Assembly: GCA_027021445.1 (NCBI GenBank)
Contig: JALUUH010000138.1
Coordinates: 8,275 to 72,274 of the forward strand
Direction of reading: 5' to 3'
Source of the DNA: Gammaproteobacteria bacterium
GTDB lineage: Bacteria > Pseudomonadota > Gammaproteobacteria > S012-40
Length of the DNA stretch: 64,000 nt
The notes under the pieces are model-generated. The model did not search any database and was not told the origin of the DNA. It worked only from the letters and a program-made list of their open reading frames with translations. Positions within the stretch are counted from its first letter, which is position 1. Each line of letters starts with the position of its first letter. A program made the translations under genes and the position numbers. This document shows, piece by piece, positions 1 to 64,000 of the stretch.

Positions 1-10
1 ACCGACATAA

Positions 11-835
11 CTACTTGCCTTTGTTTATTGCATTCTGCGATAACAAATCAAAATGAATTTTCGGGTCAAGATAACTATTGAGTTTATCTTGCATTTTCAT
101 GGGATCCGTTTTCTGACTCAGCATTACAAAGCCTTCAGCGATAAGACTATTTCTAAAGCGCATTACATTTGTCTTTTGATCTGTTTTTAGTGCCGCTGGT
201 TTAAATATTAGATTTGCAGAGATCACTCCATATAGCGTCGTAATGAGAGCCAATGCCAATCCTTGCCCAAGCTGGCTCACATCCGCTTTTAAGTTATCCA
301 GCATAATCACCAGCCCTACCAAGGTTCCAATCATCCCAAAGGCTGGAGCAAAGGCTGCCATTGTCTTAAGCACCCCTACTTGAACTTGCGCACGGTCATA
401 CATAGTCTCAGTAAATTCAAATAAAAGGTCTCTAAGATCTTCCCCCTTATAGCCACTGGCTAATAGACCTAAACCATAGCGCGTAAAATCATCCAGTTTA
501 TTTGCGTCAGCATTTTCAAGCTTTTCATCTAAGATCGCTGGGCCATGCTGTCTAACGTCTTGACTCCATTTTAACAACTGCCCTACGTCTGCAAACAAGG
601 AACCTGGGCTCACTCGATGTGGAACTAATATCCCAAATAATGCTTTTATCGTTTTATACACATGCATAAATTGATATGAAATGAGAGTTGCTGAAAATGT
701 TCCTCCTATAACCATGGATAAACTGGCTATGCTCAAAAAAATCATCGAATTGTCGGTCGATGAATACACGGCATAGGCGAATAAGCCAAAACCTGCAAAT
801 ACTCCGATCAGCGTATCCCATGCAATAAATCTCAT
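11..835 (-). CDS. MotA/PomA-like stator channel protein (MotA/TolQ/ExbB family), 274 aa
   Basis: The topology is 2 TM, a large loop, then 2 TM. The family motifs 'AFAPAFGMIGTLVGLV' and 'GLALALITTLYGVISANLIF' are typical of MotA_ExbB channels. The length fits MotA/PomA. A MotB partner would lie off-window, below position 11. Confidence 0.75.
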   Translation of the reverse strand: MRFIAWDTLIGVFAGFGLFAYAVYSSTDNSMIFLSIASLSMVIGGTFSATLISYQFMHVYKTIKALFGILVPHRVSPGSLFADVGQLLKWSQDVRQHGPAILDEKLENADANKLDDFTRYGLGLLASGYKGEDLRDLLFEFTETMYDRAQVQVGVLKTMAAFAPAFGMIGTLVGLVIMLDNLKADVSQLGQGLALALITTLYGVISANLIFKPAALKTDQKTNVMRFRNSLIAEGFVMLSQKTDPMKMQDKLNSYLDPKIHFDLLSQNAINKGK

Positions 836-850
836 TCGTTTTCATTCATC

Positions 851-2431
851 CTATAAATTGGCAATTTTTCTTTTAATTGTCTTAACATCTCTAATCCAAG
901 GTTTGAGCGACTTATTTTTTTTCGACAGGTTTTTTGCCAAGGTTTTAGCCTCTTTCAGAGTGCTGTAAAATCCATATTGAATAACATGTAGTTTCTTTTT
1001 TCCTGATCGGTCAATATAATGCAAATAAGCACTTTTTTTCATGCCGTTATTTTTAAAAAACTGATTGACGCTATTCTTATGAGCGGCTGATAACACTTGC
1101 AATGTATAGCCTGAGTTAGGCAAATTGAGAAACCAATCGCCGCCTTTCACAGTGATAAATTGCTGATTTGTGTTTCGTTGCTTAAGCTTTTTTGTAGTGT
1201 TTAAGCGGTGTTTTTTTTTCTGATTCATAGGTACTGTCACTGCAGTACTCAGTTTTGCTTGCACGATATTCGGCTGATTTTTTGGCGGTAATTTTTGATC
1301 GAGAAAAGTATATGATTTTTTGATCCCGTGACTAGCAGCCGACCTAAACCACTGGTCTGCCATATCAGCTTGCTGCCCCGTTCCTATCCCATAGAGATAA
1401 GTTAGCGCTAGATTATGCATTGCTTTTGCAAACCCTTGATTCGCTGCACGCCTAAACCAACGATGAGCTTCAAAATCATCTTTATTAACACCTTCTCCAA
1501 GAACATAGCGCACGCCTAAAGAATATTGCGCGTCCACATGACCCTGCTCTGCAGCCATCCGATACCAAAATATCCCTTGTTTATTATCGTGAACGGCGAT
1601 GGCTCCCGTGAGATATAAGCGTCCTAAGCGATATTGAGCATCTGCAGGGCCAGGAGTTGCAGCTTGTTTCAGCAATTCAAATGATTTTAATTTCGCTTCT
1701 GCGCTCGCTTTAGGATTATCCAAATTCTCAATAGCCAATGCATACTGAGCGTTCCTAGAACCATTCTTAGCTGCTTTTCTTATCCAGTAGTCGGCCTCAC
1801 TATTAGACTTTTCACCTAAAAACCCATTACTGTATAATTTCGCTAACTTCTCTTGCGCCTCAACAACTCCATCTTCAGCTAAATACGTTAATAGTGATTG
1901 TGCTTTGGGATAATCTGCACGTTCTACTGCTTTCGCAGCTGCATCCATAACAGCTGAGTTGAGCGCGTGGTACTCTTCTTCAATAACGTTTTTTTCTGCG
2001 CCAGTCTTAGCTCGACGTAACCAGTCGCGCGCGCGATCAAAATTTACAGGGGTGTATTTACCATCTCTAAAGGTATTAGATACCACAAGTTGAGCACGCC
2101 AATTTCCATCGTGGGCTGCATAATACATCCACTTTATGGCATCCTTACGCTCAGCTAAATTTTCCGATTGAAGCAACATCGTGCCGAGAGCCATTTGCGC
2201 ATCCACCACCCCACTATCCGCTAACGGTGTAAGAACGCTTCGCGCAAATACCGTGTTACCTCTCACCAGCTCACTAACCGACTGATTAAAACGCGATTCT
2301 TCTGATTTCTCTAAGACTCTACTTGAGGGCACCGGCAATTGCTCAAGGCGATCCCAAGCGTTTGCTGCAAAAGAGGCTAATAGCGTGAGCAAACATATAG
2401 CTACTGATATTGAATATTGCTTGTTAACCAT
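851..2431 (-). CDS. Secreted Sel1-like repeat (SLR/TPR) protein with C-terminal SPOR domain, 526 aa
   Basis: There is an N-terminal signal peptide ('LLTLLASFAANAW'). Repeated 'A.YxLGxxYxxGxGVxxD...AxxWxxxAAxxG' Sel1 units are present. The C-terminus 'GYTLQVLSAAHKNSV...IQYGFYSTLKEAKTLAKNL' looks like a SPOR peptidoglycan-binding fold. Confidence 0.7.
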   Translation of the reverse strand: MVNKQYSISVAICLLTLLASFAANAWDRLEQLPVPSSRVLEKSEESRFNQSVSELVRGNTVFARSVLTPLADSGVVDAQMALGTMLLQSENLAERKDAIKWMYYAAHDGNWRAQLVVSNTFRDGKYTPVNFDRARDWLRRAKTGAEKNVIEEEYHALNSAVMDAAAKAVERADYPKAQSLLTYLAEDGVVEAQEKLAKLYSNGFLGEKSNSEADYWIRKAAKNGSRNAQYALAIENLDNPKASAEAKLKSFELLKQAATPGPADAQYRLGRLYLTGAIAVHDNKQGIFWYRMAAEQGHVDAQYSLGVRYVLGEGVNKDDFEAHRWFRRAANQGFAKAMHNLALTYLYGIGTGQQADMADQWFRSAASHGIKKSYTFLDQKLPPKNQPNIVQAKLSTAVTVPMNQKKKHRLNTTKKLKQRNTNQQFITVKGGDWFLNLPNSGYTLQVLSAAHKNSVNQFFKNNGMKKSAYLHYIDRSGKKKLHVIQYGFYSTLKEAKTLAKNLSKKNKSLKPWIRDVKTIKRKIANL

Positions 2432-2600
2432 GATTTCCTTGTCTATTTTTCCATGTAGGTTATCTCGACCAAAATAACTTTTACTTAAATTTCAAATGGA
2501 AATCTTAGGACCTTAGAAAGTGCGATCATCAACATGGTGCAAGAAGGGAAATGGAGAAGGAACAAACTGAATGGAGTAATTATAACTTTAATAATAGGGC

Positions 2601-2629
2601 AAATAAAAAAGCCTCCGTTTGAGGAGGCT
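2601..2629 (-). terminator. Rho-independent terminator downstream of the HU-like gene
   Basis: A 7-bp GC-rich stem (agcctcc / ggaggct, 2610-2616 / 2623-2629) is followed on the minus strand by a T-run, the complement of aaataaaaaa at 2601-2610. Confidence 0.7.
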
Positions 2630-2831
2630 CTTGCTTAAATCTACTAGAGACCTTTGCACGATCATATTTCCCGCCCCAACGATATTCACCAACAAGGAAG
2701 GCTGAGGAAAAATGAACTCAAAATCCTCATTTGCTCCAGCAAACTCGACAATTGCTTTTACATCACCGAAAACGCCTACTTTTGGCGCTAGAACGAAAAC
2801 TATTTTTCGTGCAAAAATCTCTACGAATAAA

Positions 2832-3251
2832 TTAAACCATATCTTTTAACGCTTTTAGAGGTAATATTTTCACGATATTTCGTGCAGGCTTTGCTTTAAA
2901 CATCATCTCTTCGCCATTGAAGGGATTAATGCCTTTACGTGCTTTCTGCGCGGGCTTCTTAACAACTTTAATCTTAAATAAACCAGGCATTTTGAATATA
3001 CCACCACTTCGTTTTTTGAGATGTCTATCAATAATATTGTTATAAGAATCAAAAACCGCCGTAATTTCTTTTTTACTTAGACCGGTATCATCCGCAATTT
3101 GAGTGTACATTTGAGTTTTAGTCATAGGCTCAGCTATCGCAGTCGTCGCCAACTTCTTAGGCGCCTCTTTCACTTTTTTTGCAGAAACTTTTTTTGCTAC
3201 GACCTTCTTTTTTGAAGCCACTTTTTTAGATGCTGCCTTTTTTTTCGCCAT
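2832..3251 (-). CDS. HU/IHF-family DNA-binding protein with lysine/alanine-rich histone-H1-like N-terminal tail, 139 aa
   Basis: I moved the start to ATG 3251, which is preceded by GAGGAG. The N-terminus is 'MAKKKAASKKVASKKKVVAKKVSAKKVKEAPKK'. It is followed by an HU fold ('TKTQMYTQIADDTGLSKKEITAVFDS...GINPFNGEEMMFKAKPARNIVKILPLKALKD'). Confidence 0.8.
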   Translation of the reverse strand: MAKKKAASKKVASKKKVVAKKVSAKKVKEAPKKLATTAIAEPMTKTQMYTQIADDTGLSKKEITAVFDSYNNIIDRHLKKRSGGIFKMPGLFKIKVVKKPAQKARKGINPFNGEEMMFKAKPARNIVKILPLKALKDMV

Positions 3252-3688
3252 GATCCACTCCTCTAGTAACAATATTGCGTTTGCGTGCGGAAACTCTACA
3301 ATACAAGTCATTTCCCTGTGCGGAAGACTATAATGTATCGATACAAAAATCTACTCAAATAACACCGTTAACAAGATATAATTCGCTTATATATGTGTAG
3401 AAAAGCCTAACTTCTCATCCTAACAGTAAAAAATTTCCAAGTAAGTTTCAGATAACGTATTTAACGCAACCAAAGAGAGAGTACTCAATAAAACCATACT
3501 ACGCTTTTTACGCCATACAGAATTAAGCCTAGGGCCAACAAAACTTTTATTTACTGATCTCATAATATGCATCATCGACATAAAGTTCGTGACCAAGCCT
3601 TATACAAATGAGAAAATACTTTCGGGCTTGGATTTGCTTTTTTTATGAAGAACTTTAATTATAAATTGACTAGGACATACTATTAGAT

Positions 3689-4429
3689 ATGCGAATTAAA
3701 CTATTTATCATCACTTTGACTCTGTTGACCATGTCAGCGTGCACAGGCGACACTTATTCCGAATTACATATTGCCGCCGCCAGAGGCCAAGCAGATCGCG
3801 TAAAAGTCTTGCTGGATCAAGGAGCAGAAGTTGATCAATCAAACAAACATTCGAAAACCTCGCTGCAACTAGCAGCCGCAGCAGGGCACACGGATGCCAT
3901 GAAAGTATTACTCGAACGCCAAGCCAATATCGATTCTCAAGATATCGATGGCATGACACCACTTATGGAGGCTTCAGCAGCAGGGCACACTGCAGCAGTG
4001 CAGTTGCTCGTCGATGAAGGCGCACAAATCAATATCACCAATAAATATGACGCGACTGCGTTAACTAATGCCGTATTTTTCGGGCACCTCGGAGCAACCA
4101 ATGCATTATTAAGCGCCAAAGAAAAACTCAGTTCAGCAACTGCAGAAAAGGCTTTGCTTATTGCGTCAGGCTTAGGACACACTCCGATTGTAGAAGCACT
4201 CACAAGCTACGGAGTAAACATCAATTCTCGCGGAAAAAAGGGGCGAACACCGCTAATGGCCGCCATTAAGTTTCAACATACGGATACTGTAAGCTTTATA
4301 TTATCGAAAAATATCGATCTCACAATACGCGATGACGATGGGTCTACCGCACTGATGCTGGCAGAAAATGCGAAATCTAATGAGGTGATTAAGCTAATAG
4401 AAGAAAAGATCAAAAGCGAATCAAAATAA
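3689..4429 (+). CDS. Ankyrin-repeat lipoprotein, 246 aa
   Basis: A lipobox is present ('LLTMSAC'). There are at least 6 ANK units of the form 'G(H/A)TxxVxxLLxxGAxxD/N' (e.g. 'TPLMEASAAGHTAAVQLLVDEGAQIN'). Confidence 0.8.
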   Translation: MRIKLFIITLTLLTMSACTGDTYSELHIAAARGQADRVKVLLDQGAEVDQSNKHSKTSLQLAAAAGHTDAMKVLLERQANIDSQDIDGMTPLMEASAAGHTAAVQLLVDEGAQINITNKYDATALTNAVFFGHLGATNALLSAKEKLSSATAEKALLIASGLGHTPIVEALTSYGVNINSRGKKGRTPLMAAIKFQHTDTVSFILSKNIDLTIRDDDGSTALMLAENAKSNEVIKLIEEKIKSESK

Positions 4430-4430
4430 A

Positions 4431-5129
4431 CTAGAATATTTCTACGCTTTCTTTTTTCTTTATTTCCACTGTTGTTGCTGGCATGGGGCCATCTTCTTGT
4501 CGCCACCAGGCTGCAGGCGAACCCTCATGCGGAACACTATGGCATCTTTCGCAGGTCCATAATGCAAATGCGACCTTGTCGTGACATCGACCACAATATT
4601 CTCCAGCAATAATGGCATCCATCCCAATTTTTGGATTACCTCCCTTTTGCGGGAGAAAAATAGCAGGGTGACAATTTGAGCAATCCAACCAACGAGTATG
4701 CGCAAGATGGGGAAACCTAACCCAAGGCATTTGTCCAGTATCTTTAAACATGATATCTAAATCCATGATAGTCATTTCTTCATCACCATGTAGACTCATT
4801 CGTGGATTTATAATGCCCTCATCAATGGCGGCTACCCAATTCACCCCCCCTCTTCGGTCAAAAGGAAAATTTTCCATAGAAGCTTGAGGTTCTTGTAAAA
4901 ATGCGAGTTCTTCACTGGCAGGATCATGAATACCATCTTCCCTGAGAGAATGAAAAACAGGCTCTCGCTTAAATATTCTCGTATCCTTTTCTTGATAAAC
5001 CCCCTGATCTCCAACCACCGTATAGTCAGCAACAGCAGTATCATTCTCAAGCTTATTGACTGAACATGCAGAAAAAACGGCAATGAAAATAGTTATAATC
5101 GCTAACACGTGGCCCCACTTCATTCTCAC
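4431..5129 (-). CDS. Trihaem c-type cytochrome (c7/c3-like), lipoprotein, 232 aa
   Basis: The signal and lipobox read 'IAVFSAC'. Three CxxCH motifs are present (CSNCH, CGRCH, CERCH). The context 'MDAIIAGEYCGRCHDKVAF' is typical of c7-type trihaem domains. Confidence 0.7.
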   Translation of the reverse strand: MRMKWGHVLAIITIFIAVFSACSVNKLENDTAVADYTVVGDQGVYQEKDTRIFKREPVFHSLREDGIHDPASEELAFLQEPQASMENFPFDRRGGVNWVAAIDEGIINPRMSLHGDEEMTIMDLDIMFKDTGQMPWVRFPHLAHTRWLDCSNCHPAIFLPQKGGNPKIGMDAIIAGEYCGRCHDKVAFALWTCERCHSVPHEGSPAAWWRQEDGPMPATTVEIKKKESVEIF

Positions 5130-5161
5130 CTTCTCCCTTTTTGCGCGTTCTTTAACACTGT

Positions 5162-5692
5162 TTATGGCCTTGCACCCGCCTCTTGCAACATTCTGACTAA
5201 GTCGGTGTGATTTTCAGTTACGGCAATCATTAATGGAGACCTTCTATCATCCGTATATACTTGGAGCTTTGCACCATGCTTTAGCAGAACTTCAACAGTG
5301 TCGTTCTGTTCTCGTAACACAGCTCTGAGTAAAGGCGTCCAACCATCGATACTTCTCGCCTCAATATTAGCGCCTTTTGCGAGCAATAGCTCCACCACTT
5401 CAGTTAAGCCTTTTTGCGATGCCTTTATTAACGGCGTCCACTCATTGGAGTCTTTTGTTTCAATATCTGCACCCTTCTCAATTAGGTATTCCACCATATC
5501 AAGATCATTCGTTTGCACTGCATGCATTAAAACCGACCAACCATAGTTATTCTTCTCGTTTACATCTGCGCCATTTGCTAGCAAAGTCTCTACTTGTTCT
5601 TTTTCTGACTCAATTACCGCTTTCATCAACGGTGTGTTTCCATCACAAGCATATAAAAACAATGTCAGTAGTAATAATAATAAATATTTCAT
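5162..5692 (-). CDS. Ankyrin-repeat lipoprotein, 176 aa
   Basis: A lipobox is present ('LFLYAC'). There are 4-5 ANK units (e.g. 'WTPLIKASQKGLTEVVELLLAKGANIE'). Confidence 0.8.
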   Translation of the reverse strand: MKYLLLLLLTLFLYACDGNTPLMKAVIESEKEQVETLLANGADVNEKNNYGWSVLMHAVQTNDLDMVEYLIEKGADIETKDSNEWTPLIKASQKGLTEVVELLLAKGANIEARSIDGWTPLLRAVLREQNDTVEVLLKHGAKLQVYTDDRRSPLMIAVTENHTDLVRMLQEAGARP

Positions 5693-5900
5693 AAATCAAT
5701 AAACCTATCCGTATACAACGCATGAGAATTTGCATCTGCGGCAAGCCGCAAAATCAAAGAGGAATATAACACGTGTGAATTGAATAGAGAAAAAGGAGAG
5801 AGATTTAACAATTAGAAACAATTAAGCCAAACTAAACTCACACAAAATAACCATTTGATTAAACGGGTTATTTGCTGCGTTAGCAGCTCTTAATGACACC

Positions 5901-5940
5901 GAGAACAGCCTCCTAGGAGGCTGTCTGAGAAGCCTCCTGG
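5901..5940. repeat. Solo palindromic repeat unit (CCTAGG-core hairpin), member of the window-wide repeat family
   Basis: A perfect 20-bp palindrome 'acagcctcctaggaggctgt' lies at 5905-5924. Its arms match the terminal inverted repeats of the ~170-bp elements at 24538 and 25635. Confidence 0.6.
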
Positions 5941-5949
5941 AAAATAAGG

Positions 5950-6768
5950 CTAAGGGTTACCATCCGTCACAACTATGGATTCTAGCTTGAGCGTAGGTTG
6001 CTTCACCACACTTGATACAGCGGCCTTCATCTTAATTCCAAAAAAAGTGTCACCAGGATCAGTAAAAAACTTTTTCCATTCCTGGGCAGTAAACTGATGC
6101 GGCCCCTCAACCTCTAGGGTTCCCAACGTCAAATAAGGCGATGATTCCTCACCTTCAAAAACGAATTTGGCTTTATAATTTGTATTATCCATGGTGATAA
6201 CCACTTGCGCAGGTATTTGAGGCAACCACAGCAAGCCTTTGTTAACATTCGATCTGTCACCGTTTGATTTAATCCTAAAAACTTGTACAAAACCATCGCC
6301 ACGAATGCGCAAATCGATTCGTGGACCAAATAACATACCATCTCGCGGGTCAGCACCTACGGAAAACACCACTGACCGATTTGCCGGAATATCATTCGCG
6401 GTAAACTCTATGCCATTAAATTCAAACACACGTTCGAAATTAGGATCACCAGAACCGAGCGCATCATTGTAGAAATTAAACTCAGGCAAGCTGGTGGCAA
6501 CGACATATGCATCAAATATATCCGAAGTGCTAAAAACTAATTTACCATCTGCTTCGGCAAAAACTAGAGCCCCTCTCCCCCTAACCCCTGCACTATACAT
6601 GGTTTTAGTAACTTCCTCACCAGATATTGAATCTATATAGGTGACAGTTTTAGGATCTCCATCATCAAATTCATCTTCGAAAAGAACCTGCGAGTATACA
6701 GGCACACTTAAAATCATGCCCACCACCAGCACCCACCAAAACGCTCTCAAACTGTGAATAAAATTCAT
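5950..6768 (-). CDS. Secreted hypothetical protein (beta-rich), 272 aa
   Basis: It is a long ORF with an N-terminal signal sequence ('WWVLVVGMILSVPVYSQ'). I recognised no family motif. Confidence 0.5.
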   Translation of the reverse strand: MNFIHSLRAFWWVLVVGMILSVPVYSQVLFEDEFDDGDPKTVTYIDSISGEEVTKTMYSAGVRGRGALVFAEADGKLVFSTSDIFDAYVVATSLPEFNFYNDALGSGDPNFERVFEFNGIEFTANDIPANRSVVFSVGADPRDGMLFGPRIDLRIRGDGFVQVFRIKSNGDRSNVNKGLLWLPQIPAQVVITMDNTNYKAKFVFEGEESSPYLTLGTLEVEGPHQFTAQEWKKFFTDPGDTFFGIKMKAAVSSVVKQPTLKLESIVVTDGNP

Positions 6769-7071
6769 ACCAACACCCTCACACCTTAAAATTCCATGAC
6801 ATTCTGTTCATTAAAGCGCAGTTAAATATAAGATTTCGACTGCCACTTCATGAAATCTTCACAAACAAACCTATACAATTAATCATTTCTTAATTAATCG
6901 ACTGAATTAACAACGTAAAACACGGCTAAATAAGCTCAGATAATTCCTGAATAATAACCGTACAAACAACTCTATCATAGATCACTTTAAAAAACCTATT
7001 CATAAATTGTTGAATCTTTAAATACACATTCAAACCAATGTTGTTGATGCGTTATTCTACCCCTAATAGCG

Positions 7072-8550
7072 TTATTTTGACTCTGATATCATGGAGCAAA
7101 ATTGACTTCTCCACTGGTTAAAGCGCCCATTAAGGGCCAAGTCTTTTTTTGATACAAACTTTTTCTCATTCTGGTTAGTCAAAAACCCTATGTTTTCCGT
7201 CTTTTTTAACGCCAGTAAATTTCGCAAGCCCCTACAAGTGGCCTCAGAATGTGTCTTTCTCAATACCAGAATTTCAGCAAGATTAGCCAGTTTTTGGCAA
7301 AAACCCGCGTTCTGAGATAGACCTCCACTTAATACAATATGCCTGACATTCGCATGAGGCATTCTGAGAATATTTTCCACACATAAAAAGACGATACTTT
7401 CAAGAATGGCAACCGATTTTTCTGGCGTGCTAGCAGCCCGGTTAAATTGACTTTGAAAATTTGCAACCCAAAAAGGTGAGCCAACACCCGATATACCGTT
7501 GAAAAACAAGGGCGGATCTTTTATTTCATTGACCCATTTCAGCAAGCTTTTATCCAAGTTCGCAATGCCCTCTTGGTCTGCGAACCACTGCAGCGCACGC
7601 CCCGCGCCATTAACGGTTCCTTCGATAAGCGACAAACTCTCTTGCTCATCTTGGTAAACAATGCTCTGCAAAAGCCGTTGTGGCGGCACTTCTTCAGCCG
7701 TGGTATCGAGCAATTTCTGGATAAAAACCCCCGTTCCCGCATTAATATAGATAGTGTTACAGTCGGCAACTTTGTCCACAAAAAAAGCAGCCGCCTGATC
7801 CCCTGTGCATATATTCACGGGTATCAAGCAATCCTTAAAGGCAATATGCCCATAATCCCATTGAGTAGGAACATACATAGGTAATAACTCAAGAGGAATT
7901 CCAAATTTTGCTAATAAATCTGCACTCCAACAATGCCCGTGAACATTTAATAACATGGTGCGCGAACCATTTGAAGGGTCAACCACATAAGGCTTCTCAA
8001 CAAGCACTTGGTTTAATATAAAACTCGCGACGGGTGCAATACGAAGCCTATTTTCCGCCAATGCGGTCTGCACTTCGGGTATGTTTTTCAGACACCAATG
8101 TATTTTAGTTGCCCCATAATGCGCATTAGGGAACAAACCCGTAATTTCACGTGTTTCACCCCTAAAACCATCGATTAGCGACAACAACTCGACAGCGCGC
8201 CTATCCTGCCAACTTATAATGGGACTTAACATCTCATCCGTTGCAGAATCCCACGCGATAATGCTCGAACGCTGAGTAGCGATACCCGCACAACAAATAT
8301 CCGCAACCCGATCACCTAGTTCCGATAACACCTCATCAATCACCGTTGTAATACTGTCTATGAATTGCCGGGCATCATGCTCCACTCTATTGCCTTGCTG
8401 GAAAGTGTCAATTTCGCAAACGGAAGTACTTAATGGCACACCTCGTTGATCGTAGACAATTGCTCTACTCGCATGCCCACCCTGATCAATTGTAAGATAG
8501 AGCACATCCTGAGAATCGTTTTGAATATTCTGTTGCTTTAAGCTTGGCAT
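7072..8550 (-). CDS. FGGY-family carbohydrate kinase (glycerol/xylulose-kinase-like), 492 aa
   Basis: The N-terminus 'YLTIDQGGHASRAIVYD' has the ASKHA phosphate-1 pattern. The C-terminus 'VLSGGLSQNAGFCQKLANL' has the FGGY_C pattern. Confidence 0.75.
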   Translation of the reverse strand: MPSLKQQNIQNDSQDVLYLTIDQGGHASRAIVYDQRGVPLSTSVCEIDTFQQGNRVEHDARQFIDSITTVIDEVLSELGDRVADICCAGIATQRSSIIAWDSATDEMLSPIISWQDRRAVELLSLIDGFRGETREITGLFPNAHYGATKIHWCLKNIPEVQTALAENRLRIAPVASFILNQVLVEKPYVVDPSNGSRTMLLNVHGHCWSADLLAKFGIPLELLPMYVPTQWDYGHIAFKDCLIPVNICTGDQAAAFFVDKVADCNTIYINAGTGVFIQKLLDTTAEEVPPQRLLQSIVYQDEQESLSLIEGTVNGAGRALQWFADQEGIANLDKSLLKWVNEIKDPPLFFNGISGVGSPFWVANFQSQFNRAASTPEKSVAILESIVFLCVENILRMPHANVRHIVLSGGLSQNAGFCQKLANLAEILVLRKTHSEATCRGLRNLLALKKTENIGFLTNQNEKKFVSKKDLALNGRFNQWRSQFCSMISESK

Positions 8551-8633
8551 ATACTCTCAAAAACTATTGCACAATTCATATTGAATGTTAGAAATACTTC
8601 TAGGAATAACACATTTATTAAGCGAGCGCTCAA

Positions 8634-9005
8634 ATGAAATACACGGGGATCCTACACTCAAGTATTATCGTAAAAGACTGTACACAGTCATTGAAGTTTT
8701 ATCTTAATATATTAGAAATGCAACTCATTAATCAACGCCCGGATTTAGGCTTTCCGGGGGCGTGGATTAAAATTAATGACCTTCAGCAAATCCATTTACT
8801 CGAAGTTCCAAACCCCGACTCCATGACTACCCGACCACAACATGGTGGACGCGATCGACATATAGCGATAGGGGTCTCATCTCTCGAAAATCTAATGACA
8901 CGTCTTGAACAAGCAGGAGTAGAATACGCACTCAGTCGATCAGGAAGAAAGGCCTTATTTTGCAGAGACCCAGATGGTAATACGTTGGAGTTTATTCAGG
9001 TTTAA
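8634..9005 (+). CDS. VOC/glyoxalase-family protein, 123 aa
   Basis: The sequence 'ILHSSIIVKD...SLKFYLNILEM' through 'HIAIGV...LFCRDPDGNTLEF' matches the paired beta-alpha-beta-beta-beta VOC pattern. Confidence 0.7.
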   Translation: MKYTGILHSSIIVKDCTQSLKFYLNILEMQLINQRPDLGFPGAWIKINDLQQIHLLEVPNPDSMTTRPQHGGRDRHIAIGVSSLENLMTRLEQAGVEYALSRSGRKALFCRDPDGNTLEFIQV

Positions 9006-9035
9006 TGAAAGGTATCTACCCGTAACGATTGAAAT

Positions 9036-12000
9036 TTACGACGAATCACTTAATGCCAGCAAACTTGCGTTGCCACCCATGGCGGTAACATTATTAGACA
9101 CTGTTTTTTCGGTCACAAATTGCTGCAAATAGTGGGGGCCACCAGCCTTCAGGCCCGTTCCCGATAAACCCTGACCACCAAAAGGTTGAACGCCCACAGT
9201 AGCGCCAATCATATTTCTGTTAACATAAATATTACCGACGTTTATGCGCTCAATAATATAATCGATTTTTGAACTTATCCTACTGTGGATACCAAACGTA
9301 AGCCCAAATCCCAACGAATTTATTTGATTAATAACATCATCTAGCTCTTCAGCCTTATAAGTATAAAAGTGCAAAATCGGGCCAAACCGCTCCACGGTTA
9401 ACTCCGATAATTGAGCAATATCTAGCAAGCTCGGCGAAACATAATGCCCGCAGCTTAAATGATCAATGGGAACCTGATAAACCAGCTTGCGTGCAGATTC
9501 GGCAATGTAATTATTCAGCTCATTTTTTGCTTGCTCACTAATAACCGGCCCTACATCGGTTTTAAACTGATTCGGCGAACCCACAATTAACTGCTCCATT
9601 GATCCAATTAATAACGCTTTAACTTTTAGTGCTATATCTTCTTGCACCACAATTACACGCAAAGCTGAGCAACGCTGACCCGCACTGTTAAATGCCGAAA
9701 ATATCGCATCAGTAACCACTTGCTCAGGCAAAGCAGTACTATCAACCAACATCACATTCTGACCACCGGTTTCAGCAATTATTGGAATTATCGTAGAATG
9801 TTTTAATGCCAATTCAGTATTTATCCAACGCGCTGTCTGCAAAGAACCCGTAAAAGCCACACCCCCAATCGCAAAACCTTGGGTAAAAATTTTAGAAAAC
9901 ACCTTTCCTTTCGCCGGCAAAAATTGCAAAACCTCGTTAGGCACACCCGCCTCTAATAACAGTTGCACCGCCCTGAATGCAACAATAGGGGTGGCAGAAG
10001 CTGGCTTAGCAATAACCGAATTACCAGAAACCAAGGCGGCCACAATTTGCCCCATAAAAATAGCTAACGGAAAATTCCACGGACTGATACAAACAAACAC
10101 ACCGCGGCCATGCAAACTCAGAGTATTAATTTCTCCCGTAGGTCCAGGCAAATTTTCTTTGCTTGAAAACAAACGCCTCGCCTGAAAAGCATAATAACGG
10201 CAAAAATCGATCGCCTCTCTCACCTCCGATAGTGCATCTGAAATACAACGCCCTCCCTCGCGAACAATAAGCGAAACCATTTCCAAGCAATGCTGCTCGA
10301 GTAAATCAGCAGCGCGCTCAAAGATACAAGATCGCTCATTAAGTGTGCGAGAATGCCAAAGCTGAAATCCATTTTTTGCGGACTGTAAGGCGGATTCTAT
10401 TTGATCATATTCAGCAAAAACAACGCTGCCAATTTTTTTATCAATATTAAATTTTTCAAAACTCGCAACAGCATTGGAATTTCGAATTATTGAACCATTA
10501 ATAATTGGGCCAATATGCCAGCACTCATGTTCTCTCGATGACAACTCCCGCTCGATATTATCATTTACCAAAAAATCGTCGAGATTAAAACCAGGTGAGT
10601 TCTTTCTATCAGGTTGAAACAAATCAAGAGGCAAAGATATATATTTATTTCTTCGACCTAACTCAGATTTTACCTGACTGACCGGATCTTCAATAATTTC
10701 TTCAATCGAAATAAGTTCATGCTCAATTCGATTGACAAACGAAGTATTGGCACCATTTTCAAGTAATCGTCGTACCAAATAAGGCAACAACTCTTGGTAT
10801 GACCCTACGGGTGCATATACTCTTACCGCAACATCTAATCCATTTTTTCCAACAGTTTTTGAATATAACGCATCACCCATACCATGTAATTTTTGAAATT
10901 CGTACCTAGATGAACTCAATGTCATTTCTGTTACAGCTGCTATGGTGTGTGCATTATGCGTCGCAAATTGTGGATAAAAATAGGCATTGTTCTGTAATAG
11001 ATATTGCGCGCAAGCCAGATAAGATAAATCAGTATTTGCTTTACGTGTAAAAACAGGAAAATCATTCAGACCTTGTTCATGTGCTCGTTTAATCTCAGTA
11101 TCCCAGTAGGCTCCTTTTACCAGGCGAACAGGAATGCAATGCCTCGTTTTTTCTGCGAGCAATCGTAACCAATTCAATACGGGAAACGCCCTCTTCTGAT
11201 AAGCCTGAACAGCAATTCCTAAACCATTCCAGTTTGCAAACTGTTGCTGCGAGAGCACACACTCAAAAACCAGCAATGACAAATTTAATCGATCAGACTC
11301 TTCAGCATCCAAGGTTAATGCGAGAGCATGAGAACAAGCAAGCTCTGCAAGAGCCATCACTTTTGGCAGCAAAAATTCTACAATTTGATCATTCTGAAAA
11401 ACTTCATACCGAGGCAATAAGGCGGAAAGTTTTACCGATATACTCGGCGCACCAAAAAAACCTTCCGATGAATCGTTCTTTTCAAGTCTTGGTTCAGAAG
11501 CCATTTCCAGAATCGCTAAACGATATTTAGTATAATAGCTTTCTGCATCGTCTGCGGTTTTTGCAGCTTCTCCTAGCATATCAAATGAATAACGAAAACT
11601 TGCATTATCTTCTTCATAACTTCTCGCTAATGCAGACTTTATATCTATACCCATCACAAACTGTTTACCTAGAATACGCATCGCTTGCTTGATTGCAACA
11701 CGTAATACAGGGTCACCAAGCTTAGCGATTAAGTCAGAAAAATAATGATCTAAGCCCGCGTCAAATTTTTTCTCAGGTTTTAATATTTTTCCAGATAACA
11801 TCAGAGCCCATGTCGATGCATTCACAAACAAAGACTGGCTATTACCCAGATGTTTTTCCCAGTTGGCCTCCGCCAACTTTTCACGAATAAGAATATCAGC
11901 CGTCAAGTCATCGGGAACTCTTAATAAAGCCTCAGCCAAACACATGAGTACAACACCCTCATCCGAAGTTAAATCATATTCATGCAAAAATGCCTCTATA

Positions 12001-12191
12001 CCTTTTTGTGATTTTTTTGTAGATCTAACTGTAGTAACTAATTTAGCAGCTCGTTTTTGAATTGACAGAATGGACTTTTTACTTGGCTGATAAACTTCAA
12101 GCAAACGATTAATACAAAATACCTCATCCTCAAGATAGGCATGGTTGATACTTTCACAAATAGTGCGTAATCGTTTATTACTATTCATCAC
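9036..12191 (-). CDS. putA: Bifunctional proline dehydrogenase / 1-pyrroline-5-carboxylate dehydrogenase PutA (no N-terminal RHH DNA-binding domain), 1051 aa
   Basis: The PRODH barrel shows 'SFDMLGEAA...VKLSAL' and 'YAPVGSYQELLPYLVRRLLENGANTSF'. The ALDH half shows 'ISPWNFPLAIF' and 'ETGGQNVMLVDSTALPEQ...SAGQRCSA'. Confidence 0.9.
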   Translation of the reverse strand: MMNSNKRLRTICESINHAYLEDEVFCINRLLEVYQPSKKSILSIQKRAAKLVTTVRSTKKSQKGIEAFLHEYDLTSDEGVVLMCLAEALLRVPDDLTADILIREKLAEANWEKHLGNSQSLFVNASTWALMLSGKILKPEKKFDAGLDHYFSDLIAKLGDPVLRVAIKQAMRILGKQFVMGIDIKSALARSYEEDNASFRYSFDMLGEAAKTADDAESYYTKYRLAILEMASEPRLEKNDSSEGFFGAPSISVKLSALLPRYEVFQNDQIVEFLLPKVMALAELACSHALALTLDAEESDRLNLSLLVFECVLSQQQFANWNGLGIAVQAYQKRAFPVLNWLRLLAEKTRHCIPVRLVKGAYWDTEIKRAHEQGLNDFPVFTRKANTDLSYLACAQYLLQNNAYFYPQFATHNAHTIAAVTEMTLSSSRYEFQKLHGMGDALYSKTVGKNGLDVAVRVYAPVGSYQELLPYLVRRLLENGANTSFVNRIEHELISIEEIIEDPVSQVKSELGRRNKYISLPLDLFQPDRKNSPGFNLDDFLVNDNIERELSSREHECWHIGPIINGSIIRNSNAVASFEKFNIDKKIGSVVFAEYDQIESALQSAKNGFQLWHSRTLNERSCIFERAADLLEQHCLEMVSLIVREGGRCISDALSEVREAIDFCRYYAFQARRLFSSKENLPGPTGEINTLSLHGRGVFVCISPWNFPLAIFMGQIVAALVSGNSVIAKPASATPIVAFRAVQLLLEAGVPNEVLQFLPAKGKVFSKIFTQGFAIGGVAFTGSLQTARWINTELALKHSTIIPIIAETGGQNVMLVDSTALPEQVVTDAIFSAFNSAGQRCSALRVIVVQEDIALKVKALLIGSMEQLIVGSPNQFKTDVGPVISEQAKNELNNYIAESARKLVYQVPIDHLSCGHYVSPSLLDIAQLSELTVERFGPILHFYTYKAEELDDVINQINSLGFGLTFGIHSRISSKIDYIIERINVGNIYVNRNMIGATVGVQPFGGQGLSGTGLKAGGPHYLQQFVTEKTVSNNVTAMGGNASLLALSDSS

Positions 12192-12230
12192 TCGTCGCTA
12201 TTTAATTAAGAACCCCAACTGGGGAAAATA

Positions 12231-12248
12231 TTGCATAGCCCTATGCAA
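12231..12248. promoter_or_regulatory. Candidate operator: 8-2-8 perfect palindrome in the putA / rocF divergent intergenic region
   Basis: The palindrome is TTGCATAG-CC-CTATGCAA. It lies between the divergent starts at 12191 (-) and 12371 (+). Confidence 0.3.
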
Positions 12249-12370
12249 AACCATGCGCTTAATAATAAAGATAATAAGATTAAAGGAATTCAATAATTGA
12301 ACCGAACTGACTACATCGACTATTCGTATTTCACCCACTCTTATGTATTGATATGCACTAGGATTTTATC

Positions 12371-13255
12371 ATGACGCAAAATAAAATTAATATTATCGGT
12401 GTAGAATCATGTGCTGGAGCGCGCGATCAACGATGTAATCGAGGACCTAAAAAAATCAGAAAACTCGGCATCGAGCGAGTATTAAGCGACAAATCACAGC
12501 AAACTTCCTGGACCAGCCTTTTTCCATCGAATCAAAGCACATCAAACAGCGCCATTAACAGCATAGATACTATTGAATATCTCTGCCGAGAACTGGCTAA
12601 TCACACTCAGTATTCGATGCGCCAGAACGAAAAATTTCTCGTACTAGGCGGCGACCATTCCTGCGCGATTGGCACCTGGAGCGGTGTATTAAATGCACTA
12701 AACAACGATCAAAATCTTGGACTCATTTGGATTGATGCACATTTAGACAGTCATCTGCCAGAGACCAGTCCGAGTGGTGCAATACACGGCATGCCTATCG
12801 CAAGTCTACTCGGACACGGTGACAAACGACTTCGGGACATCGCTAATCGGCCAAATAGGATTAAACCCAAAGATCTTAGAATTATCGGCGCCAGAAGTTT
12901 TGAAGAAGGAGAAACTTCCTTATTAGAAATCCTAGATGTCAATATAACCGACATTAATGCCGTTAACCAACGTGGTCTACATAGGGTAATTGAAGAATCG
13001 ATTGAGTACATGAGAAATACAACATCTTATTATGGGATTTCAATTGACTTAGACGCGATTGACCCCGTGGATGCTCCAGGTGTCGGCAGTCCCGCAAAAA
13101 ATGGGCTAAATGCTGACGATTTAGCTTCGGTACTCACGCTTGCAAAACACGATAATAAATTTGTCGGATTAGAAATCACTGAATTAAACCCAGCACTTGA
13201 TATTGACGAAAAAACGGCAAAACTTGCAATTACCCTTGCTCAAACCGTGTTTTAA
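12371..13255 (+). CDS. rocF: Arginase (ureohydrolase family), 294 aa
   Basis: The Mn-ligand motifs are 'GGDHSCAIG', 'WIDAHLDSH', 'SPSGAIHGMP' and 'SIDLDAIDP'. Confidence 0.8.
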   Translation: MTQNKINIIGVESCAGARDQRCNRGPKKIRKLGIERVLSDKSQQTSWTSLFPSNQSTSNSAINSIDTIEYLCRELANHTQYSMRQNEKFLVLGGDHSCAIGTWSGVLNALNNDQNLGLIWIDAHLDSHLPETSPSGAIHGMPIASLLGHGDKRLRDIANRPNRIKPKDLRIIGARSFEEGETSLLEILDVNITDINAVNQRGLHRVIEESIEYMRNTTSYYGISIDLDAIDPVDAPGVGSPAKNGLNADDLASVLTLAKHDNKFVGLEITELNPALDIDEKTAKLAITLAQTVF

Positions 13256-13330
13256 TCTAGATTAATCTTGGGTATAGCGTTAAATTAGCACGACGGTATT
13301 GTGGGATATAGAAAACCCCGAAGGAAGTCT

Positions 13331-14533
13331 ATGAGCATTATCAATCAAGAAAAACGCTTTTGTGCACATAATTACGAACCTCTGCCCGTGGTATTAGCGC
13401 GTGGCAGAGGCATTCATGTATGGGACGAACAAGGCAAACGCTATATCGATATGATGAGCGCTTATTCCGCAGCCAGTCACGGCCACGGTCACCCCCGACT
13501 CATTGCAACTTTGAATGCTCAAGCGGCTCAGCTATCCATTGTCTCGCGTGCATTTTACACCGCCAAACTTGCACCTTTCCTCGAAAAAGCCTGTTCAATG
13601 ACAGGGCAAAACATGGCTCTACCCATGAACACCGGAGCAGAAGCTGTTGAAACAGCTTTAAAAGCCGCGCGTAAATGGGCTTATACAAAAAAAGGTGTGC
13701 CCGCTGATAAAGCGGAAATTATAACCTGTGAAGGGAATTTTCATGGCCGAACTATCACCATCGTCGGGTTTTCCAGTGAAGAACAATACAAAAACGGATT
13801 CGGGCCGTTTACCCCTGGATTCAAAAATATTCCATTCGGAGATAGCGCCGCCCTTGAAGTAGCGATCACCGATAATACCGCCGCATTCTTAGTTGAACCT
13901 ATTCAAGGAGAAGGCGGGATTATCATTCCCCCAAAAGGATATCTCGCTGAATGTGCGCGTATATGTCGTGAAAAAAATGTTCTATTAATTTGCGATGAAA
14001 TCCAAACAGGTTTAGGACGAACTGGCCAATTTCTCGCCTGTGAACATGATCATGTACAACCCGATGGTGTCATTCTTGGCAAAGCACTTGGCGGCGGAAT
14101 TCTGCCCGTTTCCCTGTTTCTAGCAAGCCGAGAAGTCATGGAAGTTTTCCAACCCGGCGACCATGGCAGTACATTTGGCGGCAACCCTCTCGGAGCGGCC
14201 GTAGGACTAGAAGCACTCAATGTGACGATTGAAAAACGTCTACCCGAACAAGCTGCAAAGCTTGGCGAATATTTCATTAGTAGCTTACGCAATATAGAAA
14301 GTCCTTTGGTATCAGAAGTCCGTGGCAAAGGACTCATGATAGGACTAGAAATTGATCCTGCATATGCAACTGCGCGTGAGGTCTGCGAGACTCTGATGAA
14401 TAAAGGTTTATTGACGAAAGAAACCCATGAGACCGTTGTTCGACTCGCACCACCGCTCATCATCACCAAGGCTGAAATAGATCAAGTACTCGGAATCATC
14501 GAAAAATCATTGCATAGCCTGGCAAAACCCTAA
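13331..14533 (+). CDS. rocD: Ornithine aminotransferase (class-III PLP aminotransferase), 400 aa
   Basis: I set the start at ATG 13331, which follows AAGGAAG. Supporting motifs are 'YIDMMSAYSAASHGH', 'FLVEPIQGEGG', 'CDEIQTGLGRTG' and 'ILGKALGGG'. The gene is adjacent to the arginase. Confidence 0.8.
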   Translation: MSIINQEKRFCAHNYEPLPVVLARGRGIHVWDEQGKRYIDMMSAYSAASHGHGHPRLIATLNAQAAQLSIVSRAFYTAKLAPFLEKACSMTGQNMALPMNTGAEAVETALKAARKWAYTKKGVPADKAEIITCEGNFHGRTITIVGFSSEEQYKNGFGPFTPGFKNIPFGDSAALEVAITDNTAAFLVEPIQGEGGIIIPPKGYLAECARICREKNVLLICDEIQTGLGRTGQFLACEHDHVQPDGVILGKALGGGILPVSLFLASREVMEVFQPGDHGSTFGGNPLGAAVGLEALNVTIEKRLPEQAAKLGEYFISSLRNIESPLVSEVRGKGLMIGLEIDPAYATAREVCETLMNKGLLTKETHETVVRLAPPLIITKAEIDQVLGIIEKSLHSLAKP

Positions 14534-14689
14534 GGTAGAAGGTGGAATCTAGAATCCAGCCCCTGCAAATTCCTGATGTTATACTAATCCTACAAATCAC
14601 TTCTTCAAACGTGTCCAGACTTGATGGCCTTCTATTTCTAGACCGACTTGTAAGTCGTCGAACGATTTATTTAAACAAAAGGTATACCA

Positions 14690-15163
14690 ATGATGAAAAC
14701 CTGCCCTTGTGGTTCTAAAAAAATAGTTAGCAACTGCTGTGACAGATTCATTTCTGGAAACGAAAACCCACAAACCGCTGAAGAACTCATGCGTTCACGT
14801 TTTACCGCCTATTCCCAAAACAATTTTTCTTATCTCGAAAAAACCTATCACAAATCAACCCGCACCAGCTACAAAGATTTTAATGCCGACAGTGTGGATT
14901 GGACGGGACTCGAAATACTTGAAATTGAAAATGGAAAAATTGAAGATAACACTGGAACGGTTGATTTTATCGCACATTATGAAAGCAATAATATAAAACA
15001 TGCGATGCGGGAAAAAAGTTCTTTTGTAAAAGAAAATAAACAATGGTTTTACCTTGATGGAAAAGCGAAACCATTACCTACAACACATCACAAGAAAAAA
15101 ATTGGGCGCAACGAACCTTGTATTTGCAGCAGCGGGAAAAAATACAAAAAATGCTGTGCTTAA
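14690..15163 (+). CDS. YchJ-family protein with two SEC-C zinc motifs, 157 aa
   Basis: The N-terminus is 'CPCGSKK...CC' and the C-terminus is 'GRNEPCICSSGKKYKKCC'. Confidence 0.75.
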   Translation: MMKTCPCGSKKIVSNCCDRFISGNENPQTAEELMRSRFTAYSQNNFSYLEKTYHKSTRTSYKDFNADSVDWTGLEILEIENGKIEDNTGTVDFIAHYESNNIKHAMREKSSFVKENKQWFYLDGKAKPLPTTHHKKKIGRNEPCICSSGKKYKKCCA

Positions 15164-15189
15164 GAGACTCGTTTAACACAAACTATATT

Positions 15190-16176
15190 CTATATTCCCG
15201 GCTTAATCAGAACTTTCATCGTTCCTTTTTGCTGAGAAAAATCAATCGCATTCCCAATCTCTGACAACGGGTATATTTTTTCAATCAAACACCTAGGATC
15301 AATCAAATTGGCTTCCATCGCTTTTATGGCTTTTTCGAATGGGCCACAACGCGAGCCTATTAAAGTTAGCTCTCGAATAATAACTTGAGACAAATCAACG
15401 GTGCTAGGAAGATAAGTGCTTTTTAATACAATATATCCCAAAGAACAACAGGCCTTGATAGCGCGCTTAAAACCAGATATATGACCACTGGTTTCAATAA
15501 CCAGATCATATCCCATTGATATAATTTCACGCTCATCAATACAATTCACCGATATATCTTTTAACAAATGCTTTTGCTTAACATGCTTGGTAGAAACAGA
15601 TATTTCGTTGTCCGTTAATGCTAATACCCGCGCAATAAGCTGACCCAGCTTTCCCGCACCGATGATTAATATATTTTTGTGTTCTTCTATTCTTTCTATC
15701 TGCTCTAATATTCGAAAAGCTGCGGCTAATGGCTCAATAAACACAGCCTGCTCATCCGTCAATTGATCCGGCACATGGACTAAGGTATTTACATTGACCA
15801 GCAGATATTCCGCAAACGCACCGTTGCTAGCTCTAATGCCAATCACTTCTCTATTAGTGCAATGAGCATATTTCTCACTTGTGCAATATTCGCAGTGTCC
15901 GCACCATTGATTTATTTCAGCAACTACGCGCCTACCCTGCCATGCGCTAGCAACTGCTGAACCTAACTCCGCAACCAAGCCAACAAATTCATGTCCTGGC
16001 GTTCCTTTAAAACCGGCATAACCATTAATGATAGCTAAATCAGTAGAGCATATTCCAGCAACCAGAACTTTTAATAAAACTTCATTTTCAGAGGGCTTAG
16101 GTCTAGGCGTATCCGCTTGCAAAATCAATTCGCCATTATTGATGAAGGCAGCTTGCATTAAATCGGGCAAAACCAT
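15190..16176 (-). CDS. Zinc-dependent alcohol dehydrogenase-family oxidoreductase (MDR), 328 aa
   Basis: Supporting motifs are 'GICSTDL', 'GHEFVG', the structural-Zn motif 'CGHCEYCTSEKYAHC' and the Rossmann motif 'IIGAGKLG'. Confidence 0.75.
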   Translation of the reverse strand: MVLPDLMQAAFINNGELILQADTPRPKPSENEVLLKVLVAGICSTDLAIINGYAGFKGTPGHEFVGLVAELGSAVASAWQGRRVVAEINQWCGHCEYCTSEKYAHCTNREVIGIRASNGAFAEYLLVNVNTLVHVPDQLTDEQAVFIEPLAAAFRILEQIERIEEHKNILIIGAGKLGQLIARVLALTDNEISVSTKHVKQKHLLKDISVNCIDEREIISMGYDLVIETSGHISGFKRAIKACCSLGYIVLKSTYLPSTVDLSQVIIRELTLIGSRCGPFEKAIKAMEANLIDPRCLIEKIYPLSEIGNAIDFSQQKGTMKVLIKPGI

Positions 16177-16271
16177 TGCTTATATACCTAAAGCGCTAAA
16201 AACTGAAACGTACAAACTGCGAACACAAAGAAGCGACTTATCTCGCGATGATAGGAAAAAGGTCAAACACA

Positions 16272-16709
16272 TCAACGCCTCACTGGCATACTGATATCAA
16301 CCGATTGATTATGACTAAATAACAATGTAACAGGTATTACATCCCCCTCCTGAATAGGTTTCTTTTTATTAATCATCATCAAGTGTTTTCCAGACGTAGA
16401 AAACTCCACTTTTGCATTAGGAGGTATATCAACATGACGCAAATGCTCCATACGCATCATCCCGTCTATAATTGATGTGTTATGCATTTCTACTTTTTCA
16501 AATAAATCACTCTCTACACCGAGCAATTGAAAAGACTCATTAGGTGATTTATTGATTATCGTGAAATATCCGGCATATACTTTTACGATAGATGGCCCTA
16601 AGCGGATCCAGGCATCGTCTATCATTAAATCATTTTTTACACTCGTTGCAGCAACAGGAAAAACAAATACCCAGAATAAAACCAATGTCAGCAGAATTTT
16701 TTTAGTCAT
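16272..16709 (-). CDS. Periplasmic copper chaperone PCu(A)C (DUF461), 145 aa
   Basis: It has a signal peptide and the Met/His-rich Cu(I) motif 'VEMHNTSIIDGMMRMEHL'. It overlaps the SCO1 gene by 8 nt. Confidence 0.7.
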   Translation of the reverse strand: MTKKILLTLVLFWVFVFPVAATSVKNDLMIDDAWIRLGPSIVKVYAGYFTIINKSPNESFQLLGVESDLFEKVEMHNTSIIDGMMRMEHLRHVDIPPNAKVEFSTSGKHLMMINKKKPIQEGDVIPVTLLFSHNQSVDISMPVRR

Positions 16710-17334
16710 AATAATTAATCGACAACATCAACGCCTCACCTAATCGTTCAACTTCGTGTGGCGCCAATATATGAGTACGTAATCGTCCCTTCGGATCAAA
16801 TAAATAAACAGCACCAAAATGATTAACAATGTAATCATCTGAGGCCACATCACCTTCATAATCGTAAATCACGCCTAATGGCTCTGCAATAATATCAATT
16901 TGAGACTTATCACCACTTAAGCCAACAATCTCTTCACTGAAAAAAGAAAGATATTCTTTCAACTTTTCTGGTGTGTCGCGAGCAGGATCAACCGTGGCAA
17001 AGAGAAATAAAGTATCTTCGGGAAAATCGAATTTTTGACTGACCTTATCCATAACACCCAAACTTGTTGGGCAAAAATCAGGGCAGTTGGTATAACCAAA
17101 AAAAGCAACCGTCCATCGACCATTTAAATCAGCATTGGTAAATGCTTTTCCATTATAATCAATCAACGAAAACTCAGGTAGCTCCATTGCCGGTGATTCA
17201 ACAATGACACCTTTTAAGTGCTCGGGCATTTTTAAAGGCTCAAGCTCTCGGCTTGATAGACCAAACACAATTAAGCCAACACCAACTACAATAAGCACAA
17301 CCGAAAACAATCCTTTTCTAGCTAATTCACTCAT
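16702..17334 (-). CDS. SCO1/SenC copper chaperone / thiol-disulfide oxidoreductase, 210 aa
   Basis: I moved the start to ATG 17334 ('MSELARKG...'). It has a TM anchor, the motif 'FFGYTNCPDFCP' (CxxxC) and a downstream conserved His ('VNHFGAVYLFD'). Confidence 0.8.
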   Translation of the reverse strand: MSELARKGLFSVVLIVVGVGLIVFGLSSRELEPLKMPEHLKGVIVESPAMELPEFSLIDYNGKAFTNADLNGRWTVAFFGYTNCPDFCPTSLGVMDKVSQKFDFPEDTLFLFATVDPARDTPEKLKEYLSFFSEEIVGLSGDKSQIDIIAEPLGVIYDYEGDVASDDYIVNHFGAVYLFDPKGRLRTHILAPHEVERLGEALMLSINYYD

Positions 17335-17350
17335 TTTTAAGTACCGTGTT

Positions 17351-17782
17351 CTAACGCAAATTAAGTTTAGGAAGTTTGCTAGATTCAAATCTATACGTGA
17401 ATACTCTCGGTGGATCATCAGAGTTTATCATTTGCGCTAAAGTTAGCTTTTCTTTGCCTAAGCCGTTTTCATATTTTGTTACATACTCAAACATGTAAAA
17501 GTTTCCACTATATTTAGCATCATTCATTGCTGTTTTTACTTTAAGCGTTTGCCTTTCACCCATAACCGCATTTATTTGACCAAAATAGGCACGCCACTCT
17601 TCTCGTGTTCGAACAGCAAAAAAATCTTCGTCTGCCATATCCAATGCCGTATCATAATCTTGGTTTTTCAAGGCTTCCATAAAGACCACGGACAGTTTAT
17701 TAGCTTGCTCAGGATCCACTGAGCCACCGGTGGTACAGGAAGCAAGCATTAACATAATTATAATAAATAATATTCTCTTCAT
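17351..17782 (-). CDS. Lipoprotein of unknown function, 143 aa
   Basis: A lipobox is present ('MLMLASC'). The gene is tightly packed upstream of SCO1. Confidence 0.5.
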   Translation of the reverse strand: MKRILFIIIMLMLASCTTGGSVDPEQANKLSVVFMEALKNQDYDTALDMADEDFFAVRTREEWRAYFGQINAVMGERQTLKVKTAMNDAKYSGNFYMFEYVTKYENGLGKEKLTLAQMINSDDPPRVFTYRFESSKLPKLNLR

Positions 17783-17786
17783 TCTT

Positions 17787-18371
17787 TTATCCCTTTAGCT
17801 TTACAACTAAGCTATCAATTTTATTCTGATGTAATTTATGACGAGCTTCATTCAGTTCTGAAATATTAGTATAAGGTCCTACATACACCCGATGCCAAGT
17901 ATTGGCTTTAACATTGACTTCAACAATACGCGAAACCAGCCCCTGGAACGCCAATGTTGCTTTCAATTTATCTGCATCGCTGAAGTTTTTAAAGGACCCC
18001 ACCTGCAGAACATAAGTTCCTTTTTTTTCAGTTGAAGCAAGCGGTATAGGAACTTTACCATCAGGTAAAATATGATCCTGAGGAATATCCACTTCCATGT
18101 TTGGCAATAACTTATAAAAATCAAACGTAAAAGAGTTATCCCCGCCATCTTCATTTTGCGCCCTACTTTCCACCTTTTCAGACGGTGAAACCAAGCTTGT
18201 TTGAGTACTAGGGGCCACTCGAGTCTGCATATATAGCAGCAACGCCACAAATAATCCAACCAATAACCCTGTTAACAACCACAACCATACGGGAGCAGCA
18301 TTTGCTGGGACACTCTTATTCTTATTTGCAGTCGCTTTTTTACTACTTGATTTCGCTTTGACTGCCATCAC
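17787..18371 (-). CDS. SPOR-domain membrane protein (FtsN/DedD-like), 194 aa
   Basis: It has one TM ('VWLWLLTGLLVGLFVALLLY'). The C-terminal SPOR domain reads 'YVLQVGSFKNFSDADKLKATLAFQGL...HRVYVGPY'. It overlaps the argS stop by 4 nt. Confidence 0.75.
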   Translation of the reverse strand: MMAVKAKSSSKKATANKNKSVPANAAPVWLWLLTGLLVGLFVALLLYMQTRVAPSTQTSLVSPSEKVESRAQNEDGGDNSFTFDFYKLLPNMEVDIPQDHILPDGKVPIPLASTEKKGTYVLQVGSFKNFSDADKLKATLAFQGLVSRIVEVNVKANTWHRVYVGPYTNISELNEARHKLHQNKIDSLVVKLKG

Positions 18372-20143
18372 ATAACCTCTGGAGCTGAAACGCCTATTAA
18401 ACTCATGCCATTACTCAATACCTGACGAGTCGCACTAATCAATAACAAACGCGCATTTCTCAATGCAAGATCATCAACAATAAATTTATGTGCATTGTAG
18501 TACGAATGAAAGTGATTCGCTAAATCTCGAAGATAGTGCGGAATCTGGTGCGGTTCTAGATTCACTGCCGCAGACTCAACAATTTCCGGATAGCGAGCAA
18601 GGCAAGTAAGCAAGGAAAGCTCGTGCGAGTTATCAAGTAAAGCAATCGATTCCAAGGCCGTACTTGAATCAAATATGTAATTTTTTTCATTATCTGCTAT
18701 TTCTCTGAAGACAGAACAGATTCTCGCATGAGCATACTGTACATAAAAAACAGGATTTTCATTCGATTGAGATTTTGCTAAATCCAAATCAAAATCGAGA
18801 TGTTGCTCACATTTACGCATAACATAGAAAAAACGCGCGGCATCATTTCCAACTTCTGATCTTAACTCACGTAGGGTAACAAACTCCCCGCTGCGCGTAG
18901 ACATTTGAGCCTTTTTGCCCTTTCGATATAAAATGGCAAACTGCACCAGCAATACCTCGAGCGCATTAGAATCTAAACCCATTGCATCCAATGAGGCTCT
19001 AACACGTGGCACATAACCATGGTGATCCGCGCCCCAAACATCGATAATTCGAGTAAATCCTCGATCTAACTTATTCATGTGGTATGCAATATCAGATGCA
19101 AAATAGGTTGTTTGACCGTTATCACGCTTAACGACCCTATCCTTTTCATCACCAAATTTGCTAGAACGGAACCATAGAGCGCCATCCTTTTCATAGACGC
19201 AGTCGTGATCCAACAAACGCTGCAACGCCTTATCTACCACCTTCGAATCGACTAAAGAGCGTTCGGAAAACCATTCATCATAAACAACGCCAAATTCTCC
19301 CAAGTCCTGCTTTATATCTTCAATGATTTTGTTAAGGCCAAAGTCAAAAATAACCCGGTAATCCTTCTCCCCCAACAAAGCTTTCGCTTTATTGATCAAA
19401 TCATCTATATGCGCTTCTTTATCACCCTCTGGATTTTCAGAGACCTCATCAGCACATACACCTTTTATGATTTCAACAAATAACCGACTAAAATCAGCGC
19501 CATAAATCGCAAAAAGATCAGCCGCAATATCAACGACATATTGACCCTTGTAGCCATTCGATGGAAAAACGATAGAATCACCGCAGTGCTCGAGATAACG
19601 CAGCCAAACACTAGTAGCAAGAATATCCATTTGCCGACCAGCATCGTTAACGTAATACTCTTTGGAAACATCATAGCCAACTTCTGCAAGCAAATTCGCG
19701 ACAACGGCACCATGCGCTGCACCTCGCCCATGTCCTACATGCAGTGGGCCTGTAGGATTTGCAGAAACAAATTCAACTTGCACTTTCTCCTTATTACCCA
19801 GCAGACTACTGCCAAACCTGGACTTCTGCTCAACAACCTCATGAACAACATTGAGCAATGCCTGCGTGGTCAGATAAAAATTTATAAACCCTGGTCCCGC
19901 TAATTCTGTTTTTTCGATATATTTTGAGCTTGGTAACATGCGCACAAAGTCTTGCGCAAGCTTGCGCGGGTTTTGCTTTACCGTCTTCGCTAAACGCATC
20001 GCGATATTACATGAGAAATCACCATGCCTTGCATCCTTGGTACGATCGACAACAATATCCAAGACCAAATTATCAGGAAGATCCCCAGACTTTTGCAATT
20101 GCTGAATAGACAGTTTTATTAAATCAGATATATGCGACTTCAA
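18368..20143 (-). CDS. argS: Arginine--tRNA ligase
   Basis: The class-I signature 'SANPTGPLHVGHGR' is present. The KMSK-like motif 'QMSTRSG' and the C-terminal DALR anticodon-binding region are present. Length is 591 aa. Confidence 0.95.
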   Translation of the reverse strand: MKSHISDLIKLSIQQLQKSGDLPDNLVLDIVVDRTKDARHGDFSCNIAMRLAKTVKQNPRKLAQDFVRMLPSSKYIEKTELAGPGFINFYLTTQALLNVVHEVVEQKSRFGSSLLGNKEKVQVEFVSANPTGPLHVGHGRGAAHGAVVANLLAEVGYDVSKEYYVNDAGRQMDILATSVWLRYLEHCGDSIVFPSNGYKGQYVVDIAADLFAIYGADFSRLFVEIIKGVCADEVSENPEGDKEAHIDDLINKAKALLGEKDYRVIFDFGLNKIIEDIKQDLGEFGVVYDEWFSERSLVDSKVVDKALQRLLDHDCVYEKDGALWFRSSKFGDEKDRVVKRDNGQTTYFASDIAYHMNKLDRGFTRIIDVWGADHHGYVPRVRASLDAMGLDSNALEVLLVQFAILYRKGKKAQMSTRSGEFVTLRELRSEVGNDAARFFYVMRKCEQHLDFDLDLAKSQSNENPVFYVQYAHARICSVFREIADNEKNYIFDSSTALESIALLDNSHELSLLTCLARYPEIVESAAVNLEPHQIPHYLRDLANHFHSYYNAHKFIVDDLALRNARLLLISATRQVLSNGMSLIGVSAPEVM

Positions 20144-20241
20144 ACGATAATGTCCTAGATGTGTAATAAATAAGGGGCCTGGATTTTACCGTGCCCAGGG
20201 TGAAAAAACGAGCGCCAGACGGTGCCCACAACAAAGAAAAT

Positions 20242-20838
20242 CTAACCAGAATTATTTGGTCTTTTTTCCCCCTTGCTCCTTTCCACAAGGTTTTTGATAT
20301 TATTTCGATGCCGCCAAACCAATAACACTGCAATCACTATATTCATAGTTATTAGTGCATTAGAGCCTGTTATGTACCACATCAGCATAGGTGAGAATAG
20401 CGCTGCAATTAATGCAGAGACTGCCGAGATCTTGGTAAGAGCCACCACCAGCAACCAAACCAAGAATACCGATAAACCTACTGGCCATGAAATAGCGAGC
20501 AAAACCCCAGCGGCCGTCGCCACACCCTTACCCCCTTTAAACCCAAAAAAGACAGGATAAAGATGCCCGAGAAAAGCAGCCAAGCCAATGGCGGCTAATA
20601 TTTCTTCAGAAACCCCTAAAGCTAGGCCGATAAGCACGGGAATAAGCCCTTTCACGCAATCACCTGCTAAGGTAAATGCCGCTGCTTTTTTCCCCCCTAC
20701 GCGCAACACGTTAGTAGCCCCAGGATTTTTTGAACCTACGGTTCTTGGATCCTCTAAATGCATGAGCTTAGCGACAATAACCGCTGTCGATACAGAGCCA
20801 AACAAATATGCAATAATAATTAAACCAAAATCCATCAA
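20242..20838 (-). CDS. plsY: Glycerol-3-phosphate acyltransferase PlsY
   Basis: Supporting motifs are 'GSKNPGATNVLR', 'DCVKG' and 'GHLYPVFFGFKGGKGVAT'. It has 5 TM segments. Confidence 0.9.
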   Translation of the reverse strand: MMDFGLIIIAYLFGSVSTAVIVAKLMHLEDPRTVGSKNPGATNVLRVGGKKAAAFTLAGDCVKGLIPVLIGLALGVSEEILAAIGLAAFLGHLYPVFFGFKGGKGVATAAGVLLAISWPVGLSVFLVWLLVVALTKISAVSALIAALFSPMLMWYITGSNALITMNIVIAVLLVWRHRNNIKNLVERSKGEKRPNNSG

Positions 20839-20962
20839 TACCTACCGCCTTTTGCAAACACCAGAGGCATTCAAAATACCCCTTCCGACTAAGCAAATCA
20901 CTTGAAAATTATCCTAAATTCTGCAGTTAACCGCCATGCAGTATCTTTATATTGTTGATTAT

Positions 20963-21088
20963 CCTAGAATCCACAGCTGGACGAGTTGTAGCGAGGTTCA
21001 CCCTACGAATGAACTGCACAGCAGTTAGAAAAGTCAAAGATTTCAAAATGTTACCTTTATCGCTAAGCAATCAACTGCGGAACCTAGG
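20963..21088. repeat. Diverged copy (~126 bp) of the palindromic MITE-like repeat family
   Basis: The ends 'cctagaatccacagctgg' and 'caactgcggaacctagg' are imperfect inverted repeats. The internal 'gtagcgagg' is shared with the copies at 24538 and 25635. Confidence 0.45.
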
Positions 21089-21132
21089 ATTATAGTGATA
21101 GTTTTCTTCGAAGTCGCGTTAATCCTCGTTAA

Positions 21133-21170
21133 ATCAACTGCTGAACCTGGGAGGCTGTCTGGGAACAGAC
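21133..21170. repeat. Partial repeat-family end
   Basis: 'caactgctgaacctggg' duplicates the right end of the 20963-21088 copy. 'aggctgtctgggaacag' matches the arm at 5917-5933. Confidence 0.4.
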
Positions 21171-21351
21171 TAACCTACTGCGGACAAGACTATCTGAGAT
21201 AAACTACGATTTTTTAAGATGCTGCTTTACCAGACGTATGTGATAGAATTCATCCTACTTTTTATCATTGTTAAGAGTTTGAATCTATTTAATATTTTTA
21301 CAATCAGCACTTTGCTAGCAGCTTTTCTCACCGATCAATCAAGGCATAAAA

Positions 21352-21708
21352 ATGGATATAATTTACCTTTCCCAATTAAAGATAGAAACTATTATTGGAA
21401 TTTACGACTGGGAACGCAAAATCAAACAACTGGTGTGCATTGACCTAGAAATGGGCACAAACATTCAAAAAGCAGCGACCACTGACAGCATCCAAGACAC
21501 ATTAGACTATAAAGCGGTCGCCAAAAGAATCATCAGCTTTGTTGAAGCGAGTGAGTTTCAACTGGTAGAAAGCATGGCAGAAAAAATCACACAAATAGTG
21601 ATGCAAGAATTCCAGGTCCCCTGGGTCAAACTAAGACTCGCAAAACCTGGCGCAATAACCGGCTCACAAGATGTCGGAATATTAATAGAGAGAGGCAACA
21701 AAACCTAG
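21352..21708 (+). CDS. folB: Dihydroneopterin aldolase
   Basis: The sequence 'IETIIGIYDWERKIKQLVCIDLEM' through 'DTLDYKAVAKRI' matches the FolB pattern. Length is 118 aa and folK is adjacent. Confidence 0.85.
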   Translation: MDIIYLSQLKIETIIGIYDWERKIKQLVCIDLEMGTNIQKAATTDSIQDTLDYKAVAKRIISFVEASEFQLVESMAEKITQIVMQEFQVPWVKLRLAKPGAITGSQDVGILIERGNKT

Positions 21709-22190
21709 TGACCAAAGTATTTGTAAGCCTAGGCAGCAATATTAATCCCCAAAAACACGTTCGCAATGGCTTAAATGAATTAGAGAAACACTTTGCATCT
21801 CTCATTATTTCACCGGTGTATGAGAGTATTGCCATAGGTTTTGAAGGTGATAATTTTATAAACCTGGTCGCTAAATTTGATACTGTTCTCGACATTCATC
21901 AAGTATCAAACATTCTCACAGATATTGAAGATCAAAATGGGAGAACACGAGATAATATTAAATTTAGCGCGAGAACCTTAGATATTGACTTACTGCTTTA
22001 TGGTCAGCTATCGCTGAAAGAAAAGAAAATCAACCTACCCAGGCCTGAGATTTACCACAATGCCTTTGTACTAAAGCCTCTTGCGGATATTGCGGAAAAC
22101 CTCATTGATATTCATACGGGCAAAACCTATGGCCAGCTATGGAATGAATTCAATCAATCCTCACAACAACTTTGGCAAATAAATTTATAG
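21708..22190 (+). CDS. folK: 2-amino-4-hydroxy-6-hydroxymethyldihydropteridine pyrophosphokinase
   Basis: The GTG start overlaps the folB stop (TAGTG). Supporting motifs are 'VFVSLGSNI', 'SPVYES...FINLV', 'RTLDIDLLLYG' and 'LPRPEI..NAFVLKPL'. Confidence 0.85.
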   Translation: MTKVFVSLGSNINPQKHVRNGLNELEKHFASLIISPVYESIAIGFEGDNFINLVAKFDTVLDIHQVSNILTDIEDQNGRTRDNIKFSARTLDIDLLLYGQLSLKEKKINLPRPEIYHNAFVLKPLADIAENLIDIHTGKTYGQLWNEFNQSSQQLWQINL

Positions 22191-22196
22191 AACACC

Positions 22197-22853
22197 CTAT
22201 TGAACTTTCTTAACACCATTCGGTGTTCCCAGAATAAGCACATCGGCAGGGCGACTTGCAAATAAACCTACGGTAACAACTCCCGTTATTTGATTCAATG
22301 TCGACTCCATTGCTGGCGGATCAAGAATCTCAAGATTACGGATATCCAAAATTTGATTCCCATTATCGGTAACAAACCCTTCACGATAAACAGGCTGTCC
22401 ACCTAGCTTCACTATTTCTCGTGCCACATAACTTCTCGCCATAGGTATAACTTCAATCGGTAATGGAAATTGACCTAACAGATCCACAACCTTAGATTCA
22501 TCAGCAATGCATACAAATTTTCGCGCAACAGCCGCAATTATTTTCTCTCTTGTGAGTGCTCCACCCCCACCTTTGATTAAATGTAAATGCTTGGTAGATT
22601 CATCAGCACCATCCACATATACTTCAAGATCAATCACATTATTCAGATCAAATACTTCAATCCCATGAGATTTCAATAGATGAGTAGATGCCTCAGAGCT
22701 AGATACCACACCATCGATCTTATGCTTTACCGTGGCCAAGGCATCAATAAAAAAATTAACCGTTGACCCTGTGCCCACGCCAATAATGCCTCCCGTTGGC
22801 ACATACTCTAGCGCTGCTTCGGCGGCTTGGCGCTTTAATTCGTTTTGTAACAT
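22197..22853 (-). CDS. rpiA: Ribose-5-phosphate isomerase A
   Basis: Supporting motifs are 'GVGTGSTV', 'YVDGADE' and '[14 protein letters not shown]'. Confidence 0.9.
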
Positions 22854-23020
22854 ATGTTCTCCTTACTTAGAACTTAGATCAAGCAATACTCATATAGATT
22901 TTATCCGCAACAGAATACATTGGTATTTCCTGAGATTAAAGCTCTTATTAAAAAACAAAAAACTTCTTAAAGCCCAATCAATTAGTTACCAAGGCTCCGA
23001 TATTTGATAACTTACGCCTT

Positions 23021-24535
23021 ATGAGCATTAACTACTTAGATAAAATATTACAAGCCAAGGTTTACGATGTTGCTAACAAAACTCCCTTGGAATTGGCAAC
23101 CAAGCTATCCCAACGGCTAAACAATCAGATTTGGTTGAAACGCGAGGATCTACAGCCTGTTTTTTCATTCAAACTCAGAGGTGCTTACAATAAGATCATT
23201 CAGCTTTCAAAAAAAGACCGACAAAAAGGCATTATAGCCGCATCGGCAGGCAATCATGCGCAAGGCGTTGCATTAGCGGCGCAAAAAATAGGAATCCCCG
23301 CATTGATCGTCATGCCCAAAACCACCCCTGGCATTAAAGTGGAAGCAGTAAAGTATCTTGGTGCCAAAATCATATTGCACGGTAATTCATACGACGATGC
23401 ATTCGACCACGCAAAAAATATTGAACGATCTGATGGATTAACTTTTATACATCCCTATGATGATCTTGATGTCATTGCTGGACAAGGCACTGTAGCAATG
23501 GAAATGATGCAACAACGAGCACAGGGCTTTGACGCGATTTTTGTTCCGGTCGGAGGCGGAGGACTCATTGCTGGAATCGCAGCTTATATTAAAGCACTTG
23601 CTCCACAGATAAAAATTATTGGGGTAGAAGCGGATGATTCTGCTTGCCTGAAAGTCGCTCTTGACCACCAAGAGCGAGTCGTACTTGAACAAGTCGGCAT
23701 ATTTGCAGACGGGGTTGCTGTCAAACAAATTGGCAAAGAACCTTTTAACATTGTGCGCGACAAGATTGATGACATGGTACTTGTCACATCTGACGAAATA
23801 TGCGCATCTATTAAAGATATATTCGATGAAACACGGTCAATCACTGAGCCTGCTGGCGCACTTGCTGTGGCAGGTATTAAAAAGTATGTCGAGCAAAATC
23901 AGATAAACAAGCAAACGTTTGCCGCAATAGTAAGCGGCGCAAACATGAATTTTGATCGACTGCGACATGTCGCGGAACGCGCCGAATTAGGCAAACAAAG
24001 AGAAGCCTTGCTTGCCGTATCAGTGGATGAAAAACCTGGGAGCTTTCATCGCTTCTGCCATGTCATCGGTCAACGCGGAATCACGGAGTTCAATTATCGT
24101 TATGCCGATCCTAAGGTCGCTCACGTTTTTGCAGGAATCCAATTAAGAGAAGGCAATAAAGAAAAAGAAACGCTTATCGCCAAACTAGAAGATCACAACT
24201 ATCAGGTTCTTGATATATCGGATGATGACGTTGCTAAGTTACACATTCGTTATATGGTGGGCGGACATGCGCCTGGCCTAACCGACGAAATTATTTATCG
24301 GTTTGAGTTTCCAGAACGCCCAGGAGCATTATTGCTATTTCTCACTAAAATAGGACAACGTTGGAATATCAGCATGTTTCATTATCGAAATCATGGCGCT
24401 GATTTTGGTAGGATTCTGGTTGGCATACAAGTACCATCAAACGAAAAAACAGAATTTGATCGTTTTTTAGAAGAATTAGCTTATCAATATTGGGATGAAA
24501 CCGAGAATCCTGTTTACAAACTATTTTTAGGGTAA
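23021..24535 (+). CDS. ilvA: Biosynthetic threonine ammonia-lyase (two C-terminal ACT-like regulatory domains)
   Basis: The PLP lysine motif 'QPVFSFKLRGAYN' is present, along with 'ASAGNHAQGVA' and 'GGGGLIAG'. The 504 aa length implies tandem regulatory domains. Confidence 0.9.
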   Translation: MSINYLDKILQAKVYDVANKTPLELATKLSQRLNNQIWLKREDLQPVFSFKLRGAYNKIIQLSKKDRQKGIIAASAGNHAQGVALAAQKIGIPALIVMPKTTPGIKVEAVKYLGAKIILHGNSYDDAFDHAKNIERSDGLTFIHPYDDLDVIAGQGTVAMEMMQQRAQGFDAIFVPVGGGGLIAGIAAYIKALAPQIKIIGVEADDSACLKVALDHQERVVLEQVGIFADGVAVKQIGKEPFNIVRDKIDDMVLVTSDEICASIKDIFDETRSITEPAGALAVAGIKKYVEQNQINKQTFAAIVSGANMNFDRLRHVAERAELGKQREALLAVSVDEKPGSFHRFCHVIGQRGITEFNYRYADPKVAHVFAGIQLREGNKEKETLIAKLEDHNYQVLDISDDDVAKLHIRYMVGGHAPGLTDEIIYRFEFPERPGALLLFLTKIGQRWNISMFHYRNHGADFGRILVGIQVPSNEKTEFDRFLEELAYQYWDETENPVYKLFLG

Positions 24536-24537
24536 AT

Positions 24538-24705
24538 CTAGGAGCCTGTCCGAGTAGAAATCGTAGCGAGGGAAAACCATTTTGAGTCAGATTTTTCGAC
24601 TCAATAAGGTGAATATTGAGCATATTTAACGAATTTAATCGGAAAATCTGGCCAAAATAGATTGGCCGCAGTATAGGTCAGTCTGTTCTCGAACAGCCTC
24701 CTAGG
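24538..24705. repeat. ~168-bp palindromic MITE-like repeat, copy A (downstream of parA-like gene)
   Basis: The terminal inverted repeats are 'ctaggagcctgtccgag' and 'ctcgaacagcctcctagg'. It aligns over its full length (roughly three quarters identical by eye) with 25635-25806 in the same orientation. The parA-like stop codon (24701-24703) lies inside its right end. Confidence 0.65.
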
Positions 24706-25438
24706 CAAAAGTAGATGCTCGGCTAAAGGGGTTTGAATATCCTGCAGCCGATACCGTTGCACGCAATACCTGCTGCTTTTCTTTTTTGTCCTCACCTTCT
24801 TCTAGCCAGTTTATTAACGGCTGCCAGTCTTGTTTAGACTGCGCAACAAATGGCGAATCATGCTCTAGTATGCTGATTCCACTTTCTGCAGCATGTGCAT
24901 AATTTTCGTTTTGATTAAGGACCGCTATAAACTCAAAATCTAAATTATTAAAAATTCTTTGCAGTGCAAAAAACGACGGGCTGTTCTGATTGGCCCTATT
25001 CGCAACAAGACCAATGACCGCTTCAGTGGGTGAAATCCTAAATAATTTTTCTAGCTCCTGAATAAACATAGCAGTTGCTCTTATATCTATCGCAGACTGT
25101 TGAACAGGAATTAAAATCTTATCAACATTTTTCATAATCGCTGAATGACGCTGCAAATCAATGCCAGCGGGCGTATCAATGATTATTCGCTTTGTTTCCG
25201 GTGGGATACGCATTTGCCATGACCGAGTACTACCAGACTGGCTGCGAAAGGGGGAAATCCCATGAATGGCAGGTTTTGAATAAGGTCTCTGCTTTAACCA
25301 CTCAATGCTTGAAGCTTGCGGATCAAAATCCTTAAGAACTACTGGCAAGCCGATTGATGCATAATACCCTGCCAAATTCGTAACAATCGTTGTCTTGCCA
25401 CAACCACCTTTAGAATTAAGAACCATTATTGTTCGCAT
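24701..25438 (-). CDS. Orphan ParA/MinD-family P-loop ATPase, 245 aa
   Basis: The deviant Walker A 'LNSKGGCGKTT' is present, with 'DFDPQASS' and 'IIDTPAG'. An SD (GGGAG) precedes ATG 25438. No parB-like gene is adjacent. Confidence 0.8.
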   Translation of the reverse strand: MRTIMVLNSKGGCGKTTIVTNLAGYYASIGLPVVLKDFDPQASSIEWLKQRPYSKPAIHGISPFRSQSGSTRSWQMRIPPETKRIIIDTPAGIDLQRHSAIMKNVDKILIPVQQSAIDIRATAMFIQELEKLFRISPTEAVIGLVANRANQNSPSFFALQRIFNNLDFEFIAVLNQNENYAHAAESGISILEHDSPFVAQSKQDWQPLINWLEEGEDKKEKQQVLRATVSAAGYSNPFSRASTFA

Positions 25439-25634
25439 GATAACTCCCTTTATCTAAATTCCGTCCAATAATGCAGCGCACATGTAGATTTCCATAAATT
25501 GCACCGCTAATACAGGTACGCTGCCCTGTTATAACGACACAATAAAGCCGAGACTTTAATGAAAATCATAACCACTTCTTAGGGGGATCCATCCACTCAG
25601 TATTCATAGAATAGCAAATACATTTACATGTGTT

Positions 25635-25806
25635 GAGCCTCGGAGCTTGTCCGAGAATAGAAATCGTAGCGAGGGAAAGTTATTTAGAACCCGTTTTTTC
25701 GAATAAATGCAGCGAACAGTGGGATTTATTTAACGAATTTATTCGGAAAAAGGGGCCGAAATAGATTTTCCGCAGTAGGCCATTCTGTTCTAGGACAGGC
25801 TCCTAG
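25635..25806. repeat. ~172-bp palindromic MITE-like repeat, copy B (upstream of parA-like gene)
   Basis: The ends are 'ggagcttgtccgagaa' and 'ttctaggacaggctcctag'. An internal inverted repeat 'ttttcgaataaat ... atttattcggaaaa' is present. It is homologous to 24538-24705. Confidence 0.65.
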
Positions 25807-25807
25807 A

Positions 25808-26197
25808 TTATTCTTCAAGAACCGATTGAGCATAATTTAGCGGGATCTTTAGTACTGTTTCTTGCTGCTTACTATTTCGGATATAAAGATTTAATATATC
25901 TTTTTGAGGGTCACGCACTGGCAATGCCGTTCGATACACACCCATATTGCCATCTTCAATGGCTTGCTTCCACTGACCGGTTTCACCTAAACGTAATTTC
26001 ACCAGTAAATCCCAGGCCGGTTTGCGCCCTTCTCTGTTAGCCACCACAAGAAATTCAACCATCCCAATTCGCGGAACTGGCGGTCTCGTTTCCACTCTAA
26101 AAGAGAGCCCTTCCCATTCCTGCGTAGGTGATGTTGGCACGTTTCCTGTGCACGATGAAATCATTAACACTAGCACAGCAATACAAATTTTATACAT
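25808..26197 (-). CDS. Lipoprotein of unknown function, 129 aa
   Basis: A lipobox is present ('LMISSC'). Its start overlaps the upstream stop (TAATG). Confidence 0.5.
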   Translation of the reverse strand: MYKICIAVLVLMISSCTGNVPTSPTQEWEGLSFRVETRPPVPRIGMVEFLVVANREGRKPAWDLLVKLRLGETGQWKQAIEDGNMGVYRTALPVRDPQKDILNLYIRNSKQQETVLKIPLNYAQSVLEE

Positions 26198-26505
26198 TAG
26201 GAGTCACTCGCATTTGAAATTAGGTAAGCTAACAATTCCTTTTTGTCATTCTCAGGAATCGCGTCAAGTGAATTCATAATTCGATGATTATTCATTCGAT
26301 AGATAACATTTGTCCATTCCGATGACTTGTGCTCCACAGGCTTAGGTGGCGCATGACAATCATTGCAATATTTCATCAACATTGGATGATTATTCGCCTT
26401 CAATATGGATAACTCTTCTTCCGCTGGCTTCCCCATATCTGAGCACGCTGAAATTAAACCTGTCAATGCAACGAATAACAACAGAAAAATGCTATTTCTT
26501 TGCAC
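26197..26505 (-). CDS. Small monohaem c-type cytochrome lipoprotein, 102 aa
   Basis: A lipobox is present ('GLISAC'). It has a single CxxCH (CNDCH). It is translationally coupled to its neighbours. Confidence 0.6.
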   Translation of the reverse strand: MQRNSIFLLLFVALTGLISACSDMGKPAEEELSILKANNHPMLMKYCNDCHAPPKPVEHKSSEWTNVIYRMNNHRIMNSLDAIPENDKKELLAYLISNASDS

Positions 26506-26908
26506 TATTTTCTGCTTCTTTCTTTTGCTTCAGTTTTTTTTCTTTTTTTTCTGCTAACTGATGACGCAGATCAACAAAGTAATAAATGATAAAACTCATA
26601 AAAACAACCCAAGCTACGCCTGCCGGAATACCCCAATCAAACCAGGGCCGCTCATAGCCCGGTCTATTTCCCCAGAAAGGAAACGTAAGACCCACCGCGA
26701 CAAGTAATAACACCACAAATATCGCAATAAACCAGTACGGGATAATGACGTTATTTTCCGCCATGTCTTCGACCATTTCCCAGTCTTCAAGGCCTCTTCT
26801 ATCTTTGCGCTCTGCATCGGATTTATATCCAAAATTATCGTCTCTAGACTCGCCCCATTTGGCCTCCTCGGTTGAGTCTGGATTTACGGTATCTCTTTTA
26901 GCGGGCAT
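26492..26908 (-). CDS. Membrane protein with CcoP-N-terminal (FixP_N)-like segment, no haem motif, 138 aa
   Basis: 'EDMAENNVIIPYWFIAIFVV' resembles the CcoP N-terminal 'DNPLPxWW' TM entry. It shares 'P(F/I)WG(N/Q)RP' with ORF 34939-35619. The C-terminal tail is lysine-rich. Confidence 0.5.
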   Translation of the reverse strand: MPAKRDTVNPDSTEEAKWGESRDDNFGYKSDAERKDRRGLEDWEMVEDMAENNVIIPYWFIAIFVVLLLVAVGLTFPFWGNRPGYERPWFDWGIPAGVAWVVFMSFIIYYFVDLRHQLAEKKEKKLKQKKEAENSAKK

Positions 26909-26912
26909 ATAC

Positions 26913-28241
26913 TTAACCTCGTGTCACTACGTGATTTAAACGTACAAAATTTTTCCAACCATCGTCGGATTCCGCCCTTACGATGAAACTATATACACCG
27001 GGTGCCAATCCCGCACTTAAGTGTAAAAACAAATCTTTGCGGCCAACGGTATCAAAGTTCATACTTTGCTCACTCAAGGTGTAATCACCTTCCCGCAGAC
27101 CTTCGATAGTAAGCGTCACTGTGCTTGGCTCAAAAAGCTTATTGGCAATATTAATACGATATTCCGTAATTTGCTTCCCTTGATGAACTTCAGATTGATA
27201 AACCGCCAAGTTATGCGCATCGTAGGTAAACAAACCATAAACAAAAATACCCATTCCAATAAACCACACGGGTAAAACCCACATAAGTCTTTGTTTTGCA
27301 CTCGGTAAAGGTCTCATCTGTCGATGACTCTCTGATAAAGTCTCTCTATCGCCCATTTTGAAACTCAATAAACCCTTTTTATTTTCCTTGGTGTGCATGG
27401 TATCGCAAGCAGTAACACAAGCACCGCAGTTAGTACAACTATCAAAAGTGGTTGTATTTCTCGGGTCGATTTGAACCATACACTTACTGACGCAATAAGA
27501 GCATTTCTCACATTCCGACGAGCGAGCCGAATCATAATGAATATGTAAGGTATCTTTGGTTTTGAATAGAAACTGCCAAATTCGATAGATGCACATATAA
27601 CGACAGAGAAAATGCCTTACAACGGCTAAATTCACAAAAACAATAAAGGCAAATACCATGTAAATCCAACGTAGGGAGAACGCCGTTTCAGATTGATCCT
27701 GGAAGGAGATTAAACCCCATAGTTGCCCAGGTTCGATGAAATATAACAGGGGAACTAAAGCAGCTACAAACGATAAGCCAAGAAGTTTAGTTCCTAATAG
27801 GAACCAATTAATCGCTTTGTTTTTATGCCCCGCCACCTTAGTTTTAGTCTGACTTTCCCAGTCAATGACCGCGCGTTTACCCAATAATTTAAAGGTGAAC
27901 TTATCCGCTAACGACGAAAAAGTATTTTGCGGACATAGCCACCCACAAAATGCGGTGCCAACGGTAGAATACAGCATAATAAATGTACATGCTAAGGCTA
28001 ACCATAAACCAAATACTAATGAAAAATCGGCAAACCAGACTTGACGCCCAAGCACAACAAACCCAGATGAAACATCAATTCTAAATATCCCCGTAAGCGG
28101 AATTAACAATAACAGGACAATCATCCCAAATTGAGAGCCCTGACGCACCCAATCTAGAGAGCTTCTATTGAGCCCGGCATCGGTGACTACTGCTATCTTA
28201 CTGAGTGCTTCGTTTGCTTTCATAGTGACCGATTCTAACAC
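26913..28241 (-). CDS. CcoG/FixG/RdxA-family polyferredoxin membrane protein, 442 aa
   Basis: Supporting motifs are 'CGWLCPQNTF' and 'CRYMCIYRIWQ'. Two 4Fe-4S motifs are present ('CEKCSYCVSKC', 'CTNCGACVTAC'). There is a C-terminal Ig-like region. Confidence 0.8.
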   Translation of the reverse strand: MLESVTMKANEALSKIAVVTDAGLNRSSLDWVRQGSQFGMIVLLLLIPLTGIFRIDVSSGFVVLGRQVWFADFSLVFGLWLALACTFIMLYSTVGTAFCGWLCPQNTFSSLADKFTFKLLGKRAVIDWESQTKTKVAGHKNKAINWFLLGTKLLGLSFVAALVPLLYFIEPGQLWGLISFQDQSETAFSLRWIYMVFAFIVFVNLAVVRHFLCRYMCIYRIWQFLFKTKDTLHIHYDSARSSECEKCSYCVSKCMVQIDPRNTTTFDSCTNCGACVTACDTMHTKENKKGLLSFKMGDRETLSESHRQMRPLPSAKQRLMWVLPVWFIGMGIFVYGLFTYDAHNLAVYQSEVHQGKQITEYRINIANKLFEPSTVTLTIEGLREGDYTLSEQSMNFDTVGRKDLFLHLSAGLAPGVYSFIVRAESDDGWKNFVRLNHVVTRG

Positions 28242-28280
28242 GCCAATAGGCTGAATTCACTGAAAAACGTTTAATTCGAA

Positions 28281-28337
28281 CTAGGAACTTATCCGCGAAC
28301 AGTATACGTAACGATCGCAGTTCTCGGACAAACCCTA
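28281..28337. repeat. Miniature (57 bp) member of the CTAGG-ended palindromic repeat family
   Basis: 'ctaggaacttatccgcgaac' and 'gttctcggacaaaccctag' form inverted ends related to the TIRs at 24538 and 25635. Confidence 0.5.
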
Positions 28338-28484
28338 GTATGCACTGAAAATCCAAGCAAAGATTAAATTAACTTTAACTTTTGGAAGAAACAAAGTACT
28401 TGTATTTAAATATTTAATTCGCTATATTCGGTAAACGCATATGAGTTTATGTCGTTAAACAAAAACAATCTGGGGGATTGAATA

Positions 28485-28604
28485 ATGGTTGATAACATAG
28501 GAATTAATATCCTTATTCCATTGGCAGTATTTGGCTTCATCATAGTTGGTTCATTGATGATGGCAGGCGCTGCACTTAAGGATACGCTTGAGCGTCGTAA
28601 ATAA
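28485..28604 (+). CDS. Small hydrophobic peptide, 39 aa (not in ORF track)
   Basis: The ATG is preceded by GGGGGA. The sequence is MVDNIGINILIPLAVFGFIIVGSLMMAGAALKDTLERRK. A strong terminator follows directly. Confidence 0.4.
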   Translation: MVDNIGINILIPLAVFGFIIVGSLMMAGAALKDTLERRK

Positions 28605-28622
28605 ACGCTACCAGGAATCAAT

Positions 28623-28650
28623 AAAAAAACCCGGCAAGCCGGGTTTTTTT
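28623..28650. terminator. Bidirectional rho-independent terminator
   Basis: The sequence is aaaaaaa-cccggcaagccggg-ttttttt. It can serve both the + strand peptide ORF and the minus-strand operon ending at 28675. Confidence 0.8.
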
Positions 28651-28674
28651 ATGCTCAGAATAAACGGCATTTGT

Positions 28675-31299
28675 TTATAATGGCGGATTAATTTCCTTAT
28701 ATAGACTCCTATAATATTTGACCTGCTCCAGATCTCCCTCCGCTTCAGCTATCTCCCATAAATCTTTAATCGCAAAATAGTGATCCGATCTAATTCTAAG
28801 GATTTCTTCTAAAGCTTGCTTTGCTGAGAAGCCATGCTCCTGCGCTTGATTCTTCGATGTGTACATTTGATCCGCTAAACCAAAACCTAACCAACGATCT
28901 TTATTGTTATACGCATAACCTTCTCTTAACTTTTGCAGCGCTTTATTTGGATCACCTTGCAGCGAAAACATCATGCTCTCAGCCCACAAATCAGTTCCTT
29001 TATACGCATTGCCAAACTGTACAAGCTCATCATTTGGAATTGAAAATATACCAGCAACCAGGTTTTCTGCTTGACGCATCGATAACACATATAAAAAAGT
29101 TTCTAATAAATTAAATCTGCCTTCATATTTTGCTTGCGGCAAAAGAAACTCTAATTTGGGAGACCACTCTGACTGTATCGCCGCAACTCTTACATCCTCT
29201 ATGTCGCCGATATAACGGCTCATCCAAGTCCAAACTCCCTCATTACCCGTTTTCTCCATAGTCGCCGGATCATCATACGAAACAAAATGTGACCGCATCG
29301 AAGCATAGAAGTCTGGTTTTTCAAGCGACCCCACTAGCGCCAGCCTAAAACCATCCAAAAATATCGCCGAATGCGGAAATGAGCCTTTAAAAGTACTTAA
29401 AACAATTTTCAGAGATTGAATATCATATTGATTTAAAGCGATCCACTGCACAAAAAGTCCGCGCTGATTCAAGATTCTAGCGACTCGCGCAAAGTGCTCA
29501 CTGGACAATAACGCTCCCCTACCCACGAGATCTGGATGAAATAAATCCCCTATCACTACATCGTAACTGCGCTTTGTTAACTTAATATACCGCCTAACAT
29601 CGTCTCTAACGATATCAATTTTATTACTAACATCCAGATTAACCTTGGCAAAATAACTACCGGCAGACTCGATCGCCCCTGCAGATAATTCTACAGCTGT
29701 AATACTTACCTCAGGGAATGCTAACGCTCCCGACGCAGTAATTCCCGTACCTAAACCCAAAAACAATACCTCTTTTGGGTCGTGATGTAACAGCAAAGAT
29801 AATCTCGCTTGATTTTTCTGAACAGTAACTGCAGTAGGCTCAGTTGAAGCATCCATCCGCTGAAGATCAGAAAGCAACAAACGTTCACCCGATGGCTTAT
29901 CAACAACACTCGTTAAAGAAACTGCATCTTCATAATAAAAAACATCTTTGGAATTTTTAAATGCCTCAGGAAGCAGACTTGAAACAGCAGGAAAGCCGAG
30001 AAACAATAAACCAATGAGCGAAATTGAAACTGCAGATAGCTGATAGGACCTCGAAGGAGCCCAAGCCAAACCGGTAAAAACCACGACCAATATAGAAATG
30101 TATATAATGGATACCGAACCAAACACCGGCAATAAAACAAAAGCAGCCAGCAATGCACCGATGGCGCCACCCAGTGAATTTGCGCCATATAAAAGCACCG
30201 CATCCTCAGCGCTACCTGAGAGACTTTGAAGCAAAACCGGAAACCACATTCCGAATAGAAACGTAACGGGAAAAAACACTACAAACAACACAAAAAATTG
30301 ATTAATAATGGCTTCATTAAAACTTTGAAAGTCGCTTAATTCAGCCCACGAAGATACAAATGGCAGCAATAAGATAGATAACAGACCAAAAACCGCAATT
30401 AACAACGGAATTACTGCTAGCAATACCTTTCGCTGAAAAAACCGATGGGCAAAAGCACCTATACCTATGCCTAATAGAAAAATAGCCAAAAGCATGGCTA
30501 AAACATATTCAGTTCTTAATAACACCATTCCATAAAGCCGAACCCATGCTATTTGCAACATCAAAGCTGCCATCCCTATCAACCCATAAGCAATTAATGA
30601 GGTCTTACTAACAGAGTTTGGTTTTTTGCAGACTACTTTTGATTTACCTAGCTGATCTAAAAAAAAGGACAACACAAAACATAATATTGCGATAAACAAA
30701 CCTAATATTGCCACCAGACGAGAAGAAACTATCCAGCCAAACACAGGCAATAGATAAATTGGCGTAATTGAACCAACGACCCCGCCTATTGTATTAATTC
30801 CATAAATTTGCCCAACTGTAATTTTGTATGGCTTTAACACATCAAGTAACAACGCAAAGGTTGCGCCCATCGCAACAGCAGGAATGAAAAGGAGAATAAA
30901 ACATGCGACTGATTCCAAGAAAAGAAAGGAACTCCAACTATTTTGTTCCGTATTCAAATAAATGAAACCTTCAATTTCCGGAACAAATTTTGGTAGCAAA
31001 AAAGCAAAGATAGCAATAAAGGCTTCCAATAATGCGAACAGCCTTAACGGAGAAATATTGAGCCGGACAAAATAAGCCCCAAGAAACCCGCCAGCGCCTA
31101 GTCCGGCCATAAATGCGGCAACTGTAATGGCTACACCAAAAATGTTTACCCCAAATATAAGCGATAGCATACGAACCCATAATATTTCGTAGGCTAGAGA
31201 AGTAAATCCAGTTAGAAAATATGCAGTTGCTATTAAGAGAGCAATGAAGGGAAGTGTCGACTTAGTTGAAACTTGATTGCCTATAGTCGTTTCAGTCAT
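28675..31299 (-). CDS. Fused polytopic membrane domain / spermidine-synthase-like class-I methyltransferase-fold / C-terminal TPR-like protein, 874 aa
   Basis: The N-terminal region of about 450 aa has many TM helices. The middle 'VLFLGLGTGITASGAL...AVELS...YDVVIGDLFHP' is a SAM/dcSAM-binding, spermidine-synthase-like fold. The C-terminus is helical-repeat. Confidence 0.7.
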   Translation of the reverse strand: MTETTIGNQVSTKSTLPFIALLIATAYFLTGFTSLAYEILWVRMLSLIFGVNIFGVAITVAAFMAGLGAGGFLGAYFVRLNISPLRLFALLEAFIAIFAFLLPKFVPEIEGFIYLNTEQNSWSSFLFLESVACFILLFIPAVAMGATFALLLDVLKPYKITVGQIYGINTIGGVVGSITPIYLLPVFGWIVSSRLVAILGLFIAILCFVLSFFLDQLGKSKVVCKKPNSVSKTSLIAYGLIGMAALMLQIAWVRLYGMVLLRTEYVLAMLLAIFLLGIGIGAFAHRFFQRKVLLAVIPLLIAVFGLLSILLLPFVSSWAELSDFQSFNEAIINQFFVLFVVFFPVTFLFGMWFPVLLQSLSGSAEDAVLLYGANSLGGAIGALLAAFVLLPVFGSVSIIYISILVVVFTGLAWAPSRSYQLSAVSISLIGLLFLGFPAVSSLLPEAFKNSKDVFYYEDAVSLTSVVDKPSGERLLLSDLQRMDASTEPTAVTVQKNQARLSLLLHHDPKEVLFLGLGTGITASGALAFPEVSITAVELSAGAIESAGSYFAKVNLDVSNKIDIVRDDVRRYIKLTKRSYDVVIGDLFHPDLVGRGALLSSEHFARVARILNQRGLFVQWIALNQYDIQSLKIVLSTFKGSFPHSAIFLDGFRLALVGSLEKPDFYASMRSHFVSYDDPATMEKTGNEGVWTWMSRYIGDIEDVRVAAIQSEWSPKLEFLLPQAKYEGRFNLLETFLYVLSMRQAENLVAGIFSIPNDELVQFGNAYKGTDLWAESMMFSLQGDPNKALQKLREGYAYNNKDRWLGFGLADQMYTSKNQAQEHGFSAKQALEEILRIRSDHYFAIKDLWEIAEAEGDLEQVKYYRSLYKEINPPL

Positions 31300-31308
31300 A
31301 TAATAAAA

Positions 31309-31656
31309 TTAATATGGATAAAACCAAACAACCGCAGTGACCGCATGCGCCACTGTTAGAAATACCGAAACACCGGCAAATATCATATGAGGAACAAATA
31401 CATTTTTTCCATAAATCCCGAGAGCCAGGCCAAATGCAGATGTTGCAAAAATGAATACCAACAAAATAATTCCCATGATAAACAATATTTCATGCCTACC
31501 TTGATTGAGCTCACTCTCCTCTTGCACATTAGTTTCTACACTTTTGAAAGGCGCCATCACAGCCGCACCACTCGATTCGGTTGAAAAACTACTCATTGGA
31601 AAAGCAAGCAAAAGCAGTAAGAGACCAATTAAATGGACCTTAGTCATTTTTAGCAT
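31309..31656 (-). CDS. Small membrane protein (signal peptide + 2 TM, His-containing), 115 aa
   Basis: It sits in an operon with only a 9-nt gap. It is hydrophobic and contains 'VPHMIFAG...LTVAHAVTAVVWF'. Confidence 0.4.
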   Translation of the reverse strand: MLKMTKVHLIGLLLLLLAFPMSSFSTESSGAAVMAPFKSVETNVQEESELNQGRHEILFIMGIILLVFIFATSAFGLALGIYGKNVFVPHMIFAGVSVFLTVAHAVTAVVWFYPY

Positions 31657-31668
31657 TTGTATAACCTG

Positions 31669-31899
31669 TTATTTAGTTTTTTTTGAGGTATTGTCTTTTT
31701 TAAACGCAAAGCGCCAATACAATATTGCCATTAATACCGGAGCCGCAAGCACCATTGGCAATAAAAAGATAAAAATTGCCCAAGGTGTTTCTATCGTGAC
31801 GTGCAGCCATCTATAACTATCTGTTGCATCAGCAAAAGCAGACGATGAAAATAAAAGACTACAAACTACAGAATAAATGATTAAAAAATTCTTGCTCAT
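31669..31899 (-). CDS. Small membrane protein, 76 aa
   Basis: It has a signal peptide ('SSSAFADA') and one TM. It is packed within the operon. Confidence 0.4.
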   Translation of the reverse strand: MSKNFLIIYSVVCSLLFSSSAFADATDSYRWLHVTIETPWAIFIFLLPMVLAAPVLMAILYWRFAFKKDNTSKKTK

Positions 31900-31914
31900 A
31901 ATTATACCAACTGG

Positions 31915-32979
31915 TTAGTGATCTACATCTTTAACGGTGCGAAACCCATAAAAATCAGATGCAAAATTAGGCCATGAAAAGTTGCGATGATAGGACGAAG
32001 TTGAAAAAGGATCTCCTTTCCACGACCCACCCCTCATTACTTTATATCTTTCTTCAGTTTCCATAAAGTCTAACATTTTTAAATTTCGTTCTTTTGAATC
32101 TTTAGGGATAATGGGAACTTTTGCCTTGAACAGAGACTCAGATGCCTCGCTACCCTTGTATGGATAAAAATCATCCTCGACCCATTCACTCACATTTCCT
32201 GCCATATCCATTACCCCGTATGGGCTAGCACCCTGAGGATAAGTCGTTACATCCGTAGTAGACCCAACATGATAGTAGGTATTTAGGCGCTTAGGATCCA
32301 TTTTATTCCCCCAAGGCCAGCGTCTAGCATCTTCACCCCTGGCTGCCTTTTCCCACTCAACCTCTGATGGAAGTCGCTTACCCGCCCATTCTGCATACGC
32401 TCTAGCATCAAACCATGAAACCAATACAACCGGGTGCATTTTCAAACCCAAAGGTATTTTTCCAGATTCCCAGTGTAATGGCGGCCGATAGTCAGTGGCT
32501 GCAATGAATCTCGCATATTGAGCATTGGTTACCGGATATTTATCAATTTCATAAGCTGCAACATTCACGATATGCGCTGGCTTGTTCTGCGAGTCAGCTT
32601 TTCTATCATCGGTACCCAAACTATACTCACCAGCGGGAATGAGTATTCTGGTATCAAGTTCATTCCAAACTTCTTCGGTCAATAATGCATTAGCCTCATC
32701 AACAGAATAAGTTACCTTAGGGATCGCTCTGTCCTCTTGAGCTTGGTTTCGATATAAGTCTTCTCCCGCCGCTCTAAGATGATCATTTAATTCAGAGAGG
32801 TCATACGCTGCAAGATCGCGCATTTGGGTCATTCGGTTTAAACCCAACTCCAGAACATGGATGGTGCCCATAACGAGCGCAATTACGATACAAGACACAA
32901 AAGTAGCGCCTAGAATTTTTTTCCTGAATAATATCTGATCAGATGAAACTTTAGTTCTTTTCAAAGCTGGGACTTGCAT
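31915..32979 (-). CDS. Membrane-anchored formylglycine-generating-enzyme-fold protein (SUMF1/EgtB/PvdO/NirV family), 354 aa
   Basis: It has an N-terminal TM. Supporting motifs are 'YEIDKYPVTNAQYARFI', 'HPVVLVSWFDARAYAEWAGKRLPSEVEWEKAARG', 'GNVSEWVED' and 'VMRGGSW'. Confidence 0.8.
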   Translation of the reverse strand: MQVPALKRTKVSSDQILFRKKILGATFVSCIVIALVMGTIHVLELGLNRMTQMRDLAAYDLSELNDHLRAAGEDLYRNQAQEDRAIPKVTYSVDEANALLTEEVWNELDTRILIPAGEYSLGTDDRKADSQNKPAHIVNVAAYEIDKYPVTNAQYARFIAATDYRPPLHWESGKIPLGLKMHPVVLVSWFDARAYAEWAGKRLPSEVEWEKAARGEDARRWPWGNKMDPKRLNTYYHVGSTTDVTTYPQGASPYGVMDMAGNVSEWVEDDFYPYKGSEASESLFKAKVPIIPKDSKERNLKMLDFMETEERYKVMRGGSWKGDPFSTSSYHRNFSWPNFASDFYGFRTVKDVDH

Positions 32980-32988
32980 TACAGAACC

Positions 32989-33516
32989 TCATAAACTTTC
33001 TTTGTTAATATCAGCTGCGGATTCAGGTTTCTTGCTTTCCACTTTATTTTGATAACGAATGTGTCTATCAGACTTTGAACTTCGGCCATACGTTTTTTTG
33101 ATAACATACTCGCCGACTATTCCACCACCTGCGCAAGCTTCCACACAAACAATAACAATCAAAATCCAGTAGCCAATTGGCAGCACTGAAACACCTTCAG
33201 CTAAAAACCGAGTGTCATACGAAATAATATACTCGGGTATCAAAATCAATAGGGGGGGAAAATTGGCCAGCATTTTTCCGCCTAAGCCATAAATAGCAGA
33301 TACAAGCATCCCAGCGATAAACGGAACGACTATGATTGTTACAATCCACATTGGCCGGAAAGTATGTAAAAGCCCGTAATATAGCTCCAAATTTACGCCA
33401 GTTAGCATCTTGCCAAAATAGAAAACAACTGCGCCTGCAAAGACAGCAAATAACGCCCATCCTACATCGAGTATTTTTATTTTACGGGATAGGTTCTGAA
33501 TCATCGGTATAATCAT
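32989..33516 (-). CDS. Polytopic membrane protein of unknown function, ~171-175 aa
   Basis: It has 4 predicted TM helices and overlaps the upstream gene. The start is uncertain (33516 or 33504). Confidence 0.45.
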   Translation of the reverse strand: MIIPMIQNLSRKIKILDVGWALFAVFAGAVVFYFGKMLTGVNLELYYGLLHTFRPMWIVTIIVVPFIAGMLVSAIYGLGGKMLANFPPLLILIPEYIISYDTRFLAEGVSVLPIGYWILIVIVCVEACAGGGIVGEYVIKKTYGRSSKSDRHIRYQNKVESKKPESAADINKESL

Positions 33517-33988
33517 TTCCAGTTAATTTTTCATAACGTTTTTTTGTGGCATCTTGTAAATACCAATCCTTAACCTTTAACGTTGCAAGGTATTTAGCTA
33601 AAGTTTGACGCTCATCCACACTCAAGTGCGCATAGGAAGGCATACGATATTTTGGCTTCAACCTCGAGGGCAAAATATCTTGCGGAACCTCCGATGACAA
33701 ATAATTAAACAGCCAAGCTTCATCTCTAAACTCTCCAACACCATCAATAGCAGGCGCGGGTACAGCTTGATTCAGATCCCTGGTTCCCCATATAAAATGG
33801 CATTCTCTGCAATGAAGAGTTCGGAGAATATTTCCTGCTTTATTAGCTAGTTCTGGGCTAGCATTTGAAACAAATGGTATATCCATTTCTTCTTCAGCTA
33901 CATCTTCTTTATTACCAAACTTCAAGCCTGCAATTATTGCAACACTTAAAATCATCGCTACAGCGATACCTTTTTCACCGGTTCTCAT
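33482..33988 (-). CDS. Membrane-anchored monohaem cytochrome c with CcoO-like haem domain, 168 aa
   Basis: It has a TM anchor and a single CRECH. 'PAPAIDGVGEFRDEAWLFNYLSS...YRMPSY' parallels the CcoO pattern 'GPDL..VG.R....W...HL..P....MP.Y'. Confidence 0.65.
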   Translation of the reverse strand: MRTGEKGIAVAMILSVAIIAGLKFGNKEDVAEEEMDIPFVSNASPELANKAGNILRTLHCRECHFIWGTRDLNQAVPAPAIDGVGEFRDEAWLFNYLSSEVPQDILPSRLKPKYRMPSYAHLSVDERQTLAKYLATLKVKDWYLQDATKKRYEKLTGNDYTDDSEPIP

Positions 33989-34263
33989 TTTTTACGTGCT
34001 TTCGCCTCAAGCTTCTCTCTTAGAACATCCTTGCGTTTTTGCTCTTGTTCTTTTTGTATTTTAAGCATGTATTCGTATTCTTCAGGTTCCATTTTATCTT
34101 TGTCTTTTTCATCAAAGACAACATATTTTATATCTTCATCAAACTGTTCGTTTTTAGCCGCCCAGCGCAAAGCGATACCTGCACCAACTAATATTAGCGC
34201 AGCAACCACCAACCATAAATATATAGTCCATCCATCGGGTAGATTTTGAAAAAAATCAGCCAT
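33985..34263 (-). CDS. Single-TM protein with highly charged C-terminal tail, 92 aa
   Basis: The TM is 'IYLWLVVAALILVGAGIAL' and a K/E-rich tail follows. It has a 4-nt ATGA overlap with the next gene. Confidence 0.45.
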   Translation of the reverse strand: MADFFQNLPDGWTIYLWLVVAALILVGAGIALRWAAKNEQFDEDIKYVVFDEKDKDKMEPEEYEYMLKIQKEQEQKRKDVLREKLEAKARKK

Positions 34264-34274
34264 ACATAATTCCT

Positions 34275-34616
34275 CTAAATCAAGTAACCTTCAATTAACT
34301 GTACATAACCCATAATTACCGCTAAAAATAGTCCAATAATTATCGCGCCAAACATAACTTTTTCACCCGTTTTTAGTTTCTTGTCATCACCCTTTGGCAT
34401 ATATAGATAAATTATAAATCCAAATACAAGTAACGAAAGAACTAAAAAGAAAAAAATATAATTACTGAATACCTGTGAACGCAGACCTTCAATACTCATA
34501 TCTACGCCAAACACAATATTATTATCAGAAACACTCTCAACGACAAATGTCGGCAGCCAATCAAAAACTAATATCTGGCTCATGATGGAGAAAACTAAAC
34601 TACTAAAAACTTCCAT
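34275..34616 (-). CDS. Membrane protein of unknown function, 113 aa
   Basis: It is the first ORF after the terminator at 34709-34745 and has 3 hydrophobic segments. Confidence 0.4.
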   Translation of the reverse strand: MEVFSSLVFSIMSQILVFDWLPTFVVESVSDNNIVFGVDMSIEGLRSQVFSNYIFFFLVLSLLVFGFIIYLYMPKGDDKKLKTGEKVMFGAIIIGLFLAVIMGYVQLIEGYLI

Positions 34617-34708
34617 CTAATGCACCTTTTATTTAATTATAAATATCAATATTTAAGTGAGACTTAGAGTCATTAAATTAAAGAAAGTTTCGTTTAATAA
34701 CCCCTGCT

Positions 34709-34745
34709 AAAAGAAAAGCCGCTCCATTAAGGAGCGGCTTTATTT
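34709..34745 (-). terminator. Rho-independent terminator ending the ccoN-like operon
   Basis: An 8-bp stem (gccgctcc / ggagcggc, 34718-25 / 34731-38) has a 5-nt loop and T-rich flanks on both strands. Confidence 0.7.
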
Positions 34746-34776
34746 CTTGCAAAGCACTGACTAAAAACGTATTTAA

Positions 34777-34926
34777 TTAATTAAATACATCGTCGTCATT
34801 GCCCGCTTCTTCTGAATGGCGCTTCCAATGAGCATCTACTAGGAATATCCCATACAAAGTAGGACAAAGAATAGCGAACGCTATCATGCCAGCAAATACA
34901 CCTGGCGCATAATCATAATCAATCAT
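34777..34926 (-). CDS. Small TM peptide, 49 aa (not in ORF track)
   Basis: The upstream context is TAAGGAGTCATACAAATG, so an AGGAG SD sits right after the upstream stop. The sequence is MIDYDYAPGVFAGMIAFAILCPTLYGIFLVDAHWKRHSEEAGNDDDVFN. Confidence 0.5.
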   Translation of the reverse strand: MIDYDYAPGVFAGMIAFAILCPTLYGIFLVDAHWKRHSEEAGNDDDVFN

Positions 34927-34938
34927 TTGTATGACTCC

Positions 34939-35619
34939 TTATATTCTACCAATGTCAGGCTTTCTCGTAAAATGAGGTAGCTGCTTAATAACAATAATCA
35001 TTGTTATTATGAAATAAGTCACATAAAAAACATCAATCGTGTAACCCTTATCCCACCATGGCTGCAAACGTTCACGAACCAGTTTTCCACCTATTTCAAC
35101 ATAGTTGCCTTCGAAATTAGCAAGAACGATTCTATCACCGATTACGTTATACCAACTTAAAGGGTATAAGCCACCATTTTGAATTTCACGAATACCAGGC
35201 GCGATATTTAGAAGATCATCCCAAGTAATTGGATGTCTCTCCAAAGCACCCTGCAGACGACTATCAGCGCCACTATAAACCAAATTATAGAGATACTCGA
35301 TTTTCTTCTCCGGATCAGCGATTTGCTGTACTTCAGGCGAATTCATATTCGCAACAAATTCCTTGAAGTTGTCAGCAGTAGGCCGCTGCCCCCAGATAGG
35401 CATGGTTATCATGAACGCCGTAAGTATTATCAACGCCATGATTAAAACTAAAGGCATCGGAAGACGATTATTGCCTTCACTTAACCCACCATGTTTTTCT
35501 TTTTCCCAATGCTCTATCATTTCTTTCTGTTCTTTATCATCAGAAAGGCAGTATAGAGGCTGATCAAATTTCCAACCCATAATTAAATCCCCCGTTATCT
35601 CAAGCTCGTCATAATCCAA
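34939..35619 (-). CDS. Haem-less CcoP-position protein: FixP_N-like TM entry + soluble domain + C-terminal TM, 213-226 aa
   Basis: 'EGNNRLPMPLVLIMALIIL' resembles the CcoP N-terminus, and 'PIWGQRP' is present. No CxxCH is present. The likely start is ATG 35580 (GGGGGA SD) rather than 35619. Confidence 0.5.
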   Translation of the reverse strand: MDYDELEITGDLIMGWKFDQPLYCLSDDKEQKEMIEHWEKEKHGGLSEGNNRLPMPLVLIMALIILTAFMITMPIWGQRPTADNFKEFVANMNSPEVQQIADPEKKIEYLYNLVYSGADSRLQGALERHPITWDDLLNIAPGIREIQNGGLYPLSWYNVIGDRIVLANFEGNYVEIGGKLVRERLQPWWDKGYTIDVFYVTYFIITMIIVIKQLPHFTRKPDIGRI

Positions 35620-36575
35620 TCTACCAATGCACGAACCTGTGAATCAGCTGCAGGCTCAGGCACATCAGGCGGATAAATTGAATCACCTTTAAGGTACGTC
35701 ATATACTCAGCTCGCCACTTAGGAAAGTCAATTGATGCACCGCTAGCATCGCGAGCATCCGAAGGACCTTTACCAATTGGCGCCCAAAGATAATCAAACC
35801 TAGGCATGATTGAGTTAGGCTGAACTAAACGCGGATTAAAAAAGTGCATATACATCCATTCACGCGATGAATTACGTGAAGCTACGTGCAAAATATCCGG
35901 TGCTTTACGATCTGAACCGAAAGCGGTAGGCATTTCACCATTGAAGTCACCAAGATATGGCGGAGTACCAAAATACTGCCAATCTTGGGTTTCTTCTGGT
36001 AGCAATGTATGACACCACCAGCAACCCTCTGTGATATAGATGGTTTTACCTGCTCCAACAAATCGCTTAGCATCATCACCAACCGAACTTAGAACCTTAT
36101 CTACCGTCCATCCACGTACTGCCGTTGCATTCTCCACATAATCCAACTCTTCACCGTTGAACTCACCTTTAACAATGGTGAACACTATACCGTCACCCGG
36201 TTTAGCATCGTTAATTTTGCCAACATTGACACTTAACTCTTCAACCCCTAAACCAAGCTGATCAGTATGATTAATACCAGGCGAAAATGGAGTACCAGGC
36301 TTGTATACATAAGCTCTTATTGGCGGATCAATTGCAGCGCCCGTTGAAGGATCTTTGTCTAAAATTACAGTTACTGGCTTACCATCACCTCGCACCAAAG
36401 GATCTTCATAACTAAATCCTATAAGACGACCAGCAGAAAGCTGTTTATCCAAGCCAACCCAAGTAGAAACACCTGAACGGAAGTCAAAACTTGGGAAGAA
36501 CAGTGTAATACTCATTGAAAAGCCCATCATCAAACCGATGCCGGCTGAACCAAATTTATGTTGTCTAAAACCCAC
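35595..36575 (-). CDS. CcoO-like monohaem subunit with ~150-aa insertion between TM anchor and haem domain, 326 aa
   Basis: 'GKTIYITEGCWWCHT' and 'FGSDRKAPDILHVASRNSSREWMYMHFFNPRLVQPNSIMPRFDYLW' match the canonical CcoO/FixO pattern. The extra segment spans roughly residues 40-190. Confidence 0.8.
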   Translation of the reverse strand: MGFRQHKFGSAGIGLMMGFSMSITLFFPSFDFRSGVSTWVGLDKQLSAGRLIGFSYEDPLVRGDGKPVTVILDKDPSTGAAIDPPIRAYVYKPGTPFSPGINHTDQLGLGVEELSVNVGKINDAKPGDGIVFTIVKGEFNGEELDYVENATAVRGWTVDKVLSSVGDDAKRFVGAGKTIYITEGCWWCHTLLPEETQDWQYFGTPPYLGDFNGEMPTAFGSDRKAPDILHVASRNSSREWMYMHFFNPRLVQPNSIMPRFDYLWAPIGKGPSDARDASGASIDFPKWRAEYMTYLKGDSIYPPDVPEPAADSQVRALVDWIMTSLR

Positions 36576-36666
36576 TTGTCACTCCTCCCTAGAAGCAATC
36601 GTTAATCCTGAGGGAAAAAATCGGAACTCCCTCAGGATCTCAAATGCTGCTATTTCAAATTTACGA

Positions 36667-38076
36667 TTACCGCTCGTAAGCCATTTCATGCGCATAACGA
36701 CCATCAGGTATGATAGTACCTTCACGGGCTGTCATCCACATGTTGTATAACCAAATTGTGTTACCGGTAAATACCATAGTTCCACCAATCCAACGTGCAA
36801 TCATATATGGATGCTCAGCAATAACCACATCAATATATGGAACTTCGTAGATTTTACCAGCGCCTTGAATGAGTCCGGCGATAGTCATGGATATCCAGTA
36901 AATACAGAAACCTACAATTACAAACCAATAATGCAGATTTGCCAAGGCTAATGAATAGAGTTTACGGCGTAACATTGCTTGTAAACCGAAGTAAACTGCA
37001 GCAATCTCTAGGAATGTAGACATTCCTAACAACGCTAAATGCGCATGCGCAACAATCCAACCAGTACCATGTACGTACCAGTTAATAGCGCGAGTTTGCT
37101 GGAAGCCACCTTGCATATTCAATGGAATCGCAAGCAAAACACCTGTTACGGAGAATTTGATTTCTACATTCTCTACAAACAAGCTCCACTTACCTTTCAT
37201 TGTTAACAATATGTTAGCAATAAAAGCCACTGCCGGGATAAGAATCAAAACACCTTCTACTGAAGCAAAAGACTTCAACCATTCAGGCAGCGGAGCCGAC
37301 ATCAAATGATGAGAAGCGGGTGTTGAGTAGAAAGCGATGATTGACCAAAAATGCAAATGACCAATTCTATGCGAATAAAGGGGATTCCCCGTTATTTTTG
37401 GAATTGTATAATAAGCAATAGCCGCTGCAACCGGCGTGATCCATAGACCAAGCAAGTTATGTGCGTGCCAGAAAGTCAAATAAGCTTCTGTTAAACCAGT
37501 CAGGTTAAAGAGCTCGGGTGATTGACCAATAGTTACTGTGATTATGGTCAAAAATATCATCGAGCCAAAAAACCAGTTCGTGATGTATATGCCCTGGGTT
37601 TTACGATGAGCAATTGTCATCCAAACATTAATACCCAATGGAAGTAAAACACCAAAAATAACGACTAAATCGATAGGCCAAATCAAGTCACTGTATTCAC
37701 GACCTGAAGTAATCCCCATCCATAACAATAGAAGCCCTAGACTTAAACCAATGTTCCATAGAAACACATTCCATAAGCCTAATTTTTCTGACCATAACTT
37801 GGTATTACCCAGTGATGGCGTCATGTACATCATCGTCATGGCAAAAGCCATAGAAATCCAACCAAGAATTACCGCAAGCACATGCACTTGACGCATATGG
37901 CCAAACGCAAATAACTCCGTACCAGTAACCCAGTCAGGAAACGCAAGTTTTGCAGCGTTAAACGAGCCTAAACCCGTTCCTACTACAAACCAGAAAATAG
38001 ATGAATAACCAAAGAATATGGTTGCCGACCCAACCGGTATGTCCTCATTCTTTGCAAATAATAATTTTAGCAGCAT
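36667..38076 (-). CDS. C-family (cbb3-type) haem-copper oxidase catalytic subunit, CcoN-like, 469 aa
   Basis: It has 12 TM helices. By my count, H65 ('MRQVH'), H206 ('WHAHN'), Y250 with H256/H257 ('AFYSTPASHH') and H344/H346 ('VAHAH') are present. Their spacing equals that of the CcoN ligand set including the cross-link Tyr. Confidence 0.85.
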   Translation of the reverse strand: MLLKLLFAKNEDIPVGSATIFFGYSSIFWFVVGTGLGSFNAAKLAFPDWVTGTELFAFGHMRQVHVLAVILGWISMAFAMTMMYMTPSLGNTKLWSEKLGLWNVFLWNIGLSLGLLLLWMGITSGREYSDLIWPIDLVVIFGVLLPLGINVWMTIAHRKTQGIYITNWFFGSMIFLTIITVTIGQSPELFNLTGLTEAYLTFWHAHNLLGLWITPVAAAIAYYTIPKITGNPLYSHRIGHLHFWSIIAFYSTPASHHLMSAPLPEWLKSFASVEGVLILIPAVAFIANILLTMKGKWSLFVENVEIKFSVTGVLLAIPLNMQGGFQQTRAINWYVHGTGWIVAHAHLALLGMSTFLEIAAVYFGLQAMLRRKLYSLALANLHYWFVIVGFCIYWISMTIAGLIQGAGKIYEVPYIDVVIAEHPYMIARWIGGTMVFTGNTIWLYNMWMTAREGTIIPDGRYAHEMAYER

Positions 38077-38122
38077 TTAAACAGTCCTCCCAATTAATAA
38101 ACCCTGATAATCAAATACAAGA

Positions 38123-38212
38123 TCACTCTTGCATTTTATTAAAAAGGTACCAGGACAACCACATACTTGAAAAAGCAAGCAGAATCCCACAAGCGCCCGC
38201 AAATGTAGCCAT
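38123..38212 (-). CDS. Tiny TM peptide, 29 aa (not in ORF track)
   Basis: The SD TAGGAGG lies 7 nt before the ATG. The sequence is MATFAGACGILLAFSSMWLSWYLFNKMQE. It lies immediately upstream of the ccoN-like start. Confidence 0.4.
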   Translation of the reverse strand: MATFAGACGILLAFSSMWLSWYLFNKMQE

Positions 38213-38231
38213 GCCAAACCTCCTAATTTAA

Positions 38232-38522
38232 TTACCAACCAGTGTTATCGCGTTGAGACTCGATTTCACCATGTTTTTTCATTGCTAGACCAAAGATGAT
38301 CGCGAAAGCAAGCCCAAAAGCAAGCATCATGACATCTACGAAACCCGAGAAAGTTGATGGATTATAAGCTTCTCCATACCAACCGCCCCAGCTTTCATAC
38401 GGCCCTCTACCAACCGCACACATAACCGCGGCACCAAACACACTTCCATTCCCCATACCGGTAGTAAAAGCACCGATAACAAGAGCCCAGAAAGTCTTTC
38501 CTATTGTTAACTTATTTTGCAT
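38232..38522 (-). CDS. Small 3-TM membrane protein, 96 aa
   Basis: I moved the start to ATG 38522 (GGAGG upstream). The protein is Gly-rich and hydrophobic. It is the first gene of the ccoN-like operon. Confidence 0.5.
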   Translation of the reverse strand: MQNKLTIGKTFWALVIGAFTTGMGNGSVFGAAVMCAVGRGPYESWGGWYGEAYNPSTFSGFVDVMMLAFGLAFAIIFGLAMKKHGEIESQRDNTGW

Positions 38523-38797
38523 CTCCACCCTCCGAAGCAAATGATAAGACCCTATTAAAACGCAAATTCCCAAAGCAAATTATGATAATTAGTTTATGAA
38601 AACTTACACATCCCCCAAGCAAATGAGGAAACCTTGGCAGATTGACACAGCTAATGATTAACGTCAAGATAATTGTATGAAAAAACAATGGGCGACAAAA
38701 TGTTGGCAATCCCATAACAAAAAATAATACAATCATCACATTGAGAACACATAGAAACAACTATCTGTTTAATCAAAAATTAGAAAAGGCAGGAAAA

Positions 38798-39001
38798 ATG
38801 CAGAAAAGAGAAATGGCTATTTATATCTTTGTCGCCCTCAGCTCACTATTGGTAGTCTCTTACACAGTACACATGCTTATTGGAGGATTAGTTAGCGAAG
38901 AACTCGAAACACAGATAACAATTGGCGTGACCTTATTTTGGGCCTGCCTCATTATTGCAGCTGGCTTTGACATCGCCAAACGAAGAGGACTCAGAAATTG
39001 A
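38798..39001 (+). CDS. Small 2-TM protein, 67 aa (only plus-strand gene inside the island besides 28485)
   Basis: ATG 38798 follows AGGCAGGAAAA. It has two hydrophobic helices. Confidence 0.35.
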   Translation: MQKREMAIYIFVALSSLLVVSYTVHMLIGGLVSEELETQITIGVTLFWACLIIAAGFDIAKRRGLRN

Positions 39002-39105
39002 GAGACGGCAAGCTGAAAAAGCAAAATGGTATTTACGCAACACAAGAAAACATCAAGTATTTTATCACTATTTATGAATGACTAATAATGAAAAACCACA
39101 GCCGA

Positions 39106-39561
39106 TTACCTAAACACACGAAGCAAAGCCTTCGCTTCACTAAAGCTGCTTTCACTTGAAAATTGACCCTTATGAAAAACTTGCTGCTGTTTTTTTCCTT
39201 CCCCATCCAAACCGGACAAGCCTATACTTTTACCCGCAGTATCCGAAAAAAACCTCACATCCTTCACCATATCGATTGCTTCGCCGTTGCGCAACTCCAA
39301 ACGCACCGACTTATGTGACACATCCAAAGCTATAGCCGATGACGGCAATATCATTAACCGAGTTTTGGCAATGCGATTAAATGCGATCAAGAAAATCATA
39401 GTCGTCATAAACACTAATAGATAAGTAATGTTTTGCTCTCCATTAAACCAAAATTGCGCGGCAATTGAGACCAACGCTACCAGTGTTGGAATATATAGCA
39501 GCAAATCCCACTTCACGCCCTTTTTATCTTGCACAAACTCAAATCTAGAACTTTTTGACAT
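39106..39561 (-). CDS. Membrane protein (2 TM + soluble C-terminal domain), 151 aa
   Basis: It is an ORF packed 4 nt after the upstream gene. I recognised no motif. Confidence 0.45.
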   Translation of the reverse strand: MSKSSRFEFVQDKKGVKWDLLLYIPTLVALVSIAAQFWFNGEQNITYLLVFMTTMIFLIAFNRIAKTRLMILPSSAIALDVSHKSVRLELRNGEAIDMVKDVRFFSDTAGKSIGLSGLDGEGKKQQQVFHKGQFSSESSFSEAKALLRVFR

Positions 39562-39565
39562 ATAC

Positions 39566-40072
39566 CTAACCTTTCTGCTCTGCCAGTATCCGGCCTAATA
39601 CACCATCCAACTCACCATAAAGTAGGCGACCAGGCCGACGAAACACAACTGTACCAGAAGTATCAATAATAAATGTCCACGGATCACCCTTAACCCGATA
39701 GGAAATAAACGCCTCTGGATTCATATATTGATCCATATGCAGAAAAATAACATCTTTTCCATACTTATCAATAATGGCTTTTAACATTTGGAGCTGCTTA
39801 TCACACACCGTACAATGACCAGGCGTAGCAAACTCAATAACAACCGCCTTGTTCAACGCAAGAGCATCATCAACTGAATACTGATACATTCGCGCATCAG
39901 GATGACGATAACTCGTCAACCTACTTAAGTCCCCGCCCACATCATCAATGAATTTGGTTCGCAGACTCGGCGCCTCCATTCCCAAACCCAATTTGCCCGC
40001 AGGATCTTCCATTCCACAGCCAACCAGAAGACTAAACACACCTAATAACAAAGAAAACTTAACGAGCCTCAT
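39566..40072 (-). CDS. TlpA-like thioredoxin-fold lipoprotein (redoxin family), 168 aa
   Basis: I moved the start to ATG 40072. A lipobox is present ('SLLVGCG'). 'VVIEFATPGHCTVCDKQL' has the CxxC in the thioredoxin position. Confidence 0.65.
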   Translation of the reverse strand: MRLVKFSLLLGVFSLLVGCGMEDPAGKLGLGMEAPSLRTKFIDDVGGDLSRLTSYRHPDARMYQYSVDDALALNKAVVIEFATPGHCTVCDKQLQMLKAIIDKYGKDVIFLHMDQYMNPEAFISYRVKGDPWTFIIDTSGTVVFRRPGRLLYGELDGVLGRILAEQKG

Positions 40073-40589
40073 AAGCTTTTTCCCAATTAGAGCAGGTCTT
40101 ATATAAATTATACGCCCAGACAAAATTTGCTAATAAAACCAAGGTACCAAATATGCCCATGATAGCCAATAAAGGCTTCACTATAACCTCTACTTCCTGA
40201 GGCGTAGACATCACACTGGCCATACCACCCATTGTTCCAGCCATAACAAAAAACACCACCATACCGATGACACCCACGTTATGAACCCAAAAATGCACCT
40301 TAACTAAAGCCAAGCTGTAAATTGGCCTCTTGACCAGTCGCGGAACAATATAATAGATAGCTGCAAATATTGCCATTTCGACCCACCCAAGTAAATTTAT
40401 ATGAGTGTGGCCACGCACTATTAAATCACCATGAAGACGATGATCGACGAAATAGCGAAACTCAGCTATTCCTCCCATTAAAGCACCCCATGAAAAACCG
40501 ATAATACTGTATATGATACATGCATATACAAACCACAAAGTATACTTTCGATACTCAATATCATTCTCATGAATCCACGGCAAAGACAT
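40059..40589 (-). CDS. Stand-alone membrane protein homologous to CcoN helices ~IX-XII, 176 aa
   Basis: 'RGHTHINLLGWVEMAIFAAIYYIVPRLVKRPIYSLALVKVHFW' aligns with 'VAHAHLALLGMSTFLEIAAVYFGLQAMLRRKLYSLALANLHYW' of ORF 36667-38076. ATG 40589 is the likely start. Confidence 0.6.
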   Translation of the reverse strand: MSLPWIHENDIEYRKYTLWFVYACIIYSIIGFSWGALMGGIAEFRYFVDHRLHGDLIVRGHTHINLLGWVEMAIFAAIYYIVPRLVKRPIYSLALVKVHFWVHNVGVIGMVVFFVMAGTMGGMASVMSTPQEVEVIVKPLLAIMGIFGTLVLLANFVWAYNLYKTCSNWEKAYEAR

Positions 40590-40612
40590 TTGCAACAACC
40601 CTTCTATTTTAA

Positions 40613-41209
40613 TTATTTATCTTCCAACAAAACATCTGCCTCTGTAGGCGTCTTTTCTCTAATATCTGTATATTTATCACCCCATTCTTTAGGAGCCCAC
40701 ATTTCCACCATATTATCAATAAAAGCCGACTTTTCGGGCGGCGGCACTTTAGCAACAGAAGAACCAGGATCCGCCTTGAGCTCAGATAAAAATACCACAA
40801 TAGCATGCCGATCTTCAGCACTCATTTCACTGGCATAAGCTGCTTCTTTTGGGCGCAAACCATGGTCTAAAGTAATCCCGCCCTCATACACCGATTCCGG
40901 ATGCAAAAGAAATTGAGCCAGCCATTCTTTTGAACGTTTGGAACCAATCCCATCCAGAGACAGGCCCATACTGGTGCCAGTTCTTAATGCTCGATGACAG
41001 GAATTGCAACGTGCTTCACGGTATATTTTAGAACCCTGACTCCCTAATGGCGAAAAATCAAAATGCGTTGTCTGAGCAAACAAAGGCTCTTCAGAATTCA
41101 GTCTCACCGTTTCCAATCCAACGTATGCAATTAACGCCAACAAGAAAAAAACCCCAAATACTATAAATAAAATTTTCTCACCCGACTTTAAAGATTGTTT
41201 TTTTTTCAT
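40613..41209 (-). CDS. Membrane-anchored monohaem cytochrome c with CcoO-like haem domain, 198 aa
   Basis: It has a TM anchor and a single CNSCH. 'GLSLDGIGSKRSKEWLAQFLLHP' parallels CcoO. The start at ATG 41209 is preferred over the TTG at 41248. Confidence 0.65.
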   Translation of the reverse strand: MKKKQSLKSGEKILFIVFGVFFLLALIAYVGLETVRLNSEEPLFAQTTHFDFSPLGSQGSKIYREARCNSCHRALRTGTSMGLSLDGIGSKRSKEWLAQFLLHPESVYEGGITLDHGLRPKEAAYASEMSAEDRHAIVVFLSELKADPGSSVAKVPPPEKSAFIDNMVEMWAPKEWGDKYTDIREKTPTEADVLLEDK

Positions 41210-41410
41210 TATGTAACCGCACCAAATTAATTTAAAAAGCAATGGCAAAGAACTGCGAGCATATAGACTTGCTAATAAATGACTAGTTCACCCTTGCAAA
41301 ATATAAATATTGAAAGCAAAACATGTACGCTCGCCAAATCTAACAAAAAACCTCTAGAGAAAAAATCAATTTCGCAAATTATATTTCAATAAAACCCTAC
41401 TTTATTAAAA

Positions 41411-41450
41411 ACAAAAAAAAAGCGGGCTAAATGCCCGCTTTTCTTTTTTG
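41411..41450 (-). terminator. Rho-independent (bidirectional-looking) terminator after the cytochrome c4 gene
   Basis: The sequence is A8-agcgggc-taaat-gcccgct-T-rich. Confidence 0.8.
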
Positions 41451-41458
41451 CTTTTTAA

Positions 41459-42220
41459 CTAGTAGCCTCTTTCATAGGGCTGCATGATATTGCCCAATGA
41501 ATACGCAGATGCATTCGTTAAGTACGCCGCCGCATTATTAATATCTTCATCAGTCATGTTTTTAGCAACTTTTTGCATTTGACTTTGCGGATCATTTGTT
41601 CTTGACCCATCACGCCATTTTTTCAATTGATTGACTAAATATACATACTTTTGAAGTCCAATTTGCGGATAAATTGGTGGCGCACCACGCCCATTATAGC
41701 CATGACAAGCTCTACAAGAAGGCACGGGCTTAGCTCGATTGCCCTGACCATACTCAACTAAAGTCTTACCTTTGTGAGTCAAACCAACTTCAACACCCTG
41801 CTCTTTCAGGGCATTTAAATCAGATCCTTTGTACTCATCAGCCTTACCCGTTGTTAGGGTTGACAAATAGAAAGAAACGTCATTTCGATCCTGCGCCGAT
41901 AACCCCTTCGCATTATCATTCATAACAAACATAGTAGTGTCCAAACGCTTGTCAGTTGCATAATCTTCTAACTGCTTACGCAGAAAAACCCAAAACTGAC
42001 CCGCGATACGAGGCGTTCCTAATGCGTCATCACCTGTGCCATCTTGACCATGACACGATGAACACGCAGGAACTGAACCCTTACCGTTCTCATATATACT
42101 CTTACCATTCGCAACATCACCACTACCCTTTGGGTATTGCGGCGAAGACATTACTAATGAAGGTACTACTGCCCCTACTACGAAAGCGGCGACAGAAATA
42201 GCGGTGACTAACCGTTTCAT
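41459..42220 (-). CDS. Dihaem cytochrome c4-type protein, 253 aa
   Basis: It has a signal peptide and two CxxCH motifs (CSSCH, CRACH). Each is followed by a 'G...P.I.GQ' and Met-loop pattern ('LKKWRDGSRTND...MQKVA'). Confidence 0.8.
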   Translation of the reverse strand: MKRLVTAISVAAFVVGAVVPSLVMSSPQYPKGSGDVANGKSIYENGKGSVPACSSCHGQDGTGDDALGTPRIAGQFWVFLRKQLEDYATDKRLDTTMFVMNDNAKGLSAQDRNDVSFYLSTLTTGKADEYKGSDLNALKEQGVEVGLTHKGKTLVEYGQGNRAKPVPSCRACHGYNGRGAPPIYPQIGLQKYVYLVNQLKKWRDGSRTNDPQSQMQKVAKNMTDEDINNAAAYLTNASAYSLGNIMQPYERGY

Positions 42221-42350
42221 AACGAAGAAGCCCTCCCAAGTTAATTTTTAGCTTCCCAGAAACCTAAAATTTTTATTCTTTCCAGCCAAATACATTCAGC
42301 TAATTAATGAATTGGCTCAATACTGAAAGAACTAAAACCAACCAAAACTC

Positions 42351-42443
42351 TTACGAATTCATTTTAAGCATAAGCCAAGCAAGGACAAATGCTCCTGTGA
42401 ACCATAAGAGGTATAGAATTGCAATCGATTCTGTTTGTAACAT
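42351..42443 (-). CDS. Tiny TM peptide, 30 aa (not in ORF track)
   Basis: The upstream context is GGAGGTGGGCATG. The sequence is MLQTESIAILYLLWFTGAFVLAWLMLKMNS. It lies upstream of the c4 gene. Confidence 0.35.
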   Translation of the reverse strand: MLQTESIAILYLLWFTGAFVLAWLMLKMNS

Positions 42444-42715
42444 GCCCACCTCCCTAAACAGACATTAAAACCATTTATTTCTAAATCGCCGAAATTTATA
42501 TTACAGCGAACTTAGGCATTCAATCATTAAATGAAAATGGAGTCAACAGGCATCTAAAAGCAATTTTACAAACCAATCCAAATAATTACTGATATTACTA
42601 CTTCAAAATCGCCGAGAATTTGGCTTTAAACATTAAAGATGACGCAGAAATACAATTCCGATATGCTTCAGCTCTTTGAATTAACCGACAGTAAATAACC
42701 CGACAAAAAACAAAT

Positions 42716-44212
42716 ATGAACACAAATAAAATACCTGAACAAGTCTACGCACTAGGATTACTTATAGTATGGGGCGGAGCACTACTCACTTTTGGCGTAC
42801 TGAGACTAGACGCCTACGGATTAGACGAAAACGCAGCTCGCGGACTGCTTTTAAACTGGTCCATATCTGATCAAATCATAAGCCCCGTATTGGTTTTAGG
42901 GGTGCCAGATTTTCGCGCACTGCTTTTTGCACCCATCGGTATTTATTGGTCAGGGAGTATTTTAGCAGCCAAAATATTTAGCTTAATTATTAGCTTCATA
43001 GCCATATACTTACTCTATAAATGGTGTGAAAAACAAGGCCGCCAAGAAGCAGGATTAGTTGCTGGCGCGCTACTTTTAATCTCACCCACCTTCATAAGTC
43101 AAATCGACACTATGGGCGCCGCGCCTTATTTACTTCTCGGGTTTGGACTTGGCGCATGGCTTGATAACGCATATCGCTCTCGCAACAAGGATTTCGGGGG
43201 GTGGTATTTTCTGCAGCTACTTTGGATAGCCATTCTTGTTACCCTACACCCTATTGGACTTGCCTACCCTATCGCACTCGCAATTTGGTGGAAAACAAAC
43301 CCTGACAAGGTAAAAAACAGTAGACATATATATGTCGGCATCCTGATCTCAGCCTTGCTTGCTACTGCAATTAAAATGGGCTGGCAAGACCTCAGCTGGT
43401 TTGCAAACCCCATTGAACAACTAGCGCTTGCACTGCAAGGCAAAACAATCTGGAGCACCGAAGATATATTCTGGTTTCCTGGGTTTATCGCAACCGTATT
43501 ACTTATAATCATCGTATTAATTGATTATAAAATCTTAACTAAAGACCTACTTGGAATCATGCTAATCGTTGCATTATTTCTAGGCTTATTTGTAGCAGAT
43601 AGCGTTTGGGCAACCATCGCAATCACAATAATCATCTTTCGCGGCCTTACAATATTGATTGATTTTCAACAATCAAAAACAAGATCCTCTTTCATTGGAC
43701 AACGCGGCCTGTTCATCATCATTGCCTTTTTAATTTCAACTTTTTTCATGTTTGAAGCCAAAACACATGCTCTTACCATAAAATACGAAATACTCAGTCC
43801 TGAAGATGAACTCATACATGCTCTCGCGGAAATCGCCAAAGATGAAAACAAACCTTTTCGCGCAGCCAGTCAATGGCCTGGGCGAACTGTTATAGCAACC
43901 AAGCGCGACGTTCTACCCCTGCCGCCTGGATTCGAGAGCCCAGAAGCTTTCTGGGAAAATGCGGGTAAAAATTTAACCCATATTATTTTTAACCCTAAAG
44001 CCCCTGAAAACCAAGAATTAACTGCCAACTTGGCAAACCTTGTCGGCAAAACAAATACCTTAGCCCTAATAAAAGGTGGTGCGCTAATAAAACTCATTGA
44101 TCACGAAGTAAAACTCTTTATCCGCCCTGATGAAGAAATCATAGAAGAAAAAACAGCGAGCACAAATCAACAATCTAACACCGAAGAAACAAGCAACCCA
44201 TCATTGAAATAA
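42716..44212 (+). CDS. Polytopic membrane protein, possibly GT-C-fold (ArnT/PMT-like) glycosyltransferase, 498 aa
   Basis: It has about 11 TM helices followed by a soluble C-terminal domain. An acidic 'LDAYGLDENAARG' motif sits in the first extracytoplasmic loop, as in GT-C enzymes. The assignment is inference only. Confidence 0.45.
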   Translation: MNTNKIPEQVYALGLLIVWGGALLTFGVLRLDAYGLDENAARGLLLNWSISDQIISPVLVLGVPDFRALLFAPIGIYWSGSILAAKIFSLIISFIAIYLLYKWCEKQGRQEAGLVAGALLLISPTFISQIDTMGAAPYLLLGFGLGAWLDNAYRSRNKDFGGWYFLQLLWIAILVTLHPIGLAYPIALAIWWKTNPDKVKNSRHIYVGILISALLATAIKMGWQDLSWFANPIEQLALALQGKTIWSTEDIFWFPGFIATVLLIIIVLIDYKILTKDLLGIMLIVALFLGLFVADSVWATIAITIIIFRGLTILIDFQQSKTRSSFIGQRGLFIIIAFLISTFFMFEAKTHALTIKYEILSPEDELIHALAEIAKDENKPFRAASQWPGRTVIATKRDVLPLPPGFESPEAFWENAGKNLTHIIFNPKAPENQELTANLANLVGKTNTLALIKGGALIKLIDHEVKLFIRPDEEIIEEKTASTNQQSNTEETSNPSLK

Positions 44213-44445
44213 AAACCAACAAAACTTGATCGGGAAATGCTCATATCAGGCTTGTTCGTAATGAACTGGCCTGATCTCACTCAAGTCTCTGGTTTTATAT
44301 CACTACTTACTTGACTCAGGTCAACACAATGAATTAGTTTTGATAATCCTTGCATAACTAATTAAGTATTAAAAAGCCAATAAAACAACGCCTCCATGAT
44401 GATATCGGGGATATCACCCGAAAGAGCGAAAGGAAAAATCATAGC

Positions 44446-45444
44446 ATGAACCGCGCATACCGGACGTTTGTTCTGTGGCTAATCTGGGGATCTGCCGCAA
44501 CAACCATTTATTTAGGACTCTATCTAGACACCGACATACTTACCTTTTTTCGTCAAGATGAAAGCAAAATCACATGGATTATCATGTTTTTATTTTTACT
44601 TGGCGTTGCTGCGAGCTTTTTCCTCACTGTCGCACTCACCAAGGAGAGTATCGAGGCTGAACTACAAGATCAATTAGCCAGCGACCAAGGAATAGCGGGG
44701 GTCAAACCCTCTGGTCGTAGAAAAAAAGCCGTCAACCGCTTTTATGATTCACTCAAAGTGGTTGCCCTATCCAATGAAAAGCCAAATATTGATGCTTTAC
44801 TCGAAGTAGAGTTCTCTTCATATTCTCGCATGAGCCATGGCATAGAAATACTAGGCAACCTACTCATTACACTGGGACTTATTGGCACCGTAATGGGGTT
44901 AACGCTGACACTTACCGGGCTTACCACATCACTTGATGCTCTTGGACACGACCAAGACATGCTTTTATCTGGGCTCCGTAAAGCAATGGGCGGCATGGGT
45001 ACCGCATTTTATACCACGCTCCTCGGCGCCGTACTGGGCGGCGTCTTGCTTCGAATTTTTGCATTAATCACTGAAAATGGCGTCGCATTTCTATTAGAAA
45101 TAGTCGCCAAAACCTGCATGATTCATTGCTCCGCCGATTTTAAACAAACCGTAGAACGCGACATTCGCTTCCTCAATGTGGAAGTAGAGGCATTAGGCAA
45201 TCGAGTCAAAAGTTTAAAAGGGGCGTTTGATGACTCCAAGCAATCCGTCAACGAATTTCATGACAGCATTAAAAAATTATACGAACTCGGCGGCAGTGAT
45301 GACGGAGTCTACACATTACGTGAAACCTTGCAGATGCAAAAATATTATCGCGCACTACTTCGCCAGGAACTCCAACTAATGAACCAATTGAACCGCTCTT
45401 GGTGGACCAGATTCAAAGAATATTTAACCGGTCGCGGAAAATAA
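44446..45444 (+). CDS. MotA-like ion-channel protein (MotA/TolQ/ExbB family) with ~110-aa C-terminal helical tail, 332 aa
   Basis: The topology is 2 TM, a loop, then 2 TM. Family motifs are 'ILGNLLITLGLIGTVMGL' and 'GMGTAFYTTLLGAVLGGVLL'. The tail 'RDIRFLNVEVEALGNRVKSLKGAFDDSKQSVNEFHDSIKKLYEL...' is coiled-coil-like. Confidence 0.7.
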   Translation: MNRAYRTFVLWLIWGSAATTIYLGLYLDTDILTFFRQDESKITWIIMFLFLLGVAASFFLTVALTKESIEAELQDQLASDQGIAGVKPSGRRKKAVNRFYDSLKVVALSNEKPNIDALLEVEFSSYSRMSHGIEILGNLLITLGLIGTVMGLTLTLTGLTTSLDALGHDQDMLLSGLRKAMGGMGTAFYTTLLGAVLGGVLLRIFALITENGVAFLLEIVAKTCMIHCSADFKQTVERDIRFLNVEVEALGNRVKSLKGAFDDSKQSVNEFHDSIKKLYELGGSDDGVYTLRETLQMQKYYRALLRQELQLMNQLNRSWWTRFKEYLTGRGK

Positions 45445-45447
45445 AAA

Positions 45448-46233
45448 GTGAATCATGACATGAAACGCCGGCGCTTTAAAAGCACGAACATCTACGAAAG
45501 TTTTTCAGATGTATCCCTGTTGATGCTCGCAACCTTTATTTTTTTAATGGTAACTATCCTCATCACTTCGAGAATGGCACAAGAATATGAAGTACCTAAA
45601 CTCAAAGCGGAAATCGAGACTCTGAAAAATAAACTTGCGGCCTCGGAACTCGATAAGCAATCGTTTAGCAGCGCGCTAGAAGAAATGGTAGTGGCAGGAG
45701 AAGGGAGCGCAAGCGCACTTGATAAAGTGGTAGAAACCGCCACCTTTGGACGCAAAGACTTTGATTTATTTATCAAAGGACTAAAGGATTTACCGGGCTC
45801 TGATTTACACCTTATCATCGATGCATCAGGATCAATGCACGGACTGACCACATTTCTAATCCCTATACTGAGAGCTGTCGTTATTCGCTCCAATAAACAA
45901 CTTGCAGCTATTACTTGGTTCTCAGATGGGATGGCAGAAACATATACCGGAAGCCTTGGAGAAATGTTTGATAAATTAATGTCAGGCGCCCCATTCGGAG
46001 GTAATCGAGAAACCATCGGCAAAGCTTTACGCGTTGCCGCACGCAATGCCCATGCACCCGGCGCTTACATACTGGTGGGCGACGAACCTTCTGACGACAT
46101 TATTAATTATTCCGATATTCCAAGCCCCGTTTTTACCCTTCCTCTCGGTCGCTCTGACCCAGAAACCAATCAAGAATACAAAAAAATTGCCGAAAAAACC
46201 GGCGGACAAATGCTACACCTAGATTTTAAATAA
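45448..46233 (+). CDS. MotB/TolR-like N-terminal TM (conserved Asp) - coiled coil - von Willebrand A domain protein, 261 aa
   Basis: 'KRRRFK...YESFSDVSLLMLATFIFLMV' resembles the MotB/ExbD/TolR TM with its Asp. 'LKAEIETLKNKLAASELDKQ' is coiled-coil-like. The vWA MIDAS motif is 'IIDASGSMHG', with 'ILVGDEPSDD' downstream. Its GTG start at 45448 begins only 3 nt after the upstream stop (an in-frame ATG follows at 45460). Confidence 0.7.
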   Translation: MNHDMKRRRFKSTNIYESFSDVSLLMLATFIFLMVTILITSRMAQEYEVPKLKAEIETLKNKLAASELDKQSFSSALEEMVVAGEGSASALDKVVETATFGRKDFDLFIKGLKDLPGSDLHLIIDASGSMHGLTTFLIPILRAVVIRSNKQLAAITWFSDGMAETYTGSLGEMFDKLMSGAPFGGNRETIGKALRVAARNAHAPGAYILVGDEPSDDIINYSDIPSPVFTLPLGRSDPETNQEYKKIAEKTGGQMLHLDFK

Positions 46234-46393
46234 TATGAGACCTTTACCTCACTTTGTTGTAGATTCAGCCCTCTATCTCAGATAATAGAGTGCTGCATAG
46301 TCTCAACTTTAAAACCTGAGTAAAATGTTCTAGTAATACCACACTTTTTAGTTATAATATTAAATACGTTTAAAAAAAAAGGGGTAATTTATT

Positions 46394-46783
46394 ATGATCA
46401 CTATTCCTGTTGATACAAGGATAATAGGTGAAATTAAAAGCAAAGGCCCCATTTGCATTGAAGGCCATGTTTCAGGGAAAGGCGAAATAAACGGCTATTT
46501 ACTGCTGGGCACGAGCTGCTTATGGCAAGGCGATGTTGTGGCTGAATCGATTTTTATAGAAGGAAGAATCGAAGGTAATATAATTGCAAAAAAACAGATC
46601 AGTATAGCCTCTGGGGCAGTAATCAATGGCGATATATTCTGCCCAAACATTTTAATAGTGAGCGGCGCAGTTATAAACGGCCAACTTAATATGAAAAAAC
46701 CAGAAGCACCTATCCAATTTATAGGGCAATCCTCTCAGACTACCAAGCATACAGAGCAAGATAAACAAAAAGCCATCGCATAA
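46394..46783 (+). CDS. Bactofilin (polymer-forming cytoskeletal protein), 129 aa
   Basis: The repetitive beta-helix pattern reads 'IEGHVSGKGEINGYLLLG...IFIEGRIEGNIIAKKQISIASGAVINGDIFCPNILIVSGAVINGQLNM'. Confidence 0.8.
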   Translation: MITIPVDTRIIGEIKSKGPICIEGHVSGKGEINGYLLLGTSCLWQGDVVAESIFIEGRIEGNIIAKKQISIASGAVINGDIFCPNILIVSGAVINGQLNMKKPEAPIQFIGQSSQTTKHTEQDKQKAIA

Positions 46784-46886
46784 AGGGGCGATAACAAAAT
46801 ATCTTTGCATTACCATTAGATTCATGAATACTGATATAAAGTGAGCGCCCACCTAAACAATCTACAAACTAAACCGCACTCGGTCA

Positions 46887-48827
46887 TTATTTCGACAACA
46901 AGAGAACTTCAGCCGTTTTTGTACCACCTTCTAAGCATACTCGTTTTTTCTGTAGCAAAGCCCCATTTTCATCTATTAAATCACCGATCTTCACATCGTC
47001 CTTGACAGTGTACGGAAAACGGGCAAATCGTCCGATACTACGCAGCCTCTGCTTTGATATATTGCCAACCCACACTCTCTCAGCGTCTTCATTTTCTAGT
47101 TTAGCAACCGGCCAAAGCCTAATAATATACCGTTCTTCATCAAGCAATAATTTTTTCGTTAACTGTAGCGACTCGAATTTACCCGCGTAAATTTTGGGCA
47201 ATGGCGCGAGTTCACTCATTTTTGTCGTCGCTGAAAACCATCGTAAAAAGCTAGAAAAAGTAAAATTAACCGACTCCTCCCAATTCGTTAATTGCAATAC
47301 TTGTCTAATCTCATCAGCGCTAGCAGCCCATTGAAACGTAATCGGGAAGTGATTCTGGCGCTTGTCGTTATACACATCACACCATCCTCCATTCCACCAT
47401 TGCTCTAATTTTACAGTTTTCAAATTAGAACGTTCACTAGACCGATATTCATCCTGTAAAAATCCGGAAATTATTCCCACACTAAACACCATAACCAAGC
47501 CCAGACTAGCAAGGCCTAAATATGTACGACTTGGTAAATTATAAGCGTGCCGACGATAAGACAAGCCCATAATAACAATCATAAAAAATGAAAACGATAA
47601 ACCAAACACCCACGTTGAAAAGGAAACATCACCATAATACAGCGCCGAAAAACTAATGATAAAAACCAATACACTGGCAATAGAATAAAATAGCCTGCGC
47701 ACAGATTTACTAAATTCTCCTCCGATCAAAGCAGATAAGACACCGAGCAAAGTGCTCACAAGCAATACATGCATTAGCTTCACAGCCAAAAAATACTCAG
47801 CGGCTAAAAACATCAATACACTGGCAATAGATGCAAAAAGCAAATACCAAAATGCCTGCATTAATTTAAAACCGACAAATGAAATTAATGCCATGAGAAA
47901 TACAACCCCAAGAAAAACAGGATTACCTAGCTGATAAAACACACTAAAAAAATAATCTAACCACGGGAAATGAATGGCACTAAAAAACTGCGATACATAC
48001 GAGTTAATAGAAACAATCAAGGGTGTGCGATGGAAAATAATTTGTGATAAAAGAACACTAAATGACATCAGCAGCACGGCAAACCAAAAAAACAGCGCAC
48101 CTTGTGGCTTTTTTTCGGAATCAACGAGATTCACCACAATCATTTTCATCACTGGGCGTGTGCGCCCCCAACGAATTAGCCGCAAAACCCATCCATCCAA
48201 TTTCGAACCCAGCAACTTAGATAGCTTCTTGACTAACCACAATATTGCCACCAGCAAAACAATAATAACAACGAATAAAATCCCGAGTCTCGTCGCTATC
48301 TCCGAGGCCAACCCTAATGAAGCACCAAACGCAACACCCGGTAACAGATACGCAGGCGCCCAGCCTGCCGCCGAAACAACATTGTACAGAAAAAACTTTT
48401 CGGGCCGCATTTGCATCATGCCTGCAATAGTAGGAACAACCGCACGTAAAGGCCCCACAAACCGCCCCAGAACAACGCTCTTTCCACCATGGCGCGCAAA
48501 AAATACTTTGCCATTTTCTAATAAATGCTTTCGATTTTTAAACGGCCATAAATTCGGGACTAAATCTTTGAAGTAATAACCAATCCAAAAACTAATAGCA
48601 TCACCCACTACCGCACCTAAAAAAGCCCAAAGCAAGGTCTCCCACAACCCGAGAAAACCCGTCCCTATCAGCGCACCAAAACTCAACATAATGAATGCGC
48701 CGGGCACTAACATGCCAATTACCAGCAAAGATTCCGCCATAGCAACGATAAACACCATTACACCGGCCCATGCAGGGTTGGCTTGTAACCAGTTAAAAAA
48801 AGGTTGTAAGTCGGTTAAAAAATCCAT
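46887..48827 (-). CDS. DedA/VTT-domain membrane protein fused to extra TM region and LssY_C-like C-terminal domain, 646 aa
   Basis: The N-terminal DedA pattern is 'VFIVAMAESLLVIGMLVPG...GRFVGPLRAVVPTIAGM'. About 8 more TM helices follow. The soluble C-terminus is 'WWNGGW...PITFQWAASADEI'. Confidence 0.6.
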   Translation of the reverse strand: MDFLTDLQPFFNWLQANPAWAGVMVFIVAMAESLLVIGMLVPGAFIMLSFGALIGTGFLGLWETLLWAFLGAVVGDAISFWIGYYFKDLVPNLWPFKNRKHLLENGKVFFARHGGKSVVLGRFVGPLRAVVPTIAGMMQMRPEKFFLYNVVSAAGWAPAYLLPGVAFGASLGLASEIATRLGILFVVIIVLLVAILWLVKKLSKLLGSKLDGWVLRLIRWGRTRPVMKMIVVNLVDSEKKPQGALFFWFAVLLMSFSVLLSQIIFHRTPLIVSINSYVSQFFSAIHFPWLDYFFSVFYQLGNPVFLGVVFLMALISFVGFKLMQAFWYLLFASIASVLMFLAAEYFLAVKLMHVLLVSTLLGVLSALIGGEFSKSVRRLFYSIASVLVFIISFSALYYGDVSFSTWVFGLSFSFFMIVIMGLSYRRHAYNLPSRTYLGLASLGLVMVFSVGIISGFLQDEYRSSERSNLKTVKLEQWWNGGWCDVYNDKRQNHFPITFQWAASADEIRQVLQLTNWEESVNFTFSSFLRWFSATTKMSELAPLPKIYAGKFESLQLTKKLLLDEERYIIRLWPVAKLENEDAERVWVGNISKQRLRSIGRFARFPYTVKDDVKIGDLIDENGALLQKKRVCLEGGTKTAEVLLLSK

Positions 48828-49074
48828 TTTTCGCCAGCGACAGCTCCTAGCTTAGAAAAATAATGAAAGGTAAACGTGCGCTGATCACGTAGAATGTCGC
48901 CCAGTAAAAGTAGCGAATAATGCCCTGAAATATAAAAATCGATTTAAATACCAGTGATTCGTAAAATAAACCAAGATTCCAGTAAATATTGATAAACAAG
49001 AAGACGCCCCTCGCAAAACCGAGAGGCAATAATTTGAACTTTCGATCTCAATCAAGCAAATCTTAAGAGTCAAT

Positions 49075-50355
49075 CTACAATGTTGCAAACGCTTTCTCAG
49101 CTGCTGCGACAGTCGTCGAAATATCTTCGTCAGTATGTGCACCAGATACAAAACCCGTTTCGTAAGCAGATGGTGCCAGATAGACACCTAACTCGAGCAT
49201 TTTGTGATAAAACGTTTTAAACCTTTCAGCATCACATTTTGTCACTTGTGCAAAAGTCGTCACCTTTTCTTCTTCGGTAAAGAAAAACCCAAACATTCCA
49301 CCCACCTGATTGGTCGTTAGAGGAATACCTGCAGATTTTGCAGCCTCTTCTAAACCAATGCATAATGACTCCGCTTTGCGTGACAAACCCTCGTGAAAAC
49401 CTGGCTGGGATGCGAGTTTTAAAGTCTGCATTCCAGCAGCCATCGAAATAGGATTGCCGGATAAAGTTCCGGCTTGATAAACCGGTCCCAAGGGTGCAAT
49501 TTTTTCCATTATTTCGCGTTTGCCGCCAAACGCTCCGACCGGCATACCACCACCAATAACTTTACCCAATGTTGTCATATCAGGAACGATTCCATAATGC
49601 CCCTGCGCCCCGCCCAGAGAAACCCGAAACCCAGTCATGACCTCATCAAAAATTAACACCGTCCCAAATTCATCACATACTTCACGCAGGCCTTCTAAAA
49701 AACCCGGCACTGGCGGTATGCAATTCATATTTCCAGCAACAGGTTCAACAATAATGCAGGCAACTTCACTACCAACTTCACTGAAAACCTGTTTAACCTG
49801 AGCAATATCATTAAAATTAAGCGTCATCGTATGCGTCGCCAAATCTGCCGGAACTCCGGGCGAAGTCGGCACACCTAAAGTCAATGCGCCAGATCCCGCC
49901 TTAACCAGTAACGAATCGGAATGACCATGATAGCAACCCTCAAATTTCACTATCCTATCTCTGCCCGTAAAACCTCGGGCTAACCGAATAGCACTCATGG
50001 TTGCCTCTGTTCCAGAACTCACCATGCGAACCATATCCATCGACGGTACCTGCTCACAAACTAAATCCGCCATTTCAGTCTCAATGGCAGTCGGCGCACC
50101 AAAACCTAGCCCGTTATCCACCACCGCCTTTACCGCTGCAATGACTTCAGGATGTGCATGCCCCGCAATCATCGGCCCCCATGAAGCCACATAATCGATA
50201 TAATTATTACCATCTTCGTCAGTAAGATAAGCGCCCTTTCCATTTTTAAAAAATACAGGGTCTCCACCCACACCTTTGAAAGCTCTCACTGGAGAATTAA
50301 CACCACCTGGAATACGTCTTTGGGCTTCTACAAATAAATCGTGTGAACGAGTCAT
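49075..50355 (-). CDS. hemL: Glutamate-1-semialdehyde 2,1-aminomutase
   Basis: I moved the start to ATG 50355. Supporting motifs are '[10 protein letters not shown]', 'FDEVMTGFR' and '[17 protein letters not shown]'. Length is 426 aa. Confidence 0.92.
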
Positions 50356-50356
50356 T

Positions 50357-50977
50357 TTATTTCCTTTTAAATAAATTAACATAAGCCAACGCAGTTTTTT
50401 GAGTATCCGCTACGCTGAATAATCCATCGATAACCGCGAGCATGTCAGCACCTGCGGTAAGCAAATCTTTTCCATTGCTTGGTGTAATACCACCAATCGC
50501 CACAATGGGAATCCTAATGCTATTTTTTGCCGCTAATAATAGACTCTTATCAGCTGGCACCGCATTGGGTTTAGTATGCGAAAAAAAAAACCGGCCGAAT
50601 GCCACATAATCTGCACCTTGCGCTTGTGCTTTAACCGCCAAACTCAGGTCGTTATAACAAGAAACACCGATGATTTTATCCGGCAACTGCGCCCTTACTG
50701 CCGAAAAATTGGCGTCATTCTTTCCAATATGGAGGCCATCAGCCGCTACTTTTTTCGCCAAATCAATATCATCATTAACAATAAATAATGCTGAATATTG
50801 ACTACAGAGTTCTTTTAATCGAATTGAGAGACTCAATCTCTCCTTCACCGCTGAACTTTTATCGCGAAACTGAATCACTTTAGCACCGGCTAAAAGTGCG
50901 ATCTCTACCTTTTCCAGTAAATGTTGATCTTCTCGTGTCACCACATACAGACCACCAAAATTAGCTTTTCTCTTCAT
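50357..50977 (-). CDS. thiE: Thiamine-phosphate synthase
   Basis: The start is at ATG 50977. Supporting motifs are 'GLYVVT', 'IQFRDK', '[11 protein letters not shown]', 'DGLHIG' and 'YVAFGRFF...VAIGGI'. Confidence 0.85.
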
Positions 50978-51785
50978 CAACAATATCGTTTTGTGCCCAA
51001 AAATAACGATTTGGCAAATACTGCCCCATTCCAAGTCGCCGCGCATTTTTCAACGCTTGCCAAGTAAACTCCTGGGCTTCATGCACCGCAGAAAGAGGAT
51101 CAATGCCTTGTGCCAATAAAGCCGCAATAGAAGCAGACAAAGTACAACCCGAACCATGATAAGTCTGTGGCAAACGCTCCCAAGTATACTCATCCAGCAC
51201 ACGACTATTACCGTAAAATGTATTAACAACTTTCTCCGTATTCTCATGCGATCCAGTGATCAGCACATATTCGCAACCAAAATCCATAAGCTCATGCGCG
51301 CAAGCATCCAAATTATCCGCTTCAGAGCATAAAATTCTGGCCTCCAGGCTATTGGGCGTAATAACCGTCGTCAGCGGCGCTAATAAACTCAACATCGCCT
51401 GCTGAATTTCACCATCTGCCAACTCTTCGCCACCACCTGAGGACAAGATTGGATCAAAAACAACGGGTAAATCTGGATAATCCATCAGGATAGAATGAAT
51501 AACCTCCACCGCCTCAACACTCCCAACCATACCTATCTTTATTGCGCTCACCGGCATATCTTCTAAAACCGCACGTGCTTGCTCAGTAATCGTTGTCAAA
51601 TCAACCGGCATATAGCCCAACACATTCTGCGTATCTTGAATCGTTAACGCCGTTACCACCGCAGCCGCATGCCCACCCATAGAAGAAATAGACTCAATAT
51701 CCGCCTGAATTCCGGCGCCCCCAGTGGGGTCATTCCCCGCGAAAGTCATAATCACTGGAATTTCAAACTGGTTCTCAGTATCCAC
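50961..51785 (-). CDS. thiD: Hydroxymethylpyrimidine/phosphomethylpyrimidine kinase
   Basis: Supporting motifs are 'AGNDPTGGAGIQADI', 'IKIGMVGS' and 'HGSGCTLSASIAALLAQG'. Confidence 0.88.
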   Translation of the reverse strand: MDTENQFEIPVIMTFAGNDPTGGAGIQADIESISSMGGHAAAVVTALTIQDTQNVLGYMPVDLTTITEQARAVLEDMPVSAIKIGMVGSVEAVEVIHSILMDYPDLPVVFDPILSSGGGEELADGEIQQAMLSLLAPLTTVITPNSLEARILCSEADNLDACAHELMDFGCEYVLITGSHENTEKVVNTFYGNSRVLDEYTWERLPQTYHGSGCTLSASIAALLAQGIDPLSAVHEAQEFTWQALKNARRLGMGQYLPNRYFWAQNDIVDEEKS

Positions 51786-52277
51786 TGCACACCTCTCGCA
51801 CGATTGATTATAAATACTTCATTTATCCCTACTACGCCCGTCTCATAAAGCTGAAACAACCGTAGATTTCATCAACATCGACCGTATTAGGCATGAAACA
51901 GTTCAGAGATTAGGAGTCATTCTAATCAATCATGCAATTATACCGACACCTGAGGCTTAGCTTCAAAAAAATTAACGGTTTCAGAGACACTAAAACCCGC
52001 GTATACACAAGCCCAAGAAATAGAAAATTACATCGTATTGACAGAATACATTAAGGTTAAAATTTATGGTGAACTGGGAAAAAATAGAAACCGTATTTTT
52101 CGATAAAGCTGGATAACTTTATATCGATTTGCCCCAACAGTTAATTAACACTCCTGTCGATGTACTCATTAAGATCTGCGTACAATACTTAATATGCTCT
52201 TCTATTCCGGCTAACTATCTGCATTAACACATATATAGCCTAGAAAGAGCGGCTTTAGGTGTAAGGAGCATTAACGA

Positions 52278-53540
52278 GTGTCACGATTATTTACTGAGGC
52301 AAAACGCCGTTTGAAAACTGCTTCTAAATACATTGATATCGACCCAGATGTCTTAGAAAAGCTCAAATACCCACAAGAAACCCTATCTGCAAGCTTACTT
52401 ATCAGGATGGATGACGGCTCCAGGCGATCATTTAAAGCCTGGCGCTGTCGCTATGATGATACTCGCGGCCCGACCAAAGGCGGAATACGATTTTATCCCT
52501 CAGTATGCTTAGATGAAATCATGGCATTATCTTTTTGGATGACATTTAAATGCGCGGTTGCAAACCTACCCTTTGGCGGAGGAAAAGGCGGAGTTGCCGT
52601 CAATGCACAAAAACTCTCAAAATCAGAACTTGAAAAACTGTCACGCACCTATGTAAAAGCGTTTAGTAAATTTATTGGTCCAGACCGTGATATCCCTGCC
52701 CCGGACATGTATACCAACTCCATGGTTATGGGATGGATGGCAGATGAATACAGTGCCATCGTAGGTCAACCCAGTCCGGCAGTCATTACTGGAAAACCAC
52801 TTGAACTAGGAGGCTCTCAAGGTAGAAAGGATGCAACAGGATACGGGGGATATTTAGTCATCCGCCACCTTGAAAAAGAATTTGAACTACACCCCAAAAA
52901 ATCATCCGTCATTATCCAAGGATTTGGCAATGCGGGCTTTCACTGTGCCAAACTACTGCACCAAGACGGTTATAAAATTATCGGCATCTGCGATTCAAAA
53001 ACCGGCTTATATGACAAGTCCGGCTTAGATCCCATTGCATTATATGACAATAAAATAAAACTCGGCGCCCTATTCAACCAATATACACCACCAAGCGTCA
53101 CTCAAATGAGTAATACAAAACTACTTGAAGAAAAATGCGACCTACTCATTCCCGCCGCTTTAGAAAACCAAATCACAGCACTCAATGCTGAAAATATAAA
53201 AGCATCCGTCATCTGTGAACTAGCCAATGGCCCCATAACATTTGCAGCAGACGAAATACTTGCAAAAAACAATATCACTGTTATTCCAGATATTCTCGCT
53301 AATGCGGGGGGAGTCATTGTTTCATATTTTGAATGGGTACAAAATAAAGCGGGCTACTACTGGGAAGAAGATGAAGTAAGAACTAAACTTAAACAACGAA
53401 TTGAACCGGAAGCCCATAAAATATGGAATTTAAAACTTGAACTAGGCATAGATATGCGAACTGCCGCCTATGTTCTCGCACTTGAAAGAATTAATGCGGC
53501 TGTTTCTGCACACGGCACCAAGGCATTTTTTGTTTCCTAA
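52278..53540 (+). CDS. Glutamate dehydrogenase (Glu/Leu/Phe/Val dehydrogenase family, ~420-aa type)
   Basis: The GTG start follows AAGGAG. Supporting motifs are the catalytic-Lys region 'PFGGGKGGV', 'DIPAPDM', the Rossmann motif 'IQGFGNAG' and 'ANAGGV'. Confidence 0.88.
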   Translation: MSRLFTEAKRRLKTASKYIDIDPDVLEKLKYPQETLSASLLIRMDDGSRRSFKAWRCRYDDTRGPTKGGIRFYPSVCLDEIMALSFWMTFKCAVANLPFGGGKGGVAVNAQKLSKSELEKLSRTYVKAFSKFIGPDRDIPAPDMYTNSMVMGWMADEYSAIVGQPSPAVITGKPLELGGSQGRKDATGYGGYLVIRHLEKEFELHPKKSSVIIQGFGNAGFHCAKLLHQDGYKIIGICDSKTGLYDKSGLDPIALYDNKIKLGALFNQYTPPSVTQMSNTKLLEEKCDLLIPAALENQITALNAENIKASVICELANGPITFAADEILAKNNITVIPDILANAGGVIVSYFEWVQNKAGYYWEEDEVRTKLKQRIEPEAHKIWNLKLELGIDMRTAAYVLALERINAAVSAHGTKAFFVS

Positions 53541-53607
53541 GACTATATACCCAAAGTGTTATGGGTATAGTAAAAATGAGATAAAAATTATTCGAGTACA
53601 GGAATAA

Positions 53608-53772
53608 TCACCCTCCAAGTAAACCGTAAAATCCTGCGGTTATTAATACCAACAAAACAGTTGCAATTGAAAACATAGCGATTGATAAAACCTGAGAAAC
53701 GGATCTCAGCTTATACGCAAACCAAAACAACAGCACGATAACCAGTAACAAAATCAGATATGCACGAGGCAT
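53608..53772 (-). CDS. Small 2-TM protein, 54 aa (not in ORF track)
   Basis: The upstream context is AGGAGTATACATG. The sequence is MPRAYLILLLVIVLLFWFAYKLRSVSQVLSIAMFSIATVLLVLITAGFYGLLGG. It is the last gene of the ABC/GldG operon. Confidence 0.4.
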   Translation of the reverse strand: MPRAYLILLLVIVLLFWFAYKLRSVSQVLSIAMFSIATVLLVLITAGFYGLLGG

Positions 53773-53806
53773 GTATACTCCTGCTCAATCGTTTATAAAG
53801 TGCAGG

Positions 53807-54820
53807 CTATTCTACCTCTTTATCCTTCACAAGGGCAGCGTGAGTCCTGCGAAAGTTTTCAGCCTTATGCTTAGGCACTTCAAATACCCAGTCGGCAACA
53901 TCACTCCGTAGCTTTAACAACGCATTTTCTATCACCGAATCATTGCTCGGAACACTTAGCCATAGAAAAAATTTACCCTCTAATTCGACAGTTGAGACAT
54001 CTAATACCTCGTTTGAAGTCAAAGAAAATTTTGTGCTTACAAGCGTAGATTCAGCAAACTCAAAATCTATTTTTTTCATAACGTCATCGAATGTCAGCCC
54101 ATTCAACGCATTCGCAATATTATCTAAGCTAGACTCGGACTCTAATACTTGATTGGCGGCTAAGCCATCGAGAGCAAATCCTTCCGCGTTTTCAATCCGC
54201 GCAATGCTCACTTTACTGCTATCTGGATGAGTAATTTGCACGGATGCAATTTGCTCCTTTTTAACATCAACTATGCCTTTGTCTAACCAGTCAAGTGCTT
54301 GGGAAAAAAGAGTAACAACGCCCTCAACCTTCCATACCTGAGGACTATCAATCCGCCTCACAAATAAAGAACGATTCCCTGAGCCTTGATTTTTTGAGTT
54401 TCCGACAATAATGGCCGCAAGTTCAGCATCATCTTTACCATAAACCACAATTTGTTTACTCGTGGCGCCTTCAATAGCGACATCCTCAACACCTAATTTA
54501 GAAAAATTTTCTGGTTTTTTTGTCTTTTCAGCTAAAACTGTGAGTTCAGACAGTTCAATGACCAGCTTTCGCACTTTCGAAAAATCGGCCTCATAATCAG
54601 ATTTTTGCTTGAGCTTCCAAGTATCACCCGATTTATAAACAGTGATATTGTCACCACCCGCTACCCGAATATCAATGGAACTTACCGCATTAATATTCTT
54701 CTCCAATTCAGGTAAAAACAAAACAGACTCATTAGAAACTTCTTCTTTATCACTCATAAAAAAAGTCAGTCCCGCTAAACCAGCCACTATAAAAAATAAT
54801 GCAATAATTCCTTTATTCAT
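53807..54820 (-). CDS. DUF4340-like periplasmic protein (GldG-associated), 337 aa
   Basis: It has an N-terminal TM and a beta-rich repeat body. It occupies the conserved position after the GldG-like gene. Confidence 0.55.
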   Translation of the reverse strand: MNKGIIALFFIVAGLAGLTFFMSDKEEVSNESVLFLPELEKNINAVSSIDIRVAGGDNITVYKSGDTWKLKQKSDYEADFSKVRKLVIELSELTVLAEKTKKPENFSKLGVEDVAIEGATSKQIVVYGKDDAELAAIIVGNSKNQGSGNRSLFVRRIDSPQVWKVEGVVTLFSQALDWLDKGIVDVKKEQIASVQITHPDSSKVSIARIENAEGFALDGLAANQVLESESSLDNIANALNGLTFDDVMKKIDFEFAESTLVSTKFSLTSNEVLDVSTVELEGKFFLWLSVPSNDSVIENALLKLRSDVADWVFEVPKHKAENFRRTHAALVKDKEVE

Positions 54821-54824
54821 AATC

Positions 54825-56720
54825 TCAAACTTTCGTCATATTCAAACGTTTAATACGAAGCATACCCACAAGGCCTGCAATAACAATGATCAACACAGGA
54901 ATCAGTGCAATATTCAATACTTTAAGTGTCGTACCCAAGCTTTCAATATTTTTCCCTAACTCATGCTGTACGGTACGTAATTCCTTGCGTGTTTGCACTT
55001 GCTGATTGCGAAACTTTTCAACTTCTGCCTTTTGCTCTGCACTCAAAATCATCGCACTTCCACCGTCTTTTTCACGTTGTAATTCTGCCAACTTACGTTC
55101 GGCTTGCTGCAATTTTTCTTGTAATGCCTTTTCAGTATCCTGGTATTTGTTTTCTGCTTCTTGCTGTAGCTCTAAGACTTTCTGAAACGGACGTGCCGAC
55201 TTACCTCGACCACGTAAACTAATAAGATCATTATTACCACTTAAGTTTTCTATTGCATTAATAACAAAAGCATCATTATTCGCTCGCGGTATTGCCATGC
55301 GATTGCCGAAAAAATTCTGCAGATTTACCCATTGTTTATCCTCTAATAAATCAGTATCCGCAACGACGACTACATTTATTTCATCTTTTGACTCAGATAA
55401 ACCGGTTTTTTTATTGCCATCTACTTCGATGCCATCAGGATATGCACTATTGACCTTCCCATGAATCCGTGCGGCGATAGTCAGTGACTCACCACCTGAA
55501 TTAAAGTCTCTTAGCAATTGTGCGGGATTTGGCCCAAATTGCACCCGACTCACCGGTATACTCATCGATTTTTCACCCGTTGATAATAAGGGCGTAAATT
55601 CAATATCAGACGCTTCATCTTTCGTCAAAAACCCTGGCGTTGCTACATTAACGAGTTTGAGATCAGAGGTAATAAAATCTTGTTGATTCAAGTTATTCTC
55701 ATTTAATGACAGCCACACAATATAGTCCATTGCTTGCATACGCTGACCAGATCGCGCATTAACCCGAGTCGCGGCATCTCGATCGGCGGCTAAGTTATCT
55801 TGCGCAAAATTAACACCCCAGCTGTTAAATAAAAGATCCAAATTTGATGACTTGCTCGCAGTCATGGCAGCCATTGGGTTCGACGGATCAGAAATAGGGA
55901 CTTCAGCTTCAGAAAACGGATCTACAAAAACAATGGCCCGCCCACCTTTTAGTATAAACTGGTCAATGGCAAATAAGGCCGGTTCTGCTAAATTTTTCGG
56001 ATGCACCAGCATTAAAATATCGATATTCGACGGAATGCTAGTAAAACCAGGCTCTATCTTCTGCACCTCAAAAAACTGCCTAAGCTGATTGACGATAAAC
56101 CATTCTTGCGGTCCCGTATTTTGGTTAGCAAAAGGATTTGCATTGCTTGCTGCGCCAAAAATCGGCAAACTTGAGGCTAAACCAAGCACAGGTTGCTGAG
56201 TATTAATTAGCTTATAAATAAGCCTTGTTAGATCATATTCTAAAGAGTCTTCTTTATCCGGTCGAAAAAATATAATCGATTCCTGAGCATCAACACTATT
56301 CACTCCGATTAAACCAAAATATCCTGCGCCACCGATATTATCAACCGGAACACCTTGTAATCCGTACTGAACTGCTTCGTCTTCTACATCAGAAAAAGGC
56401 TCCGGATCAGCGATAATTAGCTCGAGCTTTCCGTCTGCCAAATCCACATACTCGTTCAACAAATCGCGTACACGATGCCCATAAGAAAGCAGATTCGGAA
56501 CACTAGAAAACACTTTTTCTGAAAAATAAAATCGCAGCGTTATAGGCTCATCAATAGTCTGAAGTATATTTTCCGTACCTTCCGAAACAGTAAACAATTT
56601 ATCTTCGGTTAAGTCTAATCGACTCGAGGTAAATAGCATACTCGAAACCACATTAATCAAGAGTAAAAATGCGCCGATAATCAGCAAACCAGATATCGAC
56701 AAAAAGCGTATTTTTTTCAT
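54825..56720 (-). CDS. GldG-family ABC-transporter auxiliary protein, 631 aa
   Basis: It has N- and C-terminal TM anchors, a large periplasmic body and a coiled-coil 'QEAENKYQDTEKALQEKLQQAERKLAELQREKD'. It follows the ABC-2 permease. Confidence 0.7.
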   Translation of the reverse strand: MKKIRFLSISGLLIIGAFLLLINVVSSMLFTSSRLDLTEDKLFTVSEGTENILQTIDEPITLRFYFSEKVFSSVPNLLSYGHRVRDLLNEYVDLADGKLELIIADPEPFSDVEDEAVQYGLQGVPVDNIGGAGYFGLIGVNSVDAQESIIFFRPDKEDSLEYDLTRLIYKLINTQQPVLGLASSLPIFGAASNANPFANQNTGPQEWFIVNQLRQFFEVQKIEPGFTSIPSNIDILMLVHPKNLAEPALFAIDQFILKGGRAIVFVDPFSEAEVPISDPSNPMAAMTASKSSNLDLLFNSWGVNFAQDNLAADRDAATRVNARSGQRMQAMDYIVWLSLNENNLNQQDFITSDLKLVNVATPGFLTKDEASDIEFTPLLSTGEKSMSIPVSRVQFGPNPAQLLRDFNSGGESLTIAARIHGKVNSAYPDGIEVDGNKKTGLSESKDEINVVVVADTDLLEDKQWVNLQNFFGNRMAIPRANNDAFVINAIENLSGNNDLISLRGRGKSARPFQKVLELQQEAENKYQDTEKALQEKLQQAERKLAELQREKDGGSAMILSAEQKAEVEKFRNQQVQTRKELRTVQHELGKNIESLGTTLKVLNIALIPVLIIVIAGLVGMLRIKRLNMTKV

Positions 56721-56731
56721 TCTATGAGCCC

Positions 56732-57466
56732 CTAATCCGCTTTCTTCATTTCAACAAGAATGACATTGGCAAACAGCCAACAACCTATAAACGACGTAAA
56801 ATATATGATATCTCGCAAATCTATGACGCCCTTCATGAGGGAATTAAAATGCGTTAGAAAGCTTAAAGAACTAATCGCATTAATCATTGCCTGAGGCGCC
56901 CAGCCTTTAAAAAAATCAATCACCATTGGAAACCCGCTCAACATAAAAATAAAACAAACCACCACAGCAATCACAAAAGCAATCACTTGGTTACGTGTAA
57001 TCGCAGAAATACAGGCACCAATAGCGAGAAATGCGCCCGCCATTAAGAGACTACCGAGGTAACCGGCAAAAATCACGGCATTATCAGGACTGCCTAAATA
57101 ATTCACCGTAATCCACAAAGGAAACGTAAGCAGTAGCGCAATAGCGATAAACATCCACGCGGCTAAAAATTTACCGAGTACTGCCTGAGTCGTTGAAATA
57201 GGCAAGGTCATCAATAATTCAATCGTGCCCGTCTTTCTCTCCTCCGCCCAAAGCCGCATTGAAATAGCAGGAATGAGAAACAAATATAACCAAGGATGAT
57301 AGGAGAAAAACGGCAGTAAATCCGCTTGCCCGCGTTCAAAAAAACCACCCAAATAAAAGGTAAAAACCCCTGTCAATAATAAAAAGATAACAATAAATAC
57401 ATAAGCAACCGGCGTTGCAAAATAATTCCCTAACTCGCGCTTTAATATCGCCGTTACATTATTCAT
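56732..57466 (-). CDS. ABC-2 type transporter permease (GldF-like), 244 aa
   Basis: It has 6 TM helices and a 4-nt overlap with the ATPase gene. Confidence 0.75.
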   Translation of the reverse strand: MNNVTAILKRELGNYFATPVAYVFIVIFLLLTGVFTFYLGGFFERGQADLLPFFSYHPWLYLFLIPAISMRLWAEERKTGTIELLMTLPISTTQAVLGKFLAAWMFIAIALLLTFPLWITVNYLGSPDNAVIFAGYLGSLLMAGAFLAIGACISAITRNQVIAFVIAVVVCFIFMLSGFPMVIDFFKGWAPQAMINAISSLSFLTHFNSLMKGVIDLRDIIYFTSFIGCWLFANVILVEMKKAD

Positions 57467-58419
57467 GAACGCGCATCTCCCTCAATTTCAACTGAGGTAA
57501 TGTCCCTAAAAACCTCATCTAAATGTCCTGTTTCGACGTTTAATGCTTCAAACTGCCACCCATTTTCTTGCGCACTATTATTCACATCTTTGATAATGCT
57601 TTGGCCATTTTTTGCGACCACTCTAAAACTAAAAGTACCCGGCCGTGCTTCACGAAACTCAACATCAGCAACACCCGAAGTCTGTTTAAGTTTTTTTGCA
57701 ATAGCTCCAGCGGTATTGGTAGTCAACACTAAATTAACCGCATTGTGATAACGAGACTTGGCCTCAAGCTCATCCGGTGTTCCATCAAACAATAATTTTC
57801 CTTGGGCAATAATAATGGCCCGGTCACAAATCGCATTGACCTCTTCCAGGATATGTGTAGAAATAATAATCGCCTTATCTTTAGCCATATTCTGAATGAG
57901 CGCGCGAACTTCGTGTTTTTGATTAGGATCCAAGCCATCGGTTGGTTCATCCATAATCAAAACCTCAGGATCATGTAATATGGCTTGGGCAATGCCTACC
58001 CTACGCTTAAATCCTTTCGACAAGGTTTCAATGGTTTGATTGAGTATTTTTTCCAAATGCGTAATTTCAACCACACGATTTATCCGTCGCGTTTTTTCTT
58101 CACCTGAATAACCTCGAATATCCGCGATGAAGCTCAAAAAAGTCAGCGCCGTCATATCGCCATAAGCAGGCGCGCCTTCAGGCAAGTAACCCATTGATTT
58201 TTTAACTTCCATTGGATTTTTTAATACATCATTGCCACAAATTATCGCCGTACCTGATGTCGGATTTAAAAACCCCGCAAGCATTTTCATCGTTGTCGAT
58301 TTACCCGCACCATTAGGCCCTAAAAAACCCAATACCTCCCCGCGTTTAACATTAAACGAAACGTCGGAGACGGCTGAATAATTTCCGAAAACCTTTTCTA
58401 AATTTTTTACTTCGATCAT
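57463..58419 (-). CDS. ABC transporter ATP-binding protein (GldA-like), 318 aa
   Basis: Walker A is 'GPNGAGKST', the signature is 'LSKGFKRRV' and Walker B is 'LIMDEPTDGLD'. Confidence 0.88.
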   Translation of the reverse strand: MIEVKNLEKVFGNYSAVSDVSFNVKRGEVLGFLGPNGAGKSTTMKMLAGFLNPTSGTAIICGNDVLKNPMEVKKSMGYLPEGAPAYGDMTALTFLSFIADIRGYSGEEKTRRINRVVEITHLEKILNQTIETLSKGFKRRVGIAQAILHDPEVLIMDEPTDGLDPNQKHEVRALIQNMAKDKAIIISTHILEEVNAICDRAIIIAQGKLLFDGTPDELEAKSRYHNAVNLVLTTNTAGAIAKKLKQTSGVADVEFREARPGTFSFRVVAKNGQSIIKDVNNSAQENGWQFEALNVETGHLDEVFRDITSVEIEGDARS

Positions 58420-58611
58420 GTATATTTTTTCACCACGCTCGGCCTCTCATCATTTTGAGGAAATATCATTACTTTTGCAGTAGCCGCTTATTATCAATAG
58501 AACGCTTCTTCTGTCAAGATTGCCTATTAATAAACAACATTAAGCCCTGGTAACACGAAATCCCAAATATTTAATTCCCGCATTCGACTACACACTTTTG
58601 CAAAAGTTCGA

Positions 58612-59631
58612 CTAATGAATACCCAATATTTTCGCTCTAATCTCGCTTGGAAGTCCATTTAAGCCTTGCAACCCCCCTGTATGCAGCGCAACAACGGTCG
58701 ATCCCGTTGGGAAATACCCCTGCTCAAGCAAATCGAACATCGCATAAAACAACTTGCCCGTATACACAGGTTCCAGCTGAATCGCAAAGTCTTCTCTAAA
58801 CTTTTGAATAAAATCAATTAACTCATTAGAATATTTCGCATACCCTGAAAAATGGTAATTGGTTAGAATGGACCAGCTGATTGATTCTGCTGAAACAGTC
58901 AGATCACAAGATTGCAAAAACGTTTTCACTGCATCATTAAGGAAACTCGCATTTTTCAACACCGCTACACCGAGTATTTTTGTCTGTTCATGTTTTGATG
59001 CCAGTAAGCCACTTAATGTTCCAGCTGTTCCGCAAGCACTCATAAGATAATCGGGAATGCCATCGATTTGTCGATCAAGCTCAGCGTTGATCTCGGCACA
59101 ACCCTGCAACGCGAGACAATTACTGCCGCCCTCGGGCAATAAATAAAATGGCCCATACTGCGCGGTTAACCGATTGAGAAAATCAGCATCGGTTTTGTAA
59201 CGATACTGATCTCTGCTCACAAAATGCAATGTCATTCCACAGGAACGCGCATAGGACAAACTAGAATTATTGGCATATTCCTTTTCGCCACGAATCACCC
59301 CTATTGTTGCAAAGCCAAACTGCCGCCCTGCCGCAGCAAGCGCGACAATATGGTTTGAATATGCCCCGCCAAAAGAAAGCAAGGTCGAATGATTTTTTTC
59401 CTTCGCATCGAGTAAATTAAATTTAAGTTTTCGCCATTTATTGCCAGAAATATTGCTATCCAACAAATCATCGCGCTTAACAATAAATCGAATTTTATGC
59501 CTAGAAAATAAGGAAGAATGGAGTTCTTGAATAGGCGAAAAAGGAAGCGTAAGTTTTTTTTGCAAAATTTCCAAGGAACCCGTCTGAACCTGGGCTTTAA
59601 CTAACGCTCGGCGACTATATAAGCTAACCAT
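58612..59631 (-). CDS. PLP-dependent ACC deaminase / D-cysteine desulfhydrase-family enzyme, 339 aa
   Basis: The PLP-Lys region is 'SGNKWRKLKF'. Also present are 'SFGGAYSNHIVALA' and 'GTAGTLSGL'. Confidence 0.7.
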   Translation of the reverse strand: MVSLYSRRALVKAQVQTGSLEILQKKLTLPFSPIQELHSSLFSRHKIRFIVKRDDLLDSNISGNKWRKLKFNLLDAKEKNHSTLLSFGGAYSNHIVALAAAGRQFGFATIGVIRGEKEYANNSSLSYARSCGMTLHFVSRDQYRYKTDADFLNRLTAQYGPFYLLPEGGSNCLALQGCAEINAELDRQIDGIPDYLMSACGTAGTLSGLLASKHEQTKILGVAVLKNASFLNDAVKTFLQSCDLTVSAESISWSILTNYHFSGYAKYSNELIDFIQKFREDFAIQLEPVYTGKLFYAMFDLLEQGYFPTGSTVVALHTGGLQGLNGLPSEIRAKILGIH

Positions 59632-60431
59632 GACTCTTGCTGATCAATTTCTGTCACTTCTCCGTATTCGCCCGTGCCGGTGAGATATTCATTATCAGGG
59701 TCATCGTCTTCTTCAAACCCTTCCCAATAAATACGTACATTAGAAAAACCGGCTTCTAACAAAATCTCCCTGATCTCCGGCAAACTCCATAATCTCCAAG
59801 AATATGCGAACGCATTATCAAGGCGTGAACCATCTTCAAATTCAAAATGAATTTTACATTCAATATGCGCATTGATCGGATTATAATATTCTTGCTCCCA
59901 GATATAGGTAAAGTTTTCATCTTCTATCGGGCGTTCCTCTTCAACGATATCGGTGGTTGCCGTACCTCCCAGCAAATCTAAAAAAAACAAGCCCCCCTCT
60001 TCGAGAGAATGTCGAACATTGGCAAAATATTGCCGCATTAAAGAACGTGTTTCAAAAATACAATAGCTAAAATTAAATGCACAAACGATATCTGTTTTTT
60101 CGGTTTGTACTGACAATACATTCTCGTTCAATAAGGTTACGCGCTGCGCAATAGCCTTCCCTGCGGGTTTAACATTATGTTTCATACCCCAATCTAAAGT
60201 ATCTTGGCATAAATCCACGCCAATCGCCCGGTAGTCGTTCCCCTGTCTACACCATTCCGTGCTCAACAATGCAGTCCCGCAAAAGTCCTCCCGAAAAATT
60301 TCGGGCTCGGCTGCGTTAATTTCTCGATAAACCTGCAAGACAAATTCAATTTCAGTATCCGCAGTCTGTACCGATTTTTGATACAGAATATGCTTGTCCG
60401 CTTTTTCAGCCAGTGTCTTTTTTTTGCTCAT
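59601..60431 (-). CDS. Class I SAM-dependent methyltransferase, 276 aa
   Basis: The start is at ATG 60431. Motif I is 'EDFCGTALLS', with 'GVDL' and the post-I/II pattern 'GGLFFLDL'. Confidence 0.65.
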   Translation of the reverse strand: MSKKKTLAEKADKHILYQKSVQTADTEIEFVLQVYREINAAEPEIFREDFCGTALLSTEWCRQGNDYRAIGVDLCQDTLDWGMKHNVKPAGKAIAQRVTLLNENVLSVQTEKTDIVCAFNFSYCIFETRSLMRQYFANVRHSLEEGGLFFLDLLGGTATTDIVEEERPIEDENFTYIWEQEYYNPINAHIECKIHFEFEDGSRLDNAFAYSWRLWSLPEIREILLEAGFSNVRIYWEGFEEDDDPDNEYLTGTGEYGEVTEIDQQESWLAYIVAER

Positions 60432-60608
60432 AGGTTCCTGCCTTAGCATTCTTCATAAGGAGACAACCCTCAATATACCCAAAACGCTATAAGTATAAAT
60501 CGAACCTCTCGTTGGAATAGTCAATTTTAGCCAGTATCTCGATGAAATGCTATTCATAAGCAAAGTCGGTATAATCCCAGATTCCGCAATACTTAAACTT
60601 TCAGCAAT

Positions 60609-61091
60609 ATGCAATATTGTAGCAAACCAAATATTGAGCAGCTCAATAAAATACTCGCCGTTTACCACTTGAGTCTAGAACTCATCAGCACCCATAAAGA
60701 CATTCCGGGTAGTTTTTGGGGGGATAGTGAAGCCGGGTTAATTGGCAATACTTTATTTATCCGCAAAGATACGCCAATCCACTCGGCTTTGCACGAAGCC
60801 TGTCATTACATTTGCATGGATGGGCAACGCCGAAGTAACCTACATACCAATGCCGGCGGTGATTACGATGAAGAAAACGGCGTATGTTATTTGCAAATCC
60901 TACTGGGCGAAAAACTTCCATCTATTGATCGCAACATTATGTTCAATGACATGGACGAATGGGGTTATAGCTTTAGACTTGGCTCTACTCAGAAATGGTT
61001 TCACTCGGATGCCGATGACGCACAAAAATGGCTCATTGAGAAAGGCATATTGGATGCTGCAAACAAACCAACAGGCAAATTGCGAGAATAA
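60609..61091 (+). CDS. Hypothetical protein with HExxH motif, 160 aa
   Basis: 'HSALHEACHYICMD' contains HEACH. I recognised nothing else. Confidence 0.4.
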   Translation: MQYCSKPNIEQLNKILAVYHLSLELISTHKDIPGSFWGDSEAGLIGNTLFIRKDTPIHSALHEACHYICMDGQRRSNLHTNAGGDYDEENGVCYLQILLGEKLPSIDRNIMFNDMDEWGYSFRLGSTQKWFHSDADDAQKWLIEKGILDAANKPTGKLRE

Positions 61092-61096
61092 GCAAC

Positions 61097-61858
61097 ATGT
61101 TATTTTACCTGAGTAAAATCATCAAGGCCTTTATTATTCCACCCGGCTTATTCGTACTTTCTTTTATTGTCGGATTGATATTGCTTAAACGCAAACCGCG
61201 TTTAGCAAAAAATATCTTAATCATAAGCGTTACGTTCTTTTCCCTTATGTGCCTACCCATTTTTTCCTCCGTATTAATGACCAGTATAGAGACCTATCCC
61301 GCATTAAGTGATGAAAAAATACAACAGTCCAATGCGCAAGCTATCGTCGTACTCGGAGGGGGTCGTCAATATGACGCCAAGGAATATGGTGGTGATACAG
61401 TCAGCCCATTTACGCTGTTGCGACTTCGCTATGCCGTAACTTTGCATAAAAAGACCCAAATGCCACTATTAGTCACTGGTGGCGCACCACTCAATGATCG
61501 AATTCCTGAAGCTGAATTAATGGCTGCCGTATTAATAGACGACTATGCAATAACAACAAAATGGCTGGAGCAAAAAAGTAAAAATACCGCAGAAAATGCA
61601 GCACTAAGCGCCAAAATATTAAATGCAGAAAATATCAATAACATTCTCTTAGTTACCCAAGCATGGCATATGCGGCGTGCGGTTCGTTTGTTTGAAAACC
61701 AAGGACTCACTGTCACCGCAGCGCCAACCATGTTTGAAGGCCTCAAAAATAATGAAATCAGTGTTTTTGACTTTTTACCCAGCATCAAAGCTTTTCAAAA
61801 AAGTGGTTACGCCATTCACGAGATAATTGGCCAACTTTGGTATCTCATGCGCTATTAA
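61097..61858 (+). CDS. YdcF/ElyC-family (DUF218) protein, 253 aa
   Basis: It has N-terminal TM helices. Supporting motifs are 'IVVLGGG', 'LVTGG' and 'SKNTAENA...LVTQAWHMRRA'. Confidence 0.75.
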   Translation: MLFYLSKIIKAFIIPPGLFVLSFIVGLILLKRKPRLAKNILIISVTFFSLMCLPIFSSVLMTSIETYPALSDEKIQQSNAQAIVVLGGGRQYDAKEYGGDTVSPFTLLRLRYAVTLHKKTQMPLLVTGGAPLNDRIPEAELMAAVLIDDYAITTKWLEQKSKNTAENAALSAKILNAENINNILLVTQAWHMRRAVRLFENQGLTVTAAPTMFEGLKNNEISVFDFLPSIKAFQKSGYAIHEIIGQLWYLMRY

Positions 61859-61940
61859 TTTCCTATAGACTCGTTAACCTCTTTTTAATTCTGGTAAAAA
61901 ATCCTTTCCCGCCTGTTAAATGCACACTCCCTAAAAAATA

Positions 61941-61960
61941 AGTGTTGTCTAGACAACACT
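61941..61960. promoter_or_regulatory. Perfect 20-bp palindrome, candidate operator upstream of the lipase gene
   Basis: The palindrome is AGTGTTGTCT|AGACAACACT. It lies about 55 bp upstream of ATG 62016. There is no T-run after it, so it is not a typical terminator. Confidence 0.3.
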
Positions 61961-62015
61961 AAGATATCATGTCAACGATATAGTTAAATCTCAGCATTCA
62001 ACACAGGACGTAGCC

Positions 62016-62858
62016 ATGCGCAAATTTTACATCTTACTCATTTCAAGCTTATTCCTCATAACCACCAGTTGCACCCTACTTGATATTGTCGAGGAAAACC
62101 CCTCACTAGACCTTTCATTTAAACAAGCATATCAATACGCCGAACTTGCCAACGCAAGCTATCAAGACATCGCTGAGATAAACCAAGTCAATGCAAAATA
62201 TTCATTAAAAACTATCCATTCAAAGCTTGACACTAAAACCGCTGTTAATTATTTCGTAGCAAATTCAGGCAATCGTTATGTTATCAGCATTCGTGGCACA
62301 GCAACCATAAGTGATGCTATTACCGACTTAAAATTTAAACTCGTACAAAATCCACAACTCGGCATATATTTACATGAAGGCTTTGCTGCTGCCGCAAATA
62401 CGATAGTTGACGAACTGAGAGACCAGCTTCCTAAAAATGCCGATATTGAAATAACCGGTCATAGCTTAGGGGGCGCTGTCGCAGTTGCCATGGCCATCCA
62501 GCTCCGCCACGAAGGCTATCGAATTACTCGTGTTGCTACTTTTGGCCAACCCAGAGTTACCGATTTCAACGGGGCACAGAAATACGCTGGCGTAAAGATC
62601 ACACGCTATGTCACCGAAAAAGACATTGTTCCACTGGTACCACCTATAGCACCTACCGAGTTCAAAAAAACAGGTATTTACTGGCATATAGGAAATGAAG
62701 TATTACTCAACGAATTGGGAGGTTACACTTCGTTGAATAGCACACAATCGATGGGAAGAGCCATTAGCGCGACATTTTCAAATATCTCCGAGCGAGATAT
62801 AGACGCGCATAAAATGAAAAATTACCTGCGACTAACAGGCACATTGGCTATGCAATAA
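62016..62858 (+). CDS. Class 3 (fungal-type) lipase-family lipoprotein, 280 aa
   Basis: A lipobox is present ('LITTSC'). The nucleophile elbow is 'ITGHSLGGAVA'. Preceding it are 'ISIRGT' and 'HEGF'. Confidence 0.8.
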   Translation: MRKFYILLISSLFLITTSCTLLDIVEENPSLDLSFKQAYQYAELANASYQDIAEINQVNAKYSLKTIHSKLDTKTAVNYFVANSGNRYVISIRGTATISDAITDLKFKLVQNPQLGIYLHEGFAAAANTIVDELRDQLPKNADIEITGHSLGGAVAVAMAIQLRHEGYRITRVATFGQPRVTDFNGAQKYAGVKITRYVTEKDIVPLVPPIAPTEFKKTGIYWHIGNEVLLNELGGYTSLNSTQSMGRAISATFSNISERDIDAHKMKNYLRLTGTLAMQ

Positions 62859-62893
62859 ATGAGGCCATACCCAAAATGGACGACTTTGCACTG

Positions 62894-63343
62894 TTAAATC
62901 TTATTTTTGATTCTTGAAAATACGCCTTGACTATCTCCCTGCCTATTTTTTTCTTTCTGTTCACCCGTAGGTAAAATAGCATCAATTTTGCGCACAATCA
63001 TTTTCGCCATGGTATTACCAATATACTCCCTACTAGATGCAGTTGTTCGCATTTCATCCAATACATATAAAAGCTTTTTATATTTTTTTTCAAGCATCTG
63101 ATATTTTTTCTTCTCTTTATCTAGGTTGAAATTTAAAGCATCCATTTCCCCCTGAACCGCCTCGGCGGCATCCGCTGCGGTTTGACTCAACTTCCTTTCT
63201 AAAGCTTTTAACTGATTATTTTGCTCTGCAATGATCCGGGACTGATTCGCTTGCTGCTCTGTATAAGCACGCGCGTTAATTTGGGTGGTGAGATAAACCG
63301 TCACAATAAGAATAACAAGAAAAGAGATAAGAGTGATTAGCAT
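62894..63343 (-). CDS. N-terminally anchored coiled-coil protein, 149 aa
   Basis: It has one TM followed by heptad-like sequence 'QNNQLKALERKLSQTAADAAEAVQGEMDALNFNLDKEKKKYQMLEKKYKKL'. Confidence 0.45.
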   Translation of the reverse strand: MLITLISFLVILIVTVYLTTQINARAYTEQQANQSRIIAEQNNQLKALERKLSQTAADAAEAVQGEMDALNFNLDKEKKKYQMLEKKYKKLLYVLDEMRTTASSREYIGNTMAKMIVRKIDAILPTGEQKEKNRQGDSQGVFSRIKNKI

Positions 63344-63469
63344 AATTTTCTTTCAACAACTGGTATATACTCTGTTTCGGTCATCGGCATCACTAGCTTT
63401 AACACAATAACCATAAGCTTTGAGCTTCACAGTTAGCAGAAACTAACAAAAAACACTAAAGGATTAAAA

Positions 63470-64000
63470 ATGCCCATAACCGCAGATTTTTTAGACTTAA
63501 TGGCGCGTGGTGGCCCCGTTATGTGGGTGATATTCGTCGTCGCTTGGGTTGCGATTATCATGCTCATAGAACGTGCATTAAGAGTCAATAGCTGGCATCG
63601 GCAGGCGCTAAAAGATCAACAAGCACTTGAAGACGATAAAACACATCTGCCTGAAAAATCGAGCACGCAAAATACCAGCCCGATTGCACTATTAATCTCA
63701 CGCCTAGAATGGCAAGAAATTAAACACAACGATGATTTAGCCCAACAACTCAACATCCAACTCGCTGAGCTAATGCCAAAACTGGAAGGCACCTTGCCGA
63801 CCATCGCTATTATTGGCTCTCTACTCCCCATGCTTGGACTTTTAGGCACCGTCACAGGCATGATTGAAGTCTTTGAGGTTATCGCCTTACAAGGAACCGG
63901 CGAACCACAAGAAATGGCGCATGGTATTTCGCAAGCACTGCTCACAACCGCAAGCGGACTCATCATCGCGATTCCCGTTATCTTTTTTCATCACCTACTG
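63470..64000 (+). CDS. ExbB/TolQ-family proton channel protein (3'-truncated by window end)
   Basis: The ATG follows AAAGGA. Supporting motifs are '[27 protein letters not shown]' and '[19 protein letters not shown]'. The frame is open to position 64000. Confidence 0.8.

Follow-up and report, generated by a model that had tools for sequence, protein, structure and literature searches.

An eight-gene operon beside a distal-type cbb3 oxygen reductase of lithotrophic Proteobacteria, with a probable accessory role

Gene layout at the locus

The window, a 64,000-nt stretch from a Gammaproteobacteria bacterium (GCA_027021445.1, JALUUH010000138.1:8275-72274), carries eight open reading frames, g1 to g8, between 28675 and 34616 on the minus strand, where all genes and hairpins given below also lie. 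The coordinates reproduced those of a preliminary description made from the sequence, and all eight were called independently as genes on the source metagenome contig. The tight operon packing reported there was borne out: g2 and g3 overlap by 4 nt, the remaining gaps measure 9 to 15 nt, and g3 and g4 overlap by 35 nt, as described, or by 23 nt, because g4 can start in frame only at ATG 33516 or ATG 33504.

A G+C-rich, terminator-like hairpin with a T tail (34715-34741) divides the oxidase structural genes from g1, and a comparable hairpin and T tail occupy the gap between p226 and g1 in 45 of 62 related loci. The second terminator-like hairpin, AAAAAAACCCGGCTTGCCGGGTTTTTTT (28623-28650), lies 3' of g8 and is lineage specific. 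In the window, g8 and the following CcoG-like gene are 433 nt apart, with this terminator and a small opposite-strand ORF between them; in most relatives the CcoG-like gene comes directly after g8 in the same operon, with a gap of 35 nt at the median, and just 4 of 61 loci have a hairpin there. Both hairpins of the terminator-bounded unit proposed earlier are thus present, but the unit is not self-contained, as g1 to g8 come after ccoN-ccoO-p226-p49 and mostly run into the CcoG-like gene.

The upstream structural block (34777-38573) encodes a 113-aa membrane protein (38232-38573), a divergent cbb3 CcoN (36667-38076; Pfam COX1, 4.6e-72), a CcoO-like protein with an N-terminal insertion (35595-36575; Pfam FixO, 9.3e-16), p226 (34939-35619), and p49 (34777-34926), and is colinear in 55 to 57 of 57 to 59 loci. 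Aligned to Pseudomonas stutzeri 3mk7_A, CcoN keeps H65, H206, Y250, H256/H257, H344, and H346, and the His-ligand and Tyr sequence motifs are present in 57/57 orthologues. By its complete set of six His ligands and the Tyr of the cross-link, the oxidase is an O2 reductase; the locus lacks canonical CcoP and CcoQ. Further upstream lie a dihaem c4-type, Cyc1-like cytochrome (41459-42220), the monohaem cytochrome u4 (40613-41248), a truncated CcoN-like protein, u3 (40059-40598), a thioredoxin-like lipoprotein (39566-40123), and a 151-aa protein (39106-39561), a module (39106-42220) that corresponds to genes 2 to 6 of the conserved Tenderiales region (Eddie 2022, bioRxiv 10.1101/2022.05.06.490989).

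The downstream block (25808-28241), a continuation of the same operon in most relatives, begins with the CcoG-like polyferredoxin (26913-28241; Pfam Fer4_18 and Fer4_5; colinear in 65/74 loci), which scores 116 bits over its full length against a cut-off of 316.7 for TIGR02745 (ccoG). It is followed by d138 (26492-26908; 61/69 loci), whose N-terminal module is paralogous to p226 (E = 6e-5), a lipoprotein monohaem cytochrome c (26197-26505; 19/68 loci), and the lipoprotein d129 (25808-26197; 55/68 loci).

Products of the eight genes

Four of the small products are membrane proteins. The 113-aa g1 (34275-34616; colinear homologue in 63/64 loci) has two strong hydrophobic segments and conserves E43, S47, S51, E85, and Q106, while g4 (175 aa, 32989-33516; 63/66 loci) is polytopic and conserves E44, W57, K81, Y96, W117, E136, and K140. 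A signal-like segment accompanies one transmembrane (TM) segment in g6 (76 aa, 31669-31899; 70/71 loci), with a conserved D27-S-Y-R30...H33 motif, and two in g7 (115 aa, 31309-31656; 70/71 loci), where H90-M91 and H104 are invariant and form an H-x13-H pattern on one helix. The preliminary description saw no recognizable motif in the small membrane proteins; this held for g1, which exceeds no Pfam or NCBIfam threshold, and for g4, with no family match in either database, but not for g2 (92 aa, 33985-34263). That protein is a CcoS/FixS homologue with a charged C-terminal extension, matching Pfam FixS at 25.2 bits (cut-off 23.1), as do 16 of 19 of its orthologues; Q40, F41, D42, E43, and D44 are invariant. 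Against the NCBIfam ccoS equivalog it scores 16.3, under the cut-off of 28.35. CcoS/FixS is a maturation protein of cbb3 oxidases.

The product of g3 (168 aa, 33482-33988) is a membrane-anchored monohaem class I cytochrome c with a C60-x-x-C63-H64 haem site and a conserved M116, scoring 22.2 bits against Pfam Cytochrom_C (cut-off 21.3). It had been labeled CcoO-type, but the match to the CcoO of the window is not significant (E = 0.6), and the protein is instead a paralogue of the upstream cytochrome u4 (E = 8e-8).

The FGE (formylglycine-generating enzyme) fold assigned earlier to g5 (354 aa, 31915-32979), which follows an N-terminal membrane anchor, is upheld by Pfam (FGE-sulfatase, 3.5e-55) and by an AlphaFold2 model (pLDDT 82) whose Foldseek matches, all with probability 1.0, include CalU17, ToxD, OvsA, EgtB, FGE, pFGE, and PvdO. 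The fold is common to pFGE, the C-terminal domain of EgtB/OvsA, PvdO, ToxD, CalU17, PorK/GldK, and NirV, and g5 keeps its defining HPV, WPWG, GNVxEW, RGGSW, and GFR motifs. The analogy with copper-dependent FGE or with NirV gains no support. The copper-binding Cys pair of FGE is absent from g5 because its only Cys, C30, is in the anchor; with the fold but not the pair, g5 is therefore not an FGE. The loop at the position of the pair is modeled with low confidence. It also differs from its fold relatives in being membrane anchored and from EgtB in having no DinB-type iron domain. The protein lies far under the NCBIfam EgtB, PvdO, and GldK equivalog cut-offs and reaches no named equivalog.

The three-part reading of the 874-aa fusion g8 (28675-31299) is supported: after a 12-TM MFS-like domain and a 13th hydrophobic segment come an aminopropyltransferase fold (residues ~450-660) and, at ~715-874, a tail that is helical and TPR-like. 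The protein scores 80.7 bits against NCBIfam NF037959, "fused MFS/spermidine synthase" (cut-off 40); its AlphaFold2 model (pLDDT 91.5, pTM 0.90) draws only polyamine aminopropyltransferases among the top 50 Foldseek matches, and Pfam finds Spermine_synth in 22, MFS_1 in 8, and TPR_19 in 4 of 22 homologues. With SpeE-type enzymes g8 has the full fold in common, N-terminal beta domain included, to which it adds the MFS-like first half and the tail. Motif I reads GLGTG instead of the GGGDG of SpeE, an invariant T518 taking the place of the Asp by which aminopropyltransferases specify decarboxylated SAM (dcSAM), and g8 is far under every NCBIfam speE equivalog cut-off. E537, acidic and placed after strand 2, D566/D567, and D585 are invariant, and H588 presumably stands where the Thermotoga maritima enzyme has its second substrate-binding Asp. 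The nucleotide-binding motifs are intact and of the SAM type; of the SAM/dcSAM binding suggested initially, the dcSAM part is not supported. Away from this locus, the MFS plus aminopropyltransferase architecture is found, without a C-terminal tail, in thousands of protein clusters, and we found no member of the fused family with a tested function in the literature. Only the oxidase-linked subfamily has the TPR-like tail, a restriction that suggests contacts between proteins.

Conservation and expression

When 23 window proteins were compared by tblastn with 80 genomes found by g8 homology, counting only loci with enough flank or room for the gene in question, ccoN, ccoO, p226, g1, g2, g3, g5, g6, and g7 had the same order and strand in 55 of 57 loci. 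Each of g1 to g8 has a colinear same-strand homologue in between 63/66 and 70/71 related loci. Carriers include Gallionella, Sideroxydans, Nitrotoga, Zetaproteobacteria such as the cultured Mariprofundus ferrooxydans, and Chromatiales-like Gammaproteobacteria, so that colinearity spans Beta-, Gamma-, and Zetaproteobacteria at only 40 to 60% protein identity. The nearest relative is a metagenome-assembled genome labeled Ectothiorhodospiraceae (CcoN 98% and g8 73% identical). A search started from CcoN agreed: in all four genomes found via CcoN homologues (74 to 88% identity), M. ferrooxydans among them, genes matching FGE-sulfatase, Spermine_synth, and Fer4_5 follow downstream, their order unchanged. 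The linkage is broken in one locus with g1 to g8 but without ccoNO upstream (L059) and in another where the g8 homologue has a different context (L068). The chance juxtaposition that the preliminary description had allowed for is therefore not what these genomes show; the eight-gene set is a real, widely conserved accessory operon. Very improbable, too, is the reading of the set as a historical neighborhood, unrelated to respiration, of a sulfatase-maturing FGE and an ordinary spermidine synthase, which the database names "formylglycine-generating enzyme family protein" and "spermine synthase" would favor but which is effectively refuted by this synteny at low identity, by the missing Cys pair of g5, and by the missing dcSAM-specifying Asp of g8. 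The subthreshold speE scores of g8 also speak against it, as does the lack of a sulfatase among Pfam-scanned window ORFs of at least 400 aa, of which 42716-44212 matched nothing in Pfam.

The operon forms the central part of a larger conserved locus, ~20 to 26 genes long, and the earlier remark that no described pathway with this gene set was known needs correction: the locus was reported as a 20-gene suite common to Sideroxydans ES-1 and Mariprofundus PV-1 (Emerson 2013, PMC3770913) and as the conserved "cbb3-1/cbb3-2" region of "Ca. Tenderia electrophaga" and Tenderiales (Eddie 2017, PMC5371394; Eddie 2022), in each case without an assigned function. Order and sizes match, from a dihaem cytochrome, monohaem cytochrome, truncated CcoN, and thioredoxin, through CcoN and CcoO, to three unknowns, a monohaem cytochrome, an unknown, a "Ser/Thr kinase" (the FGE-like gene), a small TM protein, an unknown, "spermidine synthase," CcoG, an unknown, and a monohaem cytochrome. 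The window differs in coming from another organism, with 40% G+C, and in the terminator, gap, and opposite-strand ORF between g8 and the CcoG-like gene.

In published expression data, the distal ccoNO genes of S. lithotrophicus are in the 99th percentile (PMC8788666). In "Ca. Tenderia electrophaga," length-adjusted log2 values are 13.25 for ccoN, 10.35 for CcoG, and 10.2, 10.7, 10.5, 10.0, 9.6, 9.4, 9.5, and 8.2 for the counterparts of g1 to g8, as assigned by gene order, length, and annotation (Eddie 2017, Table S3, PMC5371394), placing these transcripts 6 to 34 times below ccoN. Such lower mRNA levels are also compatible with substoichiometric or regulatory subunits.

A probable role in oxidase biogenesis

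Directly observed are the presence, homologies, folds, and synteny of the genes, the conserved hairpin, and, in published data, the transcript ratios; from these we infer that the oxidase is the target or the partner of the g1 to g8 products, and what each may do. We regard the operon as probably an accessory, biogenesis or auxiliary, module of the distal-type cbb3 haem-copper oxygen reductase. A maturation role tied to the neighboring cbb3 oxidase had been suggested before; the CcoS homologue, the co-operonic CcoG-like gene, the ccoNO synteny, and transcripts far below ccoN make it plausible on stronger evidence than was then at hand. As in canonical ccoGHIS (fixGHIS), a FixS/CcoS-family protein and a CcoG-family polyferredoxin adjoin ccoNO. 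In contrast, no CcoH or CcoI homologue was found among the scanned cluster ORFs or among ten large window ORFs outside the cluster that were scanned with Pfam, the CcoS and CcoG homologies are weak (both under NCBIfam equivalog cut-offs), and six further genes, including the FGE-fold protein and the MFS-aminopropyltransferase-TPR fusion, have no ccoGHIS counterpart.

It is possible, if rather doubtful, that the g1 to g8 products instead belong, as structural subunits, to an expanded terminal-oxidase supercomplex, the "alternative complex IV" for which a membrane-bound complex with assembly factors was proposed (Eddie 2022). The cytochrome g3, whose anchor-plus-haem layout fits an electron-entry subunit, would then substitute for CcoP, the small TM proteins would be supernumerary subunits like CcoQ or CcoM, and g5 and g8, through their large soluble domains, would offer docking sites to periplasmic donors, e.g., Cyc1. 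Nearly all the products are membrane proteins, the locus has neither canonical CcoP nor CcoQ, and noncatalytic FGE-fold proteins exist, with pFGE and PorK/GldK among the sequence or structure matches of g5. However, the conserved hairpin and the transcript ratios set g1 to g8 apart from ccoNO-p226, the CcoS homologue and co-operonic CcoG-like gene indicate biogenesis, and the invariant nucleotide-binding motifs of g8 suggest an enzyme over a scaffold.

We consider improbable a small-molecule pathway in which g5, g8, and the small membrane proteins would synthesize or mature a compound and transport it, for example one resembling a polyamine or a metal chelator derived from SAM that serves copper or iron handling, and in which the link to the oxidase would be only indirect, through metal supply or envelope protection. 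Coupling of a transporter-like domain to an aminopropyltransferase fold with invariant acidic residues and a SAM-type motif I, the occurrence of that architecture off this locus, and the small-molecule tailoring proteins (CalU17, ToxD, EgtB/OvsA, PvdO) among the closest structural relatives of g5 speak for such a pathway. Yet neither the cluster nor the scanned large window ORFs include a decarboxylase, synthetase, or other biosynthetic gene, the TPR-like tail is limited to the oxidase-linked subfamily, and the near-invariant ccoNO linkage would be left to explain.

If the operon is an accessory module, the conserved hairpin would punctuate transcription after the very highly expressed ccoN-ccoO-p226-p49, and the accessory genes would therefore be made at about a tenth of the structural level or less. 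The CcoS-like g2 and the mostly co-operonic CcoG-like ferredoxin could serve cofactor insertion into CcoN (haem b/b3, CuB), with g3 a candidate electron-entry partner in place of the missing CcoP. Assembly chaperones or minor subunits may be encoded by g1, g4, g6, and g7, the last with its invariant His-Met...His set, while g5 and g8 may perform a lineage-specific step: modification of a small molecule or protein, or transport and scaffolding.

This domain-level account of the eight genes goes beyond the earlier reports of the conserved locus. The distal cbb3 oxidase, found in iron-, nitrite-, and electrode-oxidizing Proteobacteria, is characteristic, in its form without CcoP and CcoQ, of lithotrophs living on electron donors of high potential (Zetaproteobacteria, Gallionellaceae including Nitrotoga, and Tenderiales-like Gammaproteobacteria), and the operon most likely helps to build or feed it.

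Layout and conservation of the locus

The eight minus-strand ORFs g1 to g8 (numbered in transcription order, window 28675-34616) lie where the preliminary description had placed them, with overlaps of 4 and 35 nt and gaps of 9 to 15 nt as claimed, and independent gene calling on the source, a 102-kb metagenome contig, gave the same genes. The only in-frame starts available to g4 are ATGs at 33516 and 33504. Both hairpins proposed as boundaries were also found: a G+C-rich one with a T tail at 34715-34741, between g1 and the last ORF of the upstream block (49 aa), and a second one 3' of g8 at 28623-28650. A scan of 24-43 kb of the window for known RNAs, including riboswitches, gave no Rfam match. 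Elsewhere the window has an ordinary chromosomal gene content (PutA, ArgRS, aminotransferases, and glutamate dehydrogenase). Just outside the conserved locus, a 498-aa ORF at 42716-44212 (+) has no Pfam match at E ≤ 1e-5.

Comparison across genomes showed that the gene set is not a chance juxtaposition, a point that the preliminary description had left to be checked. A profile of g8 homologues located 377 places in one-genome-per-species collections, and the best 80 of these 377 were used; they are labelled as Gallionellaceae or unnamed Betaproteobacteria (26), Nitrotoga (6), Zetaproteobacteria (3), Gammaproteobacteria (39, many labelled Chromatiales or Ectothiorhodospiraceae), and unclassified (6). 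In tblastn searches with 23 window proteins, the order CcoN, CcoO, p226 (a 226-aa membrane protein), and g1 through g8 was found on one strand in 55 of the 57 loci with enough flank, and single genes of g1-g8 were present in 63/64 to 70/71 loci. CcoN is 74 to 98% identical across loci and most of the other proteins only 30 to 65%, so the shared order reflects conservation and not a recent common origin. The search was also made in the other direction: starting from CcoN homologues, it reached four genomes, one of them the cultured Mariprofundus ferrooxydans, and in all four the FGE-like, spermidine-synthase-like, and CcoG-like genes follow downstream in matching order. Two exceptions were seen. 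A locus labelled Chromatiaceae (L059, 1-7000) has g1-g8 without ccoNO upstream, and in a Gallionella MAG (L068, 257-9755) the g8 homologue follows 2607-aa and 552-aa ORFs and the usual partners are missing.

The boundaries of the operon can be read from the same loci. In 45 of 62 loci a T-tailed hairpin lies between p226 and g1, a feature almost never found in the other gaps scanned. The gap between g8 and the CcoG-like gene has a median length of 35 nt and rarely holds a hairpin (4 of 61 loci), so the natural unit is g1-g8 together with the CcoG-like gene and the downstream genes d138 and d129; the terminator 3' of g8 is a trait of the lineage of the window. In the window this last gap measures 433 nt and includes a 39-aa hydrophobic ORF (MVDNIGINILIPLAVFGFIIVGSLMMAGAALKDTLERRK) on the opposite strand at 28485-28604 (+), which is also a called gene on the source contig; the related locus L087 has a 41-aa opposite-strand gene at the equivalent position.

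The preliminary description knew of no pathway with this gene set, yet the locus has been reported before and never characterized. Emerson 2013 (PMC3770913) listed 20 genes in conserved order common to Sideroxydans ES-1 and Mariprofundus PV-1, mostly hypothetical and of unknown function, 14 of which also have homologues in Leptospirillum. A conserved region of 26 to 30 genes in Ca. Tenderia electrophaga and Tenderiales was described in Eddie 2017 (PMC5371394) and Eddie 2022 (bioRxiv 10.1101/2022.05.06.490989), where a membrane complex with its assembly factors, "a sort of alternative complex IV," was suggested. The gene lists of that region and of the window agree gene for gene, in order and size, and the order common to the window and the Fe(II)-oxidizer/Tenderiales locus is CcoN, CcoO, unknowns, monoheme cytochrome, FGE-like protein, small TM proteins, spermidine-synthase-like protein, and CcoG-like protein. 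The operon is a further member of this reported, uncharacterized locus. Papers on Sideroxydans, Zetaproteobacteria, and Gallionellaceae name this form of the oxidase "distal cbb3" and find it very highly expressed. Our literature search found no paper giving any of the eight genes a function and no link between FGE-like or spermidine-synthase-like genes and cbb3.

Published transcript data put the operon at lower levels than ccoN. Length-adjusted log2 values in Table S3 of Eddie 2017 (PMC5371394) are 13.25 for ccoN and 10.35 for CcoG, and those of the g1-g8 homologues, counterparts assigned by order, size, and annotation rather than by alignment, are 10.2, 10.7, 10.5, 10.0, 9.6, 9.4, 9.5, and 8.2. 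Ca. Tenderia transcripts thus drop 6- to 34-fold past the structural genes, fall gradually along the operon, and rise at CcoG.

The adjacent oxidase and its flanking genes

The CcoN of the window is a divergent C-family member, scoring 221 bits against the cut-off of 583 for canonical ccoN. Its residues H65, H206, Y250, H256, H257, H344, and H346 align with the six His ligands of heme b, heme b3, and CuB and with the cross-linked Tyr of Pseudomonas stutzeri CcoN (3mk7_A), and the ligand motifs are present in all 57 of 57 orthologues. With all His ligands and the cross-link Tyr kept, CcoN is an oxygen reductase, and a nitric-oxide reductase is ruled out on the same residues.

CcoP and CcoQ are absent at the locus. 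This absence, the low score of CcoN, and the name "distal" used in papers on the same lineages are indirect signs that CcoN may belong to the "distal" subtree of Ducluzeau 2008. CcoN is followed by a CcoO-like protein that has a long insertion in its N-terminal part, and then by the 226-aa and 49-aa membrane proteins. In the 326-aa CcoO-like protein (35595-36575, -), the FixO profile covers residues 175-264 only (profile positions 52-141 of 219), and a stretch of some 150 residues, from the N-terminal TM helix to the heme domain, has no canonical CcoO counterpart. Downstream of g8 lie a CcoG-like polyferredoxin, the membrane protein d138, a lipoprotein cytochrome c, and the lipoprotein d129. 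The CcoG-like protein spans positions 38-385 of the 435 in TIGR02745 and scores 116 bits, under the cut-off of 316.7; judged by this match, it is a CcoG/FixG homologue and not an equivalog.

The membrane proteins p226 (34939-35619, -), which follows CcoO, and d138 (26492-26908, -), which follows the CcoG-like gene, share a paralogous N-terminal module (BLASTP E = 6e-5) made of an acidic W-E region and a TM helix ending in P-x-W-G-x-R-P. We had taken the two to be possible remnants of the CcoP N-terminal anchor, a reading we rejected: the one point in its favor is their mutual paralogy, and neither has a Pfam match or a significant match in a PDB profile search. An assignment of d129 as a CcoH/FixH analogue was likewise dropped, since d129 matches nothing in Pfam, NCBIfam, or the PDB.

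The locus extends further upstream with genes for a dihaem c4-type cytochrome, the monohaem cytochrome u4 (40613-41248), a 179-aa protein, a thioredoxin-like lipoprotein, and a 151-aa protein. The 179-aa protein (40059-40598, -), the "truncated CcoN" of the list in Eddie 2022 (bioRxiv 10.1101/2022.05.06.490989), shows homology to the final four CcoN TM helices (E = 3e-15; Pfam COX1 positions 301-435), with an H-T-H (H-x-H) motif aligned to the A-H-A-H ligands of heme b3 and heme b. It adjoins u4, a paralogue of g3, and this pairing suggests a second, miniature module of cytochrome plus CcoN fragment in the locus.

Proteins encoded by the operon

Two of the smaller products turned out differently from the preliminary description. 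It had placed g2 among peptides with no recognizable motif, and g2 instead scores above the Pfam threshold for FixS/CcoS, a cbb3 maturation protein (25.2 against 23.1), as do 16 of 19 orthologues, with an invariant QFDED motif after its single TM helix; against the NCBIfam equivalog TIGR00847 it reaches 16.3, under the cut-off of 28.35. The assignment of g3 as a CcoO-type cytochrome was rejected, as g3 has no FixO match and a BLASTP E value of 0.6 against the window CcoO. The protein is a monohaem class I cytochrome c with a membrane anchor, paralogous to u4 (E = 8e-8). Traces of FixO amount to a "faint" precomputed match in one homologue and a sub-threshold match for u4.

No family in Pfam or NCBIfam matches g1, g4, g6, or g7, all of which have conserved polar residues. 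In g7 (31309-31656, -) these include the invariant H90-M91 and H104, spaced 14 residues from each other along a single predicted TM helix. A 14-residue His spacing on one helix occurs in bis-His heme b sites, and the arrangement in g7 would suit such a site or, likewise, a Cu(I) site, with no family match to back either.

The g5 protein joins an N-terminal membrane anchor to an FGE/C-type-lectin-like fold (Pfam 3.5e-55). Its AlphaFold2 model has a pLDDT of 82, the first 110 residues forming a TM helix and short helices, and in Foldseek searches CalU17, ToxD, OvsA/EgtB, FGE, pFGE, and PvdO match about equally well, FGE structures with probability 1.0. The preliminary description had raised the question of the two Cu-binding Cys of FGE. 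The sole Cys of g5, C30, lies inside the membrane anchor, so the Cu(I)-binding pair that defines FGE is missing, and alignments of orthologues show no conserved Cys other than C30, hence none in the soluble domain. An EgtB/OvoA sulfoxide synthase was also rejected, since the match to TIGR03440 (114.7 against 360) is limited to the C-terminal domain and the DinB-like iron-binding N-domain is absent; PvdO (NF051459, 51.9 against 500) was rejected as well, and g5 is far under the GldK equivalog threshold.

As to the NirV analogy of the preliminary description, NirV being the companion of copper nitrite reductase, the cluster contains no nirK-like gene. Directly upstream of distal ccoN, M. ferrooxydans (L083, 7219-9394) has a three-domain multicopper-oxidase gene and two cytochromes c, an insertion seen in that species only, and a betaproteobacterial MAG (L086, 1960-9347) has a complete alternative-complex-III operon with molybdopterin, NrfD, and ActD genes. 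Because such insertions are lineage specific, the FGE-like gene lies near a copper enzyme in some genomes only.

For g8, the fusion of MFS-like and spermidine-synthase-like parts was borne out by NCBIfam NF037959, "fused MFS/spermidine synthase" (80.7 bits against a cut-off of 40), and by a confident AlphaFold2 model (pLDDT 91.5, pTM 0.90). The aminopropyltransferase fold is confirmed by Foldseek, whose best 50 PDB matches are all polyamine aminopropyltransferases (target-normalized TM-scores of 0.57 to 0.68). Of 22 homologues scanned with Pfam, all 22 contain Spermine_synth, 8 contain MFS_1, and 4 contain TPR_19. Residues E537, D566/D567, and D585 are invariant. Aminopropyltransferases such as SpeE have GGGDG at motif I, the Asp of which selects decarboxylated SAM. 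Motif I of g8 is L-G-L-G-T-G at 514-519, with T518 invariant in place of that Asp, so the cofactor site looks SAM-type rather than dcSAM-type; the dcSAM binding allowed for earlier is not supported, and speE models score 41 to 78 bits against cut-offs of 250 to 537.

Across 71 homologues, the loop charges agree with an MFS-like core of 12 TM segments in N-in/C-in topology and a 13th hydrophobic segment after it. Were this 13th segment to cross the membrane, the aminopropyltransferase-fold domain and the TPR domain would both be periplasmic, a placing of a SAM-type fold for which we know of no precedent. A CcoA-type copper importer was discarded as a role for the MFS domain: the M243-x3-M247 pair of the window is unconserved, the family consensus having Ala at the first position. 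An exhaustive profile-free search with g8 returned 4297 protein clusters related at E ≤ 1e-30. Of the representatives listed, about the first 40 (36 to 45% identity) mostly align over nearly the full length, C-terminal tail included, and most of the rest (28 to 34%) over the membrane and aminopropyltransferase parts only, so the tail marks an oxidase-linked subfamily.

A proposed accessory module and its meaning

The best-supported reading is that g1-g8 form an accessory module of the adjacent oxidase, transcribed separately and at a lower level. We infer the link to the oxidase from synteny and co-inheritance. On weaker evidence, namely the hairpin, the ratios between transcripts, and the presence of two homologues of biogenesis proteins, the module would serve assembly rather than supply subunits. 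The CcoS-like (g2) and CcoG-like proteins may insert cofactors, g3 is a candidate stand-in for the missing CcoP, the small membrane proteins may be chaperones or minor subunits, and g5 and g8 may carry out a lineage-specific step. The preliminary description, which had proposed metallocofactor or subunit maturation or a periplasmic redox modification, thus stands as an observation and was right only in part as an interpretation.

A more specific scheme, which we think rather improbable, would have the aminopropyltransferase-fold and TPR domains of g8 placed in the periplasm by the 13th segment, with its own MFS-like domain feeding them a cofactor or substrate of SAM type; these domains and the Cys-less g5 would then jointly modify the oxidase, its cytochromes, or a cofactor outside the cytoplasm, by alkyl transfer or by oxidation. 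If true, this would be a step in heme-copper oxidase maturation without precedent.

In the accepted model of neutrophilic iron oxidation, electrons pass from Cyc2 to Cyc1 to cbb3, with the adjacent oxidase as the terminal step, and this oxidase is among the most highly expressed genes of Sideroxydans and Ca. Tenderia. It is adjoined by 8 to 12 co-inherited genes, two of which encode enzyme-like proteins of unusual design. To our knowledge, cbb3 biogenesis has so far been described only for pathways of the ccoGHIS, CcoA, and SenC type in model Proteobacteria, and g1-g8 could add new factors to it. Once defined, the roles of these genes would show how cells assemble an oxidase that has neither CcoP nor CcoQ, and how high-potential donors pass their electrons to it.

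Follow-up and report, generated by a model that had tools for sequence, protein, structure and literature searches.

CcoNO is the sole part common to all cbb3 oxidase clusters, and the dihaem CcoP of canonical ccoNOQP operons is not universal (Ducluzeau 2008, as cited in PMC5520029). A close relative of the locus analyzed here is the cluster of Candidatus Tenderia electrophaga, which has already been published as a terminal oxidase of non-canonical type, together with data on its expression. On a biocathode, its 'Complex IV (2)' (Tel_00435-00450) ranked with the gene sets of highest expression (PMC5371394). The cbb3 oxidase of Ferrovum has been described as having 'only subunits I and II', with co-localised cytochromes c (PMC4725956), and PMC5520029 reports the detection of CcoN and CcoO in the proteome of Mariprofundus ferrooxydans PV-1. 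A further near system is the second cbb3 form ('proximal/distal', Ducluzeau 2008) of Zetaproteobacteria and Gallionellaceae. The synteny of the cluster among iron oxidisers is also an earlier published observation. No purified or biochemically characterised enzyme of the clade was found in the searched literature, and the entry given there for the CcoP-like gene without haem sites is never more than 'hypothetical protein'.

The window, i.e. the whole stretch of 64,000 nucleotides that was analyzed, comes from a different host, a low-G+C (~40%) uncultured gammaproteobacterium, and shares gene order and gene sizes with 'Complex IV (2)' of Ca. Tenderia. The order of a Cyc1-like c4, a short subunit-I fragment, a thioredoxin and then the core genes is common to the window, Ca. 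Tenderia and M. ferrooxydans PV-1, as are the sizes of the core products (a 93-96-aa protein, a 468-469-aa CcoN, a 316-326-aa CcoO and a 207-217-aa hypothetical protein). The upstream module of the window corresponds to Tel_00410-00425 ('Complex IV (1)'), and its dihaem c4 takes the position of Tel_00405 ('Cyc1'). Nothing is annotated in the Tenderia gene table in the two gaps corresponding to the 29-aa and 49-aa peptide genes of the window, and in M. ferrooxydans the modules are separated by an inserted multicopper oxidase and two cytochromes. Ferrovum and Ca. Nitrotoga are likewise members of the subunit I clade, the CcoN sequences of Ferrovum myxofaciens and Ca. Nitrotoga falling in the same 90%-identity clusters as matches with 77-80% identity to the window CcoN. 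Oxidases of this type occur in iron oxidisers, both neutrophilic and acidophilic, as well as in Ca. Nitrotoga and in Ca. Tenderia, which oxidises cathodes.

With canonical CcoNOQP (P. stutzeri 3MK7/5DJQ; rhizobial FixNOQP) the window oxidase has in common the metal ligands, the helix-VII tyrosine, a TM-anchored monohaem CcoO and the proximity of CcoS-like and CcoG-like genes. It differs in the lack of a dihaem CcoP and of CcoQ, in an insertion of ~120 aa in CcoO, and in its accessory positions, which are taken by a two-TM protein devoid of haem sites and by three small membrane proteins. Most probably, the region codes for the catalytic core of a cytochrome c:O2 oxidoreductase of a non-canonical cbb3 (C-family) kind, the iron-oxidiser type; O2 reduction, proton pumping and subunit composition in the clade are properties that we infer from sequence. 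An earlier note had called the operon atypical. It is non-canonical, but the architecture is usual in a large clade and already published: the framing is weakened because the gene for the haem-less protein is present in 254 of 185,579 species-representative genomes and because the Ca. Tenderia and Ferrovum systems have been described. The window oxidase is a new member of an already known, biochemically uncharacterised non-canonical cbb3 clade.

A conserved gene cluster around the core operon

The core operon makes up the core of a conserved cluster of ~19 genes at 26.5-42.2 kb of the window (Table 1). Synteny of the cluster is preserved in 80 species-representative genomes as well as in M. 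ferrooxydans, the gene order being kept across Gamma-, Beta- and Zetaproteobacteria, and synteny extends to both sides of the core-operon terminator. Conservation counts given per locus refer to homologues among 83 related loci. The terminator reported earlier at 34709-34745 is present and strong, with a slightly shorter span; it stands between the core operon and the proposed maturation genes, a point against the reading proposed here. These flanking genes, encoding the CcoS-like, CcoG-like and thioredoxin-like proteins, would provide cofactor and copper maturation.

Table 1. Features of the oxidase cluster in the window, in the direction of transcription
Feature	Position	Strand	Basis or remark
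Dihaem cytochrome c4, 253 aa	41459-42220	(-)	two Cytochrom_C stretches; own transcription unit
Terminator of the dihaem c4 unit	41413-41447
Upstream conserved module	39106-41248	(-)	Pfam; order kept in 57-79 of the 83 loci
TM-anchored monohaem cytochrome c	40613-41248	(-)	upstream module; Pfam
179-aa protein, similar to C-terminal third of subunit I only	40059-40598	(-)	upstream module
Thioredoxin-like lipoprotein	39566-40123	(-)	upstream module
151-aa protein	39106-39561	(-)	upstream module
96-aa membrane protein, first gene of core operon	38232-38522	(-)	motif TTGMGNGSVFGAAxMCAxGRGP; GGAGG before ATG
29-aa single-helix peptide	38123-38212	(-)	LAFSSMW[FL]SWYL; AGGAGG ribosome-binding site
CcoN-type subunit I, divergent C-family haem-copper oxidase, 469 aa	36667-38076	(-)	PF00115 E 4.6e-72
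Long CcoO, 326 aa: N-terminal helix, ~120-aa inserted domain, monohaem c domain	35595-36575	(-)	FixO match
Two-TM protein without haem motif, 213 aa, at CcoP position: first helix FixP_N-like, ~110-aa periplasmic domain, second TM preceded by QPWWDKGY	34939-35580	(-)	14 nt after ccoO; AGGAG site; layout from family alignment
49-aa single-helix peptide, last gene of core operon	34777-34926	(-)	MIDxDxxPxVF...PALYG..VD..W; AGGAG ribosome-binding site
Intrinsic terminator closing core operon	34715-34741	(-)	11-bp stem, 7 G-C pairs, then TCTTTT
Downstream conserved module	26492-34616	(-)	Pfam; synteny in M. ferrooxydans and 40-80 of 83 loci
113-aa TM protein		(-)	downstream module
CcoS/FixS-like protein	33985-34263	(-)	downstream module
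TM-anchored monohaem cytochrome c	33482-33988	(-)	downstream module
175-aa TM protein		(-)	downstream module
FGE-sulfatase-family protein	31915-32979	(-)	downstream module
Spermidine-synthase-like membrane protein, 874 aa	28675-31299	(-)	downstream module
CcoG-like polyferredoxin	26913-28241	(-)	tblastn with canonical CcoG, E 5e-14
Second protein related to the 213-aa gene product	26492-26908	(-)	downstream module

CcoO and the proposed route of electron entry

The ccoO gene starts 92 nt downstream of ccoN, and its product scores 58.4 bits against FixO (cut-off 29.6). It contains a single CWWCH, at residue 185, and an invariant M257. Because residues 175-264 match residues 55-143 of CcoO in the solved cbb3 structures, the insertion that precedes the haem domain measures ~120 aa rather than the ~150 aa first proposed. 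The insertion is conserved in 25 homologues and is modeled by AlphaFold with block-mean pLDDT values of 80-96 across approximately residues 61-170; a search of the PDB with this model gave no fold match for it. It could offer the donor cytochrome a surface on which to dock.

No dihaem CcoP was found in the operon or elsewhere in the window, where canonical FixP matched nothing but the haem domain of the c4, the product of a separate gene (E 7.7e-4). CcoQ/FixQ was not found in the window either, the small ORFs having no FixQ Pfam match and tblastn with three CcoQ sequences returning nothing. Since the operon has no dihaem CcoP, electron entry via CcoP haems is impossible. The earlier claim that the operon is not ccoNOQP and that its electron route differs from that of classical cbb3 is borne out, as is the assignment of two haems to the c4, which has two Cytochrom_C stretches.

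Electrons would enter straight at the CcoO haem and move from there first to haem b and then to haem b3-CuB, the site of O2 reduction. The donor to CcoO may be the upstream periplasmic dihaem c4 (Cyc1-like), the two monohaem cytochromes that the cluster encodes and that are anchored in the membrane, or both. The c4, already put forward as a candidate donor in the earlier note, sits at the position of the Tenderia gene that its authors labelled Cyc1 and called an orthologue of M. ferrooxydans Cyc1 (PMC5371394); Cyc1 is the electron donor proposed in the iron-oxidiser literature. A c4 homologue is located directly upstream in 49 of the 83 loci.

Alternatively, one or both of the monohaem cytochromes could replace CcoP and relay electrons to CcoO, with no direct donor role for the c4. 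Each has an N-terminal TM segment, the two are conserved in 79 and 76 of the 83 loci, and the Ferrovum genome paper suggests that co-localised c-type cytochromes stand in for subunit III (PMC4725956). Their genes, however, lie in transcription units separate from ccoNO, and the 211-aa cytochrome is paired instead with the subunit-I fragment. Such a replacement is rather unlikely.

The CcoP position and the small membrane proteins

The gene in the CcoP position had been given 226 codons. An AGGAG 9 nt upstream, together with the M[GA]WKFDQP at the start of all homologues, makes the ATG at 35580 its most likely start, and the product is thus 213 aa long. The reported lack of CxxCH stands, the protein having one Cys in total. 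The window protein matched neither Pfam, including FixP_N (PF14715), nor any PDB sequence, and its AlphaFold model (pLDDT 73.5) had no fold match in the PDB. FixP_N was matched by three of 25 homologues, with a best E of 0.0017 for the M. ferrooxydans orthologue. The A2 profile retrieved, among 1.8 billion representatives, a remote member of the 213-aa family (P0378; E 7.5e-13) that matches FixP_N with 33.7 bits (cut-off 24.9). In hhalign, residues 33-64 were placed on CcoP 22-55 in the correct register, with an E of 0.054 and a probability of 1%. The FixP_N-like entry helix described earlier can therefore be linked to CcoP only transitively, via the intermediate sequence, the window protein itself remaining below significance.

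The ORFs of 96, 29 and 49 aa are genuine genes and are conserved. A homologue of the 96-aa protein occurs in 70 of the 83 loci, always immediately upstream of ccoN, and the 86-aa gene product of M. ferrooxydans is 46% identical to it. It has no significant Pfam or PDB match, and a simple hydropathy scan displays one clear TM segment and a Gly-rich hydrophobic N-terminal stretch, where the earlier note had given three TM segments. The 29-aa peptide is kept in 70 of the 83 loci with 52-93% identity and is 61% identical to an annotated 35-aa gene product of M. ferrooxydans; similarity to CcoQ or CcoM was not found. The 49-aa ORF was detected in 41 of the 83 loci, M. ferrooxydans having a 44-aa gene at its position, and it gave no PDB match to CcoQ or CcoM. 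The strong SD sites previously ascribed to the two peptides are confirmed as GGAG-type sites, which the 96-aa ORF has too, and all three are conserved at the protein level.

The 213-aa protein may be a haem-less descendant or analogue of CcoP with a new periplasmic domain, its FixP_N-type TM helix packing against CcoN. Together with the 96-, 29- and 49-aa membrane proteins it would form structural subunits analogous to CcoQ and CcoM. An unlikely alternative is that these proteins are transient assembly or maturation factors, as CcoH and CcoS are, which would leave a dimer of CcoNO alone as the mature enzyme. The cluster is full of maturation-type genes (CcoS-like, CcoG-like, thioredoxin-like), and the FixP_N similarity of the 213-aa protein is weak. 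By contrast, the genes are part of the same operon as ccoNO, spaced by 14 nt or a similar distance, and they have strong ribosome-binding sites of their own. Shotgun proteomics routinely overlooks small hydrophobic proteins, and could have missed them in M. ferrooxydans. This qualifies the agreement of a bare dimer with the proteome report, which names CcoN and CcoO alone (PMC5520029). Moreover, the 207-aa orthologue in Ca. Tenderia is expressed almost as highly as CcoO (PMC5371394), which also speaks against the alternative.

Subunit I and its putative proton-input channel

The closest PDB matches of the window CcoN are cbb3 CcoN sequences throughout (3mk7_A, E 7.6e-60, phmmer). In the phmmer alignment to 3mk7_A, the low-spin haem b ligands H65/H346 correspond to H60/H347 of P. 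stutzeri CcoN, the high-spin haem b3 ligand H344 to H345, and the CuB ligands H206/H256/H257 to H207/H257/H258. The predicted cross-link tyrosine Y250 aligns with Y251 on helix VII, where C-family enzymes carry this residue; the A and B families have it on helix VI. All seven residues are invariant across 11 CcoN sequences in a 12-sequence alignment that includes canonical CcoNs and, for comparison, Agrobacterium NorB. The residue positions given in the earlier note are thus correctly registered, and ligands and PDB matches agree with its assignment of a genuine O2-reducing subunit; at the sequence level, the ORF is a C-family (cbb3) subunit I. Its identity to canonical CcoN is 27-29%, and its score of 221 bits against TIGR00780, the NCBIfam ccoN equivalog, is under the cut-off of 583, which places it in a divergent clade and not among the orthologues of canonical CcoN.

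A closer relationship of the window CcoN to NorB than to CcoN was considered and rejected on E-values (0.0066 for NorB). cNOR (NorBC) belongs to the same superfamily and likewise has a monohaem c partner subunit, but NorB is 18.5% identical to the window CcoN, lacks the tyrosine and has an Ile aligned at the first CuB histidine.

P. stutzeri T215, Y223 and N289 are retained as T214, Y222 and N288 in the window CcoN, whereas S240 and Y317 are replaced across the clade, by G239 and A316 in window numbering. All five are residues assigned to the C-family proton-input (K-analogue) channel (Hemp 2007, Buschmann 2010, Ahn 2014). The position of P. stutzeri E323 is occupied by Q, and the Glu regarded as the Ca-site ligand is shared with canonical CcoN. 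Because of the two clade-wide replacements, proton uptake may differ or be impaired. A main function as nitric oxide reductase, or as some other member of the superfamily that does not reduce oxygen, is highly improbable. In its favour, cNOR is a relative of the C-family oxidases, the window CcoN is divergent and has lost the two channel residues, and NORs are not known to have a cytoplasmic proton channel. Against it, the three CuB histidines and the tyrosine are invariant, with a Ser at the tyrosine position in Agrobacterium NorB, and the hosts include obligate microaerophilic iron oxidisers with this enzyme as their cbb3 oxidase.

The clade could tentatively be seen as a distinct C-family subtype built for electron donors of high potential (for example Fe(II) through Cyc2/Cyc1, or nitrite, or poised cathodes), a possibility in which several features are taken jointly. 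The CcoN-CcoO core may have lost the CcoP haems, leaving a haem-less CcoP remnant as a membrane helix only. The new periplasmic domain of CcoO may dock the dihaem c4, and three dedicated micro-subunits may complete the complex. The companion 'mini' module, which combines the C-terminal fragment of subunit I with a FixO-like cytochrome, may have a redox role of its own. If this is true, a proton-input channel remodelled by the changes of S240 to G and of Y317 to A would imply another proton-uptake route or another pumping stoichiometry.

Subunit I and its place in the C family

The earlier note described an atypical cbb3-type oxidase operon with canonical CcoN ligands and non-canonical partner subunits, an observation that is confirmed here with minor corrections. 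The best matches of subunit I among solved structures are cbb3 CcoN chains throughout, led by that of Pseudomonas stutzeri (3mk7_A, E 7.6e-60) and followed by four further CcoN chains at E 3.5e-58 to 3.5e-43. The residues read earlier as ligands of a genuine C-family enzyme stand at the expected positions of the 469-residue product, and the alignment with 3mk7_A upholds the register of both ligands and tyrosine: H65/H346, H344, H206/H256/H257 and Y250 align with H60/H347, H345, H207/H257/H258 and Y251 of P. stutzeri. In addition, E127 aligns with E122, the Ca-site ligand. Aligned with five canonical CcoNs, the ligands, Y250 and E127 show no variation.

Features of the oxidase cluster and related genes (window coordinates; aa, amino acids)
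Feature	Position	Strand	Remarks
Trihaem cytochrome, c7 type, 232 aa	4431-5129	minus	three CxxCH
SCO1/SenC and PCuAC copper-chaperone genes, adjacent	16272-17418	minus	outside the oxidase cluster
CcoG-like polyferredoxin (442 aa), then 138-aa two-TM protein	26492-28241	minus	138-aa gene at 26492-26908
FGE-sulfatase-family protein (354 aa) and 874-aa membrane protein	28675-32979	minus	874-aa protein with spermidine-synthase/methyltransferase-like domain
Terminator 3' of the 49-aa gene	34741-34715	minus	strong; 11-bp stem, T-run
213-aa protein	34939-35580	minus	probable start ATG 35580; no CxxCH, one Cys
CcoO homologue, 326 aa	35595-36575	minus	FixO domain over Pfam threshold; one CWWCH at residue 185
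Subunit I, 469 aa, CcoN-type	36667-38076	minus	haem-copper oxidase subunit I, PF00115 E 4.6e-72
Subunit-I-fragment module	40059-41248	minus	179-aa protein paired with TM-anchored monohaem cytochrome c
Terminator 3' of the dihaem c4 gene	41447-41413	minus	
Dihaem cytochrome c4	41459-42220	minus	

Within the clade, homologues from Gamma-, Beta- and Zetaproteobacteria share 74-79% identity with the window protein. A rough neighbour-joining tree with NorB as root, which is indicative only, places the clade on a long separate branch inside the CcoN group, adjoined by an odd homologue from a Ralstonia megaplasmid. Judged from the sequence, the enzyme thus belongs to the C family, because its ligands, tyrosine position and similarity fit, and its subunit I is no orthologue of canonical CcoN, since it scores 221 bits against a cut-off of 583 for the NCBIfam ccoN equivalog model. 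The Ralstonia solanacearum megaplasmid locus (L088 3707-7982) carries another non-canonical cluster, composed of a 550-aa CcoN-like 'hypothetical protein', a 207-aa 'cytochrome-c oxidase', a 203-aa cytochrome c and an SCO protein.

Across the whole window CcoN clade, Gly, Ala and Gln stand where P. stutzeri has S240, Y317 and E323. Ser and Tyr are kept at the first two positions by every canonical CcoN compared, and Glu at the third by the five ccoNOQP-type CcoNs, the odd Ralstonia homologue having Gln. S240 and Y317 reportedly belong to the single proton-input channel of C-family enzymes (Hemp 2007, Buschmann 2010, Ahn 2014), as do T215, Y223 and N289, whose equivalents are kept in the window protein. 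The replacements, seen in an alignment, are regarded as a lead and not as a result. A run of histidines (H236, H240 and H242) adjoins G239 of the window protein.

Partner subunits and small proteins

The CcoO homologue aligns through its residues 175-264 with residues 55-143 of CcoO in the solved cbb3 structures, so that the N-terminal helix and the haem domain are separated by an insertion of about 120 residues. The insertion proposed earlier is thus present, but smaller than the approximately 150 residues then estimated. It is conserved among homologues, in which Met257 is invariant, and is confidently folded in the AlphaFold model. A fold search against the PDB with the long CcoO model, in which the haem domain is poorly modelled, gave no match below E 0.27.

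The gene in the CcoP position encodes no CxxCH, as had been noted, and its product was previously given as 226 aa. The start is most probably the ATG at 35580, which yields 213 aa: an AGGAG lies 9 nt 5' of it, the public gene call has the same length, and M[GA]WKFDQP begins all homologues. Two hydrophobic helices (approximately residues 44-62 and 180-198) flank a periplasmic domain modelled by AlphaFold with a pLDDT of 80-93 (73.5 for the whole model). No Pfam domain is recorded for the family, whose members are all annotated 'hypothetical'.

The FixP_N-like entry helix proposed for this protein is supported only by transitivity. FixP_N is the only Pfam family matched by more than one of 25 family members (three, with the best E of 0.0017 for the Mariprofundus ferrooxydans orthologue). 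A profile search of 1.84 billion representatives with the family recovered only 33 clusters, none of CcoP length with haem domains, so that direct homology to full CcoP was not reached. The same search recovered short relatives in which the N-terminal motif and the PWWDxGY second helix occur together. P0378, one such relative (E 7.5e-13 to the 213-aa profile), scores 33.7 bits with FixP_N, over the Pfam threshold. In hhalign comparisons with five canonical CcoPs, residues 33-64 (LSEGNNRLP and helix) fall on CcoP residues 22-55 (IKELDTPVP and helix), in the expected register but at a non-significant E of 0.054. The first helix thus probably shares ancestry with that of FixP_N, the link being transitive only. 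The remainder of the protein is new, because neither sequence nor fold searches find a relative: the family profile has no match at E <= 10 among PDB sequences, and the PDB fold search with the model returned nothing below E 4.

The 29-aa, 49-aa and 96-aa reading frames are each preceded by a good ribosome-binding site, in agreement with the strong Shine-Dalgarno sites reported for the 29-aa and 49-aa frames. They are read as real genes because clear amino-acid motifs recur in their products across dozens of species. None of the three resembles CcoQ, CcoM or any chain of the solved cbb3 complexes. The terminator said to close the operon is likewise upheld.

A conserved cluster in iron oxidisers and cathode-grown bacteria

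The core operon is part of a minus-strand gene run. Across 83 related loci the recurring order is c4, monohaem cytochrome c, subunit-I fragment, thioredoxin-like and 151 aa; then 96 aa, 29 aa, CcoN, CcoO, 213 aa and 49 aa; then 113 aa, CcoS-like, monohaem cytochrome c, 175 aa, FGE-family, spermidine-synthase-like, CcoG-like and 138 aa. The 'operon' forms the central transcription unit of a roughly 16-kb conserved cluster (window 26.5-42.2 kb), which includes CcoS-like, CcoG-like and thioredoxin-like maturation genes. No canonical ccoNOQP is present within the 64-kb window.

Homologues that share 73-91% identity with subunit I occur abundantly in metagenomes as well as in named organisms. Their 90%-identity clusters include M. 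ferrooxydans PV-1 (EAU53374), Mariprofundus erugo and Ferrovum myxofaciens, which brings the genus Ferrovum into the window CcoN clade, as well as Ca. Nitrotoga arctica, a Thiotrichaceae MAG and a hydrothermal-vent metagenome. The nearest relative is an 'uncultured Ectothiorhodospiraceae' MAG with a 98% identical CcoN. Relatives of the 213-aa family occur in 254 of 185,579 species-representative genomes; among the best 80 of these, uncultured Gammaproteobacteria bearing the labels Ectothiorhodospiraceae, Chromatiales, Thiohalomonadales or Thiotrichaceae predominate, accompanied by some Nitrosomonadales and Burkholderiales MAGs.

Gene order around ccoN in M. ferrooxydans equals that of the window over about 20 genes, with identities of 74% for CcoN, 52% for CcoO, 37% for the 213-aa protein, 46% for the 96-aa protein and 61% for the 29-aa peptide; a 44-aa gene occupies the place of the 49-aa peptide. 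The 74-79% identity of CcoN across three proteobacterial classes, against the lower values for CcoO and the 213-aa protein in this zetaproteobacterium, suggests either that subunit I is very strongly constrained or that the cluster has spread laterally among lithotrophs. In M. ferrooxydans, genes for a 353-aa multicopper oxidase and for two c-type cytochromes separate the upstream module from the core operon (positions 5219-7394 of the M. ferrooxydans locus); the corresponding gap in the window holds only a doubtful plus-strand ORF (38741-39001).

In the subunit-I-fragment module, kept in 57-79 of the 83 loci, the 179-aa protein matches the C-terminal third of subunit I only (PF00115 positions 301-435) and retains the H-x-H pair (RGHTHINLLGW), from which the ligands of haem b3 and haem b come in CcoN. 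The N-terminus of its partner cytochrome is weakly FixO-like, and a thioredoxin-like lipoprotein and the 151-aa protein follow. The 138-aa protein next to the CcoG-like gene is likely a paralogue of the 213-aa protein, because their motifs are alike (ENNVIIPYWF...FPFWGNRPG and EGNNRLPMP...MPIWGQRP). The pair is kept in 40-55 of the 83 loci, and may correspond to Ca. Tenderia Tel_00495-00510, 'polyferredoxin and three hypothetical proteins' responding to electrode potential. The FGE-sulfatase-family protein is found in 77 and the 874-aa protein in 70 of the 83 loci, M. ferrooxydans having both. The SCO1/SenC and PCuAC pair could deliver copper to the oxidase.

The cluster and its non-canonical nature are already published with expression data, since the Ca. 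Tenderia electrophaga study reports gene order, expression and synteny (PMC5371394). Its metatranscriptome Table S1 lists the same order and sizes as the window: Tel_00405 (hypothetical, labelled Cyc1, 247 aa), Tel_00410 (hypothetical, 'Complex IV (1)', the label of the fragment module), Tel_00415 (short 'CcoN', 174 aa), Tel_00420 (thioredoxin), Tel_00425 (hypothetical), Tel_00435 (hypothetical, 93 aa), Tel_00440 (cytochrome c oxidase, 'Complex IV (2)', 468 aa), Tel_00445 (cytochrome oxidase, 316 aa) and Tel_00450 (hypothetical, 207 aa). The table has no genes annotated in the two gaps that match the 29-aa and 49-aa peptide genes. On the cathode, expression of complex IV-2 was among the highest of any genes, and that of canonical ccoNOPQ was low; the region is syntenic with M. 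ferrooxydans, and synteny among neutrophilic iron oxidisers is credited there to Barco et al. 2015 (PMC5371394). Two cbb3 forms that differ in subunit composition, the 'proximal' and 'distal' subtrees of Ducluzeau 2008, are described in Zetaproteobacteria and Gallionellaceae (PMC7029218, PMC8788666, PMC10734462); the pairing of label and subunit set is not given in the papers citing Ducluzeau 2008 or in their supplements. Neither a biochemical characterisation of the enzyme nor an analysis of the accessory genes was found in the literature searched.

Electron entry and significance

The cluster encodes a C-family active site and a monohaem CcoO without the haems of CcoP, and its accessory genes are conserved and co-transcribed. 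Electrons would pass from a high-potential periplasmic donor to the CcoO haem, and from there over haem b to haem b3-CuB, where O2 would be reduced. By its position, the upstream dihaem c4 corresponds to Cyc1. The CcoO insertion may form a donor docking site. Ca. Tenderia reportedly expresses three paralogous trihaem cytochromes at very high levels, as candidate periplasmic carriers; the window has a c7-type trihaem cytochrome. The 213-aa protein would act as a structural, haem-less replacement of CcoP, with the 96-aa, 29-aa and 49-aa proteins as putative extra subunits; these accessory proteins may instead be assembly factors. The anchored monohaem cytochromes may alternatively be the true CcoP substitutes; for Ferrovum JA12, where subunits I and II alone were identified, the proposal was that co-localised cytochromes c stand in for subunit III (PMC4725956). 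That the enzyme is a NOR is unlikely, and this reading is rejected on ligands and similarity: the sole NOR match among solved structures is marginal (4xyd_A, E 0.0066), and identity to Agrobacterium NorB is 18.5%, against 27-29% to canonical alphaproteobacterial CcoN/FixN. The known hosts of the oxidase live on Fe(II), nitrite or poised electrodes, and we speculate that an enzyme without the CcoP haems may be suited to high-potential donors.

The operon was rightly singled out and the earlier reading of its biology is sound, but the architecture called atypical is the norm of a large clade that has already been noticed, is highly expressed and is biochemically unstudied. With this window the clade gains one more member, from an uncultured low-G+C gammaproteobacterium, and no new principle is added. 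What remains novel are four testable items: the parts list, the conserved CcoO insertion, the two altered channel residues and the companion subunit-I-fragment module. The parts list comprises a haem-less CcoP-like subunit and three small, conserved membrane proteins, two of which lack annotation in the Tenderia table; with the insertion and the channel residues it offers a starting point for purification, for mass spectrometry and for cryo-EM. Neutrophilic iron oxidation and electron uptake from cathodes presumably end at this oxidase, whose genes rank among the most strongly expressed of the organisms concerned. The energetic margin for growth on Fe(II) is slim, and therefore whether the enzyme pumps protons, and with what stoichiometry, bears directly on the bioenergetics of the hosts.

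Follow-up and report, generated by a model that had tools for sequence, protein, structure and literature searches.

Does a 176-aa reading frame that resembles the last third of an oxidase catalytic subunit code for a protein with a function of its own, or is it what is left of a ccoN gene? The question is raised by positions 40059 to 40589 in the 64,000-nucleotide stretch of DNA analysed here (the window), where all genes of the locus described below are located on the minus strand. The reading frame belongs to an island that also codes for a Cyc1-like cytochrome and a distal-type cbb3 oxidase, and in electrode- and iron-oxidising bacteria few respiratory loci are expressed more highly than islands of this kind. 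Their small genes are routinely passed over as 'truncated CcoN', and public annotation of the homologues uses this label or 'cbb3 subunit I'. A first-pass annotation of the window had argued for a functional small haem-binding membrane protein, possibly a dimer.

The mini-COX1 gene and its operon partners

The reading frame, called mini-COX1 in the following, starts with an ATG preceded by GAAGGG at a distance of 9 nt, in agreement with the start codon and Shine-Dalgarno sequence of its own proposed in the first-pass annotation. A database copy of the protein (P0001) also has a length of 176 aa. The first gene of the operon (40613 to 41209) codes for a membrane-anchored monohaem class I cytochrome c; the 198-aa protein contains a CNSCH motif and has a transmembrane helix at its N-terminus. 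The stop codon of this gene is separated from the start codon of mini-COX1 by 23 nt, a gap too short to contain remnants of helices I to VIII. The cytochrome matched the Pfam family Cytochrom_C with 34.1 bits. It had been described as CcoO-like; the membrane anchor and the single haem were confirmed, but not the relationship to CcoO, because the match to Pfam FixO reached 19.8 bits (cut-off 29.6) and covered residues 63-86 alone, around the CxxCH motif, and BLASTP against the neighbouring CcoO gave an E value of 0.08. Among solved structures, the cytochrome c domain of the ACIII subunit ActA (6btm_A, E 7e-4) is its best relative, and the monohaem cytochrome at 33482-33988 is a full-length paralogue (E 8e-8).

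Downstream of mini-COX1 follows a gene for a putative thioredoxin-fold lipoprotein of 168 aa (39566 to 40072). Using the ATG at 40072, the N-terminus reads MRLVKFSLLLGVFSLLVGC; this lipoprotein signal contains an LVGC lipobox and is followed by a CTVC motif. With this start the gene overlaps the end of mini-COX1 by 14 nt, exactly as noted before. The scores against the Pfam families Thioredoxin (22.2 bits, cut-off 23.5) and AhpC-TSA (19.8 bits, cut-off 26) are both just below threshold, and among solved structures the thiol-disulfide isomerase 3ia1 is the best match (E 9e-4). The protein is a candidate periplasmic thiol:disulfide oxidoreductase of the TlpA/ResA type. The fourth operon gene (39106 to 39561) begins 4 nt past the stop codon of this redoxin gene. 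Its product of 151 aa has two predicted transmembrane helices, and its C-terminus forms a soluble domain; the protein belongs to no known family and showed no match above cut-off in Pfam or NCBIfam.

The order cytochrome c, mini-COX1, redoxin and 151-aa protein is near-invariant over the loci. The cytochrome c gene is located upstream of mini-COX1 in 76 of 77 loci, the redoxin gene downstream in 77 of 77 and the gene for the 151-aa protein downstream in 75 of 75; the first-pass annotation had suggested checking the co-occurrence of the first two. A 46%-identical relative with another gene arrangement is also accompanied by a similar cytochrome c and a similar lipoprotein with an H-C-T-x-C motif. 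These partners were not found with the single-unit relatives P0140, P0153 and P0130 or with the three-unit relative P0278, and thus the partnership is specific for the mini-COX1 family and its 46%-identical relatives.

The surrounding island and its transcription

The four genes belong to a larger conserved island (about 16 kb) that contains genes for Cyc1, a distal-type CcoNO, FixS, a CcoG-like protein and others. Immediately upstream of the module lies a gene for a dihaem cytochrome c4 with two Cytochrom_C domains (41459 to 42220), which is orthologous to Cyc1 of iron oxidisers. Its orthologue in Ca. Tenderia (ALP51722) is labelled Cyc1, and a Cyc1-like gene is present upstream of the module in 61 of 70 loci. 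After this gene we identified a hairpin resembling an intrinsic terminator (41413 to 41447, minus strand), which consists of a 15-pair stem and a T run and sets the Cyc1-like gene apart from the module. A complete C-family oxidase is encoded 2 kb downstream (35595 to 38076). Its CcoN (36667-38076, 469 aa) covers the full Pfam profile COX1 with 243.7 bits, and its CuB and haem ligand positions are occupied by conserved histidines (alignments A2-A4); its CcoO (35595-36575, 326 aa) matches FixO with 58.4 bits. All 51 mini-COX1 loci with enough flanking sequence contain ccoN. The island also comprises maturation genes for FixS/CcoS (25.2 bits, above cut-off), a CcoG-like polyferredoxin and a protein with an FGE-sulfatase domain, and one distant relative of mini-COX1 (P0126) directly adjoins FGE-sulfatase and CcoG-like genes. 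The fourth operon gene, the extent of the island and the listing of the module in the Tenderia literature (see below) go beyond the first-pass account.

A second copy of mini-COX1 was not detected in the window, neither by tblastn nor by a broad profile search of all open reading frames. The 175-aa membrane protein encoded at 32989-33516, the site at which another locus (L081) carries an extra copy, has no detectable similarity to mini-COX1. A promoter scan revealed 11 sites compared with 7.7 +/- 2.7 expected from shuffling, which is no excess. Sequencing runs containing the window sequence comprised three DNA metagenomes from hydrothermal vents and no RNA. Expression values are available from another organism, Ca. 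Tenderia, whose supplementary tables list Tel_00410 to Tel_00425 with logCPM values of 8.7-9.6, compared with 13.7 for ccoN. Tel_00425, the orthologue of the 151-aa protein gene, has the same transcript level as the other three genes. Because of these similar values, the four Tenderia genes behave as one unit, expressed about 30-fold below the oxidase.

Conservation and selection

The search for homologues, proposed in the first-pass annotation for a size of about 170-190 aa, yielded 754 sequences, and the best 120 of the 754 all have lengths of 169-183 aa. Relatives of the window protein are present in 388 species genomes of Gamma- and Zetaproteobacteria, and across two proteobacterial classes the amino-acid identity amounts to 72-91%. 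In 80 of 80 loci the frame of mini-COX1 is intact and its length constant. The dN/dS ratio is 0.039 for the closest pair, to which the estimate is limited, as synonymous sites are saturated beyond it. Over the 80 loci, mini-COX1 has a median identity of 75.7%, and the values are lower for the cytochrome (57.8%), the redoxin (58.7%) and the 151-aa protein (47%); mini-COX1 is conserved to the same degree as the catalytic subunit and more strongly than every operon neighbour.

An alignment of 22 sequences with identities down to 41% (alignment A1) revealed that H61, H63, N65, G68, W69, E71, P83, S92, H103 and N104 are invariant. The N-terminus, which had been recognised as distinct before, is specific for the family (a PW...EYR segment), and this also holds true for some invariant residues, for example E71 and H103.

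Taken together, the gene is real and functional, it is under strong purifying selection, and it is not a decaying piece of ccoN. A functional gene instead of a decaying fragment was already the position of the first-pass annotation, and the intact frame, the dN/dS ratio, the invariant linkage and the transcription of the Tenderia orthologue bear it out. The notion of a pseudogene fragment without function, to which the public labels would correspond, can be regarded as refuted: the same length is maintained over 80 loci and among the best 120 of the 754 homologues, the synteny is conserved, the N-terminus and some invariant residues are peculiar to the family, the 23-nt gap contains no 5' remnant, and the protein resembles relatives that are not oxidases more closely than it resembles the adjacent CcoN.

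Relationship to the three units of CcoN

The window protein has four transmembrane helices that correspond to helices IX-XII of CcoN. It scored 64.5 bits against Pfam COX1 (cut-off 34.8), and the match is confined to profile positions 301-435 of 436. Using BLASTP, it aligned to residues 321-450 of the neighbouring CcoN with 29% identity (E 3e-15), and the motif pairs HTHINLLGW/HAHLALLGM, AAIYY/AAVYF and IYSLALVKVHFW/LYSLALANLHYW lie inside this alignment, as quoted in the first-pass annotation. H61 and H63 are aligned with positions 345 and 347 of P. stutzeri CcoN (3mk7_A), which are the ligands of haem b3 and haem b. This HxH pair of helix X is the only part of the six ligand histidines that is found in the window protein, in line with the earlier description that the helix-II His and the CuB ligands are missing. 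The CuB histidines of helices VI and VII have no counterpart because only four transmembrane helices are present. Both the twelve-helix core and the full set of six histidines that characterise an oxidase catalytic subunit are absent, and from the missing CuB ligands we conclude that the protein is probably not an oxidase. Membership in DUF2871 (PF11070) was also considered and rejected (16.6 bits, Pfam cut-off 27.4).

Profile comparisons using hhalign revealed similarity to each third of CcoN. Helices I-IV were matched with a probability of 94.9% (E 4e-8), with H61 placed on the helix II His; helices V-VIII with 91.5% (E 9e-7), with H63 on the CuB His of helix VI; and helices IX-XII with 98.4% (E 5e-15), with H61/H63 on the HxH pair. 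Conversely, a profile of the small homologues matched CcoN three times in an hmmsearch, at residues 21-126, 165-246 and 323-452. By these profile comparisons the window protein is shown to be homologous to all three thirds of CcoN, with helices IX-XII as the closest. An independent gene, homology to three units and histidines in the second helix place it in the class of single-unit haem-copper oxidase homologues with four helices (HCOH).

The AlphaFold2 model of the protein consists of four long helices (pLDDT 91.7), and the top 7 Foldseek hits of this model are CcoN chains with TM scores of 0.77-0.81. Relatives with three fused units also exist. In one family of 411-419 aa the HxH pair is invariant or nearly so in each unit (H40/H42, H185/H187, H322/H324), and the model (pLDDT 91.5), predicted as a full 12-helix oxidase core, could be superimposed on whole CcoN with TM scores of 0.75-0.80 by query and 0.67-0.71 by target. 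The units of this family share 32-48% identity with the window protein, and the last third of the neighbouring CcoN shares 29%. Relatives with two units (279-291 aa) are known as well, and a strict homotrimer is therefore not the sole possible assembly.

Discussion

In haem-copper oxidases, a given pore is faced by the first His of one unit together with the second His of the unit before it. Haem b is held by the His of helix II and the second His of helix X, and the haem b3/CuB site is held by the first His of helix X and the His of helix VI. Both H61 and H63 are invariant and occupy the alignment positions of the helix X haem ligands, and from this we infer that the window protein binds haem; the oligomeric state and role given below are inferred as well. 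A homotrimer is most likely, which would carry b haems with bis-His ligation between its protomers and be fed by the cytochrome c of the same operon. Three copies would pack head to tail into a 12-helix oxidase core. Given the pore geometry of the oxidases, each interface would thus combine the H61 of one protomer with the H63 of the next, and up to three bis-His b haems could be accommodated near the periplasmic face. The cytochrome c, which is located in the same membrane, would donate electrons to these haems or accept electrons from them. Such a complex without CuB would not be a proton-pumping oxidase but more likely a low-abundance electron-transfer or redox-buffering module, which may branch off the chain from Cyc1 to the distal cbb3 oxidase of iron, sulfur or electrode oxidisers. 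The lipoprotein would most likely keep periplasmic cysteines reduced, either in the CxxCH motif for haem c or in a copper chaperone. We tentatively assign a probability of roughly 0.45 to this reading as a whole, that is, a functional free-standing unit forming a head-to-tail homotrimer with b haems at its interfaces and working as a redox module coupled to cytochrome c. Three bis-His haems would have no obvious substrate site, a point that counts against the homotrimer.

The maturation genes in the island (FixS/CcoS, the CcoG-like polyferredoxin and the FGE-sulfatase-domain protein) make an assembly role equally compatible with the context. The protein could mimic the last third of CcoN and, while the neighbouring distal-type CcoN is being assembled, carry haem b or serve as a scaffold or placeholder, with the lipoprotein involved in delivery of haem c or copper. 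The position of P0126 next to FGE-sulfatase and CcoG-like genes, the presence of CcoN in 51 of 51 loci and transcript levels about 30-fold below ccoNO in Tenderia, as expected for an assembly factor, fit this explanation. On the other hand, a dedicated and conserved membrane-anchored cytochrome c as the first operon gene is unexpected for a chaperone, mini-COX1 (75.7% median) is as conserved as the catalytic subunit and more so than all its operon neighbours, and other single-unit and three-unit relatives have no oxidase genes nearby. We consider a biogenesis factor unlikely, though the strongest rival of the redox module. The same low transcript level, relative to ccoN and ccoO, speaks against an accessory subunit that docks on CcoNO and forms no complex of its own. 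The constant genomic linkage with ccoNO and the proposal of one membrane-bound complex encoded by the region (preprint 10.1101/2022.05.06.490989, 'alternative complex IV') are in favour of a docked subunit, but the strong terminator and the separate operon structure part the module from cyc1 and ccoNO, and the invariant HxH ligands would have no partners unless the protein oligomerises; this explanation appears rather improbable.

The dimer considered in the first-pass annotation, in which two copies complete the bis-His ligation of one or two haems, is probably wrong, because the three-unit homology and the fused relatives with a predicted 12-helix core point to a head-to-tail trimer. Two histidines per chain and the existence of two-unit fused relatives would agree with a dimer. 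By homology, however, H61 and H63 face two different neighbouring pores, and the interface would therefore be head to tail and close as a ring of three. A homodimer is thus doubtful, slightly more so than the docked subunit.

Starting from the homotrimer, one can go further and regard three interface haems with a dedicated cytochrome c as an independent respiratory module that lacks CuB and carries out its own reaction, an idea that we put forward as speculative and improbable. One possibility for the reaction would be a small cytochrome c:quinone device (reverse electron transport) or a proton-coupled redox device, which would use the invariant polar ladder H99/H103/N104/E71 at the cytoplasmic side. 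The protein could also be a surviving pre-triplication ancestor of the haem-copper oxidases in iron- and electrode-oxidising bacteria.

In any case, hundreds of such genes are misleadingly annotated as 'cbb3-type cytochrome c oxidase subunit I', and this annotation should be corrected. The window protein is a testable candidate for an unassigned step in neutrophilic iron oxidation or electroautotrophy, or in the assembly of the distal cbb3 oxidase, and it offers a tractable natural system for testing whether the 12-helix oxidase core evolved from a trimer of four-helix haem proteins.

Comparison with known systems

This kind of gene has already been described, and the same module is listed in the Tenderia literature. 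For Ca. Tenderia electrophaga it appears as 'truncated CcoN' or 'Complex IV (1)' (Eddie et al. 2017, PMC5371394; preprint 10.1101/2022.05.06.490989), and the preprint proposes that the Tenderiales region codes for one membrane-bound complex ('alternative complex IV'). The 'truncated CcoN' ALP51724.1 (Tel_00415) appears to be orthologous to the window protein, and the proteins of three loci from Tenderia genome assemblies (L053, L055 and L068) are 75-77% identical to it. The gene order is like that in the window, with dihaem Cyc1, monohaem cytochrome, mini-COX1, thioredoxin, hypothetical proteins, CcoN, CcoO and a CcoG-like protein; in Tenderia the far end of the island holds another 'truncated CcoN', whereas none is detectable in the window. 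Both publications treat the gene as a truncated or partial oxidase and do not go into its relation to the three units, its pattern of histidines or its oligomeric state.

Compared with CcoN (for example 3mk7_A), the window protein shares the fold of helices IX-XII (TM 0.78, rmsd 1.7 A), the HxH pair at 345/347 and a YS...HFW motif that opens its third helix. It differs in having 4 of the 12 helices, in the absence of the helix II His, the CuB ligands and the cross-linked Tyr, and in an identity of 22-29%. The three-unit family of 411-419 aa (P0133), which is annotated as 'cbb3 subunit I' and occurs in metagenome-assembled genomes of Deltaproteobacteria and other Proteobacteria, contains in each unit the HxH(I/L)N(L/V)LGW motif of the window protein at 32-48% identity. 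In contrast to mini-COX1, its units are fused in one chain, E71 and H103 are missing, and the neighbours are PilZ and ATP-citrate lyase genes instead of cytochrome c and redoxin genes.

The closest concept is that of the HCOH proteins, which Pei, Li, Kinch and Grishin (Protein Sci 2014) reportedly defined as four-helix homologues of haem-copper oxidases representing a single evolutionary unit. These proteins are said to be most similar to helices IX-XII, to share homology with all three catalytic-subunit units and to have conserved histidines in the second helix, and they were reportedly expected to form homo- or heterotrimers that rebuild the oxidase core. A later paper (PMC4602095) cites Pei et al. 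2014 for the proposal that such single-unit proteins form trimers. The independent four-helix gene, the best match to helices IX-XII, the three-unit homology and the second-helix histidines are common to HCOH and the window protein. In contrast to HCOH, the mini-COX1 family has conserved partners of its own, the membrane-anchored cytochrome c, the thioredoxin-like lipoprotein and the 151-aa protein. Furthermore, it is fixed between cyc1 and the distal-type ccoNO of iron, sulfur and electrode oxidisers, and it is distinguished by the family-specific invariants E71 and H103 and by the N-terminal PW...EYR segment.

Organization and conservation of the mini-module

The minus strand carries every gene of the mini-module stretch. 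Behind a dihaem cytochrome c gene (41459-42220) comes a strong terminator-like hairpin (41447-41413), and the module then starts with a cytochrome c of 198 aa (40613-41209) carrying an N-terminal membrane anchor and a single CNSCH motif. After a gap of 23 nt follows the gene of a hydrophobic 176-aa protein, here called mini-COX1 (40059-40589, GAAGGG 9 nt before the ATG). Its end is overlapped by 14 nt by the gene of a 168-aa redoxin lipoprotein (39566-40072), which has both a lipobox (LVGC) and a CTVC motif. The last gene, 4 nt further, encodes a protein of 151 aa (39106-39561) for which two membrane helices are predicted. About 1 kb beyond the module, the same strand encodes CcoN (469 aa) and CcoO (326 aa), which make up a complete C-family oxidase.

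A search of 5.8 billion protein clusters revealed 754 homologues of mini-COX1; the best 120 of these are all 169-183 aa long and 71-100% identical. A relative is encoded by 388 species-representative genomes, and the best 80 carriers are Gammaproteobacteria MAGs (Ectothiorhodospiraceae, Chromatiales, Thiohalomonadales, Ca. Tenderia) and Zetaproteobacteria (Mariprofundus, Ghiorsea). Comparison with the closest locus, L001, gave a dN of 0.052 and a dS of 1.35; the resulting dN/dS of 0.039 indicates purifying selection and is within the range of the neighbouring genes (0.02-0.08). Median amino-acid identity in the best 80 loci is 75.7% for mini-COX1, 57.8% for the cytochrome, 58.7% for the redoxin, 47% for the 151-aa protein and 79% for CcoN. 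Gene order is near-invariant, with the cytochrome c upstream in 76 of 77 loci and the redoxin (77/77) and the 151-aa protein (75/75) downstream; among the best 80 loci CcoN belongs to the same locus in 51/51 and the dihaem cytochrome lies upstream in 61/70. Remnants of helices I-VIII would not fit into the gap of 23 nt. Of the findings that the first-pass annotation named as refuting its claim, neither such remnants, nor full-length homologues elsewhere, nor a lack of purifying selection was found, and homologue lengths, dN/dS and gene order support well the view of the first-pass annotation that this is a functional gene and not a decaying ccoN fragment.

The module lies within a 16-kb island (approximate size; 25808-42220, minus strand), whose gene order is kept between Gamma- and Zetaproteobacteria. 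The Cyc1-like dihaem cytochrome and the four-gene module are followed by a 113-aa protein, CcoN, CcoO, a 226-aa protein and a second 113-aa protein. Then come, all on the minus strand, a FixS/CcoS-like gene (33985-34263, 25.2 bits), a monohaem cytochrome (33482-33988), a 175-aa membrane protein, an FGE-sulfatase-domain protein (31915-32979), a spermidine-synthase-like membrane protein of 874 aa (28675-31299), a CcoG-like polyferredoxin (26913-28241) and another small cytochrome c (26197-26505). The CcoO-like subunit (35595-36575) matches FixO only at residues 175-264 of 326, and about 150 residues without family match lie between its N-terminal anchor and the haem domain. CcoN (36667-38076) has H-A-H at residues 204-206, the helix VI CuB-ligand position, resembling the HxH of mini-COX1; the orthologue consensus is F-A-H, so the first histidine is a peculiarity of this lineage. 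Between module and ccoNO operon, the opposite strand carries a small ORF (38741-39001), which tblastn detected at the equivalent position in most of the best 80 loci (27-74% identity). It probably encodes a real small membrane protein; its positional counterpart in Tenderia, Tel_00430, has a logCPM of 6.8 (PMC5371394).

Mini-COX1 is a single oxidase-like unit

Mini-COX1 matches Pfam COX1 with 64.5 bits (cut-off 34.8), limited to profile positions 301-435 of 436. BLASTP aligned it with residues 321-450 of the neighbouring CcoN (29% identity, E 3e-15), and this alignment contains all motifs quoted in the first-pass annotation. When mini-COX1 is aligned with cbb3 oxidases of known structure, H61 and H63 fall on positions 345 and 347 in CcoN of P. 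stutzeri, the ligands of haem b3 and haem b. The CuB ligands and the helix II histidine are absent, as originally described. The AlphaFold2 model (pLDDT 91.7, pTM 0.84) shows four long helices (10-40, 55-86, 93-124, 130-166), and the best seven Foldseek matches in the PDB are all CcoN chains (TM-score 0.77-0.81 by query length). Helices 2 and 3 also contain family-specific polar residues, E71, H99, H103 and N104, which are invariant or nearly so and are located from the HxH pair towards the cytoplasmic end. H99 stands at the 'HFW' position, which in helix VII of cbb3 oxidases lies at the proton channel entrance, and the four residues together could form a putative proton path.

The mini-COX1 family was compared, profile against profile, with the three thirds of the neighbouring CcoN family one by one, and every comparison was significant. 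Helices IX-XII gave a probability of 98.4% (E 5e-15), with H61/H63 on the HxH pair; helices I-IV gave 94.9% (E 4e-8), with H61 on the helix II haem b ligand, and helices V-VIII 91.5% (E 9e-7), with H63 on the helix VI CuB ligand. It follows that each cofactor pore of the oxidase combines the 'first His' of one unit with the 'second His' of the preceding unit. The HxH pair of mini-COX1 is invariant.

An exhaustive search of 1.84 billion representatives revealed many other free-standing units (130-190 aa), two-unit relatives of 279-291 aa and three-unit relatives of 390-530 aa. One family of 25 members (the P0133 family, L082/L083 5001-6236; 411-419 aa) is fully symmetric, with HxH invariant or nearly so in every unit (H40/H42, H185/H187, H322/H324). 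Its AlphaFold2 model has twelve membrane helices (pLDDT 91.5, pTM 0.90) and superposes on whole CcoN chains with TM-scores of 0.75-0.80 by query and 0.67-0.71 by target. Since mini-COX1 is closer to the units of this family (32-48% identity) than to the last third of its neighbour CcoN (29%), the name 'truncated CcoN' is a misnomer.

The neighbours of the P0133-family gene encode PilZ and ATP-citrate lyase and have no respiratory role; like a separate two-unit family of 279-281 aa, the family is annotated 'cbb3 subunit I'. Single units fused or adjacent to DUF1858 (PF08984; P0304, P0305, L087 875-1114) suggest that other superfamily branches may follow another functional theme. Another single unit, P0140 (160 aa), is encoded directly 3' of a CARF/Csm6-family gene on two independent contigs (L084/L085, 417-1619 and 1712-2194), which may be coincidence.

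The upstream cytochrome c

The label 'CcoO-like' was not supported for the cytochrome at 40613-41209. Pfam FixO scored 19.8 bits (cut-off 29.6), matching only around the CxxCH motif, and BLASTP against the neighbouring CcoO gave an E of 0.08. Among solved structures the cytochrome c domain in the ACIII subunit ActA is the closest relative, and the monohaem cytochrome 33482-33988 is a full-length paralogue (E 8e-8). This protein is a generic membrane-anchored class I cytochrome c, not demonstrably CcoO-like.

Possible function of mini-COX1

We propose that three copies of mini-COX1 could pack head to tail into an oxidase-like core. At each interface a b haem would be held jointly by two successive chains, one contributing H61 and the next H63, giving up to three bis-His haems per trimer near the periplasmic face, and the co-encoded cytochrome c would exchange electrons with them. 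Because CuB is lacking, the complex would presumably not be an oxidase. We assign this redox module a probability of about 0.45. The dimer suggested by the first-pass annotation is less likely: H61 and H63 point to different neighbouring pores, which calls for a ring-closing and not a two-fold interface. A distant version of the module, L081, encodes two different small units (685-1227, 180 aa; 2273-2836, 187 aa) with an FGE-sulfatase gene between them. In that lineage a heterotrimer would suit this arrangement better than a homotrimer.

The transcript data from Tenderia (Table S1 of Eddie et al. 2017, PMC5371394) bear on the role of the module. The logCPM values are 9.27 for the monohaem cytochrome (Tel_00410), 8.71 for the mini-COX1 orthologue (Tel_00415), 9.60 for the thioredoxin (Tel_00420) and 8.91 for the hypothetical protein orthologous to the 151-aa protein (Tel_00425), compared with 12.4 for Cyc1 (Tel_00405) and 13.7 for ccoN (Tel_00440). 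Thus, transcripts of the four module genes are similarly abundant and about 30-fold rarer than those of the oxidase, which argues against a stoichiometric oxidase subunit. They show no response to electrode potential (PMC5371394). A role in biogenesis of the distal CcoN is the main rival to the redox module; we consider it rather unlikely, and it draws on the FixS, CcoG-like and FGE-sulfatase genes in the same island and on the context of a 46%-identical relative, P0126 (cytochrome c, second small unit, FGE-sulfatase, P0126, similar lipoprotein, CcoG-like gene). The biochemistry of mini-COX1 lends itself to direct tests, and the system matters for neutrophilic iron oxidation and electroautotrophy.

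Relation to known systems

Pei, Li, Kinch and Grishin reportedly described free-standing four-helix homologues of the catalytic subunit in 2014. Their closest similarity is said to be to helices IX-XII; they are said to represent one of three 'evolutionary units', and homo- or heterotrimers were reportedly proposed for them. The title of that article (Protein Sci 2014;23:1220) and its idea of a trimer equivalent to the oxidase core are as relayed by a citing paper (PMC4602095).

The same order has been listed for these genes of Ca. Tenderia electrophaga: dihaem cytochrome ALP51722, monohaem cytochrome ALP51723, 'truncated CcoN' ALP51724, thioredoxin ALP51725, hypotheticals, CcoN ALP51729, CcoO ALP51730 and later a CcoG-like gene (10.1101/2022.05.06.490989, Fig. 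2B legend). The same Tenderiales preprint suggests that this region encodes 'a sort of alternative complex IV', and Eddie et al. 2017 named the dihaem protein Cyc1 and the monohaem cytochrome together with the mini-COX1 orthologue 'Complex IV (1)' (PMC5371394). Mini-COX1 therefore belongs to a class described before, with an orthologue already listed, and its novelty is modest.
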